31,202 bases of DNA. It comes from Macrostomum lignano. Lineage: Eukaryota. This document shows, piece after piece, positions 1 through 31,202 of this stretch. The translations under genes and the position numbers were made by a program. The stretch is from the NCBI GenBank assembly GCA_002269645.1, contig NIVC01004926.1:1-31202 (forward strand), written 5' to 3'. Numbering within the stretch: position 1 is the first letter of the stretch; every line of letters starts with the position of its first letter. Below the pieces are notes generated by a model. That model did no database searches. It saw only the letters and a list, made by a program, of their open reading frames with translations, and was not told where the DNA came from.

Positions 1-3000
1 CACTTATAACTCTACCAAAGATCGTTTTAGAAGAGTCAGATGTACACTAGATGATACTGATTCTGAAATAGTCTATAGGAGAACTGCAGACACATCTGAT
101 GCTCGCTTGCCGACGAGCTTTGAGCTTGAAGATTTTTGCTTAGCAATCTAGTTGCTGAGGAAGATGCCAGTAAACTGCTGATGACGTGTTGAAGTGGCTG
201 CTAACACGGCGCGATCATTCGGGATCATGCAGTAGGACGAGTGGCCAGTTCTGGTTCGATGGCCACCTTCCAATTGGCTGCTCGATTGTAAGGATCATCG
301 CTCCATGCGCAAACAGAGCATAGAGAGCTCGATGAGCAGTCAATTAAATGTGTCGACGAAGTAGCTATAGTAATTATTTTCAGAGAAAATGCATCATGCG
401 TCATCATACTTCCACTCTATTAACATTATAAAGGCTCATTGCTCCATCTCAAAACTTTTACTTCTAAGAGACGGAGGTAGTTTTTTGTTGCACCCGAATA
501 TACAGTCTCACAGAGGCCGGAGTAAAGCTTCATGACCAAACATACGACGCATTTTAAGGCTTTTCAATGCATCGCTCCTGACGAAATTTTTTAATCTATG
601 GGGGCAGCAGAACCTTTTTGTACTCATTTGTTTATCGCATCAGTTGAAATAAAAGCATACCCAAATGAACGTTTCAATAATGCCAGCGAAGGCTGCCTAC
701 GTTCAGGCAATTGAGATGACACTAAAAATTTATACGCAAACTGCAAGCACATCGAGCGTTGGTTTTTTCCAGCGATCCAACCGCTAATAAAGCTGGCCGC
801 AAATCCTTGTTCAGACGCTGCATTAATAGGCATCACCAAAGCCGCATTAGGAATTAAACAATAAGAGACGAACGACTATTAGAATCGATTGTTGCCTTCC
901 AATTAGCGGCTCGATTGAATGGATAATCGCTCCACGAGCAGAGCATAGGCGAATTGACGAGCAATTAATCGAAGAGGCAAGACATGTCACTATAACGCAA
1001 TAAAACAAGTACAAACGTACCTATAGCAAAAATGAAAAAGCAGCATACACAAGGACTCGTTGCTCAAAGAAACTCTACTGTAAAAAGCTCACTTTTACCT
1101 GACAGGTTTTAGACCTTACCCATATGAACGCTTTAACAGAGCCAGATGCATTCTAGTCATTGGCGAACCAATAAACTTGTACGCAAACTGAACACACATC
1201 TGCTGCTCTGGCAAACCGGATTCTTTCGTTTTGGTTATCCAATTACTAAGAAAGCTACCGCTGTGAGTAGTGTCTTCTGTAGCTACTGGTCTATTTGGAA
1301 TCAAGCAATAGGACGCGCTTCTACCACCGCTACGAACGCTGGGATCGATTGCGGCCTTCCAATTGGCTGCCCGATTAAAAGGTGAATCGCTCCAAGTGCA
1401 AAAAGTAGGCGAGGTCGATGAGCAATCAATTGAGACGGCTATAAGAGGGCATTTACGAGTTCTAGATGCTTTACAGATACTAATTAAACTTGATGCATTT
1501 TTTATGAAGCTAAAAATTGATTAATAAGACTCGTTGCTCCAATTTAATCCCAAAACATACCCAAATGTACGCTTTAACAAAGCCAGTTGCAATCCAGGCT
1601 TGGATATTACTGGCTCTGCTAGAACAAACTTGTAATTGAATTGCAGACACATTGGATTCTGTCTTGACTCTTCAGCGACAATCCAGCCACTAAGAAAGCT
1701 TCCAGTGTAAGCCTGTGCAGAAGAGCTACGTGATGACGTCATCGCTTGAGACCTAATCTTATTTGGAACGAGGCAATAGGAAGCAGAGCGACTATTGGAG
1801 TCAATTGCGACCTTCCAGTTGGCAGCTCGATTGAATTGACCGTCGCTCCATGTGCAAACATTTGGCAATTTTGAGGAGCAGTCAACCGAAACGCAGTGGG
1901 TAACTTATTTGAAAAAAGACATAAAAAACGGTTACAATTTCAGCTACCACAGGTGTGCTATCAAATTCAATAAACTTGGCAAGGCTCGCCTAAAGAAGCG
2001 GGAATAAACATGATGCAAAAACTCCTACCCAGAGACGCGTTTTAGCAGAACCAGTTTTGCCGCGCTGGCACTAGAAGAATGGAACGAATCCTTCACTCTA
2101 AATGCAAACTGAAGACACAATTGACCAGCACTAGGGTCTGATCCTGTCGTCCCTCCAGATACCCAAGCGCTATGAAATTCAGCAACTAGACTGACAGAAC
2201 TCCTGCCAGATGACATTGGACGCCTGATAGGAACCAAACAGTAAGACGAGAGTGCTGCGCGGCTAAAGCCAGGCGGCTCCAGCGTCATTTTCCAAGCGCC
2301 GTCTTTGTTGTCAAGATCGTTTCGCCAAGCACAGATTGCCGAAGTGCTCGAAGAACAAGCAAGACGTTCGTCAGCCATTTTAGAAGCTGAATTCATGTTC
2401 AGGCAAGCCTTACAAGATGAATTTTAAAGTACAAGCAATAACTAATGGCAAAGCTCATTGCTCCAAAGTAAACTAAAATAAATGGTTAACTGAATTTCTT
2501 TTACCCCCAGTTTCGCTTGAGCAAACTCAGCGACACCTCCCGCGGCGCCGTCAAGTAGCTGAACGTGAGGCAAACAGATGGCGACAACTGCTGCTCATTA
2601 TCAGATTTAGTGGCAGCAATCCAGTGACTCTCAAAGCGACCAGTCACTAAACTGTGCGGCTGAGGTCCGCTCTGAACCAAGCACAGGTGCGATCTGCCGC
2701 TGCCTAACGAGGACGCGTCGCTTGCAGCATCCAGGGCGGACACCCAGTGGGCGCCTTTATTGTCGAAATCATCACGCCAACTGCAGTGACCGCCAGCGTG
2801 GCAGGACAACTGTTCAAGCGTCGCTGAGGTGGAAAAACAGTCTAGCAGTTAAATAATTAGACATGCATCTCTTACAATATTTAAGCCAAAATTCCAAGGA
2901 CACTAACTGAAATTTTATGACAAAAACTCGTTGCTCCAGTTATTTCACGTTTTTTGCATTATTTTTATAGCCAACTCATACCCTCTGCTCCGTTTCAGCA

Positions 3001-6000
3001 AGCTTAATCCAGCTCCAGCAACAGTTGTCTCTTTACGAGTAGCCATCGGTTGATCAATTCGATAGGCAAACTGAAGACACATATCACCACGTCTGCCAGT
3101 AAGCCATTGGCTAACAAACCGAGCTACGGTTAAGGGTCGTGAGCTAGAGTAGCTAGAACCCGACAAAACGCTTGGCTCCGGCACTAGACATCGCGGTGAC
3201 TGAAATGCAGCCGACGGATGCAAGGAGGCGCGCCAATGAGCGTCAATATTATCCTGATCGTCGCGCCAAGTGCAAGGGCTAGCTGACGTACTTATGCACG
3301 TTAACTCGGGTACTGACACTGCAGCTAATGTACCGGCTAAAATTGATTTTCCGAAAGAGTCAATGTAGTCGTTAAAAATCTATTATAAACAGAAACTTTA
3401 GACAAGGCTCGTTGCATCAAATCAAATTAACTAAATATATCTTGACGGTTCAAGCATCGCTAAAATCATAAATCATACCCTAAACTGCGCTTTAATAGAT
3501 TCAATTTAGCTCGACCAGCAGTCCAGTAGACAAACTGAAGACACATCTGACCGCTAACTTTAGAAAATACCGTCGGACTGACAAATTGACCGCCTGCATC
3601 GCTACCAACAGAAGATGACGACACCGACTGAGGTACAAGACACAGGCCAGTGTTACCACCAGCAACTGCACCAACGTCTGCCAAGGTCCAGTGCAGACGA
3701 TTGAAAACGTCGTTGAGCCAGGCACAGTGACCTCGAGCTGTGCACTGCAGATCTATTTTAGTTGCTGCAAGAGAGCCATCTAATGTATAACCTGGACTAT
3801 ATAATTATCAGTTTATAAAGAAACTGCAAGCTAGTCAAGGCTCGTTGCTCGTGTTTGTTCGAACAAGTTTAAAATAACAGTAAGTAATCATGCAGCATCA
3901 TAACTAAGAGTACAAAAGAAACCAGCGCCATACCCTCGATTCCGTCGAAGCAGGTGCAGATCCGCACCACTAAACTCATCATCCTGCTGACTGATCAGAT
4001 AGCGAAAGTGCAAACAGCCCACTTTGCTGTCAGTAACAAAGCGGCTAACAAAACGAGCCTTAGTTACACGTTTAAGCGCCGACACATCTCTAATTAGGCA
4101 ATAGTGCGTTTGAAAGCGAGAACTCTCAGTAACAGTAGCCAACTGCCAGTGGGCGTCAGTATTGTAACTGTCATCTAGCCAATAGCAGCGGGATCCACTA
4201 TCGCAGTGCAATTGTTTTACAGCTTCATCAGATTGACCGGTAACTAGATTATTTTTCAAGCCATTATTTTACTAAATTATCAACAAAGAGTTTTGGTCAA
4301 TCAAGGTTTCGTTGCTCCATCCTATTCGAAAAAAAATTAAAGGGGAATCCTGTGCAATTTACCCAGAGTGACGTTTAAGCAACTGGAGCGATGGAGCTGA
4401 GGCTGCAGGTACCAACTGATACACAAACTGCAAGCAGGCGGACTCAATCGGTTCGGAGAGAAATAAGCTGACAAATCTAGCCGAAATTAAGGTCGCAGCC
4501 GTGACGCTAGGATTTATTGGAACCATGCAGAAAGCTGATCGGTGTAACGGAGAGGCTGGCGAAGACTGCACAGCAGCCAGCTTCCAGTGCGCTTTTGTAT
4601 TGTAGCCATTGTCATCGCTCCATAGACATGTATCAGCGCCATTGCTTTGACATTGCAAAGCTTTAATGTCAAAGCCACTAAATCTGCTGTTTGATAAACC
4701 AAAGGCTGAAATACAGTGAAAGCAGCAATCAATCACTGTAAAATCGTGTAACTGCTGAACTCCCAATTCTGACTAATTTTCTACAAGGCTCGTTGCAACA
4801 GGACATTAATAATGACTAATTATATAGCTATAATATTATTTTTCAATTCTCATACCCGGAATTGCGCTTCAACAATTGCAATTGACTCTGCCGATCAACT
4901 AGCTGGTAAGAGAACTGCATGCAGCCTTCGCTGACCGAACTGCTAGCAATGAATAGGCTAACAAATCTAGCCGATACAAGCTGTGCGCTAGTAGCACCGC
5001 CAGTGACAACTGCGCAATAACTGGTTCGATAAGTGGCAGCGGTGGCAGCGCTACCATCCGAATCGGCAATGCTAGCCAACTTCCAATGCGCCTCAGTATT
5101 ATAGCCGATATCGTTGAACCAATTACAAGATTGAGAACTACTGCCGAAACCGCTACCACTGCAGGTGAGCTGTTTAATAACCATTCGGTTAGCACTAAAC
5201 GACGAAGGTGAACTCGCTGCGCAATCGAAGCGTTGGTAATTATAAATAATTTTCTCAAGTTACCAGCCAAGCTAAGTACGAACACAATCAATTAAGCTAA
5301 GGCTCGTTGCTAAGCAAATGCAAAAAAACAGAACATAAATCAAAGCATTTTTCTAACCCCGACGATCGCCTTAGAAGAGCCAACACTGCGGCGGTATCGT
5401 CAACATCGCTTTTCCGTCGTTCTGGTCCATAGTCGATACGATAACTAAACGACAAGCAGAGTCCATTGCTGCTATCGCGGCCGCTGCGCACCCAGTCGCT
5501 TAACAACCGACCAGACACAGCAACCGACGGTGAAGGAATCAATCCAGCTGTGCACCAACTATTCGTAATTGCAGATCCGGTTCTAACTTTAACTGACGAG
5601 GCAGGAGAACCAGCGTTCAGACTGCTATGAATAGCAAATCGACGCCATTCTAATTCCCGATTATAACCGTCGCTTGACCAGCGATCCGTTGATAGGGACT
5701 CTTCTTCCATTACACTAGCTCCAGTACTGACTGCAACTGCCTCCAACACTGCATAAAGCATATTAATAATTATAAGCAGTAGACTTTATGTAGGAAATCT
5801 CGGAGCAGACTCGCTGCTCCATAAACTTATACAAGGACTAATTGCGATATCACTAAAAAAACTAAGCCACAAGTCCTGTTAGAGGTGGTAATGTTATGTT
5901 TTAACAATGCATGTCGTCAGGGATGCTTTCCGAGAAAAAAGGTCAATTGACTAAGTGATTTCAATCGTTAGAAAGATGCACGAGTTTGTGCTGTTGGCAA

Positions 6001-6945
6001 GAGACGTTTTTCCCCTTGAGTTAATAAAAACCTAAACTTACCCGTGATTATTCTTCAATAAAGCCAGTTGAGGTAAGTCAGTTTCGATAGAAGACTTCGA
6101 TGAATCTCCTAATTGATTGTTAGGAGTTACGTGATAAGCAAACGACAAGCACTGAGCACTCTGACGCCTGAAATTGCTACTAGCAGAATCAATCCACCAG
6201 GGACTCTGCAGTCTGGCTGAGCCGCCGTGCAGACAGACAGCCTGAGTGTTGAACTCTGTCAGATAGCGAATCTGCCAAGCACTGCCCGGTTTCCAGGCTA
6301 AATCTACCCAGTTGCAGAACTGAGAATCAGTTTTTGACGAACTTCTACTAGCAGCAGAATGTTGCTGTTCAAAGTCGCACGAAACTGACACCGAATCGTC
6401 CAAAACAGCCAGTGAATTTTGCACCCCTAGAGTAGGCGCAATCGATGCACGCTAGAGCAACAATTTTTGCAAACACATTGATCATGTACGAGCGTATGAT
6501 ATGAAAGAATCTCGTTAACTCCTAATCGCATTATAATAACTTAAAGCTACTGATTTTAAATATAAATTCAAGCAAATTAATTAGATAATTAATTATCATA
6601 TTTAGTTTTATGTTACAATGAATCACAAATTCGTGAAAAAATATTAAGATAAGATTATGTCATGCGCATCTTAGCCCCATTCAAAAAATTTTAAAGACAA
6701 TATTTTTAAACTACTCAGGCAACTCATTCGAAAAAAATTATTTTATCATATTAGCCAATTTTTCAACTATATAGAGAATGGAGCAACGAGCCTTGCCAAA
6801 TATTGAATACTTTATTTAAAATCTTTCATGTTTTGATTGGGTAATTTTAATAAGCAACGAAAGCGTTGCACTTACCTGGTACACCGACGATAAGTACTAG
6901 GAGGCAGACGATTGCTCCCGACAATCGAGGAGTTAAAGCAGACAT
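1..6945 (-). CDS. 5' part of a secreted/cell-surface MAM-like domain gene: one signal-peptide exon plus a cluster of >=13 mutually exclusive variable exons; downstream constant exons lie beyond the left edge
   Basis: Repeated exon signature C-x(n)-C-x-W...W...CL...F/L-x-S-x-W/F...CL(Q/S)F-x-Y...L-x-LL(K/R)R-x-x-G|GT recurs 13 times at ~440-680 nt spacing. All have phase-1 AG acceptors; V1-V12 have phase-2 GT donors. V1 reads CDFE...CNW...ARLQSPW...CLSFAY, matching the N-terminal part of the MAM consensus. Confidence 0.85.
16..364 (-). pseudogene. Variable exon V13, disrupted (>=3 frameshifts and TAG at the conserved Trp)
   Basis: Acceptor ttactatag|CT; IDC...VCAWSDDPYNRAANWKVAI, then SYCMIP, FLSN* (TAG 150-148), MCLQFSY and LTLLKRS with frame slips between blocks; GT donor at 15-14. 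Confidence 0.7.
431..447 (-). promoter_or_regulatory. Selector for V13
   Basis: Plus aaggctcattgctccat: 17 pairs, one G.U. Confidence 0.8.
661..989 (-). pseudogene. Variable exon V12, two apparent 1-nt deletions (pseudo-exon or consensus error)
   Basis: Acceptor ttgcgttatag|TG, donor GG|gtatgc; 329 nt (3n+2). The frame homologous to V10/V11 slips near 955 and near 870; restoring 2 nt gives 3n+1. Confidence 0.7.
1050..1065 (-). promoter_or_regulatory. Selector for V12
   Basis: Plus caaggactcgttgctc: 15 pairs, one bulged nt. Confidence 0.78.
1120..1438 (-). CDS. Variable exon V11
   Basis: Acceptor ccctcttatag|CC, donor GG|gtaagg, 319 nt = 3n+1; IDCSSTSPTFCTWSDSPFNRAANWKAAI...SYCLIP...GSFLSNW...MCVQFAY...LALLKRSYG. 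Confidence 0.85.
1526..1541 (-). promoter_or_regulatory. Selector for V11
   Basis: Plus aagactcgttgctcca: 16 pairs, one G.U. Confidence 0.8.
1561..1903 (-). CDS. Variable exon V10
   Basis: Acceptor cttttttcaaataag|TT (AAG, less common), donor GG|gtatgt, 343 nt = 3n+1; VDCSSKLPNVCTWSDGQFNRAANWKVAI...SYCLVP...GSFLSGW...MCLQFNY...LALLKRTFG. Confidence 0.82.
1976..1988 (-). promoter_or_regulatory. Selector for V10
   Basis: Plus ttggcaaggctcg: 13/13 to the 5' half of the docking site. Confidence 0.78.
2029..2386 (-). CDS. Variable exon V9
   Basis: Acceptor atgaattcag|CT, donor GG|gtagga, 358 nt = 3n+1; LAC...ICAWRNDLDNKDGAWK...SYCLVP...AEFHSAW...LCLQFAF...LVLLKRVSG. Confidence 0.82.
2446..2465 (-). 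promoter_or_regulatory. Selector for V9
   Basis: Plus tggcaaagctcattgctcca: 20 pairs, two G.U. Confidence 0.8.
2505..2823 (-). CDS. Variable exon V8
   Basis: Acceptor tttttccacctcag|CG (in-phase alternative start 2841), donor GG|gtaaaa, 319 nt = 3n+1; LSCHAGGHCSWRDDFDNKGAHW...LCLV...GRFESHW...VCLTFSY...LSLLKRNWG. Confidence 0.85.
2923..2938 (-). promoter_or_regulatory. Selector for V8
   Basis: Plus aaaactcgttgctcca: 16 pairs, two G.U. Confidence 0.78.
2982..3336 (-). CDS. Variable exon V7
   Basis: Acceptor tcaattttag|CC (in-phase alternative starts at 3324 and 3318), donor GG|gtatga, 355 nt = 3n+1; LTC...PCTWRDDQDNIDAHW...RCLVP...ARFVSQW...MCLQFAY...LSLLKRSRG. Confidence 0.85.
3403..3415 (-). 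promoter_or_regulatory. Selector for V7
   Basis: Plus caaggctcgttgc: 13/13. Confidence 0.8.
3479..3779 (-). CDS. Variable exon V6
   Basis: Acceptor ttatacattag|AT, donor GG|gtatga, 301 nt = 3n+1; LQCTARGHCAWLNDVFNRLHW...GLCLVP...GQFVSP...MCLQFVY...LNLLKRSLG. Confidence 0.85.
3836..3850 (-). promoter_or_regulatory. Selector for V6
   Basis: Plus caaggctcgttgctc: 15/15. Confidence 0.8.
3934..4243 (-). CDS. Variable exon V5
   Basis: Acceptor aataatctag|TT, donor GG|gtatgg, 310 nt = 3n+1; LHCDSGSRCYWLDDSYNTDAHWQLA...HYCL...ARFVSRF...CLHFRY...LHLLRRNRG. Confidence 0.85.
4302..4320 (-). promoter_or_regulatory. Selector for V5
   Basis: Plus caaggtttcgttgctccat: 12/12 core plus caagg, with one mismatch and one bulge. 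Confidence 0.78.
4363..4705 (-). CDS. Variable exon V4
   Basis: Acceptor tgtatttcag|CC, donor GG|gtaaat, 343 nt = 3n+1; LQC...TCLWSDDNGYNTKAHWKLA...AFCMVP...ARFVSLF...CLQFVY...LQLLKRHSG. Confidence 0.88.
4784..4796 (-). promoter_or_regulatory. Selector for V4
   Basis: Plus caaggctcgttgc: 13/13. Confidence 0.8.
4856..5216 (-). CDS. Variable exon V3
   Basis: Acceptor ttgcgcag|CG, donor GG|gtatga, 361 nt = 3n+1; QLTC...SCNWFNDIGYNTEAHWKLA...SYC...ARFVSLF...CMQFSY...LQLLKRNSG. Confidence 0.85.
5299..5311 (-). promoter_or_regulatory. Selector for V3
   Basis: Plus aaggctcgttgct: 13/13. Confidence 0.8.
5358..5748 (-). CDS. Variable exon V2 (lacks the first two Cys)
   Basis: Acceptor ctttatgcag|TG, donor GG|gttaga, 391 nt = 3n+1; RWSSDGYNRELEW...NSWC...GRLLSDW...LCLSFSY...LALLRRSSG. 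Confidence 0.8.
5808..5822 (-). promoter_or_regulatory. Selector for V2
   Basis: Plus gactcgctgctccat: 15 pairs with docking, two of them wobble. Confidence 0.75.
6042..6426 (-). CDS. Variable exon V1 (most canonical MAM-like)
   Basis: Acceptor ctactctag|GG (phase 1), donor GG|gtaagt (phase 2), 385 nt = 3n+1; VQNSLAVLDDSVSVSCDFE...CNW...AVCLHGGSARLQSPW...CLSFAY...LALLKNNHG. Confidence 0.85.
6511..6522 (-). promoter_or_regulatory. Selector for V1 (weak)
   Basis: Plus ctcgttaactcc vs docking ctcgttg-ctcc: one G.U pair plus one bulge; ~85 nt upstream of the V1 acceptor. Confidence 0.5.
6778..6799 (-). promoter_or_regulatory. Putative docking site (transcript: UUGGCAAGGCUCGUUGCUCCAU), ~76 nt downstream of the constitutive exon donor
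   Basis: Plus strand atggagcaacgagccttgccaa is the only full copy I found in this orientation and is the reverse complement of the motif repeated once in each variant-exon intron. Confidence 0.8.
6876..6945 (-). CDS. Constitutive first coding exon: signal peptide MSALTPRLSGAIVCLLVLIVGVP(G)
   Basis: ATG at 6945-6943; 23 codons plus 1 nt; basic residue then hydrophobic core; consensus donor CCAG|GTAAGT at 6875 (phase 1), matching the phase of all variant acceptors. Too short for the ORF track. Confidence 0.85.
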
Positions 6946-7864
6946 CTCGGGTGTTTACTAGTCGATTTTTTAGAACAATTTTTTAATTATTTGCAGATAA
7001 TTTGCTTGAAGAGCATGAAGTTTTGTACCGGTAGTTTGGTAAGATTTATGACTATGATATTAATATAACTGGTGGTATATGATATAATGATCTAAACTAT
7101 TTATCATAATGACAGATGTATTGCAAATACAGCGCTAGCGCTGAGGCAATTCTATCATCCACAAGAGTAGACCTTGTTTGCTATAATAAAAATTAAATAA
7201 ATTTATCAAAAACACAAAGAGCAATACGTCGAGATAAAATTTCTTTCATTGTATTTTTTGAACAGAAAATATAATTAGAAAAATTCTATCAATTAATTCA
7301 AGCATACAATGGGGCGCAATAAGATACAGCAATTTGCACTGCATAGTAATCTATGAAAAATAATGAAAACATTATAGATGCTAAAACGTGGTATTAAGCA
7401 CGGCTTAGCACTTTACGCTAAAAAATCCTCGAAAAAAATATTTCAATATTGAAATCAGTGACAGTCATCTAAAGCAATCAATTAGTTGTTGCATATATAA
7501 ACTATATTTACGAATATCTGTAAAATATTATTGAAAAATTCACAAAAAATGAAAGCACCGGATGTGTGTTAATGAGACAAAGTTAACTATTTTTTAATTA
7601 AAATAATCAAATCTTTAATAAATTATCTCAGCAATATTCTGCAAGGCGTGTTTTTTCGATGTAAAGAGCTACAAAGCTGGTTGTAACTGTTTTTAGCACC
7701 ATGCAATTTTTTTGTAGAACTCTTTAGCCCTTTACAGAACTCTGTAACAATTTGTAGAATTCTGTAGCTCTTTGTAGCAGATTAATCTTTAATTAATAAT
7801 GGAATCTTTAACAATTTATCTTAGATCTATCTATCGATGGTCGATAAAAACTTAACAGTCAGAA

Positions 7865-10800
7865 TTATTTTTGAAGATCCACAACATTCTGCAAGGCGTA
7901 TTTCAGCTTCTCAACGGCCAACAGGCAGTCCTGACGGGTCAGATCGTTGTGAGTGAGCAATCTAATGATGGTCTCAGAGACGGCGGGAGCTCGTAAACGA
8001 ATCTTGCAGGAGTCGGTTGGCTGGAGAAAATGAAACAGGATTCGATGTGAATTATTAGTTCTGGAGCTGGTGGTTGGTGCTGGATTTCGTGCTTGTGGAA
8101 TTCACACCCGGATGTACATGTCTGATGGGGATTAGGAAGTTATTAAAAGGCCGTTGTACAACCCTGTGTGAGTGTGTGTATGATGAAGCTCCATGCAGCC
8201 CTCGTAGGAGTATATATATTATTCTTATCATCAATATAGAAGCCCTGGAATATGTAAATTTTAGAATTAAGAAAGTGATTTGGGGTAGAATATTAACATA
8301 ACGATCTTTGAAACAAACTAATTAAGATAGTAACTAATATAATATAATAAACGAGTTAACTATTTCGACATACAACAGGCGTGTGTGTAGGTTATGAGGA
8401 GACAAAAAAGTTCAACCCAATTACTCTCCAGACTGCAGTGCAATGATGCCTATACAGTAAACTAGAGATCATCAAGGACTACTGAAAAGAAACTAATTAA
8501 TAATTAAACATATCTGTTTAAACAGTCTACCGATTAAGAGATCAAAGCTTTTTAAGACTGGCTTACCTCTTCAATAATAGTCTGCAGTTGGTCGATACTT
8601 ATTGGAGCATCCTTAGTAAGTTTAATTTGCATTACATTGGTCTGCGGCTTCTCAAACACCAGCCAGTCGGGTAGGTTGACCTGAGACACACCTGTGCGGA
8701 ATGAGATTGAGAAAAACTTTATTGCATTTTGACCACAATAACACATATAACTAGGTTTGGAAGTATCCTATAGCTCTTTGTGTCACTCTGTAGCACTTTG
8801 TAGCCTTCTATAGCTCTTTGTAGCATTCTTTAGCTCTGCGTAGCCTTCTGTAGCTCTTTGTAGCATTCTTTAGCTTTTTGCAGCACTCTGTAGCTCTTTG
8901 TAGCACTCTGTACTTCTTTGTGGTATCCTGTGGATTTTGTAGCACTCTGTAGCTCTTTGTATCACTCTGTAGCTCTTTTTAGCACCCTGTAGCTCCGTGT
9001 AGCACTCTGCACCCTGTAGCTCTGTGTAGCACTCTGCACCCTGTAGCTCTGTGTAGCACTCTGCACCCTGTAGCTCTGTGTAGCACTCTGCACTCTGTAG
9101 CTCTGTGTAGCACTCTGCACCCTGTAGCTCTGTGTAGCACTCTGCACCCTGTAGCTCTGTGTAGCACTCTGCACTGTAGCTCCGTGTAGCACTCTGCACT
9201 CTGTAGCTCCGTGTAGCACTCTGCACTCTGTAGCTCCGTGTAGCACTCTGCACCCTGTAGCTCCGTGTAGCACTCTGCACTCTGTAGCTCTGTGTAGCAC
9301 TCTGCACCCTGTAGCTCTGTGTAGCACTCTGCACTCTGTAGCTCCGTGTAGCACTCTGCACCCTGTAGCTCCGTGTAGCACTCTGCACTCTGTAGCTCCG
9401 TGTAGCACTCTGCACTCTGTAGCTCTGTGTAGCACTCTGCACCCTGTAGCTCTGTGTAGCACTCTGCACTCTGTAGCTCCGTGTAGCACTCTGCACCCTG
9501 TAGCTCCGTGTAGCACTCTGCACTCTGTAGCTCCGTGTAGCACTCTGCACCCTGTAGCTCTGTGTAGCACTCTGCACCCTGTAGCTCTGTGTAGCACTTT
9601 GCACTCTGTAGCTCTGTGTAGTACTCTGCACCCTGTAGCTCTGTGTAGCACTTTGCACTCTGTAGCTCTGTGTGGCACCCTGTAGCTCTTTGTAGCACTC
9701 TGCACTCTGTAGCTCTTTGTAGCACACTGTAGCTCTTTGTAGCACTCTTTAACTCTTTGTAAAACCACGTGGCTCTTTGTAACAAATACAACTCTTTGTA
9801 ACATTTTGTAGCTCTTTGTAGCACTCCAGCTCTTTGTAGAACCCAATAGCACTTTTTGGAATTCTGTAGCTCTGTGTAGCATCATGTGGCCCTCATCTTT
9901 TCTACCAAAATGACTATCATTTTTAATTGCCTTAAAATTCTTTTTGACTAAACTAAAAGTGAATAAAAATTGGCACAATTTCCAACTAACCTGAATAGAT
10001 CAGCTGGGCATTGGCGTGATCAGCTGACAGGGTGTCCTTGGCTACGTCCAGCGAATAGCTGGCCGCAGCGGCCAAAAGTCCAGGCTGTCTGGCGGCGCCG
10101 CCGAGCGCTTTGCGAATTCGACGGCAACTGAAATTATTTTGACAGGCGCCAAAAATTTAGAACAAGAAACTACTAAGTTATTTTTAACTCCGTACTCAGG
10201 CTTGATGGATTTAATTTTGAACTTTTCCGACTCATGCCAGCTTGGAATTACAATTCTGAGAGTTATTCAGTGTACACGTAGAGTACATAGACAGCACTTA
10301 CTAACTAATAGTATCAGCATCCGATGCGATGCAGGACCCGACGGGTGCGCCGAGACCCTGGAAAAAAACAGAGAAATGAATTCATGCAGAAAAACTGCTA
10401 GGAATTCTTAGTTGCATCTACGAGATCAGGGGGCGGCGAATTCTAACCCGCGAAGCCTCTCTATTCGGCGCTCGGGTCTTTTGAAACTTCACAATAGCAA
10501 TCCGACCCGCTCAAGGCTTGGCTCTTCTCAGCTCCCTTCTCTCATCTTTTTTCTCTCTCGTCTCCTCTCTTCTCTCCTCTCTCCTCTCTTCTCTCCTCTC
10601 TCCTTTCTTCTCTTCTCTCTTTTGTCTCTCCTCTCCTCTCACCCCTCTTTTCTTTCTCGTCTCGTCTCTTCTCTTCCCTCTTTGTCTCCTCTCCTCTCTT
10701 CTCTCCCCTCTTTTTCTCTCTCTCTCCTCTCCTCTCTTCTCTCCCCTCTTTATTCTCTCTCGTCTCCTCTCTTCTCTTCCCTCTTTTTCTCTCTCCTCTC

Positions 10801-12870
10801 CTCTCTTCTCTCCCCTCTCCTCTCTTCTCTTCCCTCTTTTGTCTCTCCTCTCCTCTCTCCCCTCTTTTTCTTTCTCGTCTCTTCTCTTCCCTCTTTGTCT
10901 CCTCTTTTCTCTTTTCTCCCCTCTTTTTCTCTCTCTCTTCTCTCCCCTCTTTTTCTCTCTCGTCTCCTCTCTTCTCTCTCCTCTCCTCTCTTCCCTCTTT
11001 TGTCTCTCCTCTCCTCTCTTCTCTCCCCTCTTTTTCTCTCTCGTCTCCTCTCTTCTCTCTCCTCTCCTCTCTTCTCTCCCCTCTTTTTCTCTCTCGTCTC
11101 CTCTCTTCTCTCTCCTCTCCTCTCTTCTCTCTCCTCTCCTCTCTTCTCTTCCCTCTTTTCTCTCTCCTCTCCTCTCTTCTCTCTCGTCTCCTCTCTTCTC
11201 TCTCCTCTCCTCTCTTCTCTCCCCGCTTTTTTTCTCTCGTCTCCGCTCTTCTCTCCCCTCTTTTTCTCTCTCGTCTCCTCTCTTCTCTTCCCTCTTTTTC
11301 TCTCTCGTCTCCTCTCTTCTCTCTCCTCTCCTCTCTTCTCTCCCCTCTTTTTCTCTCTCTCTTCTCTCCTCTCTTCTCTCCCCTCTTTTTCTCTCTCTCT
11401 TCTCTCCTCTCTTCGCTCCCCTCTTTCTCTCTCTCGTCTCCTCTCTTCTCTCTCCTCTCCTCTCTTCTCTTCCCTCTTTTGTCTCTCCTCTCCTCTCTCC
11501 CCTCTTTTCTTTCTCGTCTCTTCTCTTCCCTCTTTGTCTCCTCTCCTCTCTCCTCTCTTCTCTCCCCTTTTTTCTCTCTCTCTTCTCTCCTCTCTTCTCT
11601 CCCCTCTTTTTTCTCTCTCGTCTCCTCTCTTCTCTCCCCTCTTTTTCTCTCTCCTCTCCTCTCTTCTTTTCCCTCTTTTGTCTCTCCTCTCCTCTCTCCC
11701 CTCTTTTCTTTCTCGTCTCTTCTCTTCCCTCTTTGTCTCCTCTCCTCTCTCCTCTCTTCTCTCCCCTTTTTTCTCTCTCTCTTCTCTCCTCTCTTCTCTC
11801 CCCTCTTTTTTCTCTCTCGTCTCCTCTTTTCTCTTCCCTTTTTTGTCTCTCCTCTCCTCTCTCCCCTCTTTTCTTTCTCGTCTCTTCTCTTCCCTTTTTT
11901 GTCTCTCCTCTCCTCTCTCCCCTCTTTTCTTTCTCGTCTCTTCTCTTCCCTCTTTGTCTCTTCTCTCCTCTCTTCTCTCTCCTCTCTTCTCTCTCCTCTC
12001 TTCTCTCTCCTCTCTTCTATCTCCTCTCTTCTCTCCCCTCTTTTCTTTCTCGTCTCTTCTCTTCCCTCTTTGTCTCTTCTCTCCTCTCTTCTCTTTCCTC
12101 TCTTCTCTCTCCTCTCTTCGATCTCCTCTCTTCTCTCCCCTCTTTCCTCTCTTCTCTCCCCTCTTTCTATCTCCTCTCTTTCTCCCTTCTCTTCCCTCTC
12201 TCCTCTTCTCCCCTCTTTCATCCTCTATTCTCTCTTACATAGCCCGAAGCTATATGTAAAAGAAACCAGCTTGCCAACCCCTGAACTATATCCTCAGATT
12301 CTCACCTTTGAGAAACAAATAGTCACTGAACTGACATATCTGCCATACTCAATAGGGTCGATACCCAAAGCCACGGCTGCATTGATCAGTCTGGCTCCAT
12401 CAACGTGCAGCTTCATGCCGTACCTGTTGCAGAGCTCTCTGGCCTGCGGATGTCGGAGTGCATAGGGAAATTTATTGCATAGGAGCGATAGCGGACAGGC
12501 AGACATTGGCTAGAGGAGGGAAGAGCCAGTTTAGCAGTAAACGCGTCTCTAACTCTCACGCTACGACCCCTACCCTGGTTCCACTCCGTGTGAGGCCACA
12601 TCATTTGGGGCTTGTGGTGCACAAAAATTGTTATTGTATGTGCTGTTCAGCCATTCACGCCCATGAGGGCCAGCCACCAAAACCTGACAATTTAAAATAC
12701 AAATGTGGGACCCCTGTACACCCAGTGTGAGCGTATGTGAGTGCTTGCCTGCGTAAAGTATTCATGTCTTGTATGGATTGACAATAAAATTGATAATTGA
12801 CTAAAACATATAGACAGACAGAAAACTAAGACTTTGTTACAGACAGACTCCCAGAGAGTTAATTACAGAA

Positions 12871-12921
<51 letters not shown>

Positions 12922-12985
12922 AAACTAAGACTTTGTTACAGACAGACTCCCAGAGAGTTAATTACAGAAAGACAGACAGACAGAA

Positions 12986-13036
<51 letters not shown>

Positions 13037-15135
13037 AAGACAGACAGACAGAAAGACAGACAGACAGAAAGACAGACAGACAGACAGACAGAAAGACAGA
13101 CAGACAGACAGACAGTCAGACAGACAGACAGACAGGAAGACAGACAGAAAGACAGACAGACAGACAGACAGACAGAAAGACAGACAGACAGACAGACAGT
13201 CAGACAGACAGACAGACAGGAAGACAGACAGACAGACAGGAAGACAGACAGACAGACAGACAAACAGACAAAGACACCGATACGCATCCCCTCACCTCGG
13301 CAAAGTAAGCCACGGGAAGCACTTTGCCACCGGCCAGTCCGTGCGTGTTCTCCAGGCACAGCGCCCTGGTGATTGGATAGTGCGGGTCCTCCGCATTGGT
13401 GCGGATCAGGCGCCGGCACTGCTCCAGGCAGAGGGTGCCGTTAGGATTGGTGCTGACCGCCCTGTGGTGCGCGCCGGCGAATGAGGCCAAACTGCCCTAT
13501 GGAGAAAATGTTTATTTGTTTGTTATAAAAACATTGAGCTTCTATAAAGACCTGAGGAGACGACAAAATTGTTTCGAGACAAAGACCTCAAGCAGTGTCC
13601 TTAAGCGATGCAAGACTTTAATACAGGTAATCAAATGAGACAAAGACCTTAGTACAGGTAGGTTAGCGAGACAAGGGCCTCAATTCTGGAAGCAGAGCAA
13701 AAATAAAGACCTTAGCGATGAAAATAGAGTAAAACAAAGACCTAAATAATGGAAGATTAAGACTTCAAGTACTAAAAGTAGTGCAACACAAAGATCTTGG
13801 CACCGGAAGTATACTAGACATAGGCACCAATGGAAGTAGAGTGAACAAAGACCTCAGTACCGGAAGTAGTGCAAAACAAAGACCTTAGCACTAGAAGTAC
13901 TGTAAGACAAAGACAGCAATGGAAGTAAAGTAGACAAAGACCTCAGTACTGGAAGTAGTACAACATAATGAACTTATCAATGGAAGTGGAGTAGACAAAG
14001 ACCTTAGCACCGAAAGTAGTGCAAAACAAAGACCTTAGCAATGGAAGTAGAGTAGTCGAGTAGACAAAGAGGTAAGTACTCGAGATTAGAGCAAGACAAA
14101 TATCTTTGTCAGGCTAGTAAAATATCAAATCCATACATTTTTGCATGTATATATACAGCTATTCAAGCAGTTCAAATAGTTAATAGAATACCTGTTCGTA
14201 TAGATGAATATGACACAGATCGCCCAAGATAACTTCTGAACCTCGCTCCCTACAGTGCGACATCACGGGCAGTAAGTTGCCCATAGTGCCGCTAGTGACA
14301 AATAGTCCAGCTTCTTGGCCAAGCATTTTAGCGACTCGCGACTCCAGTTCTGTTCATTTTTTAGAAATAAAATTAGACATGTAAGCACATTAGTTTATCT
14401 TCTAAAAGCGCTGAAGTTGCTTCGAAAACAGTGGAGGCCCTGAACTAAAAGTGACATCCCTGACACTAAAAGTAGGTCTCTCGCACTAAAAGCGGGGTCT
14501 CTAACATTAAAACTGGCGTCTCTGACACTAAAAGTGGAATCCTTGACATTAAAACTGGCGTCTTCTCTGACACTAAAATGGGCATCTCTGAGCTCTGACA
14601 CTAAAAGTGGCGTCTTCTCTGACACTAAAAGTGGCGTCTTCTCTGACACTAAAAGTGGCATCTCTGACACTAAAAGTGGCGTCTTCTCTGACACTAAAAG
14701 TGGCGTCTTCTCTGACACTAAAAGTGGCATCTCTGACACTAAAATGGGCATCTCTGACACTAAAATGACGTCTTTTCTGACACTAAAACTAAAAGTGGCT
14801 TAAAAGCACAGGATTTGCACTAATAAATACACATGCCAGAAAAACTCACCCATCACAGTGGTATTCTCGCCAAACACATCGTCTCCATAGCTAACTGATT
14901 CAATCATTGCTTTCATCATACCTGGTGTTGGTTTGCTCAGCACATCGCTACGAAAATCTACTATTCTAGCTCCAGCATCGTCACTAATGCTGGTTTGCCT
15001 GTGCTTTTGTTTTTCTCCACTATTGTATTGATAGCTAAGCAATCGCTTAGCAAAAGAAATTAAGCAAGCTGGTGTTACACTGGGTGCATTTAGATGGGTA
15101 ATTGTCTGACTAAAAAATGTGACTGCCTTTAGCAT
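7865..15135 (-). CDS. THA1: Low-specificity L-threonine aldolase (PLP-dependent, GLY1/LtaE family), 8 exons, 418 aa
   Basis: Exons 15135-14850, 14349-14192, 13496-13296, 12443-12306, 10357-10302, 10127-9991, 8691-8567 and 8020-7865 join in phase with GT-AG sites (1257 nt). Family motifs: [37 protein letters not shown]|GLGAPVG (PLP Lys), RKALGG..RQ, IRLLTH. Confidence 0.93.
8770..9870. repeat. Minisatellite, 27-nt unit GTAGCACTCTGCAC(C/T)CTGTAGCTC(T/C)GT with 20-nt variant flanks (aldolase intron 6)
   Basis: Direct tandem periodicity; 9-aa repeats in ORF track; degenerate related copies near 7700-7780. Confidence 0.95.
10427..12283. mobile_element. Non-autonomous hAT-like DNA element (copy 1) containing ~1.7 kb CT-rich simple repeat
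   Basis: Ends CAGGGGGCGGCGAA...GCTTGCCAACCCCTG are imperfect TIRs; first ~100 nt align with the element at 30876; CAGGGG-type TIRs are typical of hAT/Charlie-like elements. Confidence 0.7.
12810..13272. repeat. (GACA)n microsatellite with an embedded duplicated spacer block
   Basis: Direct; block AAAACTAAGACTTTGTTACAGACAGACTCCCAGAGAGTTAATTACAG present twice. Confidence 0.95.
13570..14100. repeat. Degenerate ~30-35 nt tandem repeat (ACAAAGACCT...GGAAGTAG)
   Basis: Recurrent ACAAAGACC and GGAAGTAG cores. Confidence 0.8.
14440..14797. repeat. Minisatellite, 21/24-nt units TCTGACACTAAAAGTGGC(GTCTTC/ATC)
   Basis: Direct tandem periodicity. Confidence 0.92.
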
Positions 15136-15894
15136 AATGGCTATTGTTAGCTGCAATGAGATTATGGAATATCCATTGGAAAATTTGTCTAAAAAGTAGA
15201 AAAATCACAGACAATTAACCAGATAGCATCTGGTCATTTAGAAGGTTCTTGTACTTTTAATAAACTATAATTAGCTAGAATAGATAAAAATCATGTTATA
15301 TTTGTCCAACAAAATAGTCACCCCTGTGTGTAATAATAGCCTGCCAATGAGTTACAGGTCACTCTTTATAAGTGGCAGTTTTAGTTGCATACTATAGACT
15401 GCAATTAGTTCAGCTTAAAGCCAATACTCAGCTTAAAGCCAACAACTATAGTTTTGGGATGGGGATTATTCATAAGAATTGATTTCATCAACCTAAACTT
15501 AACCCAACCAAATGGTCAATAGCCAACCATTAGGGCATGGTCAATGGGTGGTTTCAGGATATAAAGATTTTTATAATGATTGCTTTTATCAACCCTAACT
15601 TTAAACAAGGCATGGAAACCTACTCAAAATTAGAATAAATAATAATTCTAGCCCATAATATATATAAATAAAGCTTGAATTTAAAACCAGCCATATAAAA
15701 CCTAGATAAAGAATAAAATTATGATCTTATCAAAGCTAAAACTAATTTAAAACTGCAACTATAAATAACTAATTTTACTTTTTTTTGAGAAAATTATTAT
15801 ATATAAAATATGTCCTGGGCAATATAATGCTGTGTATACTGGGGAGCCAGATTTTTTAAATGTATATTACACAATGATGCATGGTTAAAGGCCC

Positions 15895-16138
15895 TGTCAA
15901 CTTAAGCTCATAAAGTGGAGCCCAAGTAACCTATGTACACAAATGATACATTCTGCTCATAGTGATACCAGGAGCAGGGTTTGGCAGTGACTAAAATTGG
16001 ACTTGGGATAGAGAACAAGCAAGGGGATAATTATAGAGACTCTAGATAGATAAGTTATTAGTTACCAAATTAGCAAAATTAGTTATTTATAGTTGCAGTT
16101 TGAAATGACTCAGCTCACTTTACAAGCTTAAGTTGACA
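15895..16138. mobile_element. MITE-like element, TIR TGTCAACTTAAGC
   Basis: 5' tgtcaacttaagctcataaagtg and 3' cactttacaagcttaagttgaca are inverted; homologous to 18449-18962. Confidence 0.65.
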
Positions 16139-17504
16139 TATAATAGTCTCTTAACTATCTACAAATCAAATAGTTATACATCTGCTTGGCCAAGCCAGAA
16201 CCTATTGTTTTCTTTATACTAGTATTGTTCATTTATATCCACTATCTTATCTTCCACCTTGCGCTTATTGAAAAAGTTGTTTCTATGGCAGTAAAAACTT
16301 TTTAAAGGTGCAAATCCTCAGTCAAAATTTTGTTCCTTTGCTATTTTTTCAATTTCTACAAAGTCAACAAGGTCTTAGACACAAATTTTTGGATCCTTTT
16401 CAACAAGAGCTTATGTTATAGGGCTTAGTCCTATCTTCTGAATTATGCCACCAAGTTGTTGCAGGGAAAACTTCACTCTATGAAAATCCTTTGTTAGTAT
16501 GTGCCGGCGTACATATCCATGCACTTGTATGCCTGCTCAGGGAAGTCAGCGGAATGGGCAGTAATGCCTCTTGCCGGTTGTGTGCCTATGTGGCTTAAAG
16601 TGCACCAGGGTGGACACAACCCCCCTGCCACTAATAAAAAATAGCACCTATATAAATTGCATATAGCTAGGCCTAGTTAGAGACAAAACTTCTCATTGAA
16701 AATTCATAAAATCTAAATAGAAATGGTAGTTTGCTTAGTAGATAAGGTCACTAATCAGACTGTCATATATTCAATTTTGTTTTATTGGATGATGAAGTAA
16801 CCAGAAACAAAGTAGCTTTGAAAAAAAAGATGACAAAGTGACCAAATATTTTGTTATGCTAGACATTTCATTATCAACCAATCAATCTATGTAAGATTTG
16901 AGTTAGTAGAAACTATTTTTTGCCTTTATTAACTATAAGCTGCAGTAAGCAGAACCAATCAATTAATAGGTTTTATAATAGAGATGACAAACTGACTGGG
17001 ATCATTAGGATTCTAAATAGGCCTAAATATATTTAATTGCAACATTAATTCACTTGGAAATTAGAACTAATATAATTGGTAATTGACAAAATGATTCTCT
17101 TCAGGTAGTGCATGCTAATTAAGATGACAAAGTGACCTTAGGCCTAGTCAAGGTGAGCACCCCAGATATCCCAGATGACAAAATGGCAGGTAATGAAATA
17201 ACTAGGAACTAGAACTTTTGACTAGGGGGAGGGGGGAGGGGCTATTGTTGGGTATATTTCTAAATCTGCTTTTGAGTATAGTGTTGGGGTCTAATAATAA
17301 GCCTATGTTAAATTTGGGTTGCTAAAGATAGTTCTAAAAATTAAAAATAAATAATAATTTAAGGCTAAGGTTAGGCCGAGACTAAGTCATATTGTCAATT
17401 TAGTTTCATAAATTAGTATTTAAGCTAGGCCTAGTGCAATGCATTTTACAGAACATCAACATGCAACAAAGATATCATGTCCTTTGCTTAGATGGACCTA
17501 GGTG

Positions 17505-18275
17505 ACTATAGCTAGGCTGGTTTCCAGTCAATCCAGCAACAGGATGATCCGGCGACAGACAATCTGGTGATAGTCAAAATGGCGACAGTCAATCCGGCGA
17601 CAGTCAATCTGGCAAAAATTTGTAGTAAAAAGCTATTACATGAAAGCTGGTGATTGCTATTTAAACAGATTAAACAGAGCTTTTATTGTTATAATTATTA
17701 GGCCTATGATTATTATTTTTATTATAATTGTTATTAACTTTTTTATTAGAATGTATGCAAAAATAACTGAGAGAATTGGAATTTATCAGGTTCAAAATGC
17801 GTCGATTTGGATTAACTATCAACAGCTTGTTTTCTTATATTTATGATAGGCCTACATATACATGTATTGTTTTAAAAATGGGGAACTGCATTAAATCAAA
17901 GCGCTCTTTTATATTTCACTAATGGCCACATACTACATGCAGTTTTATCATTTGCAGATACATTAAAATGCGTTTGATGTGAGTTGTGACATCCTAAACT
18001 GCCAGAAGTACGGACAAAATGTAAAATTTTTATTAGAAAAGATATACTCATTGTCCTAAGGTAAATTCTTTATCTCTATATGTAAAATTGAAAACTAGAG
18101 TAATTCATGTAAAGTTTTGTTATATATTCAAATTTTTATCTAAAATCAGTAAAATCTATATACAATACAAAATCTGTCCCTGGATTGTCTATCGCCAATT
18201 TGACTGTCGCCAGTTTGTCTGTCACCGGATTGTCTTGTCGCCGGATTGTCTGGAAGCTGCTTGGCCTAGCCTAGG
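17505..18275. mobile_element. Foldback/MITE-like element with ~100-nt inverted termini built from ~15-nt subrepeats
   Basis: GACAATCCGGCGACA-type repeats at ~17520-17612 mirrored by TGTCGCCGGATTGTC-type repeats at ~18175-18255; AT-rich interior. Confidence 0.6.
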
Positions 18276-18448
18276 CCTAACCTAATCACAAATGACACAA
18301 AGTAGGCTTAGCCCTAGGTCTTGCCCCTCAGCCTCAGCCTACATGTTTATAAAAATTGGATATAAAAAATAACTCTAAAACCTATTTTTAGGTTTTTTAA
18401 ATTGTAACGTTAGAATTTCATTCTCACATAGCTAAGAAAATACAAAGG

Positions 18449-18962
18449 GCCTATCAACTTAAGCTCATAAAGTGGAGCCCAAGTACCAATGTTCACAAGT
18501 GATACATCATTCTGACATTCACATTTCACAGTGACACCAAGAAGGTAGGTTTGGCAAAAAAGTGACAAAAGTTGGACTTAGGATAAGGAAAAACAAGCAA
18601 GGGGATAATTTGGAAAATTATTTCAACTTTAGCTCATAAAGTAGGGTAAAGTTCTTGACCTTATTATCCCCTCGCTTTTTCTCCCGATCTCCTTTATGGC
18701 TATCTCAAGTCCAACTTTCGTCACTTTTTTGCCCAAGCCAAACTCATTCCAGCTGTGCTAAATGCTGAGATTCCAGCTGTGCTAAATGCTGAGATTCCAG
18801 CTGCGCTAAATTCTGAGATTCCAGCTGTGAGCTGCGCTAAATTCTGAGATTCCAGCTGTGCTAAATGCTGAAGCTTCTTAATGACACTGTGAACGGAATG
18901 ATGCATCATTTGTGTACATTGGTTACTCGGGCTCCACTTTTATAAGCTTAAGTTGACAGGCT
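18449..18962. mobile_element. MITE-like palindromic element (same family as 15895-16138) with internal 24-nt tandem repeat
   Basis: Left arm 18449-~18612 is mirrored by the right arm ~18661-18962; ATTCCAGCTG(T/C)GCTAAAT(G/T)CTGAG repeated at ~18746-18870. Confidence 0.7.
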
Positions 18963-20293
18963 TTTACTGACTAGCATAGATGTTTATTGTTGCGCCACAT
19001 ATTCGTCCAAGGTCGAATCAAGGACGACTTAAGTAGACGACTTAAGTCGTCCTTGGGTCGAATTCTAAAGAAATCTTAGAAAAAAACATATAAATTTTTG
19101 CTTTTAAAGAACAATAAAAACATAACAAAGAAGACTTTAAAGTATAAAAATAGAACTATGTATTCAACATTAATTAATAAAGACTGTTTCTTATTATATA
19201 ATAAATTATAAACATGCATTTTTATTTGCACTTGTTTCTTATCTGTATTTGTATGCTGCAGCGGTAATTTAGTTTGTTCTTCATCAGAAATTTTAGACGA
19301 TCCTTCTATCTAGTGGTCCCTTATCAATCACTAGTACAAATTTTATCACCAATAAAACGCGTAATTCGTAAAGTGCCAAACAAAATAATGTCTAAAAGCT
19401 AAATGTTAGAAAGTAGAATATTTCACAATTCAAATGTAAACACCAATTTCAGAAAATCTTGTCCTTTTTGACGAGCTTCTGCTAAAAGCACAGACTAAGT
19501 TTTACAAAAGGCATAGTGTTACAGTTTATAGACTTTAGAAATTCACAAGATTATCAAGATGCTGCCAGTCAATTGGAGTACCACAATTACTATAAATTAG
19601 TACTTTGTGAAGTTAGTGTTGTGCTTTTAATCTTAATGATGTTGCATTAGGCCATGGATGAATCTCTAATCTACTTTCCTGATGCTGCAAAAAGAAAATA
19701 TGGAAATATTGTTTGGATAATAGTATGGATATCTATTATAAATTAGAGATAAATATTTTTCTTAAAAATGTATTTATTTTCTTGGATGGTTTTTGGGAAT
19801 TTATAGGCTTATAGGCTTGTATTTAGTGCTTAATTTAGAGAAAAGATTAAGTTAGAAGACAAAAGAATATTTGAGTATAGCAACCAATAAGAGAGGTTTA
19901 GCAAGTGACTTTTAGCCAATCTTAAAGCTTTAAGAACATTAGCTATGTGTCTAATTCTAAGTTTGAAATTTTTTGGCAAACACCATAGATTCATTACATT
20001 AGCTACTTGTTCAAAAATGGAAAACATTTTTAATTTTGTAAAGAATATATACTTAGAGATTTCAAACTCTTAAGAAATAGATATAGATATATAATATACT
20101 CTTGTAAAATTTTGGTTATAGCAAAACTATATTATAAATAACCAATAAAAATAAAAAAGCTTTGTTCATAAGTGAATTTAAAAAAAAAATTCTTTTTAAT
20201 AATAATTATATTTTCATAAAGACTCAAATTTTTATTTATCAATTTTTAATTTATAATAAAAAATTTATTTTTTATGCAGCACAGTCAGTAAGC

Positions 20294-21837
20294 ATGGAGA
20301 GCAACAGTGGAACAGTATATCTAGTTCATAGCAGCAATGACTCAAACGATACTGCTACAATTAGAACACTTTTTAATCGCTGGTTCTTAGTGTTAACATT
20401 GGGTTTGTTGAATGTATCCAATGCTGCCCTATGGATAACTTATTCAGCCATTGCTGACTATACTCAGTTGTTCTATAATGTAACTGCTGATGGTGTTAAC
20501 TGGCTGGCTCTTGTCTATCCTCTTGCTTCACTGGTTTTTGGCTTGCCAACTGCATATTGTCTGGATAGGTAAATACTTGCAAAATTTATCATTTATTTAT
20601 TGTCTATTTGACTAATACCCTTGAGGAGCAATTTGCTTTCATGAGAATTCCCCTCAAGAACACTACCATCTCGATAATTCCCCTTGAGCACATGACTATC
20701 CAAATGATTCCCTTTGAGCACATGACTATCCAAATAATTCCCCTTGAGCACATGACTATCCAAATGATTCCCCTTGAGCACATGACTATCCAAATGATTC
20801 CCCTTGAGCACATGACTATCCAAATAATTCCCCTTGAGCACATGACTATCCAAATAATTCCCCTTGAGCACATGACTATCCAAATAGTTCCCCTTGAGCA
20901 CATGACTATCCAAATAATTCCCCTTGAGCACATGACTATCCAAATAATTCCCCTTGAGCGCATGACTATCCAAATGATTCCCCTTGAGCACATGACTATC
21001 CAAATAATTCCCCTTGAGCACATAACTATCCAAATAATTCCCATTTGATGCCTGTGTACATTTTATTGAAAATTATTTTTATGACTGACACTGGAATTGC
21101 TATTAACAGAAGCCAACTCTCCATAATCTTCCCCACAACACAGACTTGGCGTTCGCACCGGTCTTCTAATTGGCGCCATTTTCAGTGCATCTGGTGGCGC
21201 CATGCGGTACGCTAGCGCCATACTAGCTCAACCATCATTCTCTCTGGCATTAGCTGGCCAAATTACAGCTGCCATTGCTCAGCCATTCTTCATGTTTTCT
21301 CCAACTGCTGTTGCGTCAGAATTTCCTGTCAGCCAGCGGGCTACTGCTAACACACTGGGCAGCATGTCCAATCCATTGGGAATTCTGCTCACTAATATCC
21401 TATCGCCTCTGCTAGTGAAATCGAAAACTGACCTGCCGTTAGTCAGTTTAGTGTACTTTATAGCTGCGGCAGCTGCTTTGCTGTTCTCTGTTGTTACGTC
21501 AATTTTTACTAGACAAGCGCCTGCGCCAGGTGTTGCTGGATCTGAGCTGCATCAATCTGCTGCTGCTCAGCATCTCACATTCTGGTTGAGTATTCGTGCC
21601 TGTTTAACTAATCGAGCTTTCGGATTACTGTTGCTAGCCGTAGGCGCTGGAATGGGCCTGTTCACGGCATTGTCAGCCCTGCTGGAGCAGATTCTGTGTC
21701 CGTATGGTTACTCAGATCAGTTTGCTGGCATCTGCGGCGCTGTGCTGATTGGTGCTGGACTGGTTGGGGCCGGGGTGGCCGGAGCTGTTGCAGACTATAC
21801 GAAGAGATTTATAACACTGTCTAAGGTGAGACGACTG

Positions 21838-21913
<76 letters not shown>

Positions 21914-21978
21914 CAGATAGATAGATAGATAGATAGACAGATAGATAGATAGATAGATAGACAGATAGATAGATAGAC

Positions 21979-22017
<39 letters not shown>

Positions 22018-22018
22018 C

Positions 22019-22084
<66 letters not shown>

Positions 22085-22140
22085 GTAGGTAGGTAGATAG
22101 ATAAATATATAGACAGATAGATAGGTAGATAGATAGGTAA

Positions 22141-22176
<36 letters not shown>

Positions 22177-22186
22177 ATAGATAGAC

Positions 22187-22221
<35 letters not shown>

Positions 22222-23116
22222 CAGATAGACAGATAGATAGATAGATATGCAAAAGGCAGCTTCAAACTGCAAACCACACACACGGAAATATTGAAGAACG
22301 TTAGTTGTCGAATATTCAGTAACCGATATTTCGGCCCGGACTGGGCCTTCGTCAGGGTTTATTTATTCGGGTTTAAAAACAAATATATTGGCTGTGAAGT
22401 TATTTTAACATAATTTCAATATATACATGCAACGTTTGGGGGTGCACTGAGCAGTGTTGAGTAAAGATGTGTACGTATAATTAGTTAAAAACGTGAGTTG
22501 AAGCACGCTGATTGGTTAAAGTCTTGCAGCTAAAGCCTTGCACAAAAATAAATATGTTAGGTGCTATAGAAAACCAGATTTAAAGCGTAGAAGTGTATGA
22601 CTAAGCATCTTGAAAAGTTCAACAAATAAGTTAATTACGCCCGTAGAAAAAAACAAATATTAAATTAATACAGAGCACTGAGAACTTTGCATAAATAAGT
22701 GTAAATAATTAGATGTAACTATTGAATTCATATACAGTAATTAATTGGGTAGCCAGACAGGCCACGAGAGACGCAGTTGGCGGCGTCTGGTCACAGATCG
22801 CCGCCTGCACAGCCCCTGGTCACAGGCGACTGGGCACTGCCGATCAGTTGAAGCTAGATTGTCAGTAGTAGTAGCACTAGTAGTTGCAGTAGTAGTAGTA
22901 GTTGTTGTTGTAGTAGTAGTAGAAGTAGTAGTAGTAGAGTAGTAGTAGTCGTAATCGTAGTCGTAGTCGTAGTAGTGTCGTACATTTAATATTTGCAGCT
23001 GCAGAAATAGTACTCTTGCTTATCCCGAGTAGATTTTTAGCGGAAAATATAGGTAGACTTTTTGTTACCTATTTGGTTTGTTTTTGGTAGATAGATAGAT
23101 AGATAAATAGATAGAC

Positions 23117-23151
<35 letters not shown>

Positions 23152-23152
23152 C

Positions 23153-23202
<50 letters not shown>

Positions 23203-23239
23203 GTAGGTAGATAGATAAATATATAGACAGATAGATAGG

Positions 23240-23278
<39 letters not shown>

Positions 23279-23450
23279 TTAGATAGATAGATAAATAGAT
23301 AGGTAGATAGATAAATATATAGACAGATAGATAGATAGATAGGTAGATAGATAGATAGATAGATAGATTAGATTAGATAGATAGATAGATAGACAGATAG
23401 ATAGATAGATAGGTAGATACATAAATATATAGACAGATAGATAGATAGAT

Positions 23451-23508
<58 letters not shown>

Positions 23509-24209
23509 CAGACAGATAGATGGTTGATAGCCGTGATTGGTGAAATTTTCGACATTCTGCAATTAGTGGGATTTCTGGGCTGTAATTCCTTGGCCCACCC
23601 CAACCCCACTCTCAGGTATCCTTCAGCTTGGCCGCGGCCACCTCAGCCGCATTCGCCGCCTTGATTGGCCGGCCAAATTCTCACGCTGCCGTAGTCTCCT
23701 CGATTGCGGCATTTGGCGCATTCGGTTTCGCATTCTATCCGATAGCATTGGAACTGGGCGTAGAAGCTACTCATCCTGTTGGAGAGGCGGTGAGCACTGG
23801 CCTTCTTGTGCTAGCTGGTCAGTTGGCCTCCGTGGTGCTCATGGTCGCTGGCCAGGTGTTGGCGACTCCTACAGCCACGACAGCGCTGACAGCATGTGCT
23901 GTACCGCCTCCTATGGACTACAGCCTGGCCTGTCTAGTGTTCGCTGGTATGGCTGCAGTGTTGGCCATTCTCTACACGCTAATGTTTAACACAGATTATA
24001 AGCGTCAAGAGGCTGAGAAACGTCAATTAGATGCGGCTAAAGCTGCCGCAGTTCTATTAGCGAGGCTGCTGCTTCGATCGGGCATGCTCAGGTTGGCTCT
24101 GGGCCGGATGAGCAGGCTTGAAGACATGTTAATATGTCAACTCTTTGGTGCTTTCTATTGCGGACTTGTTGGTTTAGATTTTACCGTATGCTTATTCTTT
24201 GATCATTAA
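20294..24209 (+). CDS. SLC49A3: MFS transporter of the SLC49A3/MFSD7 (FLVCR-related) type, 3 exons
   Basis: Exons 20294-20568, 21144-21825 and 23616-24209 join in phase. Motifs RWF...[38 protein letters not shown]...[31 protein letters not shown] and FNTDYKR match my recollection of SLC49A3. The true stop may be 24121 (see findings). Confidence 0.88.
20615..21045. repeat. Minisatellite, 27-nt unit ATTCCCCTTGAGCACATGACTATCCAA (core), ~14 copies
   Basis: Direct periodicity within SLC49A3 intron 1. Confidence 0.95.
21840..22248. repeat. (GATA)n microsatellite
   Basis: Direct; begins just after the exon 2 donor. Confidence 0.97.
22321..22359 (-). ncRNA. Minimal type I hammerhead ribozyme motif (Penelope-like element remnant)
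   Basis: Minus strand AACC-CUGACGA-A-GGCCC(agucc)GGGCC-GAAA-UA-UC-GGUU: both core boxes, 5-bp stem II, 4-bp stem I, palindromic AUAU stem III, AUC cleavage triplet. Confidence 0.6.
22860..22980. repeat. (GTA/GTT/GTC)n trinucleotide simple repeat
   Basis: Direct. Confidence 0.9.
23088..23520. repeat. (GATA)n microsatellite
   Basis: Direct. Confidence 0.97.
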
Positions 24210-24227
24210 CTGTTCTCAAGCTTACCT

Positions 24228-26594
24228 TTGATTTTTAGATCTTATCAGTGAGCCTGCAACCCCCACTCAGATCTTATCAGTGAGCCTGCACCCCACTCAG
24301 ATCTTATCAGTGAGCCTGCAACCCTCTCAGATCTTATCAGTGAGCCTGCAACCCCCACTCAGATCTTATCAGTGAGCCTGCACCCCACTCAGATCTTATC
24401 AGTGAGCCTGCAACCCTCTCAGATCTTATCAGTGAGCCTGCAACCCCACTCAGATCTTATCAGTGAGCCTGCAACCCTCTCAGATCTTATCAGTGAGTCT
24501 GCACCCCACTCAGATCTTATCAGTGAGCCTGCAACCCCACTCAGATCTTATCAGTGAGCCTGCAACCCCCACTCAGATCTTATCAGTGAGCCTGCACCCC
24601 ACTCAGATCTTATCAGTGAGCCTGCAACCCTCTCAGATCTTATCAGTGAGCCTGCAACCCCACTCAGATCTTATCAGTGAGCCTGCAACCCTCTCAGATC
24701 TTATCAGTGAGCCTGCAACCCCACTCAGATCTTATCAGTGAGCCTGCAACCCTCTCAGATCTTATCAGTGAGCCTGCAACCCCCACTCAGATCTTATCAG
24801 TGAGCCTGCACCCCACTCAGATCTTATCAGTGAGCCTGCAACCCTCTCAGATCTTATCAGTGAGCCTGCAACCCCCACTCAGATCTTATCAGTGAGCCTG
24901 CAACCCTCTCAGATCTTATCAGTGAGCCTGCACCCCACTCAGATCTTATCAGTGAGCCTGCAACCCCCACTCAGATCTTATCAGTGAGCCTGCACCCCAC
25001 TCAGATCTTATCAGTGAGCCTGCAACCCTCTCAGATCTTATCAGTGAGCTGCAACCCCACTCAGATCTTATCAGTGAGTCTGCAACCCCCCCTCCCCACA
25101 CACATTTTTTTTCAGTGAGCCTGCAACCCCCCCCCCTCAGATCTTATCAGTGAGTCTGCAACCCCTCTCAGATCTTATCAGTGAGCCTGCAAACCCCCCC
25201 CTCAGATCTTTTCAGTGAGTCTGCATCCCCCCACTCAGATCTTATCAGTGAGTCTGCATCCCCCCCACTCAGATCTTATCAGTGAGTCTGCATCCCCCCA
25301 CTCAGATCTTATCAGTGAGTCTGCATCCCCCCACTCAGATCTTATCAGTGAGTCTGCAACCCCCCCTCCCCACACACATTTTTTTTCAGTGAGCCTGCAA
25401 CCCCCACTCAGATCTTATCAGTGAGCCTGCAACCCTCTCAGATCTTATCAGTGAGCCTGCAACCCCCACTCAGATCTTATCAGTGAGCCTGCACCCCACT
25501 CAGATCTTATCAGTGAGCCTGCAACCCTCTCAGATCTTATCAGTGAGCCTGCAACCCTCACTCAGATCTTATCAGTGAGCCTGCAACCCCCACTCAGATC
25601 TTATCAGTGAGCCTGCAAACCCCCCCCCCTCAGATCTTATCAGTGAGCCTGCAACCCTCTCAGATCTTATCAGTGAGCCTGCAACCCCACTCAGATCTTA
25701 TCAGTGAGTCTGCAACCCCCCCTCCCCACACACATTTTTTTTCAGTGAGCCTGCAACCCCCCCCCCTCAGATCTTATCAGTAAGCCTGCAACCCTCTCAG
25801 ATCTTATCAGTGAGTCTGCAACCCCCTCTCAGATCTTATCAGTGAGTCTGCATCCCCCCACTCAGATCTTATCAGTGAGCCTGCAAACCCCCCCCTCAGA
25901 TCTTATCAGTGAGCCTGCAAACCCCCCCCCCTCAGATCTTTTCAGTGAGTCTGCATCCCCCCACTCAGATCTTATCAGTGAGTCTGCATCCCCCCACTCA
26001 GATCTTATCAGTGAGTCTGCATCCCCCACTCAGATCTTATCAGTGAGTCTGCAACCCCCCCTCCCCACACACATTTTTTTTCAGTGAGCCTGCAACCCCC
26101 CCCCTCAGATCTTATCAGTGAGCCTGCACCCCACTCAGATCTTATCAGTGAGTCTGCACCCCACTCAGATCTTATCAGTGAGTCTGCATCCCCCCACTCA
26201 GATCTTATCAGTGAGCCTGCAAACCCCACTCAGATCTTATCAGTGAGCCTGCACCCCACTCAGATCTTATCAGTGAGCCTGCAACCCTCTCAGATCTTAT
26301 CAGTGAGCCTGCAACCCCCACTCAGATCTTATCAGTGAGCCTGCACCCCACTCAGATCTTATCAGTGAGCCTGCAACCCTCTCAGATCTTATCAGTGAGC
26401 CTGCAACCCTCACTCAGATCTTATCAGTGAGCCTGCAACCCCCACTCAGATCTTATCAGTGAGCTGCAACCCTCTCAGATCTTATCAGTGAGCCTGCAAC
26501 CCCCACTCAGATCTTATCAGTGAGCCTGCACCCCCACTCAGATCTTATCAGTGAGCCTGCACTCCACTCAGATCTTATCAGTGAGCCTGCACTC
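24228..26594. repeat. Large minisatellite, 30-32 nt unit TCAGATCTTATCAGTGAG(C/T)CTGCA(A)CCC(C)AC, roughly 75 copies
   Basis: Direct periodicity; no unique spacers. Confidence 0.97.
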
Positions 26595-27081
26595 CACTCA
26601 GATCTTATCAGTGAGGATTATAGATATCTTAATTATGCGAGCTATAAGTACTCATAAAAATTCATTATTTGAAGAAATAGTTTCGCTATTTTTGCTGCGC
26701 TGCATAATATTTCTCTCTCGCGCAGATTTGAATTTCGTAGATTTATTCTCACGTCAGGTGAAATTAAAATCAAAGATGCAATTATTTGCACAAATTTGTA
26801 TACAAGCACCAATCGTTTGTAATATCATGGATCATATTCAATATTTAAATAATAAATAATCGGATATTTTCAGGACGTCACTCGTTATAGATTTTATTTT
26901 CGTTGGATTTGTAATAAATGCCTGACCGATGTACTTTTATTTTATTGAAATACAATACTATCGTGTTGCATTGAGATGATTTTTGTATTTTTATAAATAT
27001 TTATAGTTTTTTTAATTACTTATTAGGCTATTAATAAACTTCACACTGACACCCATCTGTCAGTTGGCACTGACTCATAAC

Positions 27082-27555
27082 CTGACACATTACTGTCAGC
27101 ACTGACCCACACCCTGACACTTTTCTGTCAGCACTGACCCACACCCTGACACTTTTCTGTCAGCACTGACCCACAACCTGACACTTTTCTGTCAGCACTG
27201 ACCCACAACCTGACACTTTTCTGTCAGCACTGACCCACACCCTGACACTTTTCTGTCAGCACTGACCCACACCCTGACACTTTTCTGTCAGGACTGACCC
27301 ACAACCTGACACTTTTCTGTCAGGACTGACCCACAACCTGACACTTTTCTGTCAGGACTGACCCACACCCTGACACTTTTCTGCCAGCACTGACCCACAA
27401 CCTGACACTTTACTGTCAGCACTGACTCACAACCTGACACTTTACTGTCAGCACTGACTCACAACCTGACACTTTACTGTCAGCACTGACTCACAACCTG
27501 ACACTTTTCTGTCAGCACTGACCCACACCCTGACACTTTTCTGTCAGCACTGACT
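27082..27555. repeat. Minisatellite, 32-nt unit CTGACACTTTTCTGTCAGCACTGACCCACA(C/A)C, ~15 copies, each with a CTGACA/TGTCAG inverted repeat
   Basis: Period 32 measured between 27082 and 27114. Confidence 0.95.
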
Positions 27556-27594
27556 CGCATCCTGACGCTCAGCACCAACTCAAACATTCCTGGC

Positions 27595-28380
27595 ATGAAC
27601 TCGGCCCAAACTGGCTCGACAACACAGCCTCCCCAGCCTCCGTCATCATCGCCGTCCCCCACTGTCGCCGCTGCCGCAGCCTCCGCCGCACCCGCTGACT
27701 CAGTCGACGATACAGATCGACTTAGCCAAGCCGCGGCGCTTCGAGCTGCTGGCCAGCCGGAGGCAGCGCTGAGTCTCCTAGCCAGCCTACTTGATGATGC
27801 AGGGAACCAGAGTCACAGCCACCAGCAACATCAGCACAGCCGTTTAGCCTTAGCAACTCCTCGAGCGATGCGCCTGTCCGCCGAAATTCTGTTTGAATCT
27901 GGCGATCTACAAGCGGCTAAAGAGTTCCTACACGCCGAGAAGATGTACTATAACGCCGAGGTAGCTTGCGCCGATCAGCTGATCCGAGCTATCGACAGTC
28001 GATTAGCCGAAGGCTGTCCAACATCCATATTGAGAAGTACGGGATCTACTTTGCCAGCAATGTCCAGCAGTGGTTATCGGGTCAGGTTTGCTAATTCAGT
28101 TGGCAGTGAAGAGCAGCAGCAGAGCGGCACCGGTTCCAACGTGTTTCAAAGATTGACATTTCGTCGACGGAATCATAATAATAATAATAATATTCAGAAT
28201 GCTACTCACAGTAGTCAATCCACAGGGTTTGATAATAGATCGACGTCTATGCACCGTGAGAATCGTCACATTGCTAGAGGCATTTTCGCTCTGTGCTGCT
28301 TTGCACTGTTGGGCCTGTTGGCCTTCTGGCTGTGGGATTGGACACCTTGGCGAGGCTTACTGGCTGTTAGATGGCCTTGA
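27595..28380 (+). CDS. CNST: Consortin-like membrane protein (helical AExxFxxxDxxxAxxFxxxE[KR]xY segment, SILR and RVRF motifs, C-terminal TM), 261 aa
   Basis: Uninterrupted GC-richer ORF. AEILFESGDLQAAKEFLHAEKMYY resembles the conserved consortin segment as I recall it, followed by SILR (28024-28035), RVRF (28078-28089) and a hydrophobic segment GIFALCCFALLGLLAFWLW in the same order as consortin. Orthology not verified by search. Confidence 0.6.
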   Translation: MNSAQTGSTTQPPQPPSSSPSPTVAAAAASAAPADSVDDTDRLSQAAALRAAGQPEAALSLLASLLDDAGNQSHSHQQHQHSRLALATPRAMRLSAEILFESGDLQAAKEFLHAEKMYYNAEVACADQLIRAIDSRLAEGCPTSILRSTGSTLPAMSSSGYRVRFANSVGSEEQQQSGTGSNVFQRLTFRRRNHNNNNNIQNATHSSQSTGFDNRSTSMHRENRHIARGIFALCCFALLGLLAFWLWDWTPWRGLLAVRWP

Positions 28381-28519
28381 ATAGCCTTTTTTCTATTGTG
28401 TACCTTTTGTCAATTTGTTTCAATTCGCTGGATGGGGGCTGTGGGCGCTGCCGCGAATCAATGCGGCTGTCCACCCGCTGCCAGCGAAGAGGCAAAACAC
28501 GGTGTCATTCCCATTCCGC

Positions 28520-28775
28520 TGACCTTTGTCTCTTCTTACTGCTCTCTCATTGGCTGAGCCAGATTGGGCCTGCACCCTAGGCTGGGTTTCGTCCGTCTGA
28601 CTTTGACCCTCTCTCCTTACTGCTCTCTCATTGGCTGAGCCAGATTGGGCCTGCACCCTAGGCTGGGTTTCGTCCGTCTGACTTTGACCCTCTCTCCTTA
28701 CTGCTCTCTCATTGGCTGAGCTAGGCTGGGCCTGCTCCCTAGGCTGAGTTTGATCCGTCCCTGACTTTGACGTCT
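28520..28775. repeat. 81-nt tandem repeat, ~3 copies
   Basis: Period 81 between 28601 and 28682. Confidence 0.9.
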
Positions 28776-29403
28776 CTAAATGTACAGCGAAAAAATTATG
28801 ATTAAGGCACAAAGAGTGTACACTACGAGCCGTAACGATGATAAAGTCGAAGAGGGTAGGATGTACATCTTCGTTGTGAGCGTGTGCACACTTGGGATCA
28901 GAGTCAAGAAAATTAGCATGACTGAGTGAGACACTTTCAAGGAGAATTATCAGTCAAAAAGCTTACAACACTACTGTTTCTAAGTAGGCAGTACAGCACC
29001 TATGTATTTTCTGGCTCTACCCTTCGTCCATACTAAATGGTACACAACATACACAATTGTTTTGCTGTCTGATTTTACAAAAATTCCGTTTTAAATGTTT
29101 ATCAGCTTTTAGAAACCATAAAAATGCATCGTTTTCATAGTTGTCATTAATTGCGATGTTTGAGTTGCTGCTCGCATCTGCAGGTGTTCATTTTATTTTG
29201 ATAATCTGCTATACTGCTGTGTATTAGTATAAACAGTAATAACTGAGCAAAATTGTGTTCCAATAACTTTTTTATGTTCTATTTTTTATCAAGTTTATTT
29301 TTTAACACCCTGAAGTCTTAATAATGTTTTCTAAATTTATATTACTGCTTTACATAAAATGTTATTTAAAATAGGATGAGTGTGCAGCCTCGTGAAATGC
29401 CTC

Positions 29404-29705
29404 ATAATAATAATAATGTTTGATTACACCTGCCCTAATGGCCAGGTGTGCAACCGACAGCTCAGCCGCAGCTATTGCCCGGCACATCTGAAGGCTGCCT
29501 ACGGCTGTTCAGTCCAAAGACTGGGGGTCGCCACACACACCTTCAATTACCCCAGCTAATGCTGGCACCCATTTGACAGCTGGGTGAACTGAAGCAATGC
29601 AGAGTTAAGTGTCTTGCTTAATGACACAAATTGTTCCCCCCCCCCGAGTAGGATCAGGAATCGAACCCCCGACCTTCAAGTTGTGAGTCTGACCACTAGG
29701 CTGCA
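29404..29705 (-). mobile_element. tRNA-derived SINE with CORE-like central domain
   Basis: Minus strand: A-box-like GCCTAGTGGT, B box GGTTCGATTCC (29667-29657), central AGCAAGACACTTAACTC...CAGCTGTCAAATGGG resembling CORE-type domains, (ATT)n tail at 29417-29404. Confidence 0.75.
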
Positions 29706-30875
29706 ACCCCCCCCCCAGCCTCATGACCTAGGGGTGACACTCGTATCTTCAAGAAGTAATAATTAATGAAGCATTGAAACGTGCAGTCACAGCTTGTCGT
29801 GCAATTTGTATTTTTTCAGCCAAATTTATCCAAGTTTATTCAAGCCTATTTATCTTGTCCTTACTGTTTAGGTTTTATCAATAGTTGATATCAATTATTA
29901 CAATTTAACTACATTTTGTGCTGTGGAGTATAATGTATACTTTATAATTTGCTAACTGGTCACAGTGTTGATGAGTCCTATTGTTGTTTTTCCTAACAGA
30001 TTTGAACTTTTGATGTTATTTCTTAGTGAGTATAGAAGCGCTGATTTCAATTTCACGTTTCTCAATTATAGCATAATGTAGTTGGTTGTACAAAAACCGG
30101 CCCATTCATTTATGTGGTTTGCTGTTTGAAGAATAAAATAGTTTTGTCGTGCCATTCCCCAAAAACAACTCAAAAAGCTCTTTATCATTTGCCGAGTAAT
30201 CAATTTTAAAGAAGAAAAGTATGAAAAAATGTTTCAATAGAAGTTTAAGGAAACTATTACAGGTAGACATCTCAGAAAAGAATCAGATTGCTAAGGTTTG
30301 CTGCACAGCTGTTCTAAATTCTGTCAATTCAAATACAAAAAAGCGCACCATGTGATAGGATTATGACACGTGTCCTCCAAGCATCCCGCCACTTTTTTGG
30401 ACCTATGAAAGATGATCATTATCAGTCTGCTTTGAGTTTGAGAACGCTTGAAGTGACTTAATGCAAAGGATGGATAGATGGATCAATGCCTTCTCCAGTT
30501 CAGGGTTTTCTTTGTCAAATGCAAGAGCAGTAACGCGTTTTTTTATTATAAACGTTGATTTAAAACAATAGGCGCGCGTGCGAAGGGGGCTTAGTTTTGG
30601 TTCCTTTCTATGTCACGTGACCAACTGGACTGCAACAATGTCTAGTCGCGTGTTCGGCTGCAGTTATTGTGGACTTCCTCTGTTTCTTAGAATCGGAGCT
30701 TGGGAGCTAATCGCGACCATTTTCAGACAACTTTCAAGGCTCATTTGGGAGAATCGCTGAAATGCCGTGGCTCATGGGGTGGGTTGCTTGGATGCCAAGG
30801 GACTTGTTAGTAGGCATCAGTGGCATCTGCAAGAAGTAGAGAGTAGAAGTTGGGGTTAAGCCAAGGCTTAAAAAT

Positions 30876-31166
30876 CAGGGGTCGGCGAACTACGGCCCGC
30901 GAAGCCTCTCTATCCGGACCTCAGGTCCTTTAAAGCTTCACAATAGCAATCCGGGCCTGCTCAAGGTTTGTGTCTTCCTTTCCTCTCCTTTCCCTCCTCT
31001 CTCTCCTTTCCTCTCCCTTTTCCTCTCTCTTCTCCCTCCCCTCCTCTCTCCTCTCGTCTCTTCTTTCCTCTCTTCTCTTCATTCTCTAGTCTCCCTTTCT
31101 CCTATTTCTCTTCTCTATTCCCTCTCCTCTCTCCTTTCTTCTGGTAGAAAGTTTGCCAACCCCGTG
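30876..31166. mobile_element. Non-autonomous hAT-like DNA element (copy 2) with short CT-rich interior
   Basis: CAGGGGTCGGCGAAC...GTTTGCCAACCCC TIRs; homologous to 10427-12283; GGCTTAAAA occurs near both ends (30865-30873, 31166-31174), slightly offset from a perfect TSD. Confidence 0.72.
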
Positions 31167-31202
31167 GCTTAAAAGGATCGGCTTTGATGCCAAAGCTCGC
31201 AG

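What the first reader, a model, noticed from the sequence alone, without database searches (positions are those of the whole stretch)
1..6945. Dscam-style mutually exclusive exon array diversifying the N-terminus of a MAM-like secreted/surface protein
Seen: one signal-peptide exon followed by 13 tandem paralogous 301-391 nt exons, each with its own acceptor, donor and intronic motif complementary to one upstream site. Established: Dscam1 exon clusters encode parts of Ig domains chosen one per mRNA, and MAM domains mediate adhesion (e.g. homophilic binding in RPTPmu/kappa). Inference: this locus makes >=11 isoforms whose mature N-terminus is a variable MAM part, a candidate cell-identity, self/non-self or immune recognition system. 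I do not know of a described MAM gene with this architecture but cannot run the search.
Basis: partly seen in the sequence, partly recalled or inferred. Interest (0 to 1): 0.96.

Follow-up and report, generated by a model that had tools for sequence, protein, structure and literature searches.

The report
Flatworm MAM receptor with alternative-exon arrays
The window holds the front part of a flatworm (Macrostomum lignano) gene that seems to build the single MAM domain of a membrane protein from one of 14 and one of about 18 interchangeable exons. Each exon array carries RNA-pairing signals like those of insect Dscam1, and the same exon arrays occur in blood flukes, tapeworms and monogeneans, apparently undescribed.

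Summary
The window is the whole contig NIVC01004926.1 of Macrostomum lignano. On its minus strand lie a signal-peptide exon (6945-6876) and 13 tandem paralogous exons. Each of the 12 introns between those exons holds one motif, TGGAGCAACGAGCCTTG. It is complementary to a single site 80 nt after exon 1 (0/200 shuffles reach the observed pairing in every intron).

A 98.5% identical copy on a 349-kb contig shows what the cut contig hides:
- a 14th exon of this kind;
- a second array of about 18 shorter exons with its own, different docking and selector pair;
- a constant exon, a transmembrane helix and a cytoplasmic tail.

The exon phases mean that only one exon from each array keeps the reading frame. 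The RNA-seq-based protein PAA93052.1 joins exon1-V1-W3-constant. It passes Pfam's MAM threshold, and its model matches solved MAM domains (meprin, neuropilin-1, PTPRK).

Arrays of the first exon type occur in trematodes, cestodes and monogeneans. Schistosoma japonicum has 14 exons of the first type and 18 of the second. I found no paper describing this.

Not shown here: use of the other exons, that the RNA pairing causes exon choice, and the function. The selector system was not established in Schistosoma.

The parts
6876..6945 (-). Exon 1. It holds the start codon and the signal peptide (MSALTPRLSGAIVCLLVLIVGVP). It is 70 nt long and ends in phase 1, with donor CCAG|gtaagt.
   Evidence: It is identical in position to the first exon of PAA93052.1 on the homeologous contig.
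6772..6803 (-). Docking site 1 (core GGCAAGGCTCGTTGCTCC, 6795-6780). It lies about 80 nt downstream of the exon 1 donor and about 345 nt upstream of V1.
   Evidence: In an unbiased scan of the equivalent intron of L003 it is the single optimum: median duplex energy -32.0 kcal/mol against a background of -11.9.
6042..6426 (-). V1, 385 nt. It has no selector upstream. It is the V exon used in the annotated transcript-based protein.
5799..5828 (-). Selector for V2 (ATGGAGCAGCGAGTCTGCTCC), 50 nt upstream of the V2 acceptor.
   Evidence: dG -33.9 kcal/mol, 0/200 shuffles.
5358..5748 (-). V2, 391 nt.
5290..5312 (-). Selector for V3.
   Evidence: dG -27.1, 0/200.
4856..5216 (-). V3, 361 nt.
   Evidence: Pfam MAM 23.7 bits, profile 4-93.
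4778..4801 (-). Selector for V4.
   Evidence: dG -28.4, 0/200.
4363..4705 (-). V4, 343 nt.
4291..4324 (-). Selector for V5.
   Evidence: dG -34.1, 0/200.
3934..4243 (-). V5, 310 nt.
3830..3851 (-). Selector for V6.
   Evidence: dG -32.3, 0/200.
3479..3791 (-). V6, 313 nt (301 or 286 nt with alternative in-phase acceptors).
3400..3424 (-). Selector for V7.
   Evidence: dG -30.8, 0/200.
2982..3336 (-). V7, 355 nt.
2917..2939 (-). Selector for V8.
   Evidence: dG -30.8, 0/200.
2505..2823 (-). V8, 319 nt.
2445..2466 (-). Selector for V9 (the strongest, TTGGAGCAATGAGCTTTGCCAT).
   Evidence: dG -38.0, z -8.3, 0/200.
2029..2386 (-). V9, 358 nt.
1973..1995 (-). Selector for V10 (core GGCGAGCCTTGCCAAGTT).
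   Evidence: dG -34.0, 0/200. The reported duplex spans 2026-1973; the core is at its 3' end.
1561..1903 (-). V10, 343 nt.
1520..1552 (-). Selector for V11.
   Evidence: dG -29.8, 0/200.
1120..1438 (-). V11, 319 nt.
1048..1078 (-). Selector for V12.
   Evidence: dG -30.5, 0/200.
661..989 (-). V12. The frame is broken in this contig by two 1-nt deletions. The exon is intact (331 nt) on the homeologous contig.
419..451 (-). Selector for V13.
   Evidence: dG -35.6, 0/200.
17..364 (-). V13. The frame is broken by six indel events, including a 2-nt deletion at the donor. The exon is intact (349 nt) on the homeologous contig. The contig ends 16 nt further on.

Best explanation
What it is. The window carries the 5' part of a Macrostomum lignano gene for a single-pass type I membrane protein. 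Its only recognisable extracellular domain is one MAM domain.

How the domain is put together. It is assembled from three parts:
- one of 14 alternative 'V' exons, about 100-130 residues, covering MAM profile positions 1 to about 93;
- one of about 16-19 alternative 'W' exons, about 50-65 residues, ending ...DFK;
- one constant exon holding the last two strands.
A last exon then encodes the transmembrane helix and the cytoplasmic tail. Exon 1 is 70 nt, and every intact V and W exon is 1 mod 3. So exactly one V and one W are needed for an open frame, which allows up to about 220-270 isoforms.

How the choice is proposed to work. It would follow the Dscam1 exon-6 scheme, used twice. A docking site lies just downstream of the preceding exon or array. 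It can pair with only one of the selectors, which sit 40-90 nt upstream of each variable exon except the first. That pairing would loop out the exons in between and bring the chosen acceptor next to the upstream donor. V1 and W1 have no selector and would be the default.

Shown here:
- the exon arrays, their phases and their splice sites;
- the MAM fold;
- the membrane topology, read from the sequence;
- the two specific complementarity systems;
- one transcript-based isoform (exon1-V1-W3-constant);
- conservation of V arrays in Neodermata, and of both arrays in Schistosoma japonicum.

Inferred:
- that the pairing forms and causes exon choice;
- that the other variable exons are used;
- how variable exons downstream of the chosen one are kept out (a repressor, or nonsense-mediated decay of mRNAs with two such exons);
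- the function. I propose isoform-specific recognition at the cell surface, either homophilic as for the RPTPmu MAM domain or directed at a ligand.
For: Source and array.
- The window is the whole contig NIVC01004926.1 of GCA_002269645.1, M. lignano.
- Array, phases and donors.

Selectors and docking sites.
- The motif occurs 9 times against 0.22 expected.
- 12 of 12 introns between V exons have a partner that 0/200 shuffles reach. The intron before V1 has none.
- The selector is the only conserved block in those introns.
- On the homeologous locus L003, 13 of 13 introns between V exons behave the same way.
- In 11 of the 17 introns between the 18 listed W exons, the docking-site duplex is reached by 0/60 shuffles. 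In the other six it is reached by 1-6 of 60. Overall z runs from -1.6 to -8.4.
- Each docking site is the unique optimum of its intron: -32.0 and -30.6 kcal/mol against backgrounds of -11.9 and -10.6.
- Each is specific to its own array: cross-pairing gives only -14.6 and -17.3.

Gene structure.
- All 14 V exons are open on L003.
- 18 W exons are listed: 15 open with length 1 mod 3, two with broken frames (W6, W8) and one with an in-frame stop (W13).
- The constant exons were located.
- PAA93052.1 is signal + V1 + W3 + constant + transmembrane helix + tail. The Mlig_3_7 annotation behind it was built from RNA-seq with StringTie, TACO and TransDecoder (PMC5730564).

MAM identity.
- Pfam.
- AlphaFold model with pLDDT 79.2 and pTM 0.77.
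- The top Foldseek hits in the PDB search are meprin beta 4gwm (E 1.7e-8), meprin alpha, LAST-MAM, NRP1 MAM 5l73 and SR-C MAM 8yt7; PTPRK 8a1f is at rank 32.

Conservation.
- Predicted proteins that are strings of V-like segments occur in Paragonimus, Schistosoma, Opisthorchis, Spirometra, Dibothriocephalus, Hymenolepis, Hydatigera, Cichlidogyrus and Protopolystoma.
- S. haematobium has 13 tandem V exons in the 34-kb locus fetched, all ending GG|gt.
- S. japonicum has 14 V and 18 W-like units.
- The S. mansoni and S. japonicum models each contain one V and one W, and use different ones.
Against: - Only one M. lignano isoform is on record, and it uses V1, the exon without a selector. TACO was run with --isoform-frac 0.75, which would drop minor isoforms, so this neither supports nor excludes use of the others.
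- No junction reads or long reads were available here.
- The RNA pairing is computational only. The cluster-2 selectors are degenerate: the 21-nt consensus with 3 mismatches finds only the docking site.
- The pairing model does not by itself explain why variable exons downstream of the chosen one are skipped.
- In Schistosoma I could not establish a docking and selector system, so the mechanism may not be conserved with the arrays.
- Between the two M. lignano copies, V1-V11 differ by 11 nonsynonymous and 4 synonymous changes. That is too few to show constraint.
- V12 and V13 are broken in this contig.
Confidence: 0.75

Rival explanations
1. Constitutive gene with relic duplicates. Only V1 (and W3) are real exons. 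The other copies are decaying exon duplicates that are never spliced in, and the conserved intron motif is left over from duplication.
For: - The only transcript-based model uses V1 and W3.
- V12 and V13 are frame-broken in the window.
- Three of the 18 W copies on L003 are broken: W6 and W8 by frame shifts, W13 by an in-frame stop.
- Changes between the two gene copies in V1-V11 are mostly nonsynonymous, 11 against 4.
Against: - All 14 V exons are open on L003, with intact AG and GT sites and an invariant Cys/Trp core, although they share only 22-28% identity. Unused exons that old would not stay open.
- The rest of each intron has diverged beyond alignment, while a roughly 16-nt selector is kept at a fixed distance from each acceptor.
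- The motif's reverse complement exists once, at the expected place.
- The arrays persist in trematodes, cestodes and monogeneans.
- The S. mansoni and S. japonicum models use exons other than the first.
Confidence: 0.1
2. Real alternative exons, chosen by proteins rather than RNA pairing. The conserved intron motif would be a binding site for a splicing regulator, and its complementarity to the upstream site would have no role.
For: - No experiment shows the duplex.
- Selector-like sequences also occur inside some V exons (TGGAGCGAYGA, the W-S-D-D codons).
- No convincing pairing system was found in Schistosoma, although the arrays are there.
Against: - A protein site would not need a single inverted copy in the intron just before the array.
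- Two arrays use two unrelated sequence pairs with the same geometry: docking site about 340 nt before the first variant, and selectors 40-90 nt before the others.
- Each docking site pairs only with its own array.
- Selectors pair with differing, overlapping parts of docking site 2. This is the pattern I recall for Dscam1 exon 6, from my own knowledge and not read here.
Confidence: 0.1
3. Independent 5' ends. Each V exon would start its own mRNA, either from its own promoter (as in clustered protocadherins, UGT1A or chelicerate sDscam) or by spliced-leader trans-splicing onto its acceptor. Exon 1 would serve only V1.
For: - M. lignano trans-splices about 39% of its genes, and this gene is 'g2' of a transcriptional unit shared with threonine aldolase.
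- Every V exon has a good acceptor.
Against: - V exons have no conserved ATG and no hydrophobic signal sequence.
- All their acceptors are in phase 1, matching the exon 1 donor.
- There is one signal exon and one docking site next to it.
- Such an mRNA would encode a MAM-transmembrane protein with no signal peptide.
- The W array lies inside the gene, so alternative 5' ends cannot explain it.
Confidence: 0.04

Closest known systems
Dscam1 exon 6 cluster of insects and crustaceans (docking site and selector, competing RNA structures; e.g. PMC3535345, PMC8791459, PMC12962786)
   Same: - A tandem array of paralogous exons, each encoding part of one extracellular domain.
- One docking site in the intron after the preceding exon.
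- One selector upstream of each variant, complementary to the docking site.
- More than one variable cluster per gene, which gives combinatorial isoforms of a single-pass membrane protein.
   Different: - The domain is MAM, not Ig, and there are no Ig or FN3 domains.
- The phylum is Platyhelminthes, not Arthropoda.
- Both clusters divide one and the same domain (about 60% and about 25% of it).
- The first exon of each cluster lacks a selector.
- Exon lengths are 1 mod 3, so the reading frame itself enforces one exon per cluster.
- The repertoire is hundreds of isoforms, not tens of thousands.
- Splicing choice and function are untested.
MAM domains of RPTPmu/kappa, meprins, neuropilins (Pfam PF00629)
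   Same: - Sequence match above the Pfam threshold for the spliced protein.
- A beta-sandwich model whose best structural matches are solved MAM domains.
- An extracellular position next to the membrane.
- MAM mediates homophilic binding in RPTPmu (Zondag et al. 1995, as listed in the references of PMC9258826).
   Different: - MAM is the only recognisable extracellular domain here.
- The family is divergent: V exons alone stay below threshold, and almost no canonical MAM domains align to the family profile over its full length.
- I know of no described MAM gene with alternative exon arrays, and I found none.
Other mutually exclusive exon clusters controlled by RNA structure (Drosophila 14-3-3zeta, Mhc, MRP; mammalian ATE1; PMC4691838, PMC7797038) and the model for their origin by tandem duplication (PMC6071210)
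   Same: - Competing base-pairing between one site and several alternatives.
- Origin by tandem duplication of an exon together with one arm of a stem. Docking site 2 even looks like the 3' end of a W exon plus its donor.
   Different: Those clusters have 2 to about 10 exons and mostly tune enzymes or channels. Here there are two clusters of 14 and about 18 exons in a surface receptor.
Clustered protocadherins and chelicerate sDscam (alternative first exons with their own promoters)
   Same: A variable extracellular region joined to a constant transmembrane or cytoplasmic region, with tens to hundreds of isoforms.
   Different: The variable exons here are internal. They lack a start codon and a signal peptide, and share a single upstream signal exon.

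Membership tests
MAM domain (Pfam PF00629) | Match to the Pfam profile above the gathering score | tested here: met
   - PAA93052.1 scores 32.3 bits against a cut-off of 26.4.
- The S. mansoni counterpart scores 44.6 bits over profile positions 1-158.
- Five of the six window V exons tested score 11.6-23.7 bits over profile positions 1-93; V2 has no hit. This is the sub-threshold result expected for part of a domain.
MAM domain (Pfam PF00629) | Beta-sandwich fold like that of solved MAM domains | tested here: met
   - AlphaFold2 with a 33-row alignment gives pLDDT 79.2 and pTM 0.77.
- The 12 best Foldseek matches in the PDB are all MAM-containing structures: meprin beta and alpha, LAST-MAM, NRP1 MAM (TM 0.63 over the target) and SR-C MAM. 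PTPRK is at rank 32.
- The model covers the copy on L003, not the window's own copy.
MAM domain (Pfam PF00629) | Mediates homophilic or oligomerising contacts | not testable with these tools
   This needs binding or cell-aggregation assays.
Mutually exclusive splicing by docking site and selectors (Dscam1 exon 6 type) | Tandem paralogous exons with the same phases and their own splice sites | tested here: met
   window; L003.
Mutually exclusive splicing by docking site and selectors (Dscam1 exon 6 type) | A single docking site between the upstream exon and the array | tested here: met
   It is the unique optimum in an unbiased scan of the intron, for both arrays. The window site is at 6803-6772.
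Mutually exclusive splicing by docking site and selectors (Dscam1 exon 6 type) | A selector complementary to the docking site upstream of every variable exon | tested here: met
   Twelve of 12 selectors (V2-V13) in the window, 0/200 shuffles each. Thirteen of 13 on L003. Eleven of the 17 introns between W exons are reached by 0/60 shuffles and six by 1-6 of 60. Exception: V1 and W1, the first exon of each array, have none.
Mutually exclusive splicing by docking site and selectors (Dscam1 exon 6 type) | Exactly one variable exon of the cluster in each mRNA | tested here: inconclusive
   - The frame arithmetic requires it (70 nt, then 1 mod 3, then 1 mod 3).
- One RNA-seq-based model has one V and one W.
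- The S. mansoni and S. japonicum models have one of each.
- No read-level data were available.
Mutually exclusive splicing by docking site and selectors (Dscam1 exon 6 type) | The pairing is needed for exon choice (disruption and compensatory mutations) | not testable with these tools
   This needs minigenes or genome editing.
Dscam / Ig-superfamily receptors | Ig and FN3 domains in the ectodomain | tested here: not met
   Pfam finds only MAM. The resemblance to Dscam lies in gene architecture, not in descent.
Protocadherin- or UGT1A-type variable first exons | Each variable exon has its own start codon and signal peptide (and promoter) | tested here: not met
   No conserved ATG or hydrophobic leader in the V exons. 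All acceptors are in phase 1, matching exon 1. Promoters were not tested.

The most novel reading that the evidence does not exclude
Flatworms, including schistosomes, liver and lung flukes, tapeworms and monogeneans, would share an ancient hypervariable surface receptor. Its single MAM domain would be assembled combinatorially from two arrays of mutually exclusive exons (about 14 x 18). In Macrostomum the choice would be made by two docking and selector RNA-pairing systems that arose independently of arthropod Dscam1. It would be the flatworm counterpart of Dscam or protocadherin diversity, serving cell identity, self/non-self or immune recognition and, in parasites, possibly contact with the host. 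Genome annotation has hidden it by breaking it up or concatenating its exons.
Probability: 0.45. Interest if true: 0.92.

Novelty: new variant of a known kind. Interest (0 to 1): 0.88.

Why it matters
Exon arrays governed by a docking site and selectors, producing hundreds or more receptor isoforms, are known essentially from arthropod Dscam1. A second, unrelated case in another superphylum and on a different protein fold would matter in several ways.

- It would show that this RNA-based choice mechanism evolved more than once.
- It would offer a small system (two clusters, introns of about 120 nt) in Macrostomum lignano, a flatworm for which transgenesis has been reported (PMC5730564).
- It would bear on how animals without hypervariable Dscam or clustered protocadherins diversify their cell surfaces.

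There is also a practical point. The same V arrays exist in human-parasitic flukes and tapeworms, and both arrays in S. japonicum. Current annotations there split them into fragments or fuse them into false multi-domain proteins. One example is a 1941-residue S. curassoni model made of concatenated V segments. A variable surface protein of these parasites has therefore probably been overlooked.

Tried and rejected
1. Word-indexed protein search with the V alignment found nothing. The same index did not return the M. lignano threonine aldolase either. It seems to miss this species' proteins, so the plan to walk along the contig through that neighbouring gene failed. The exhaustive profile search then found PAA93052.1 and the flatworm relatives.

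2. AlphaFold on the single sequence gave pLDDT 42 and was unusable. An alignment of exact sub-sequences worked.

3. I tried to enrich the alignment with canonical MAM domains from the multi-MAM hits. Only one aligned over the full length.

4. Docking site and selectors in Schistosoma were not established.
- A scan of the 11-kb first intron of S. haematobium gave only G-rich, promiscuous windows.
- A candidate site (GATGCCAAGCCGCTCC, L004 15897) pairs with CGGCTTGG-type motifs 42-91 nt upstream of only 4-5 of 12 acceptors.
- That motif is absent from S. japonicum.
- A scan of the S. japonicum W array timed out.
- The inverted-repeat tool returned only (TA)n microsatellites.

5. The UniProt models A0A1I8GW98, A0A1I8J1G4 and A0A1I8GP08 join several V exons. 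I considered them as evidence for tandem inclusion and rejected them. They are chimeras that also fuse threonine aldolase (and, in one, BUD13), and they use internal pseudo-acceptors to keep the frame.

6. Eight of the ten allowed literature searches were run. Seven looked for a description of this gene and found none; the eighth identified the assembly.
Full report
**Source.** The 261-residue ORF at 27595-28380 is found on two contigs of GCA_002269645.1. One of them, NIVC01004926.1, is exactly 31,202 bp long, so the window is that whole contig. Accession NIVC00000000 is the Mlig_3_7 assembly of the free-living flatworm Macrostomum lignano (PMC5730564). The second contig, NIVC01000034.1 (348,882 bp), carries a 98.5-99% identical copy of the region. 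That paper reports extensive duplication in this assembly.

**The observation.** The gene lies on the minus strand.
- Exon 1 (6945-6876, 70 nt) encodes MSALTPRLSGAIVCLLVLIVGVP and ends CCAG|gtaagt.
- Thirteen paralogous exons follow.
- V1-V12 end ...LL(K/R)(R/N)xxG with a GG|GT donor; V13's donor is damaged.
- Each has an in-phase AG acceptor that gives a length of 310-391 nt.
- The length is 1 mod 3 for V1-V11 in the window and for all 14 exons on the homeologous copy.
- The 11 intact peptides share 22-28% identity with V1, yet keep invariant Trp, Cys, Ser, Phe, Leu and Gly positions.

The intron after exon 1 contains GGCAAGGCTCGTTGCTCC (6795-6780).
- Its complement, GGAGCAACGAGCCTTG, occurs 9 times in the window with up to 3 mismatches, against 0.22 expected. 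Eight copies are on the gene strand in introns between V exons. The ninth is the docking site read on the other strand.
- Scored intron by intron with RNAduplex, all 12 introns between V exons hold a partner of -27 to -38 kcal/mol, reached by 0 of 200 dinucleotide shuffles.
- The intron between the docking site and V1 holds none: -19.9 kcal/mol, reached by 18 of 200 shuffles.
- In an alignment of the 120 nt upstream of the 12 acceptors, this motif is the only conserved block.
- The motif lies 38-93 nt from the next acceptor but 1-213 nt from the previous donor. It therefore belongs to the downstream exon, and V1 has none.

**What the cut contig hides.** The word-indexed protein search found nothing. 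An exhaustive profile search with the 11 V peptides returned 140 proteins. One of them is PAA93052.1 / UniProt A0A267H677, 'MAM domain-containing protein' BOX15_Mlig029915g2, 422 residues. Its parts are:
- the signal exon;
- V1;
- SCSQLK...DTDFK;
- LIFEGTIPANNPNARICVDNITAYHRPCHQ;
- a hydrophobic helix (VFIFIGALAFALIIAVSIFAI);
- a 150-residue tail.

Its locus, L003, is NIVC01000034.1:47318-83323, and the gene spans 16 kb. Window 1-7803 aligns to L003 16919-9146. On L003:
- all 14 V exons are open, including V12, V13 and a V14 that lies beyond the window's end;
- a second tandem array starts 680 nt after V14;
- 18 'W' exons of 148-237 nt were listed between 18082 and 23903, and a further partial one ends at 25153;
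- each W exon begins with one base followed by S-C codons and ends GA(C/T)TTCAAG|gt (DFK);
- 15 are open and 1 mod 3, two have broken frames and one has an in-frame stop;
- PAA93052.1 uses the third, 18688-18847;
- a constant exon (25248-25335) and the last exon (25440-26006) follow.

The frame arithmetic is 70 + (3n+1) + (3m+1). Only one V plus one W keeps the frame; none or two of either breaks it.

**A second pairing system.** The intron between V14 and W1 contains TTTGGCAGCGGGGAAGACTTCAAGGTACCTTGCACC (L003 17705-17750). The 17 introns between the 18 W exons contain sequences related to its complement, for example TGAAGTCTTCCC.GCTGCCAAA.
- 16 of the 17 lie 42-84 nt upstream of the next acceptor; the last lies 172 nt upstream.
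- Their z-scores run from -1.6 to -8.4. In 11 of the 17 introns, 0 of 60 shuffles reach the observed duplex.
- The flanking introns score near 0.

An unbiased scan of 30-nt windows across each upstream intron was run against the 130 nt before every acceptor of the array.
- The two docking sites come out as the single optima: median -32.0 and -30.6 kcal/mol, against background medians of -11.9 and -10.6.
- Cross-pairing is weak: docking site 1 against the W introns gives -14.6, and docking site 2 against the V introns gives -17.3.

So two arrays, two unrelated sequence pairs and one geometry. I take this as an internal replicate that makes a chance or relic explanation unlikely.

**Transcript evidence.** The Mlig_3_7 gene models were derived from RNA-seq with StringTie, TACO (run with --isoform-frac 0.75) and TransDecoder. 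PAA93052.1 therefore reflects an assembled transcript in which V2-V14 and all W exons but one are skipped. The TACO setting would discard minor isoforms. The name 'g2' places the gene in one transcriptional unit with threonine aldolase ('g1'). In the window that neighbour lies at about 15.1-8.5 kb on the minus strand.

**MAM identity.**
- Five of the six V exons tested match Pfam MAM positions 1-93 below threshold; V2 has no hit.
- The spliced protein passes the threshold, at 32.3 bits against 26.4.
- The S. mansoni counterpart A0A5K4F7P9 matches profile 1-158 over residues 34-212, at 44.6 bits.
- A model built from a 33-row alignment of exact sub-sequences reached pLDDT 79.2 and pTM 0.77.
- Its best PDB matches are meprin beta (4gwm, E 1.7e-8), meprin alpha, LAST-MAM, the neuropilin-1 MAM domain (5l73) and SR-C MAM (8yt7); PTPRK MAM-Ig-FN1 (8a1f) is at rank 32.
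- In the model, V supplies about six strands, W four and the constant exon two.

**Conservation.** The best hits of the profile search are flatworm proteins made of several V-like segments in a row, each ending LL(R/K)xxxG.
- Trematodes: Paragonimus (4 species), Schistosoma (several species), Heterobilharzia, Trichobilharzia and Opisthorchis.
- Cestodes: Spirometra, Dibothriocephalus, Hymenolepis and Hydatigera.
- Monogeneans: Cichlidogyrus and Protopolystoma.

I read these as gene-model artefacts over V arrays.
- In the 34-kb S. haematobium locus there are 13 tandem V exons, all ending GG|gt, behind a signal exon 11 kb upstream.
- The 76-kb S. japonicum locus has 14 V exons and then 18 W-like units ending D(Y/F)K|gt.
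- Paragonimus models contain W-like segments after the V segments.
- The S. mansoni and S. japonicum models each have signal-V-W-constant-transmembrane-tail. The constant exon is nearly identical to that of Macrostomum (LILEGTIPAGYPDARICVDNITSY). The two models use different V and W exons.

The V arrays therefore predate the split between Macrostomorpha and Neodermata. The two-array layout is shown directly only for M. lignano and S. japonicum.

I could not establish a docking and selector system in Schistosoma.

**Mechanism.**
- *Shown:* the arrays, the phases, the complementarities, one isoform and the fold.
- *Proposed:* the docking site next to the upstream donor pairs with one selector and loops out the exons in between, so that the chosen acceptor is used. 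Without pairing, the nearest exon (V1 or W1) is used.
- *Open:* how variable exons downstream of the chosen one are excluded. In Dscam1 exon 6 a repressor does this (my own knowledge, not read here). In this gene, nonsense-mediated decay of out-of-frame double inclusions could contribute.
- *Function:* inferred only. It rests on a membrane-anchored MAM domain whose first roughly 85% is variable, and on homophilic binding by the RPTPmu MAM domain, which I know only from a reference list.

**Rivals.**
- Relic duplicates are contradicted by open frames at 22-28% identity, by conserved selectors and by conservation across the phylum.
- Choice by proteins alone does not explain two single inverted copies at the right places.
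- Separate 5' ends are contradicted by the absence of start codons and signal peptides, and by the W array lying inside the gene.

**Novelty.** Seven full-text searches found no description of this gene. They combined MAM domain, mutually exclusive exons, docking and selector terms, Macrostomum, Schistosoma, flatworm, tapeworm and planarian. The library does not hold most subscription journals, so a prior description cannot be excluded.

**Caveats.**
- Everything beyond V13 comes from the homeologous contig, not from the window.
- V12 and V13 are broken in the window: two 1-nt deletions in V12, and six indel events in V13 including one at the donor. Errors at a contig end would look the same as real decay of this copy.
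- Between the two copies, exons differ at 22 of 4550 positions and introns at 28 of 2353. In V1-V11 there are 11 nonsynonymous and 4 synonymous changes, too few to interpret.

Noticed in passing
window 1-989, compared with L003 15929-16919: V12 and V13 carry mostly 1-nt indels only in this contig, within 1 kb of its end. V1-V11 differ from the other copy by substitutions and one in-frame 3-nt indel. This looks like long-read assembly error at a contig end, but real decay of this copy is not excluded.
   Followed up: partly
L003 17705-17750 (not in the window): Docking site 2 contains GACTTCAAG|GTACC, a copy of the 3' end of a W exon plus a 5' splice site. About half of the selectors (TGAAGTC...) could therefore also pair with the donor region of W exons, for example a local hairpin right after W1. 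This fits an origin of the docking site from a degenerate W exon, and it might mask donors.
   Followed up: partly
window about 4635, 1855, 1400, 940, 310 (minus strand, inside V4, V10, V11, V12, V13): The exonic motif TGGAGCGAYGA (codons for W-S-D-D) resembles the intronic selector. It pairs with docking site 1 at -22 to -28 kcal/mol, weaker than the true selectors. Its meaning is unknown.
   Followed up: no
window about 8500-15160, minus strand: The upstream neighbour is a threonine aldolase gene (Beta_elim_lyase; best database identity 52%). Its introns are filled with repeats: a 1.7-kb CT-only tract (10532-12236), a 27-nt minisatellite (8982-9682), (ACAG)n (12865-13270) and 21-24-nt repeats (14430-14788). 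It is 'g1' of the same transcriptional unit as the MAM gene on the homeologous contig.
   Followed up: partly
window 20285-24209 (+), 24237-26615, 27067-27566 and 27595-28380 (+): An MFS_1 transporter gene (519-residue model) with (AGAT)n and (TAGA)n introns and a 30-nt minisatellite. Then a 2.4-kb array of a 30-31-nt repeat, and a 32-nt repeat array. Then a single-exon 261-residue ORF with no Pfam hit, which ends in a hydrophobic stretch and is identical on both contigs.
   Followed up: no
database proteins P0121, P0264, P0265, P0268, P0270 and the adjacent short gene models of L004: Automated annotation mishandles this locus everywhere. The M. lignano UniProt models fuse threonine aldolase, several V exons and even BUD13. 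S. curassoni has a 1941-residue string of V segments. In S. haematobium each V exon is called as a separate small gene.
   Followed up: yes
L004 15897 (S. haematobium, first intron): GATGCCAAGCCGCTCC is complementary to CGGCTTGG-type motifs 42-91 nt upstream of 4-5 of the 12 V acceptors examined, the same position as in Macrostomum. One of them (TGGAGCGACTTGG) resembles the Macrostomum selector. The motif is absent from the S. japonicum locus, so this remains only a lead.
   Followed up: partly
L005 20100-60360 (S. japonicum): In most W-like units the open frame starts only at the ...LW... part. Three units carry the whole SC...C...LW...YK sequence in one frame. The unit may be split by an extra intron in schistosomes, which would complicate one-of-many exon choice there.
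   Followed up: no

What the first reader, a model, noticed from the sequence alone, without database searches (positions are those of the whole stretch)
431..6799. One docking site, thirteen selectors: competing long-range RNA duplexes
The transcript carries UUGGCAAGGCUCGUUGCUCCAU once, ~76 nt after the constitutive donor. A 12-20 nt near-complement occurs once in the intron upstream of each of the 13 variants, ~55-100 nt before the acceptor (431, 1050, 1526, 1976, 2446, 2923, 3403, 3836, 4302, 4784, 5299, 5808, 6511), while the rest of these introns has diverged. The selectors overlap on the shared docking core, so only one can pair at a time. This geometry (docking downstream of the constant exon, selectors upstream of variants) is the established Dscam1 exon 6 mechanism, here apparently evolved independently.
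Basis: partly seen in the sequence, partly recalled or inferred. Interest (0 to 1): 0.94.

Follow-up and report, generated by a model that had tools for sequence, protein, structure and literature searches.

The report
Flatworm MAM gene: docking-selector exon choice
A flatworm (Macrostomum lignano) surface-receptor gene carries a row of alternative exons whose introns each hold a short sequence complementary to one shared upstream "docking" sequence. This is the RNA-pairing layout that fruit flies use to pick one Dscam1 exon 6 variant, found here in an unrelated gene and phylum.

Summary
The window is a whole Macrostomum lignano contig. On its minus strand a signal-peptide exon is followed by 13 tandem exons. 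Each encodes the N-terminal half of a MAM domain.

- **Docking site:** the 22-nt sequence (6799-6778) is unique in the window and starts 76 nt after the donor.
- **Selectors:** 12 of the 13 upstream introns hold a 12-20 bp complement, 58-99 nt before the acceptor. Each beats all 200 shuffles. All overlap the docking core, and they are the only conserved non-AT-rich intron motif.
- **Exception:** the claimed selector at 6511 (variant 1) is not above chance.

Exon phases (1 in, 2 out) make inclusion of two variants frameshifting.

The complete copy of the gene on another contig adds three things:
- It has a 14th variant.
- The frameshifts in variants 12 and 13 are absent there, so they are probably assembly errors.
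- It has a second cluster of about 17-20 exons for the C-terminal half of the MAM domain, with its own unique docking site and its own selectors.

The RNA-seq-based GenBank model (PAA93052.1) contains exactly one exon from each cluster.

The mechanism is of the Dscam1 exon 6 type, but the gene is not a Dscam. I found no publication on it. Splicing control by the duplexes is inferred, not tested.

The parts
6876..6945 (-). Constitutive exon 1. ATG at 6945; encodes MSALTPRLSGAIVCLLVLIVGVP, a signal-peptide-like stretch. It ends in phase 1; donor GT is at 6875-6874.
   Evidence: Identical exon use in the annotated mRNA of the other copy. The signal-peptide call is by inspection only.
6778..6799 (-). 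Docking site 1, RNA 5'-UUGGCAAGGCUCGUUGCUCCAU-3'. The full pairing footprint is 6775-6801. It starts 76 nt after the exon 1 donor.
   Evidence: Unique in the window. Partner of 12 selectors. Mostly unpaired in the local fold. Identical in both other copies.
6848..6869 (-). Small hairpin GCAACG-CUUU-CGUUGC, 6-22 nt after the exon 1 donor. Its 3' arm repeats the docking core UCGUUGCU.
   Evidence: Role unknown; the fold of the whole region is not significant (z 0.11).
6042..6426 (-). Variant exon 1 (385 nt, N-terminal half of MAM). No convincing selector upstream. This is the variant used in the annotated mRNA.
6511..6522 (-).
   Evidence: the best duplex in this intron lies elsewhere, z -1.3.
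5807..5822 (-). Selector 2 (16 bp: 14 WC, 2 G.U).
5358..5748 (-). Variant exon 2 (391 nt).
5299..5311 (-). Selector 3 (13 bp WC).
4856..5216 (-). Variant exon 3 (361 nt). Best Pfam MAM score of the single exons: E 4.5e-5, profile positions 4-93.
4783..4796 (-). Selector 4 (14 bp).
4363..4705 (-). Variant exon 4 (343 nt; the acceptor is one of several in-phase candidates).
4309..4323 (-). Selector 5 (15 bp; pairs with the 3' part of the docking site, 6775-6789).
3934..4243 (-). Variant exon 5 (310 nt).
3836..3850 (-). Selector 6 (15 bp, all WC).
3479..3764 (-). Variant exon 6 (286 nt).
3401..3415 (-). Selector 7 (15 bp).
2982..3336 (-). Variant exon 7 (355 nt).
2923..2938 (-). Selector 8 (16 bp). 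The other copy differs at two positions, and both changes keep pairing (C->U opposite G; U->C opposite G).
2505..2823 (-). Variant exon 8 (319 nt).
2446..2465 (-). Selector 9 (20 bp, -38 kcal/mol; the strongest).
2029..2386 (-). Variant exon 9 (358 nt).
1974..1990 (-). Selector 10 (17 bp). Its register is shifted: it pairs with the 5' half of the docking site (6785-6801) and lacks the GCAACGAG core.
1561..1903 (-). Variant exon 10 (343 nt).
1526..1541 (-). Selector 11 (16 bp).
1120..1438 (-). Variant exon 11 (319 nt).
1054..1065 (-). Selector 12 (12 bp contiguous; the gapped duplex is longer, -27.6 kcal/mol).
661..989 (-). Variant exon 12. It is frameshifted in the window by two 1-nt gaps relative to the other copy, where it is an intact reading frame.
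431..448 (-). Selector 13 (18 bp: 16 WC, 2 G.U).
16..364 (-). Variant exon 13. In the window it has several 1-nt indels, a 4-nt insertion, a stop codon and a damaged donor. It is intact in the other copy, so these are probably consensus errors near the contig end.

Best explanation
The window holds the 5' part of a Macrostomum lignano gene. Its complete copy is annotated as PAA93052.1 (BOX15_Mlig029915g2, UniProt A0A267H677). The product is a type I membrane protein whose ectodomain is one MAM domain.

**Layout.** After a signal-peptide exon come 14 tandem exons, 13 of them in the window. Each encodes an alternative N-terminal half of the MAM domain.

**Proposed mechanism.**
1. In the pre-mRNA, the single docking site lies 76 nt into the first intron. 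It can base-pair with only one of the selectors, which sit 58-99 nt upstream of variants 2-14.
2. The duplex loops out the variants in between and brings the acceptor of the exon behind the paired selector next to the exon 1 donor. That exon is then spliced in.
3. With no duplex, the nearest exon (variant 1, which has no selector) is used.
4. Transcripts that include two variants are frameshifted, because each exon is 3n+1 nt long.

The same logic is repeated downstream, outside the window. There a second docking site and its own selectors serve about 17-20 alternative exons for the C-terminal half of the domain. That would allow roughly 240-280 ectodomain isoforms.

**Shown:** the sequence architecture, its excess over chance, the exon phases, and one RNA-seq-based mRNA with one exon per cluster.

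**Inferred:** that the duplexes form in vivo, that they activate the exon downstream of the selector, and how variants downstream of the chosen one are skipped.
For: - **Docking and selectors.** The docking site is unique. Twelve selectors each score beyond all 200 shuffles. Their footprints overlap on docking positions 6785-6789. The selector core is the only conserved non-AT-rich intron motif, although the exons share only 21-47% amino-acid identity.
- **Pairing, not motif.** In the central 10 nt of the selectors, 11 of 15 changes are C->U or A->G that keep G.U pairs. Selectors 10 and 14 use a shifted register on the docking site. Two allelic changes in selector 8 both keep pairing.
- **Exon phases.** All donors are 'GG|GT' in phase 2, and phase-1 acceptors are available.
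- **Independent replicate.** In the complete copy, docking site 2 (TTGGCAGCGGGGAAGACTTC) occurs once, 307 nt after variant 14. Sixteen of 18 inter-variant introns of cluster 2 pair with it at z <= -4.2. Docking 1 pairs only with cluster 1 introns and docking 2 only with cluster 2 introns: 11 of 13 and 17 of 18 duplexes at or below -26 kcal/mol, against 0 for both cross-combinations.
- **Transcript evidence.** PAA93052.1 consists of exon 1, N-half variant 1, C-half variant 3 and the constant exons. The GenBank annotation comes from a genome-guided RNA-seq assembly. The Schistosoma mansoni orthologue model also has one N-half and one C-half.
Against: - No transcript using variants 2-14 was visible to me, and only one isoform is on record in the tools.
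- There is no mutational, compensatory or structure-probing evidence.
- Variant 1 of each cluster has no significant selector.
- Nothing explains how variants downstream of the chosen exon are skipped.
- The docking site also has strong complementarity inside exons 4 and 10-13. That could compete with the selectors or point to a different origin or role.
- I could not find a docking site in the Schistosoma bovis, Paragonimus or Hymenolepis loci.
- The three M. lignano copies are 99.3-100% identical, so they give no power to measure constraint.
Confidence: 0.82

Rival explanations
1. The conserved intronic element is the binding site of a sequence-specific splicing factor, copied with each exon duplication. 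The single reverse-complement copy in intron 1 is incidental or binds nothing.
For: The core GCAACGAG is highly conserved as primary sequence in 11 of 13 introns. Its position relative to the acceptors is fixed at 58-99 nt, which would also suit an intronic enhancer or silencer.
Against: - A 22-nt perfect complement of the selector consensus at a matching position is not expected by chance (0 of 100 shuffles).
- Selectors 10 and 14 lack the core but extend complementarity into the 5' half of the docking site.
- Core substitutions are almost all wobble-preserving.
- Cluster 2 repeats the docking/selector relation with an unrelated sequence.
Confidence: 0.05
2. The duplexes form but act by a different logic from Dscam1 exon 6. 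For example, pairing could mask the branch-point region and repress the exon behind the selector. Or it could serve general looping or co-transcriptional folding, with variant choice set by other factors.
For: - Selectors lie in short introns (118-170 nt) close to where branch points are expected.
- The only annotated mRNA uses variant 1, the one exon without a selector.
- Exon-internal complementarity to the docking site exists in variants 4 and 10-13.
Against: - Repressing one exon at a time would not by itself give single-exon inclusion from 14 candidates.
- The geometry matches the activating arrangement described for Dscam1 exon 6.
- Selectors end 58 nt or more before the acceptors, which leaves room for branch point and polypyrimidine tract.
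Confidence: 0.09
3. The array is a set of decaying duplicated exons. Only variant 1 is functional, and the repeated intron element survives through recent duplication or gene conversion, without any role.
For: Only a variant 1 transcript is on record. Variants 12 and 13 look broken in the window.
Against: - In the complete copy all 14 variants are open reading frames with conserved Cys/Trp positions and intact GG|GT donors.
- The apparent breaks in the window are 1-nt indels near the contig end that are absent from the other copy.
- The exons have diverged to 21-47% identity and the flanking intron sequence cannot be aligned, yet the 12-20 nt element is kept.
- Arrays of the same exon type are kept across parasitic flatworms.
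Confidence: 0.04

Closest known systems
Drosophila Dscam1 exon 6 cluster: docking site and selector sequences (Graveley 2005, as summarised in PMC6071210 and PMC3535345)
   Same: - One docking site lies in the intron just downstream of the constitutive exon.
- One selector lies upstream of each variant, and the footprints overlap so only one duplex can form.
- Each variant exon encodes half of an extracellular domain of a single-pass surface receptor.
- The array arose by tandem exon duplication.
   Different: - The gene is unrelated: a MAM domain, not Ig/FN3.
- The phylum is Platyhelminthes, not Arthropoda.
- There are 14 variants, not 48, and the introns are very short (118-170 nt).
- The docking and selector sequences are unrelated to those of Dscam1.
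- The first variant has no selector.
- No repressor (hrp36) or locus control region is known here.
- Nothing has been tested experimentally.
Dscam1 exon 4 and 9 clusters, 14-3-3 zeta, Mhc and MRP1: docking site downstream of the cluster (PMC6071210)
   Same: Selectors compete for one docking site, which gives mutually exclusive splicing of tandem duplicated exons.
   Different: In those clusters the docking site sits in the intron downstream of the array. Here both clusters have it upstream.
Two-exon competing structures in mammals, such as ATE1 exons 7a/7b (PMC7797038)
   Same: Intronic elements compete for base pairing, and this decides which of the duplicated exons is included, in animals other than arthropods.
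   Different: Those cases have two exons and several elements of different kinds. They are not a large array with one selector per variant.
Ivanov and Pervouchine's model: duplicating one arm of an intronic stem-loop together with the exon (PMC6071210)
   Same: It predicts exactly this pattern. One arm stays single as the docking site, and the other arm is copied with each exon as a selector.
   Different: It is a model of origin, not a mechanism. The small hairpin GCAACG/CGUUGC next to the exon 1 donor and the selector-like text inside exons 10-13 hint at the origin, but this was not tested.

Membership tests
Docking-site/selector mutually exclusive splicing (Dscam1 exon 6 type) | Tandem array of homologous alternative exons with the same entry and exit phase | tested here: met
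   There are 13 exons in the window and 14 in the complete copy. All end in 'LL[KR]xxxGG|GT' (phase 2) and have phase-1 acceptors. They share conserved Cys/Trp columns.
Docking-site/selector mutually exclusive splicing (Dscam1 exon 6 type) | A single docking site in the intron next to the constitutive exon, upstream of the array | tested here: met
   It is unique at 6799-6778 (minus strand), 76 nt after the donor.
Docking-site/selector mutually exclusive splicing (Dscam1 exon 6 type) | One selector upstream of every variant, complementary to the docking site, with overlapping footprints | tested here: met
   True for 12 of 13 variants in the window and 13 of 14 in the complete copy. Variant 1 has none above chance. 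All footprints share 6785-6789.
Docking-site/selector mutually exclusive splicing (Dscam1 exon 6 type) | Exactly one variant per mature mRNA, with different variants used in different transcripts | tested here: inconclusive
   The RNA-seq-based model PAA93052.1 has one N-half and one C-half exon. Double inclusion would shift the frame. Use of variants 2-14 could not be checked with the data available.
Docking-site/selector mutually exclusive splicing (Dscam1 exon 6 type) | Conservation and covariation of docking site and selectors between species | tested here: inconclusive
   - Within the gene: substitutions preserve wobble pairing, some selectors shift register, and the two clusters have cluster-specific docking/selector pairs.
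- Between species: one of five introns of an unidentified relative pairs with the M. lignano docking site (1 of 300 shuffles matched it).
- A monogenean has a repeated intron motif, but its docking site was not found (assembly gap).
- No docking site was found in the Schistosoma, Paragonimus or Hymenolepis loci.
Docking-site/selector mutually exclusive splicing (Dscam1 exon 6 type) | Exon choice depends on the pairing (disruptive and compensatory mutations) | not testable with these tools
   This needs minigenes or transgenic animals.
Dscam gene family | Ig and fibronectin type III domain architecture | tested here: not met
   Pfam finds only a MAM domain in PAA93052.1 and in the S. mansoni orthologue. 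The window exons match MAM profile positions 1-93.
MAM domain (Pfam PF00629) | Score above the Pfam gathering threshold across the domain | tested here: met
   PAA93052.1 scores 32.3 bits against a cut-off of 26.4. The S. mansoni orthologue scores 44.6 bits over profile positions 1-158. Single window exons are below threshold, at most 23.8 bits.

The most novel reading that the evidence does not exclude
This gene could be a hypervariable, single-MAM-domain surface receptor found across flatworms. In M. lignano its isoform repertoire (14 x about 17-20 halves of one domain) would be set by two docking/selector RNA systems that evolved convergently. That would make it the first large Dscam1-like system outside arthropods. 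It might serve cell identity, self-recognition or immune recognition. Its exon arrays are retained in schistosomes, liver and lung flukes, tapeworms and monogeneans.
Probability: 0.35. Interest if true: 0.92.

Novelty: new member of a known kind. Interest (0 to 1): 0.8.

Why it matters
- **Reach of the mechanism.** Large docking/selector arrays have so far been described in arthropod genes. PMC6071210 argued that the mechanism could be more widespread than believed. Here is a clean, compact example in a flatworm: a 16-kb gene with 120-170 nt introns and two independent clusters.
- **A tractable model.** M. lignano has working transgenesis (PMC5730564). Docking, selector and compensatory mutations could therefore be tested in vivo far more easily than in the roughly 60-kb Dscam1 gene.
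- **An overlooked gene family.** Gene predictors have concatenated or split these exon arrays in Schistosoma, Paragonimus, Opisthorchis, Spirometra, Hymenolepis and Cichlidogyrus. Their annotations therefore hide a potentially diverse surface protein in medically important parasites.

Tried and rejected
- **First protein search.** Exon 1 plus variant 3 found nothing.
- **Profile search of the variants.** It found only two short environmental relatives.
- **Neighbour search.** The representatives search and cluster look-ups later gave the needed entry points.
- **Metagenome scans.** The protein-pattern scan found no relatives. An 18-nt docking pattern gave 15 GC-rich contigs with no MAM exons, so these are chance matches.
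- **Docking sites in other flatworms.** K-mer enrichment, complementary-run scans and a windowed RNAduplex scan recover the M. lignano docking site cleanly as a control. They found nothing convincing in S. bovis or Paragonimus heterotremus. K-mer enrichment and inspection of the introns found nothing in Hymenolepis. In Cichlidogyrus a repeated intron motif, GCGGCTTGGCTCG, exists, but its complement was not found. The region upstream of the first variant contains an assembly gap.
- **Allelic comparison.** The copies are 99.3% identical, which is too similar to measure constraint on the selectors.
- **Rfam.** No family matches anywhere in the window.
- **Pseudo-exon idea.** I first read variants 12 and 13 as pseudo-exons. 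I dropped this when the other copy showed intact frames differing by 1-nt indels close to the contig end.
Full report
**Provenance**

A single-exon ORF of the window (27595-28380) is carried by two records of assembly GCA_002269645.1. One of them, NIVC01004926.1, is exactly 31,202 bp, so the window is that whole contig. The accession prefix NIVC belongs to the Macrostomum lignano Mlig_3_7 assembly (PMC5730564). The gene of interest is on the minus strand and runs off the low-coordinate end of the contig.

**Checking the observation**

Docking site:
- The 22-mer TTGGCAAGGCTCGTTGCTCCAT occurs once (6799..6778, minus strand), even with 3 mismatches allowed. None of 100 shuffles gave a match.
- The upstream exon starts at ATG 6945 and ends at a GGTAAGTG donor whose G is at 6875. 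The site therefore begins 76 nt into the intron.

Selectors:
- A 15-nt core with up to 3 mismatches gives 13 hits against 0.47 expected. These are 11 selectors, one exonic look-alike, and the docking site.
- RNAduplex of the docking region against each intron gives -27.1 to -38.0 kcal/mol for the introns upstream of variants 2-13. The z-scores are -4.2 to -7.9, each beyond the minimum of 200 dinucleotide shuffles.
All share docking positions 6785-6789.
- An independent inverted-repeat search lists several of the same docking/selector pairs among its longest hits.
- An 8-mer census of the 13 introns shows that GCAACGAG (11 introns) is the only shared motif that is not AT-rich low complexity.

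The one claim that fails is the selector at 6511 upstream of variant 1. It is 11 bp with a bulge, and that intron's best duplex is at chance level (z -1.3).

**What the exons are**
- Open frames on the minus strand give 13 related segments ending in LL[KR]xxxG.
- Twelve have the identical donor context GG|GT in phase 2. Each has an in-phase AG acceptor that continues the phase-1 end of exon 1.
- Exon lengths are therefore 3n+1, and two variants in a row would shift the frame.
- The peptides share 21-47% identity, with invariant Cys and Trp columns.
- Singly, they match positions 1-93 of the 158-position Pfam MAM profile, below threshold.

**The complete gene**

A profile search of all protein representatives and cluster look-ups led to two more M. 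lignano contigs. L005/L007 (NIVC01000034.1) and L006 (NIVC01004127.1) are identical to each other and 99.3% identical to the window. There:
- The docking site is identical.
- There are 14 N-half variants.
- Variants 12 and 13 are intact reading frames.
- The window's frameshifts are mostly 1-nt indels within 1 kb of the contig end. I read them as consensus errors rather than pseudo-exons.
- Variant 14 has a selector (GCGAGCCTTGCCAA) that pairs with the 5' half of the docking site, as variant 10's does.

**Transcript evidence**
- The annotated product of that locus is PAA93052.1 (BOX15_Mlig029915g2, 422 aa). It consists of exon 1, N-half variant 1, one 160-nt exon encoding a C-terminal MAM segment, a constant exon (LIFEGTIPANN...) and a last exon.
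- The last exon carries a hydrophobic stretch and a tail. The transmembrane reading is by inspection only.
- The GenBank annotation of this assembly derives from a genome-guided RNA-seq assembly.
- PAA93052.1 passes the Pfam MAM threshold. The Schistosoma mansoni orthologue matches the whole domain and also has one N-half and one C-half.
- This is consistent with mutually exclusive use, but it shows only one isoform.

**A second cluster, outside the window**
- Between N-half variant 14 and the constant exon lie 20 tandem exons ending in DFK|GT.
- Seventeen of them are 3n+1 nt long and have an in-phase acceptor candidate; most begin with the codons for Ser-Cys.
- Their introns carry a conserved element a few tens of nt after each donor. 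I read its consensus by eye as GAAGTCTTCCCCGCTGCCAA.
- Its exact reverse complement occurs once in the gene. It lies 307 nt after variant 14's donor and 353 nt before the first C-half exon.
- Sixteen of the 18 inter-variant introns pair with it at z <= -4.2. The intron before the first C-half exon and the last intron do not.
- The two systems do not cross-react. Docking 1 reaches -26 kcal/mol or lower with 11 of 13 cluster 1 introns and 0 of 18 cluster 2 introns. Docking 2 does so with 17 of 18 and 0 of 13.

I regard it as the strongest argument that pairing, not a protein-binding motif, is what is conserved.

**Other arguments for pairing**
- In the central 10 nt of the cluster 1 selectors, 11 of 15 departures from the perfect complement are C->U or A->G changes that keep a G.U pair. 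The remaining four sit where that selector's helix ends. The selectors are paralogues, so these are not 15 independent events.
- Selector 8 differs between the copies at two positions, and both versions pair fully.
- The docking site is largely unpaired in a local fold.

**Other species**
- Gene models with several concatenated exons of this type exist in Paragonimus, Schistosoma, Heterobilharzia, Opisthorchis, Spirometra, Dibothriocephalus, Hymenolepis, Mesocestoides, Cichlidogyrus and Protopolystoma.
- Arrays of 7 to 20 or more exons were confirmed on DNA in four loci.
- A 2.3-kb contig from an unidentified sample (L003) has four such exons with the same phases. One of its introns pairs with the M. 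lignano docking site, and only 1 of 300 shuffles did as well.
- Cichlidogyrus introns carry a repeated GCGGCTTGGCTCG element shortly after the donors. I did not find its partner, and the region upstream of the first variant contains a run of N.
- My scans recover the M. lignano docking site as a sharp outlier. They show nothing comparable in the S. bovis or Paragonimus loci, and the Hymenolepis introns show no shared GC-containing motif.
- So the exon array is old and phylum-wide. Conservation of the RNA system beyond Macrostomum is not shown.

**Mechanism**

The best-supported reading is the docking/selector competition described for Dscam1 exon 6:
1. One duplex forms at a time.
2. It loops out the upstream variants.
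3. It places the chosen acceptor next to the exon 1 donor.

Variant 1, which has no selector, would be the proximity default. Frameshifting would remove double inclusions.

Not explained:
- How variants downstream of the chosen exon are skipped. In flies a repressor is invoked.
- Whether the exon-internal complementarity in variants 4 and 10-13 matters.

**Comparison and novelty**
- It works like Dscam1 exon 6 but is not a Dscam. The protein has one MAM domain.
- According to PMC6071210, the exon 6 cluster is the case with an upstream docking site, while 14-3-3 zeta, Mhc, MRP1 and the other Dscam1 clusters have it downstream. Here both clusters use the upstream form.
- Six literature searches found nothing on this gene, on mutually exclusive exons of MAM domains, or on docking/selector systems in flatworms.
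- The searches combined docking site, selector, mutually exclusive, MAM, Macrostomum, Platyhelminthes, Schistosoma and planarian terms.
- The library does not cover most subscription journals, so absence is not proof.
- I class it as a new member of a known kind.

Noticed in passing
L007 (NIVC01000034.1:47318-83323) 17710-17729 and 18082-25153; outside the window: There is a second cluster of about 17-20 tandem exons (C-terminal half of the MAM domain, ending DFK|GT, 3n+1 nt). It has its own unique docking site, TTGGCAGCGGGGAAGACTTC, and one selector per inter-variant intron. Both docking sites begin with AUUUGGCA.
   Followed up: yes
window 16-989 (variants 12 and 13): These exons show apparent frameshifts, a stop codon and a damaged donor. 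The differences from the other copy are mostly 1-nt indels within 1 kb of the contig end. The other copy has intact frames, so these are probably assembly consensus errors.
   Followed up: yes
window 309-273, 936-902, 1395-1362, 1852-1818, 4624-4597 (minus strand): The docking site is also strongly complementary (-23 to -28 kcal/mol) to the codons for W-S-D...N-R-A-A-N inside variants 4 and 10-13. The exon text TGGAGCGA[13 nt]CGAGCCGCCAAT reads like the selector split by 13 nt. This may point to the origin of the selectors or to a competing pairing.
   Followed up: partly
window 6848-6869 (minus strand): A hairpin GCAACG-CUUU-CGUUGC lies 6-22 nt after the exon 1 donor. Its 3' arm repeats the docking core UCGUUGCU, and its 5' arm repeats the selector core.
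   Followed up: partly
window 5994-6013: There is a second, weaker docking complement (TTGGCAAGAGACG..., 75% of 20 nt) in the intron upstream of variant 2, about 30 nt after variant 1's donor. It is additional to the main selector at 5807-5822.
   Followed up: no
window about 8555-15156 (minus strand): A threonine aldolase gene (PAA46331.1, BOX15_Mlig017215g1) lies directly upstream of the MAM gene on the same strand. In the other copy the two genes carry locus tags g1 and g2 of one transcriptional unit, which suggests they are co-transcribed. Its introns are filled with repeats: 27-nt units at 8982-9682, a CT-rich tract at 10532-12236, and (ACAG)n at 12865-13270.
   Followed up: partly
window 20162-24209 (plus strand) and 24237-26615: An MFS-transporter gene has (AGAT)n/(TAGA)n microsatellites in its introns (21839-22247 and 23088-23521). 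It is followed by a 2.4-kb array of 30/62/92-nt tandem repeats.
   Followed up: no
L010 (Cichlidogyrus casuarinus JBJKFK010000354.1) 7667-21612: This locus has at least 20 tandem N-half MAM exons with very short introns. Many introns carry GCGGCTTGGCTCG 10-30 nt after the donor, which looks like a selector. No complementary docking site was found, and a run of N lies upstream of the first variant.
   Followed up: partly
L003 (Logan SRR33002330 contig, 2305 bp) and L004 (ENA ERZ27257134): These come from unidentified organisms and carry the same exon type and phases. L003 intron 'a' contains CAGCAACGAGCACTTG, which pairs with the M. lignano docking site. L003 intron 'c' and the L004 intron share AGCCTT(G/A)TT(T)CCGGTGT about 45-60 nt before the acceptor.
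   Followed up: partly
UniProt A0A1I8GW98 (P0124): An older M. lignano gene model fuses the aldolase with exon 1, variant 2 and fragments of variants 3 and 11. It shows how gene predictors mis-join these arrays. Similar concatenated models exist in many parasitic flatworm annotations.
   Followed up: partly

What the first reader, a model, noticed from the sequence alone, without database searches (positions are those of the whole stretch)
431..6522. Selector substitutions are almost all G.U-compatible, and only on the minus-strand transcript
Within the aligned cores I count 10 substitutions versus the docking site. Eight are G->A on plus (V13, V11, V9 x2, V8 x2, V2, V1), giving G.U pairs, and one is T->C (V2), giving U.G. 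Only one (V5, C->T) breaks a pair. On the opposite strand these nine would be A.C mismatches. This favours selection for RNA pairing over a DNA- or protein-binding motif. Caveat: two are CpG transitions, and alignment ends were chosen by eye.
Basis: partly seen in the sequence, partly recalled or inferred. Interest (0 to 1): 0.75.

Follow-up and report, generated by a model that had tools for sequence, protein, structure and literature searches.

The report
Flatworm docking–selector RNA splicing switch
A flatworm (Macrostomum lignano) receptor gene carries at least 13 alternative exons, 12 of them preceded by a short intron sequence that can base-pair with one "docking" sequence behind exon 1.

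Summary
The window is contig NIVC01004926.1 of Macrostomum lignano. On the minus strand, a signal-peptide exon (6945-6876) is followed by a docking site (6775-6801). After it come at least 13 tandem alternative exons, each encoding the N-terminal half of a MAM domain. Twelve of them (V2-V13) have a selector 57-99 nt upstream of the 3' splice site. Each selector forms a 12-20 bp helix with the docking site, and all 12 helices need docking bases 6785-6789.

The tenth (V1) lies in a "selector" no better than background. The cores were trimmed, which hid about 15 pair-breaking differences at helix ends.

Strand-neutral tests still favour minus-strand pairing. All 6 internal mismatches are G>A or T>C. 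The helices hold 16 G·U pairs in minus sense against 2 in plus sense. However, the docking core is G/U-rich and mutation is transition-biased, so significance runs from about 0.0001 to non-significant depending on the null.

The RNA-pairing conclusion rests mainly on architecture. The protein family and its tandem variable units recur in trematode and cestode gene models. I found no published description. It is a new member of the docking/selector class, in a new phylum and a new gene family.

The parts
6876..6945 (-). Constitutive exon 1: ATG plus signal peptide MSALTPRLSGAIVCLLVLIVGVP. It ends in phase 1 at CCAG|GTAAGT.
   Evidence: matches the N-terminus of PAA93052.1 (P0137)
6775..6801 (-). 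Docking site in intron 1 (RNA 5'-AUUUGGCAAGGCUCGUUGCUCCAUUCU-3'). The core 20-mer is 6778-6797. It begins 78 nt after the exon-1 5' splice site and is locally unstructured.
6785..6789 (-). Docking nucleotides used by all 12 selector helices. They are the basis for mutually exclusive pairing.
   Evidence: intersection of the helix ranges
5807..5822 (-). Selector V2: 16-bp helix with 2 G.U; duplex -32.8 kcal/mol.
5299..5311 (-). Selector V3: 13 bp, no G.U; -27.1 kcal/mol.
   Evidence: I14
4783..4796 (-). Selector V4: 14 bp, 1 G.U; -28.4 kcal/mol.
   Evidence: I2
4302..4323 (-). Selector V5: 15-bp helix (4309-4323, 1 G.U) plus CAAGG across a 1x2 internal loop (C>T plus an inserted T); -31.9 kcal/mol.
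   Evidence: I12
3836..3850 (-). Selector V6: 15 bp, perfect Watson-Crick; -32.3 kcal/mol.
   Evidence: I9
3401..3415 (-). Selector V7: 15 bp, 1 G.U; -30.8 kcal/mol.
   Evidence: I5
2923..2938 (-). Selector V8: 16 bp, 2 G.U; -30.8 kcal/mol.
2446..2465 (-). Selector V9: 20 bp, 2 G.U; -38.0 kcal/mol, the strongest.
1974..1990 (-). Selector V10: 17 bp, 3 G.U. Its register is shifted towards the 5' part of the docking site; -29.3 kcal/mol.
   Evidence: I16
1526..1541 (-). Selector V11: 16 bp, 1 G.U; -29.4 kcal/mol.
   Evidence: I8
1050..1065 (-). Selector V12: 12-bp contiguous helix (1054-1065, 1 G.U), longer if one A is bulged; -29.2 kcal/mol.
431..448 (-). Selector V13: 18 bp, 2 G.U; -34.7 kcal/mol.
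   Evidence: I4
6506..6522 (-). It is not above background and is probably not a selector.
6042..6426 (-). Variable exon V1 (385 nt, CDFEQQ...LLKNNHG). It is the exon used in the annotated mRNA product.
5358..5748 (-). Variable exon V2 (391 nt). Its 5' splice site is GTTAGA.
1120..5216 (-). Variable exons V3-V11: 4856-5216, 4363-4705, 3934-4243, 3479-3764, 2982-3336, 2505-2823, 2029-2386, 1561-1903, 1120-1438. The 3' splice sites are inferred. Each exon starts in phase 1 and ends in phase 2, so length = 1 mod 3. Each encodes C..C.W.DD...W...C...CL.F.Y...LLKR..G, which matches MAM profile positions about 4-93.
16..990 (-). Variable exons V12 (about 661-990) and V13 (about 16-370). Their reading frames are broken: 2 frameshifts in V12, and at least 3 frameshifts plus one stop in V13. 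They are pseudo-exons or contig-end assembly errors.
6854..6869 (-). Mini-hairpin GCAACG-CUUU-CGUUGC, 6 nt after the exon-1 5' splice site. Its arms copy the selector core and the docking core. Its role is unknown.

Best explanation
Positions 431-6522 are the 5' part of a mutually exclusive exon cluster in a Macrostomum lignano gene on the minus strand. The gene encodes a type-I membrane protein with one extracellular MAM domain.

Gene layout. Exon 1 encodes the signal peptide. One of at least 13 tandem exons supplies the N-terminal half of the MAM domain. Constant exons beyond the left end of the window supply the C-terminal half, a transmembrane helix and a tail with a PPxY motif.

Proposed mechanism. 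In the pre-mRNA, the single docking site 78 nt into intron 1 pairs with one of 12 selectors, each 57-99 nt upstream of a variable exon's 3' splice site. All helices need the same five docking bases, so only one can form at a time. That helix loops out the upstream variable exons and brings the chosen 3' splice site next to the exon-1 5' splice site. V1 has no selector and is probably the default choice. Every variable exon is 1 mod 3 in length, so joining two of them shifts the frame.

The wobble pattern. A G/U-rich docking site tolerates C>U and A>G in its partners.

Shown: the sequence architecture, the complementarity, the coding strand, the domain identity and one mRNA-derived isoform (V1). 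Inferred: that the pairing forms in vivo and directs exon choice; how exons downstream of the chosen one are skipped; and the biological role of the diversity.
For: - Organism and locus.
- Exon 1, splice sites and phases.
- MAM identity: the variable exons hit PF00629 positions 4-93 below threshold. The constant part of P0137 hits positions 108-158 at 32.3 bits, above the 26.4 cut-off. Ortholog P0201 covers positions 1-158.
- Isoform: PAA93052.1 is signal peptide + V1 + constant part, from an RNA-seq-based annotation.
- Selectors stand out: the 12 most stable duplexes with the docking core along the pre-mRNA are exactly the 12 selectors, at -27.1 to -38.0 kcal/mol against a background mean of -12. 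Elsewhere in the window only 0.06% of windows reach -27.
- An independent repeat finder returns the same inverted pairs. The 20-mer is expected 0 times by chance.
- Helices are 12-20 bp and all overlap docking bases 6785-6789. The docking region is unstructured, z = +1.05.
- Selection on selectors: they survive although the exons are 20-54% identical and the introns cannot be aligned.
- Wobble bias.
- Family conservation: tandem variable units occur in gene models of Paragonimus, Schistosoma, Dicrocoelium, Spirometra and Dibothriocephalus.
Against: - No splice-junction data for V2-V13. The only transcript-derived product uses V1.
- The old model containing V2, V3 and V11 pieces (P0121) is a chimera and may be a prediction rather than a transcript.
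- No orthologous or homeologous DNA could be fetched, so there is no covariation test. With a single docking site only one-sided changes can be seen.
- The wobble bias is not significant under a position-conditioned, transition-biased null.
- The duplex-energy strand asymmetry is not clearly above background: -4.1 against -2.4 kcal/mol, p = 0.09.
- V1 lacks a selector.
- V12 and V13 are frame-broken yet keep strong selectors.
- Nothing in the window explains how exons downstream of the chosen one are skipped.
Confidence: 0.8

Rival explanations
1. The G>A/T>C excess is a by-product of mutation and composition, not of selection for pairing. Mutation is transition- and AT-biased. C>U deamination acts on the non-template (minus) strand, and two changes are at CpG. 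The docking complement is G/T-rich on plus, so most tolerated single-step changes happen to be wobble-type.
For: - Introns on plus: A 882, T 722, C 436, G 365.
- ts:tv is 91:42 between the twin contigs.
- 7 of 10 central positions are wobble-capable in minus sense.
- With mismatch positions fixed and a transition-biased spectrum, the expected helix gain is 45 against 5 where 49 against 2 is observed, p = 0.24-0.36.
- Control windows favour the minus strand by 2.4 kcal/mol.
Against: - Not conditioning on position, 6 of 6 internal mismatches being minus-wobble has p about 0.005. There are no internal transversions, although a third of substitutions are transversions.
- Composition null: p = 1e-4.
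- At 20-54% exon identity, neutral 16-mers would be randomised. The sites are therefore under selection, and the surviving changes reflect what that selection allows.
- This rival explains only the bias, not the architecture.
Confidence: 0.25
2. The repeated motif is a binding site for a splicing factor or a DNA-binding protein, present before each variable exon. The inverted copy in intron 1 is a coincidence or binds the same palindrome-tolerant factor.
For: The copies are regularly placed about 60-100 nt before each 3' splice site, where splicing regulators bind. With one docking site, similarity to a consensus motif and complementarity to the docking site cannot be separated formally.
Against: - All 12 selectors have one orientation and the single docking copy has the opposite one. 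An RNA-binding protein would need the same strand sense.
- Only 5 nt (UCGUU complement) are common to all 12, whereas each keeps 12-20 contiguous pairs with a different stretch of the 27-nt docking region (V10 idx 11-27, V5 idx 23-37).
- Departures inside the helices are wobble-compatible.
Confidence: 0.07
3. The motif copies are passive remnants of the tandem duplications that made the exon array, and the cluster is mostly dead: only V1 is used, and V12 and V13 are already pseudo-exons.
For: Only a V1 isoform is annotated. V12 and V13 have broken frames. The word-index protein searches found none of the variable exons.
Against: - V2-V11 keep open frames, conserved Cys/Trp positions, splice sites and phase over about 4.7 kb.
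- The flanking intron sequence has decayed beyond alignment while the selectors have not.
- Tandem variable units are kept in distant flatworm classes.
- The word-index search also missed P0137 although it is in the collection, so its silence is weak evidence.
Confidence: 0.08

Closest known systems
Dscam1 exon 6 cluster of insects and crustaceans (docking site and selector sequences; Graveley 2005, as summarised in PMC6071210)
   Same: One docking site lies in the intron just downstream of the constitutive exon that precedes the cluster. One selector lies upstream of each variable exon. Selectors are complementary to overlapping parts of the docking site, so only one helix can form. The variable exons are tandem duplicates that encode part of an extracellular recognition domain.
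   Different: The phylum differs (Platyhelminthes, not Arthropoda). The gene and domain differ (half of a MAM domain, not half of an Ig domain). The exons are about 290-390 nt rather than about 124 nt. The cluster follows directly on the signal-peptide exon. There are at least 13 rather than 48 variants. The first variant has no detectable selector. Inter-exon introns are only about 120-170 nt. No functional or comparative proof exists yet.
Competing RNA pairings in 14-3-3zeta, Mhc, MRP1, srp (PMC4691838, PMC6071210) and PGRP-LC (PMC6191721) of insects
   Same: Exon choice depends on mutually exclusive intronic base-pairing.
   Different: According to PMC6071210, the docking sites in 14-3-3zeta, Mhc and MRP1 lie downstream of the cluster. 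srp is described there as using two sets of complementary sequences. Here the docking site is upstream, as in Dscam exon 6, and the cluster is much larger.
Other single-locus generators of cell-surface diversity: chelicerate sDscam 5' cassettes (PMC4835542, PMC9258826) and vertebrate clustered protocadherins
   Same: A tandem array of alternative 5' exons encodes the N-terminal extracellular part and is joined to constant exons that encode the transmembrane helix and tail.
   Different: Those systems use one promoter per variable exon. Here a common exon 1 with the ATG and signal peptide precedes the array, and a docking/selector pair is present, which points to splicing choice rather than promoter choice.
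MAM-domain receptors (RPTP mu/kappa, meprins, MDGAs, MALRD1)
   Same: The ectodomain is a MAM domain (Pfam PF00629). From general knowledge, MAM domains mediate homophilic or oligomeric contacts in RPTP mu.
   Different: This is a single MAM domain on a short type-I membrane protein with a PPxY tail. To my knowledge, no MAM gene has been reported with alternative half-domain exons.

Membership tests
Docking-site/selector mutually exclusive splicing (Dscam1 exon-6 type) | A single docking sequence in the intron adjacent to the constitutive exon flanking the cluster | tested here: met
   6775-6801, 78 nt after the exon-1 5' splice site; unique in the window
Docking-site/selector mutually exclusive splicing (Dscam1 exon-6 type) | A selector complementary to the docking site upstream of every variable exon | tested here: inconclusive
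   Met for 12 of 13 (V2-V13). V1 has none above background.
Docking-site/selector mutually exclusive splicing (Dscam1 exon-6 type) | Selector helices overlap on the docking site, so only one can form | tested here: met
   All 12 helices include docking bases 6785-6789
Docking-site/selector mutually exclusive splicing (Dscam1 exon-6 type) | Base changes preserve pairing (wobble or compensatory) | tested here: inconclusive
   Only one-sided changes are possible. There are 11 G.U and 4 unpaired cells in the ten central columns, against 1 and 14 on the other strand. Significance is 1e-4 to 0.36 depending on the null.
Docking-site/selector mutually exclusive splicing (Dscam1 exon-6 type) | Docking and selector sequences conserved in other species | not testable with these tools
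   No eukaryotic DNA other than two M. lignano contig pieces could be fetched
Docking-site/selector mutually exclusive splicing (Dscam1 exon-6 type) | mRNAs contain exactly one variable exon; mutating the pairing changes the choice | not testable with these tools
   One annotated product has V1 only. Exon lengths of 1 mod 3 would make double inclusion frame-shifting. No junction counts or mutants.
MAM domain (Pfam PF00629) | Match to the family profile above the curated cut-off | tested here: met
   P0137 scores 32.3 bits (cut-off 26.4) for profile positions 108-158. Ortholog P0201 scores 29.1 bits over positions 1-158. P0123 scores 68.7 bits. Single variable exons score 14.7-24.1 bits on positions 4-93, below the cut-off.
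Dscam / Ig-superfamily hypervariable receptors | Ig and FnIII domain architecture | tested here: not met
   Pfam finds only MAM. The resemblance lies in the splicing mechanism and gene layout, not in ancestry.

The most novel reading that the evidence does not exclude
Flatworms have evolved, independently of arthropod Dscam1, a hypervariable single-MAM-domain surface receptor. Its recognition half-domain is picked from a tandem exon array by docking-site/selector RNA pairing. The array is ancient: it is shared by free-living Macrostomum and by trematodes and cestodes. It could serve cell or self recognition. This would be the first large docking/selector cluster outside Arthropoda.
Probability: 0.5. 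Interest if true: 0.85.

Novelty: new member of a known kind. Interest (0 to 1): 0.7.

Why it matters
In the papers I read, docking-site/selector control of large exon clusters is described only for insect genes, above all Dscam1. A second, unrelated gene in another phylum with the same layout would show that the mechanism arises readily from tandem exon duplication, as PMC6071210 proposed. It would also give an independent system for testing how one exon is chosen and the rest are silenced. M. lignano can be made transgenic (PMC5730564), so docking and selector mutants with compensatory rescue are feasible. The receptor family is conserved in parasitic flatworms, which raises the question of what isoform diversity of a MAM ectodomain does there. 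The G.U pattern itself is a useful but small piece of evidence. Its main value is as a test that can be scaled up once the full array and its relatives are collected.

Tried and rejected
- Word-index protein searches with exon V3 and with an alignment of V1-V11 found nothing. The full HMMER scan later showed relatives exist, so those negatives are uninformative.
- A search with the neighbouring threonine aldolase gave only hits of about 53% identity or less, mostly bacterial and metagenomic, and no synteny route.
- A scan of metagenome contigs for the 18-mer docking core gave 14 hits, the number expected by chance. None had a second motif copy or a MAM exon.
- Rfam and tRNA scans found nothing.
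- I tried to walk to the twin contig's array by looking up a reconstructed spliced MFS protein.
- Minus- versus plus-strand duplex energy looked decisive at first: the minus strand was more stable for 12 of 13. The comparison is confounded, because unrelated control windows show the same bias.
- Introns of the youngest units (V10-V13) could not be aligned, so they give no neutral spectrum.
- A sign-flip permutation (p = 0.001) is superseded by composition- and spectrum-aware simulations.
- Inverted pair I3 (exon 1 against the V13 exon) and the other short inverted repeats are judged to be at chance level.
Full report
**Where the window comes from.** An exact look-up of a 261-aa ORF (27595-28380) identifies the window as the whole of contig NIVC01004926.1 (31,202 bp) of assembly GCA_002269645.1. 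That assembly is Macrostomum lignano Mlig_3_7. A twin copy lies on the 348,882-bp contig NIVC01000034.1. The 11.4-kb stretch I could compare is 99% identical. M. lignano is a recent polyploid with many duplicated blocks.

**What is in 1-7000.** The gene is on the minus strand.
- An ATG at 6945 opens a 70-nt exon encoding the signal peptide MSALTPRLSGAIVCLLVLIVGVP. It ends in phase 1 at CCAG|GTAAGT.
- Downstream lie 13 tandem units. Each contains an exon of about 290-390 nt that ends ...LLKR..G|GT in phase 2.
- The exons align with each other at 20-54% identity and share invariant Trp, Cys and Leu positions.
- Five of the ten exon peptides scanned hit the Pfam MAM profile below threshold, always at positions about 4-93 of 158.
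- A full HMMER scan with the exon profile found PAA93052.1 (P0137, 422 aa), the product annotated on the twin contig. It consists of the signal peptide, V1, then a constant part. The constant part carries MAM positions 108-158 (32.3 bits, cut-off 26.4), a transmembrane helix and a tail ending PPPRYEEAMGLV.
- That annotation is built from RNA-seq.

So each variable exon supplies the N-terminal half of the protein's only MAM domain. The constant exons lie beyond the left end of the window.

**Splice phases.** V1's 3' splice site (ctctag|GG, 6426) and V2's (tatgcag|TG, 5748) follow from P0137 and from the old model P0121. The other 3' splice sites are inferred from phase and pyrimidine content. 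All variable exons are 1 mod 3 in length, so two in a row would shift the frame.

**The motif copies.**
- The 20-mer GGCAAGGCTCGTTGCTCCAT occurs once on the minus strand, at 6778-6797. This is 78 nt into intron 1, and 0 copies are expected by chance.
- Its reverse complement recurs on the same transcript before 12 variable exons. An independent repeat finder reports the same inverted pairs.
- I slid 30-nt windows along the pre-mRNA and paired each with the 30-nt docking core. The 12 best duplexes are exactly the 12 selectors of V2-V13, at -27.1 to -38.0 kcal/mol against a mean of -12.1. Elsewhere in the window only 0.06% of windows reach -27.
- Each selector ends 57-99 nt before the inferred 3' splice site.
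- Contiguous helices are 12-20 bp. They cover different stretches of a 27-nt docking region (6775-6801), but all include 6785-6789. Only one helix can therefore form at a time.
- The docking region itself is not locked in local structure (z = +1.05).
- The introns around the selectors cannot be aligned even between the youngest units. The selectors are therefore maintained by selection.

**V1 is different.** That is a level reached by 3% of unrelated windows. V1 is also the exon in the only annotated mRNA product. I read it as the default exon.

- The substitutions listed for V13, V11, V9, V8, V2 and V5 are present, and the strand logic is right.
- The V1 entry should be dropped.
- V5 also has an inserted T. 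V12 needs a bulge, or two changes. V10 uses a shifted register.
- The cores were trimmed. In a fixed 16-nt frame about 15 further differences, mostly transversions, sit at the helix ends of V2, V3, V4, V6, V7 and V12. They shorten helices rather than interrupt them. Excluding them by eye, with wobble allowed, is partly circular.

**Strand-neutral tests.**
1. Local alignments scored +1/-2 with no credit for wobble contain 6 internal mismatches. All are G>A or T>C on plus, with no C>T or A>G and no transversion.
2. Allowing G.U lengthens the longest helix by 49 bp summed over 12 selectors if the transcript is the minus strand, and by 2 bp if it is the plus strand. The helices contain 16 G.U pairs against 2.
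3. On docking-selector chimeras, 72.5% of 324 cells pair in minus sense against 67.3% in plus sense, with 31 G.U cells against 14. In the ten central columns the counts are 105 Watson-Crick, 11 G.U and 4 unpaired, against 1 G.U and 14 unpaired. Slid controls give 36-46% paired.

**How much of this is chance or bias.**
- Introns on plus have A>T and C>G.
- ts:tv between the twin contigs is 91:42.
- Seven of the ten central positions are wobble-capable in minus sense.
- With these figures the chance that a random substitution is minus-wobble is about 0.37-0.42. That gives p of about 0.005 for 6 of 6, or about 0.05 if only transitions are considered.
- Randomising mismatch types by intron composition gives p = 1e-4.
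- Randomising types with a transition-biased spectrum, while keeping the mismatch positions, reproduces the asymmetry: 45 against 5 expected, 49 against 2 observed, p = 0.24-0.36.
- Duplex-energy asymmetry is confounded as well. Unrelated windows favour the minus strand by 2.4 kcal/mol, the selectors by 4.1 (p = 0.09).
- The shared G>A positions of V8 and V9 are unlikely to be inherited, since those exons are only 29% identical. Those of V11 and V12 could be inherited.

The bias is real and points the right way, but with 6-11 events it is suggestive, not decisive.

**Mechanism proposed.** The layout matches the Dscam1 exon-6 model as summarised in PMC6071210: an upstream docking site, one selector per variable exon, and mutually exclusive helices. 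I infer the following.
- The helix loops out the upstream variants and places the chosen 3' splice site near the exon-1 5' splice site.
- V1 is spliced when no helix forms.
- The 1 mod 3 exon length penalises double inclusion.
- How exons downstream of the chosen one are skipped is not visible in this window.

The wobble pattern follows naturally. A G/U-rich docking site lets selectors drift by C>U and A>G without losing the helix.

**Relatives.** The profile scan found 95 proteins. Named members are gene models from Paragonimus, Schistosoma, Dicrocoelium, Spirometra and Dibothriocephalus. Many of them string together several variable-type units, each ending in LLRRQMG, LLRHSSG or similar. Others are single units. 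Dicrocoelium P0201 has the same one-MAM, transmembrane and PPxY-tail architecture. The tandem units are therefore old within flatworms. Their DNA could not be fetched, so I do not know whether they have docking and selector sequences.

**Novelty.** Six full-text searches combining MAM domain, mutually exclusive splicing, docking or selector, and flatworm terms found no description of this locus. That library is incomplete. I file the locus as a new member of the docking/selector class, in a new phylum and gene family. Membership is by architecture only. Conservation and function are untested.

Noticed in passing
window 6854-6869 (minus strand): A 6-bp hairpin GCAACG-CUUU-CGUUGC starts 6 nt after the exon-1 5' splice site. 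Its 5' arm equals the selector core. Its 3' arm (UUUCGUUGCUUAUU) is a partial copy of the docking core. It could compete with the docking site or the selectors.
   Followed up: partly
window 280-309, 904-933, 1825-1854, 4597-4626: The exonic codons for the conserved W-S-D-D motif (UGGAGCGAUGA...) can pair with the docking site at -22 to -25 kcal/mol. They rank among the best sites just below the 12 selectors. The selector itself reads like W-S-N-E-P, which hints that the docking and selector sequences derive from exon sequence.
   Followed up: partly
window 16-990: V12 has 2 frameshifts. V13 has at least 3 frameshifts and a TAG in place of a conserved Trp (plus 148-150). Both keep strong selectors. 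They sit at the contig end, so pseudo-exons and assembly errors cannot be told apart.
   Followed up: partly
window 5352-5357: The V2 exon ends at an unusual 5' splice site, GG|GTTAGA, with T at +3.
   Followed up: no
window 7866-15156 (minus strand): A threonine aldolase gene with introns full of minisatellites ends 919 nt upstream of the MAM gene's ATG. The Mlig_3_7 annotation names both Mlig029915 (g1 and g2), which I take to mean one transcriptional unit. An older model (A0A1I8GW98) fuses them.
   Followed up: partly
window 8760-9990, 10410-12260, 12830-13300, 14400-14800, 20590-21050, 21850-22280, 24460-26340: There are dense mini- and microsatellites, including about 1.8 kb of pure C/T on the plus strand (GC skew -0.90, AT skew -1.00). 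This fits the repeat-rich genome described for M. lignano.
   Followed up: no
window 20285-24209 (+) and 27595-28380 (+): Two annotated genes: an MFS transporter of 519 aa (three exons fit that length exactly) and a 261-aa single-exon protein with a C-terminal hydrophobic helix. Both are duplicated on the 348-kb twin contig, which is 99% identical over 11.4 kb.
   Followed up: partly
tools: The word-index protein search returned nothing for the variable exons, although PAA93052.1, which contains V1, is in that collection. Its negative results should not be read as absence.
   Followed up: yes

Follow-up and report, generated by a model that had tools for sequence, protein, structure and literature searches.

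How does a gene that carries homologous exons in tandem bring exactly one of them into each translatable mRNA, and does the reading frame take part in this choice? The question is raised by contig NIVC01004926.1 of Macrostomum lignano (GCA_002269645.1; NIVC denotes the Mlig_3_7 assembly, whose annotation is RNA-seq-based), of which a stretch of 31,202 nt, referred to here as the window, was analysed. A first-pass annotation of this DNA had proposed that frame logic "enforces" the inclusion of a single variable exon. This wording is overstated, as the frame rule filters products: it renders wrong mRNAs untranslatable and does not pick an exon. We are confident, if short of certain, that the locus codes for a single-pass membrane protein, which has one MAM domain on its extracellular side, and comprises two exon arrays, in which one exon per array would be selected by RNA pairing and the frame rule would act as a passive fail-safe together with NMD.

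Gene layout and the first exon array

The minus strand of positions 1–6945 of the window carries the 5′ part of a MAM-domain membrane-protein gene, and the contig ends inside this gene (Table 1). Exon 1 consists of 23 codons plus 1 nt and thus ends in phase 1, as had been stated for the constant exon. Its translation matches the first 23 residues of PAA93052.1 (P0142, 422 aa), an RNA-seq-based model of a sister copy of the gene, except for one L/M difference. Following a first intron of 449 nt (exon 1 to v1), the variants v1–v11 each contain one open frame (95–130 codons) between an AG acceptor in phase 1 and a GG|gt donor in phase 2; the donors of array 1 read GG|gtaag, gtatg, gtagg or gttag and the acceptors are all AG. 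Lengths range from 286 to 391 nt and are 3n+1 in 11/11 cases, which confirms the earlier description of 11 intact variants running from phase 1 to phase 2. The introns between v1 and v11 measure, in order, 293, 141, 150, 119, 169, 142, 158, 118, 125 and 122 nt and are all GT-AG, so that of the range given before (118–296 nt) the lower bound holds and the upper one is to be corrected to 293 nt. For v2–v11, the acceptor was taken to be the best AG in phase 1 directly ahead of where the conserved domain begins, whereas the boundaries of v1, alone among the variants, have transcript-level support, from P0142; cryptic AGs in phase 2 are present within several variants. In the window, v12 departs from 3n+1, as short runs of C have lost a single nt at two places.

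Table 1. Features of the gene on the minus strand of the window (positions in the window, nt).
Feature	Position	Strand	Length (nt)	Selector	Remarks
Exon 1	6876–6945	-	70		start codon (ATG at 6945) and signal peptide MSALTPRLSGAIVCLLVLIVGVP; donor CCAG|gtaagt
Docking site, array 1	6777–6807	-			ATTCAATATTTGGCAAGGCTCGTTGCTCCAT; in the exon 1 intron, ~70–100 nt downstream of the exon 1 donor
v1	6042–6426	-	385	none upstream	phase 1 to 2; variant present in P0142
v2	5358–5748	-	391	5806–5820 (core)	phase 1 to 2; lacks the two N-terminal Cys; donor GG|gttaga
v3	4856–5216	-	361	5299–5313	
v4	4363–4705	-	343	4785–4799	
v5	3934–4243	-	310	4304–4318	
v6	3479–3764	-	286	3837–3851	
v7	2982–3336	-	355	3404–3418	
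v8	2505–2823	-	319	2923–2937	
v9	2029–2386	-	358	2450–2464	strongest predicted duplex, -43.5 kcal/mol
v10	1561–1903	-	343	~1965–1990	selector shifted, GGCGAGCCTTGCCAAGTTTATTGAAT; pairs with the 5′ half of the docking site
v11	1120–1438	-	319	1526–1540	
v12	661–989	-	329	1052–1066	3n+2 here; intact (331 nt) in the sister copy
v13	16–364	-		431–445	differs by several small indels from the sister exon, which is intact (349 nt); at contig end

The variants are homologous, with pairwise identities of 23–48%, conserved Cys and Trp residues and invariant W, C, F and L columns. With respect to the criteria for mutually exclusive exons of Pillmann et al., 2011 (PMC3228551), array 1 thus comprises tandem internal exons of similar length, which differ by multiples of three, share splice-site type and frame and are homologous to each other.

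Moreover, the sister copy (L003/L005), which lies on a longer contig and was reached from the members of the P0001 cluster via their GenBank proteins, is 98.6% identical to the window. It contains 14 intact variants in array 1, 14/14 of them 3n+1, and next to these a second array of 15 intact exons (about 15 in total), all 3n+1 and running from phase 2 to phase 0, after which a constant exon begins in phase 0. On the sister contig, the array-2 exons begin in phase 2, one nt completing a GG|N glycine codon. The constant exon in phase 2 that had been expected downstream was hence predicted correctly with regard to its phase, but what follows array 1 is variable. The gene would accordingly be ordered as exon 1 with the signal peptide, array 1, array 2 (off the window), constant exon, transmembrane helix and cytoplasmic tail. 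P0142, a single model, joins the signal peptide to v1, c2-3 and the constant part and features exactly one exon from each array.

Exon choice

The core of the docking site, AAGGCTCGTTGCTCC, is the exact reverse complement of a repeated selector, which is found upstream of the frame-broken variants v12 and v13 as well; 13 selector-like matches compare with 0.6 expected by chance. For v2–v11, the predicted docking-selector duplexes reach -31 to -43 kcal/mol, compared with means of about -17 to -22 kcal/mol for shuffles. A search upstream of v1 revealed no selector. Array 2 displays the same docking/selector architecture. One exon per array could be chosen by competing pairings, in which the single docking site upstream of the array is contested by the selectors before the variants, and judging from these complementarities, exon choice is most likely governed by competing RNA pairings like those of Dscam exon 6. 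A search of the window against Rfam yielded no known RNA family. In the introns of the Paragonimus orthologue, a count of 9-mers revealed no shared selector motif, a crude test with which selectors in that species are still compatible.

Steric hindrance, for which a donor-to-branch-point distance below about 50 nt is the criterion, had been considered an unlikely reason for exclusivity, and this judgement stands: inter-variant introns are at least 118 nt long (118–293 nt), and the RNA-seq-based P0142 contains, for this gene, a constitutively spliced intron of 105 nt. Incompatibility of U2-type and U12-type splice sites was rejected, as mixed sites are absent and all introns are GT-AG.

The reading frame as a filter and its origin

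None of the variants has a stop in its own frame, compared with 6–15 stops in the frame that follows one extra variant and 2–8 in the third frame. In the sister copy, all combinations of one exon from each array (14 × 15) gave a full ORF (210/210). Conversely, no open ORF was obtained from 15 array-1 skips, 1365 doubles, 364 triples and 1001 quadruples, nor from 14 array-2 skips, 105 array-2 doubles, 196 compensating combinations and the skip of both arrays. Among the combinations tested, only mRNAs with exactly one exon per array therefore have an open reading frame, and the previous statement that two variants or none shift the frame is fully borne out for array 1. Each of the ~3,000 aberrant combinations meets a stop, mostly hundreds of nt ahead of the final exon junction (at least 515 nt in array-1 doubles), and two variants joined at their real boundaries shift the frame and run into a stop within 1–18 codons. 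By arithmetic alone, 4, 7 or 10 variants restore the downstream frame, but internal stops abolish such products. Exceptions with regard to stop position are the array-2 skip, whose stop lies within the last exon at 90 nt beyond the final junction, so that the 50-nt rule of classical NMD would not apply, and some array-1 skips, which also terminate in the last exon.

The frame rule may thus serve as a passive fail-safe against splicing errors, with NMD presumably clearing the faulty mRNAs. NMD is already listed as a mechanism for mutually exclusive exons (PMC5224494), and for flatworms its support consists of the UPF1-3 homologues reported in Echinococcus (PMC5440512).

Regarding the origin of the rule, the homology of the variants makes their shared phase an expectation of exon duplication rather than eleven independent coincidences, as every duplicate runs from phase 1 to phase 2 and is 3n+1 because the ancestral exon had asymmetric phases. 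In fact, the rule is known from, and common among, arrays of mutually exclusive exons; it follows in textbook fashion from the duplication of exons whose phases are asymmetric, and it adds little when taken alone. An excess of out-of-frame stops over synonymous-codon shuffles was sought and not found (107 versus 111 ± 6.6); the rule hence looks passively inherited, with no sign of selection for a frame check by this test.

The same result would suit another reading, namely that 3n+1 is a neutral by-product of duplication without any role in surveillance, RNA pairing and repressors making the choice and faulty mRNAs never being produced or escaping NMD. The identical phases of the Paragonimus orthologue, as predicted by simple inheritance, and the finding that, among human clusters of mutually exclusive exons, 60% show lengths that three does not divide (PMC5740500) speak for this as well. 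Whatever the origin, however, none of the about 3,000 aberrant combinations is translatable, and exon joining does take place elsewhere: exon-joining reads occur in 22% of such human clusters (PMC5740500) and the exon-joining products of U2AF1 are NMD substrates (PMC5224494). We therefore regard the absence of any surveillance role as unlikely, while giving it serious weight.

Use of the variants and chained gene models

Alternatively, only v1 could be functional and v2–v14 be decaying relics of duplication that are never included, given that the sole transcript-based model seen contains v1, that the window holds v12 and v13 with broken frames and that the nonsynonymous-to-synonymous count between the copies, 12:5, is near neutral. 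Decay would, however, not be expected to leave 11 frames of 95–130 codons open (14 in the sister copy) next to other frames with 2–15 stops, or to retain the Cys/Trp framework, the GT-AG sites and, v1 excepted, the complementary selectors. Furthermore, substitutions between the two copies are 3-fold fewer in exons than in introns (0.44% versus 1.26%; p = 0.0009), and the one exonic indel in v1–v11 is 3 nt long and thus not frame-shifting, compared with 35 indel columns in the introns. The breaks in v12 and v13 consist of 1-nt changes in short homopolymers where the contig ends, and the sister copy does not have them. Taken together, it is quite improbable that the variants beyond v1 are relics.

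Even less credit is due to the option that the variable exons are separate 5′ exons, every one of them with a promoter or a spliced-leader acceptor to itself, in the style of protocadherins or chelicerate sDscam. About 39% of the M. lignano genes are trans-spliced and a good AG acceptor precedes each variable exon, but none of the variants has a start codon with a signal peptide behind it. A signal peptide is encoded in exon 1 alone, whose end phase suits every variant, which is joined to v1 in P0142 and whose intron harbors the docking site.

That all exons are constitutive and yield many tandem half-MAM repeats, as suggested by ab initio models in UniProt (P0001, P0124, P0125) and by predicted trematode and cestode proteins, which likewise chain several variants, is hardly credible in view of the frameshift at every real variant-variant junction; the models chain variants in frame via internal phase-2 cryptic acceptors, which remove the conserved N-terminal Cys, and are fused to the neighbouring aldolase and BUD13 genes. 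Herein lies a practical use of the frame rule, as it shows that chained mispredictions underlie the multi-MAM proteins in the annotations of Macrostomum, Paragonimus, Schistosoma, Spirometra and Dibothriocephalus. Moreover, reads across variant-variant junctions with and without UPF1 knock-down would provide a read-out of splicing fidelity and NMD in M. lignano, where RNAi and transgenesis work.

Comparison with known systems

The proposed choice of one exon per array by RNA pairing resembles that in the exon 6 cluster of arthropod Dscam1, which also consists of tandem homologous exons, each encoding part of one extracellular domain, with a single docking site in the preceding intron and, ahead of every variant, a selector complementary to it, and which belongs to a gene with more than one variable array. 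The Dscam exon 6 variants, at about 124 nt, are 3n+1 as well. In contrast to Dscam1, the gene described here is found in Platyhelminthes, codes for a single MAM domain and a transmembrane helix instead of an Ig/FN3 protein, has both arrays within one domain, exons of 286–391 nt and a first variant without selector, and would give rise to 14 × 15 = 210 isoforms rather than tens of thousands. A further parallel is provided by human clusters, namely exons 3/Ab of U2AF1 (67 nt) and the 60% mentioned above, in which inclusion of both exons or neither shifts the frame and leads to stops. These NMD-policed human cases are mostly pairs with experimental evidence for NMD, whereas here NMD is proposed for two neighbouring arrays, one of 14 and one of about 15 exons, which stand under one rule.

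Homologues with tandem variable exons are present in trematodes and cestodes. Taking these together with the M. lignano locus, we lean slightly towards the view that flatworms, from Macrostomum to trematodes and cestodes, possess a hypervariable receptor with a single MAM domain, built from two arrays (about 14 × 15 = 210 isoforms in M. lignano) each with docking site, selectors and 3n+1 lock, a Dscam-like generator that would have arisen independently outside arthropods. If confirmed, this would be a docking/selector-controlled mutually exclusive exon system with two arrays in Lophotrochozoa and a receptor family common to major parasites of humans and livestock, which could serve to test whether stochastic isoform choice of the Dscam type evolved repeatedly, and what the variable MAM domain recognizes.

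The gene itself looks undescribed. In the literature searched, which lay outside subscription journals, no description of a mutually exclusive exon cluster in flatworms or in MAM proteins was found, and exact look-ups of the v2 ORF, P0001 and the Dicrocoelium protein P0206 returned no record. Homologue searches retrieved nothing with the signal peptide plus v4, only the fused misprediction P0001 with the 11 variants concatenated, and directly no new Macrostomum entries when the neighbouring aldolase was included.

The MAM domain

Each array-1 exon would encode the N-terminal two-thirds of the MAM beta-sandwich and array 2 the next strands, the constant exon completing the domain. A MAM protein with a domain put together from alternative exons is not known to us, and the literature searched revealed none. 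The MAM fold, the Cys framework and a type I membrane topology are shared with meprins, neuropilins, RPTP mu/kappa and MDGA, but in contrast to those surface proteins there is no other extracellular domain here. Single variant exons alone stay below the Pfam cut-off for MAM (PF00629; 26.4 bits), which is exceeded by P0142 (32.3 bits) and P0206 (29.1 bits). Against the PDB, the family profile matches the MAM domains of neuropilin, MDGA1 and meprin. An AlphaFold model with a mean pLDDT of 64.6, and values of 84–92 in most strands, has its best Foldseek matches in the MAM domains of meprin, neuropilin-1 and PTPRK.

A MAM gene with two exon arrays

The notable result of this analysis is the gene itself rather than its frame rule. 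The gene lies on the minus strand, since the 15-nt motif GGAGCAACGAGCCTT occurs 12 times on that strand and its exact reverse complement once, at 6780-6794 (13 matches vs. 0.6 expected). Downstream of exon 1, the window holds eleven open segments (v1-v11), each bounded by one phase-1 AG acceptor, close ahead of where the conserved domain begins, and a phase-2 GG/gt donor. These variants are 385, 391, 361, 343, 310, 286, 355, 319, 358, 343 and 319 nt long, all 3n+1. Their translations are homologous, sharing 23-48% identity and invariant columns of Trp, Cys and Phe, and align to the first ~90 positions of the Pfam MAM profile, individually below the cut-off. Checked on the window sequence, the first-pass description of this array and its coordinates proved correct; of the intron range given there (118-296 nt) the lower bound holds, and the longest intron measured is 293 nt.

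Contig NIVC01004926.1, which the window spans in full, stops inside the gene, and the exon expected after the array is therefore absent from the window. The Mlig_3_7 assembly (GCA_002269645.1) is redundant, with an annotation built from RNA-seq using StringTie, TACO and TBONE (PMC5730564). Via the neighbouring threonine aldolase and members of a protein cluster, we reached two further copies, on the 349-kb contig NIVC01000034.1 (L003 and L005) and on NIVC01004127.1 (L004); both are 98.6% identical to the window, and identity between L003 and L004 reaches 99.96%. On the sister copy, array 1 comprises 14 intact variants, all 3n+1, and a second variable array stands where a constant exon had been assumed to follow directly. 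The intact array 2 exons, all 3n+1, share the pattern SC...C..LW....W.....DFK, begin in phase 2, as had been predicted for the sequence downstream of array 1, and end in phase 0; the first nucleotide of each completes a GG/N glycine codon. Behind the constant exon, a 105-nt intron precedes the last exon, which encodes a transmembrane helix and tail. The GenBank model PAA93052.1 (P0142, 422 aa, BOX15_Mlig029915g2) combines signal peptide, v1, the array 2 exon c2-3 and the constant part, i.e., one exon per array.

In the window, v12 (989-661) and v13 (364-16, both minus strand) differ from the sister exons by 1-nt indels in short homopolymers, and the contig's last kilobase, which holds both (16-989), is where indels against the sister copy are concentrated. 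Their frame breaks may reflect assembly error, more likely than pseudo-exons.

Features of the MAM gene and its neighbours
Feature	Location	Strand	Remarks
Exon 1, signal peptide MSALTPRLSGAIVCLLVLIVGVP	window 6945 (ATG)-6876	minus	ends 1 nt into codon; donor CCAG/gtaagt
Array 1 docking site	window ~6807-6777	minus	predicted to pair with selectors of v2-v11
Whole gene, sister copy	L005 3001-19006
Array 2	L005 10709-16903 (outside window)		15 intact and ~4 degenerate exons, 148-205 nt
Constant exon (LIFEGTIPANN...)	L005 18248-18335		starts in phase 0
Threonine aldolase gene	window 15135-7877	minus	upstream neighbour of MAM gene
MFS-type transporter gene	window 20162-24209	plus	introns with (AGAT)n and (TAGA)n arrays
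261-aa ORF	window 27595-28380	plus	C-terminal hydrophobic segment

Reading frame and its origin

The first-pass annotation had read the exon phases as enforcing the inclusion of exactly one variant, and its arithmetic is borne out. Every variant in the window reads through without a stop in its own frame; the frame reached by adding one more variant contains 6-15 stops, the first of them within 1-18 codons, and the third frame contains 2-8. On the complete sister gene, one-plus-one combinations yield a full ORF in 210/210 cases and are the only open ones among those tested: array 1 errors leave none (0/15 skips, 0/1365 double, 0/364 triple and 0/1001 quadruple inclusions), nor do array 2 errors (0/14 skips, 0/105 doubles) or compensating combinations (zero plus two, two plus zero; 0/196), and skipping both arrays is also closed. 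The rule of exactly one holds only because of internal stops, since inclusion of 4, 7 or 10 variants would bring the downstream sequence back into frame. In array 1 doubles, 515 nt or more separate the stop from the final exon junction downstream of it; with array 2 skipped, the stop lies in the last exon, a position at which NMD would not be triggered under the classical 50-nt rule.

As an enforcing mechanism, the rule did not stand. Out-of-frame stops in the 11 exons gave no sign of selection for a frame check when compared with synonymous-codon shuffles (double-inclusion frame, 107 observed vs. 111 +/- 6.6; other frame, 51 vs. 53.7 +/- 4), and every shuffle keeps at least one stop in each variant. 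In Paragonimus heterotremus, the orthologous exons agree in phase and are likewise 3n+1 long (334, 388, 436, 415 and 427 nt), as expected for descent from a single ancestral exon. Nor is the principle new: in 60% of human clusters of mutually exclusive exons, lengths are not multiples of three, frame shift plus NMD is a listed mechanism for such exons (PMC5740500), and U2AF1, with its 67-nt exons, illustrates it (PMC5224494). Passive and inherited, the property that the frame rule describes is a familiar one.

Between window positions 1120-6945 and L003, exons diverged about three-fold more slowly than introns (0.44 vs. 1.26% substitutions; p = 0.0009) and avoid frame-shifting indels: v1-v11 carry a single indel, of 3 nt, and introns hold 35 indel columns. 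With nonsynonymous to synonymous changes at 12:5, this comparison of small counts points to a protected frame and to residues that are free to change or diversifying.

Docking sites and selectors

Exon choice would be made by pairing of the docking site, a single intron sequence upstream of the array, with the complementary selector of one variant. For v2-v11, selectors lie 28-60 nt upstream of the acceptor, and their predicted duplexes reach -31 to -43 kcal/mol vs. shuffle means of -17 to -22. For v10, the selector (1965-1990) is displaced and has the docking site's 5' half, not its core, as pairing partner. A v1 selector was not found, the best duplex in 6455-6760 equalling the shuffle mean; v1 is the variant used in P0142. 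A separate docking site, TTTGGCAGCGGGGAAGACTTCAAGGTACC, belongs to array 2; it lies between v14 and c2-1, and complementary selectors occur between the array 2 exons (-31 to -51 kcal/mol predicted in most introns). The core of this docking site, GACTTCAAG/GTA, copies the c2 exon end and 5' splice site, and array 2 selectors might therefore also mask the donors of c2 exons.

Among other routes to exclusivity, U2/U12 incompatibility is ruled out by splice-site type. Steric exclusion, already considered unlikely in the first pass, is ruled out by intron length, with 118-293 nt between variants and the gene's own intron of 105 nt.

Homologues and protein fold

Searching 1.84 billion proteins with a profile built from the 11 variants gave 95 matches. 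Ten of these were looked at by name; all but P0142 itself come from trematodes (Paragonimus, Schistosoma, Dicrocoelium) and cestodes (Spirometra, Dibothriocephalus), and several chain multiple N-terminal MAM halves ending ...LLRRxxG. Homologues from these five genera (entries P0127-P0148, P0206 and locus L006) are annotated with 3-6 chained half-MAM repeats. The chained trematode and cestode models are probably mispredicted exon arrays of the M. lignano kind; P0206, from Dicrocoelium, appears to be a correct one-plus-one isoform. In Paragonimus, no selector common to the variants emerged from a crude k-mer search. A two-array MAM receptor equipped with docking sites and selectors appears to be conserved across flatworms; the literature searched, outside subscription journals, yielded no account of a flatworm MAM gene with mutually exclusive exons.

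Both P0142 and P0206 pass the Pfam MAM cut-off, and the family profile matches the MAM domains of neuropilin-1, neuropilin-2, MDGA1 and meprin alpha in the PDB. The AlphaFold model (mean pLDDT 64.6; 84-92 in most strands) has its best structural matches in the MAM domains of meprin, neuropilin-1, LAST-MAM and PTPRK. In this model, the first seven strands come from array 1, the two or three after them from array 2 and the final two from the constant exon.

Rest of the contig

The aldolase gene ends ~900 nt before the MAM gene ATG, and older UniProt Macrostomum models (A0A1I8GW98, A0A1I8J1G4, A0A1I8GP08) fuse it with several variants; A0A1I8J1G4 also takes in BUD13. Very large simple or tandem repeats lie at 10532-12236, 8982-9682, 12865-13270, 24237-26615 and 27067-27566, including ~1.7 kb of (TC)n/CTCTCTT (GC skew -0.9) within an intron of the aldolase gene, a minisatellite with 26 copies of a 27-nt unit, (ACAG)n, 2.4 kb of a 30/62-nt satellite and a repeat of 32 nt, which fits the tandem-repeat content of 15% reported for the M. 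lignano genome. The 261-aa ORF has no Pfam match; both it and the MFS-type transporter gene are present on the sister contig, too.
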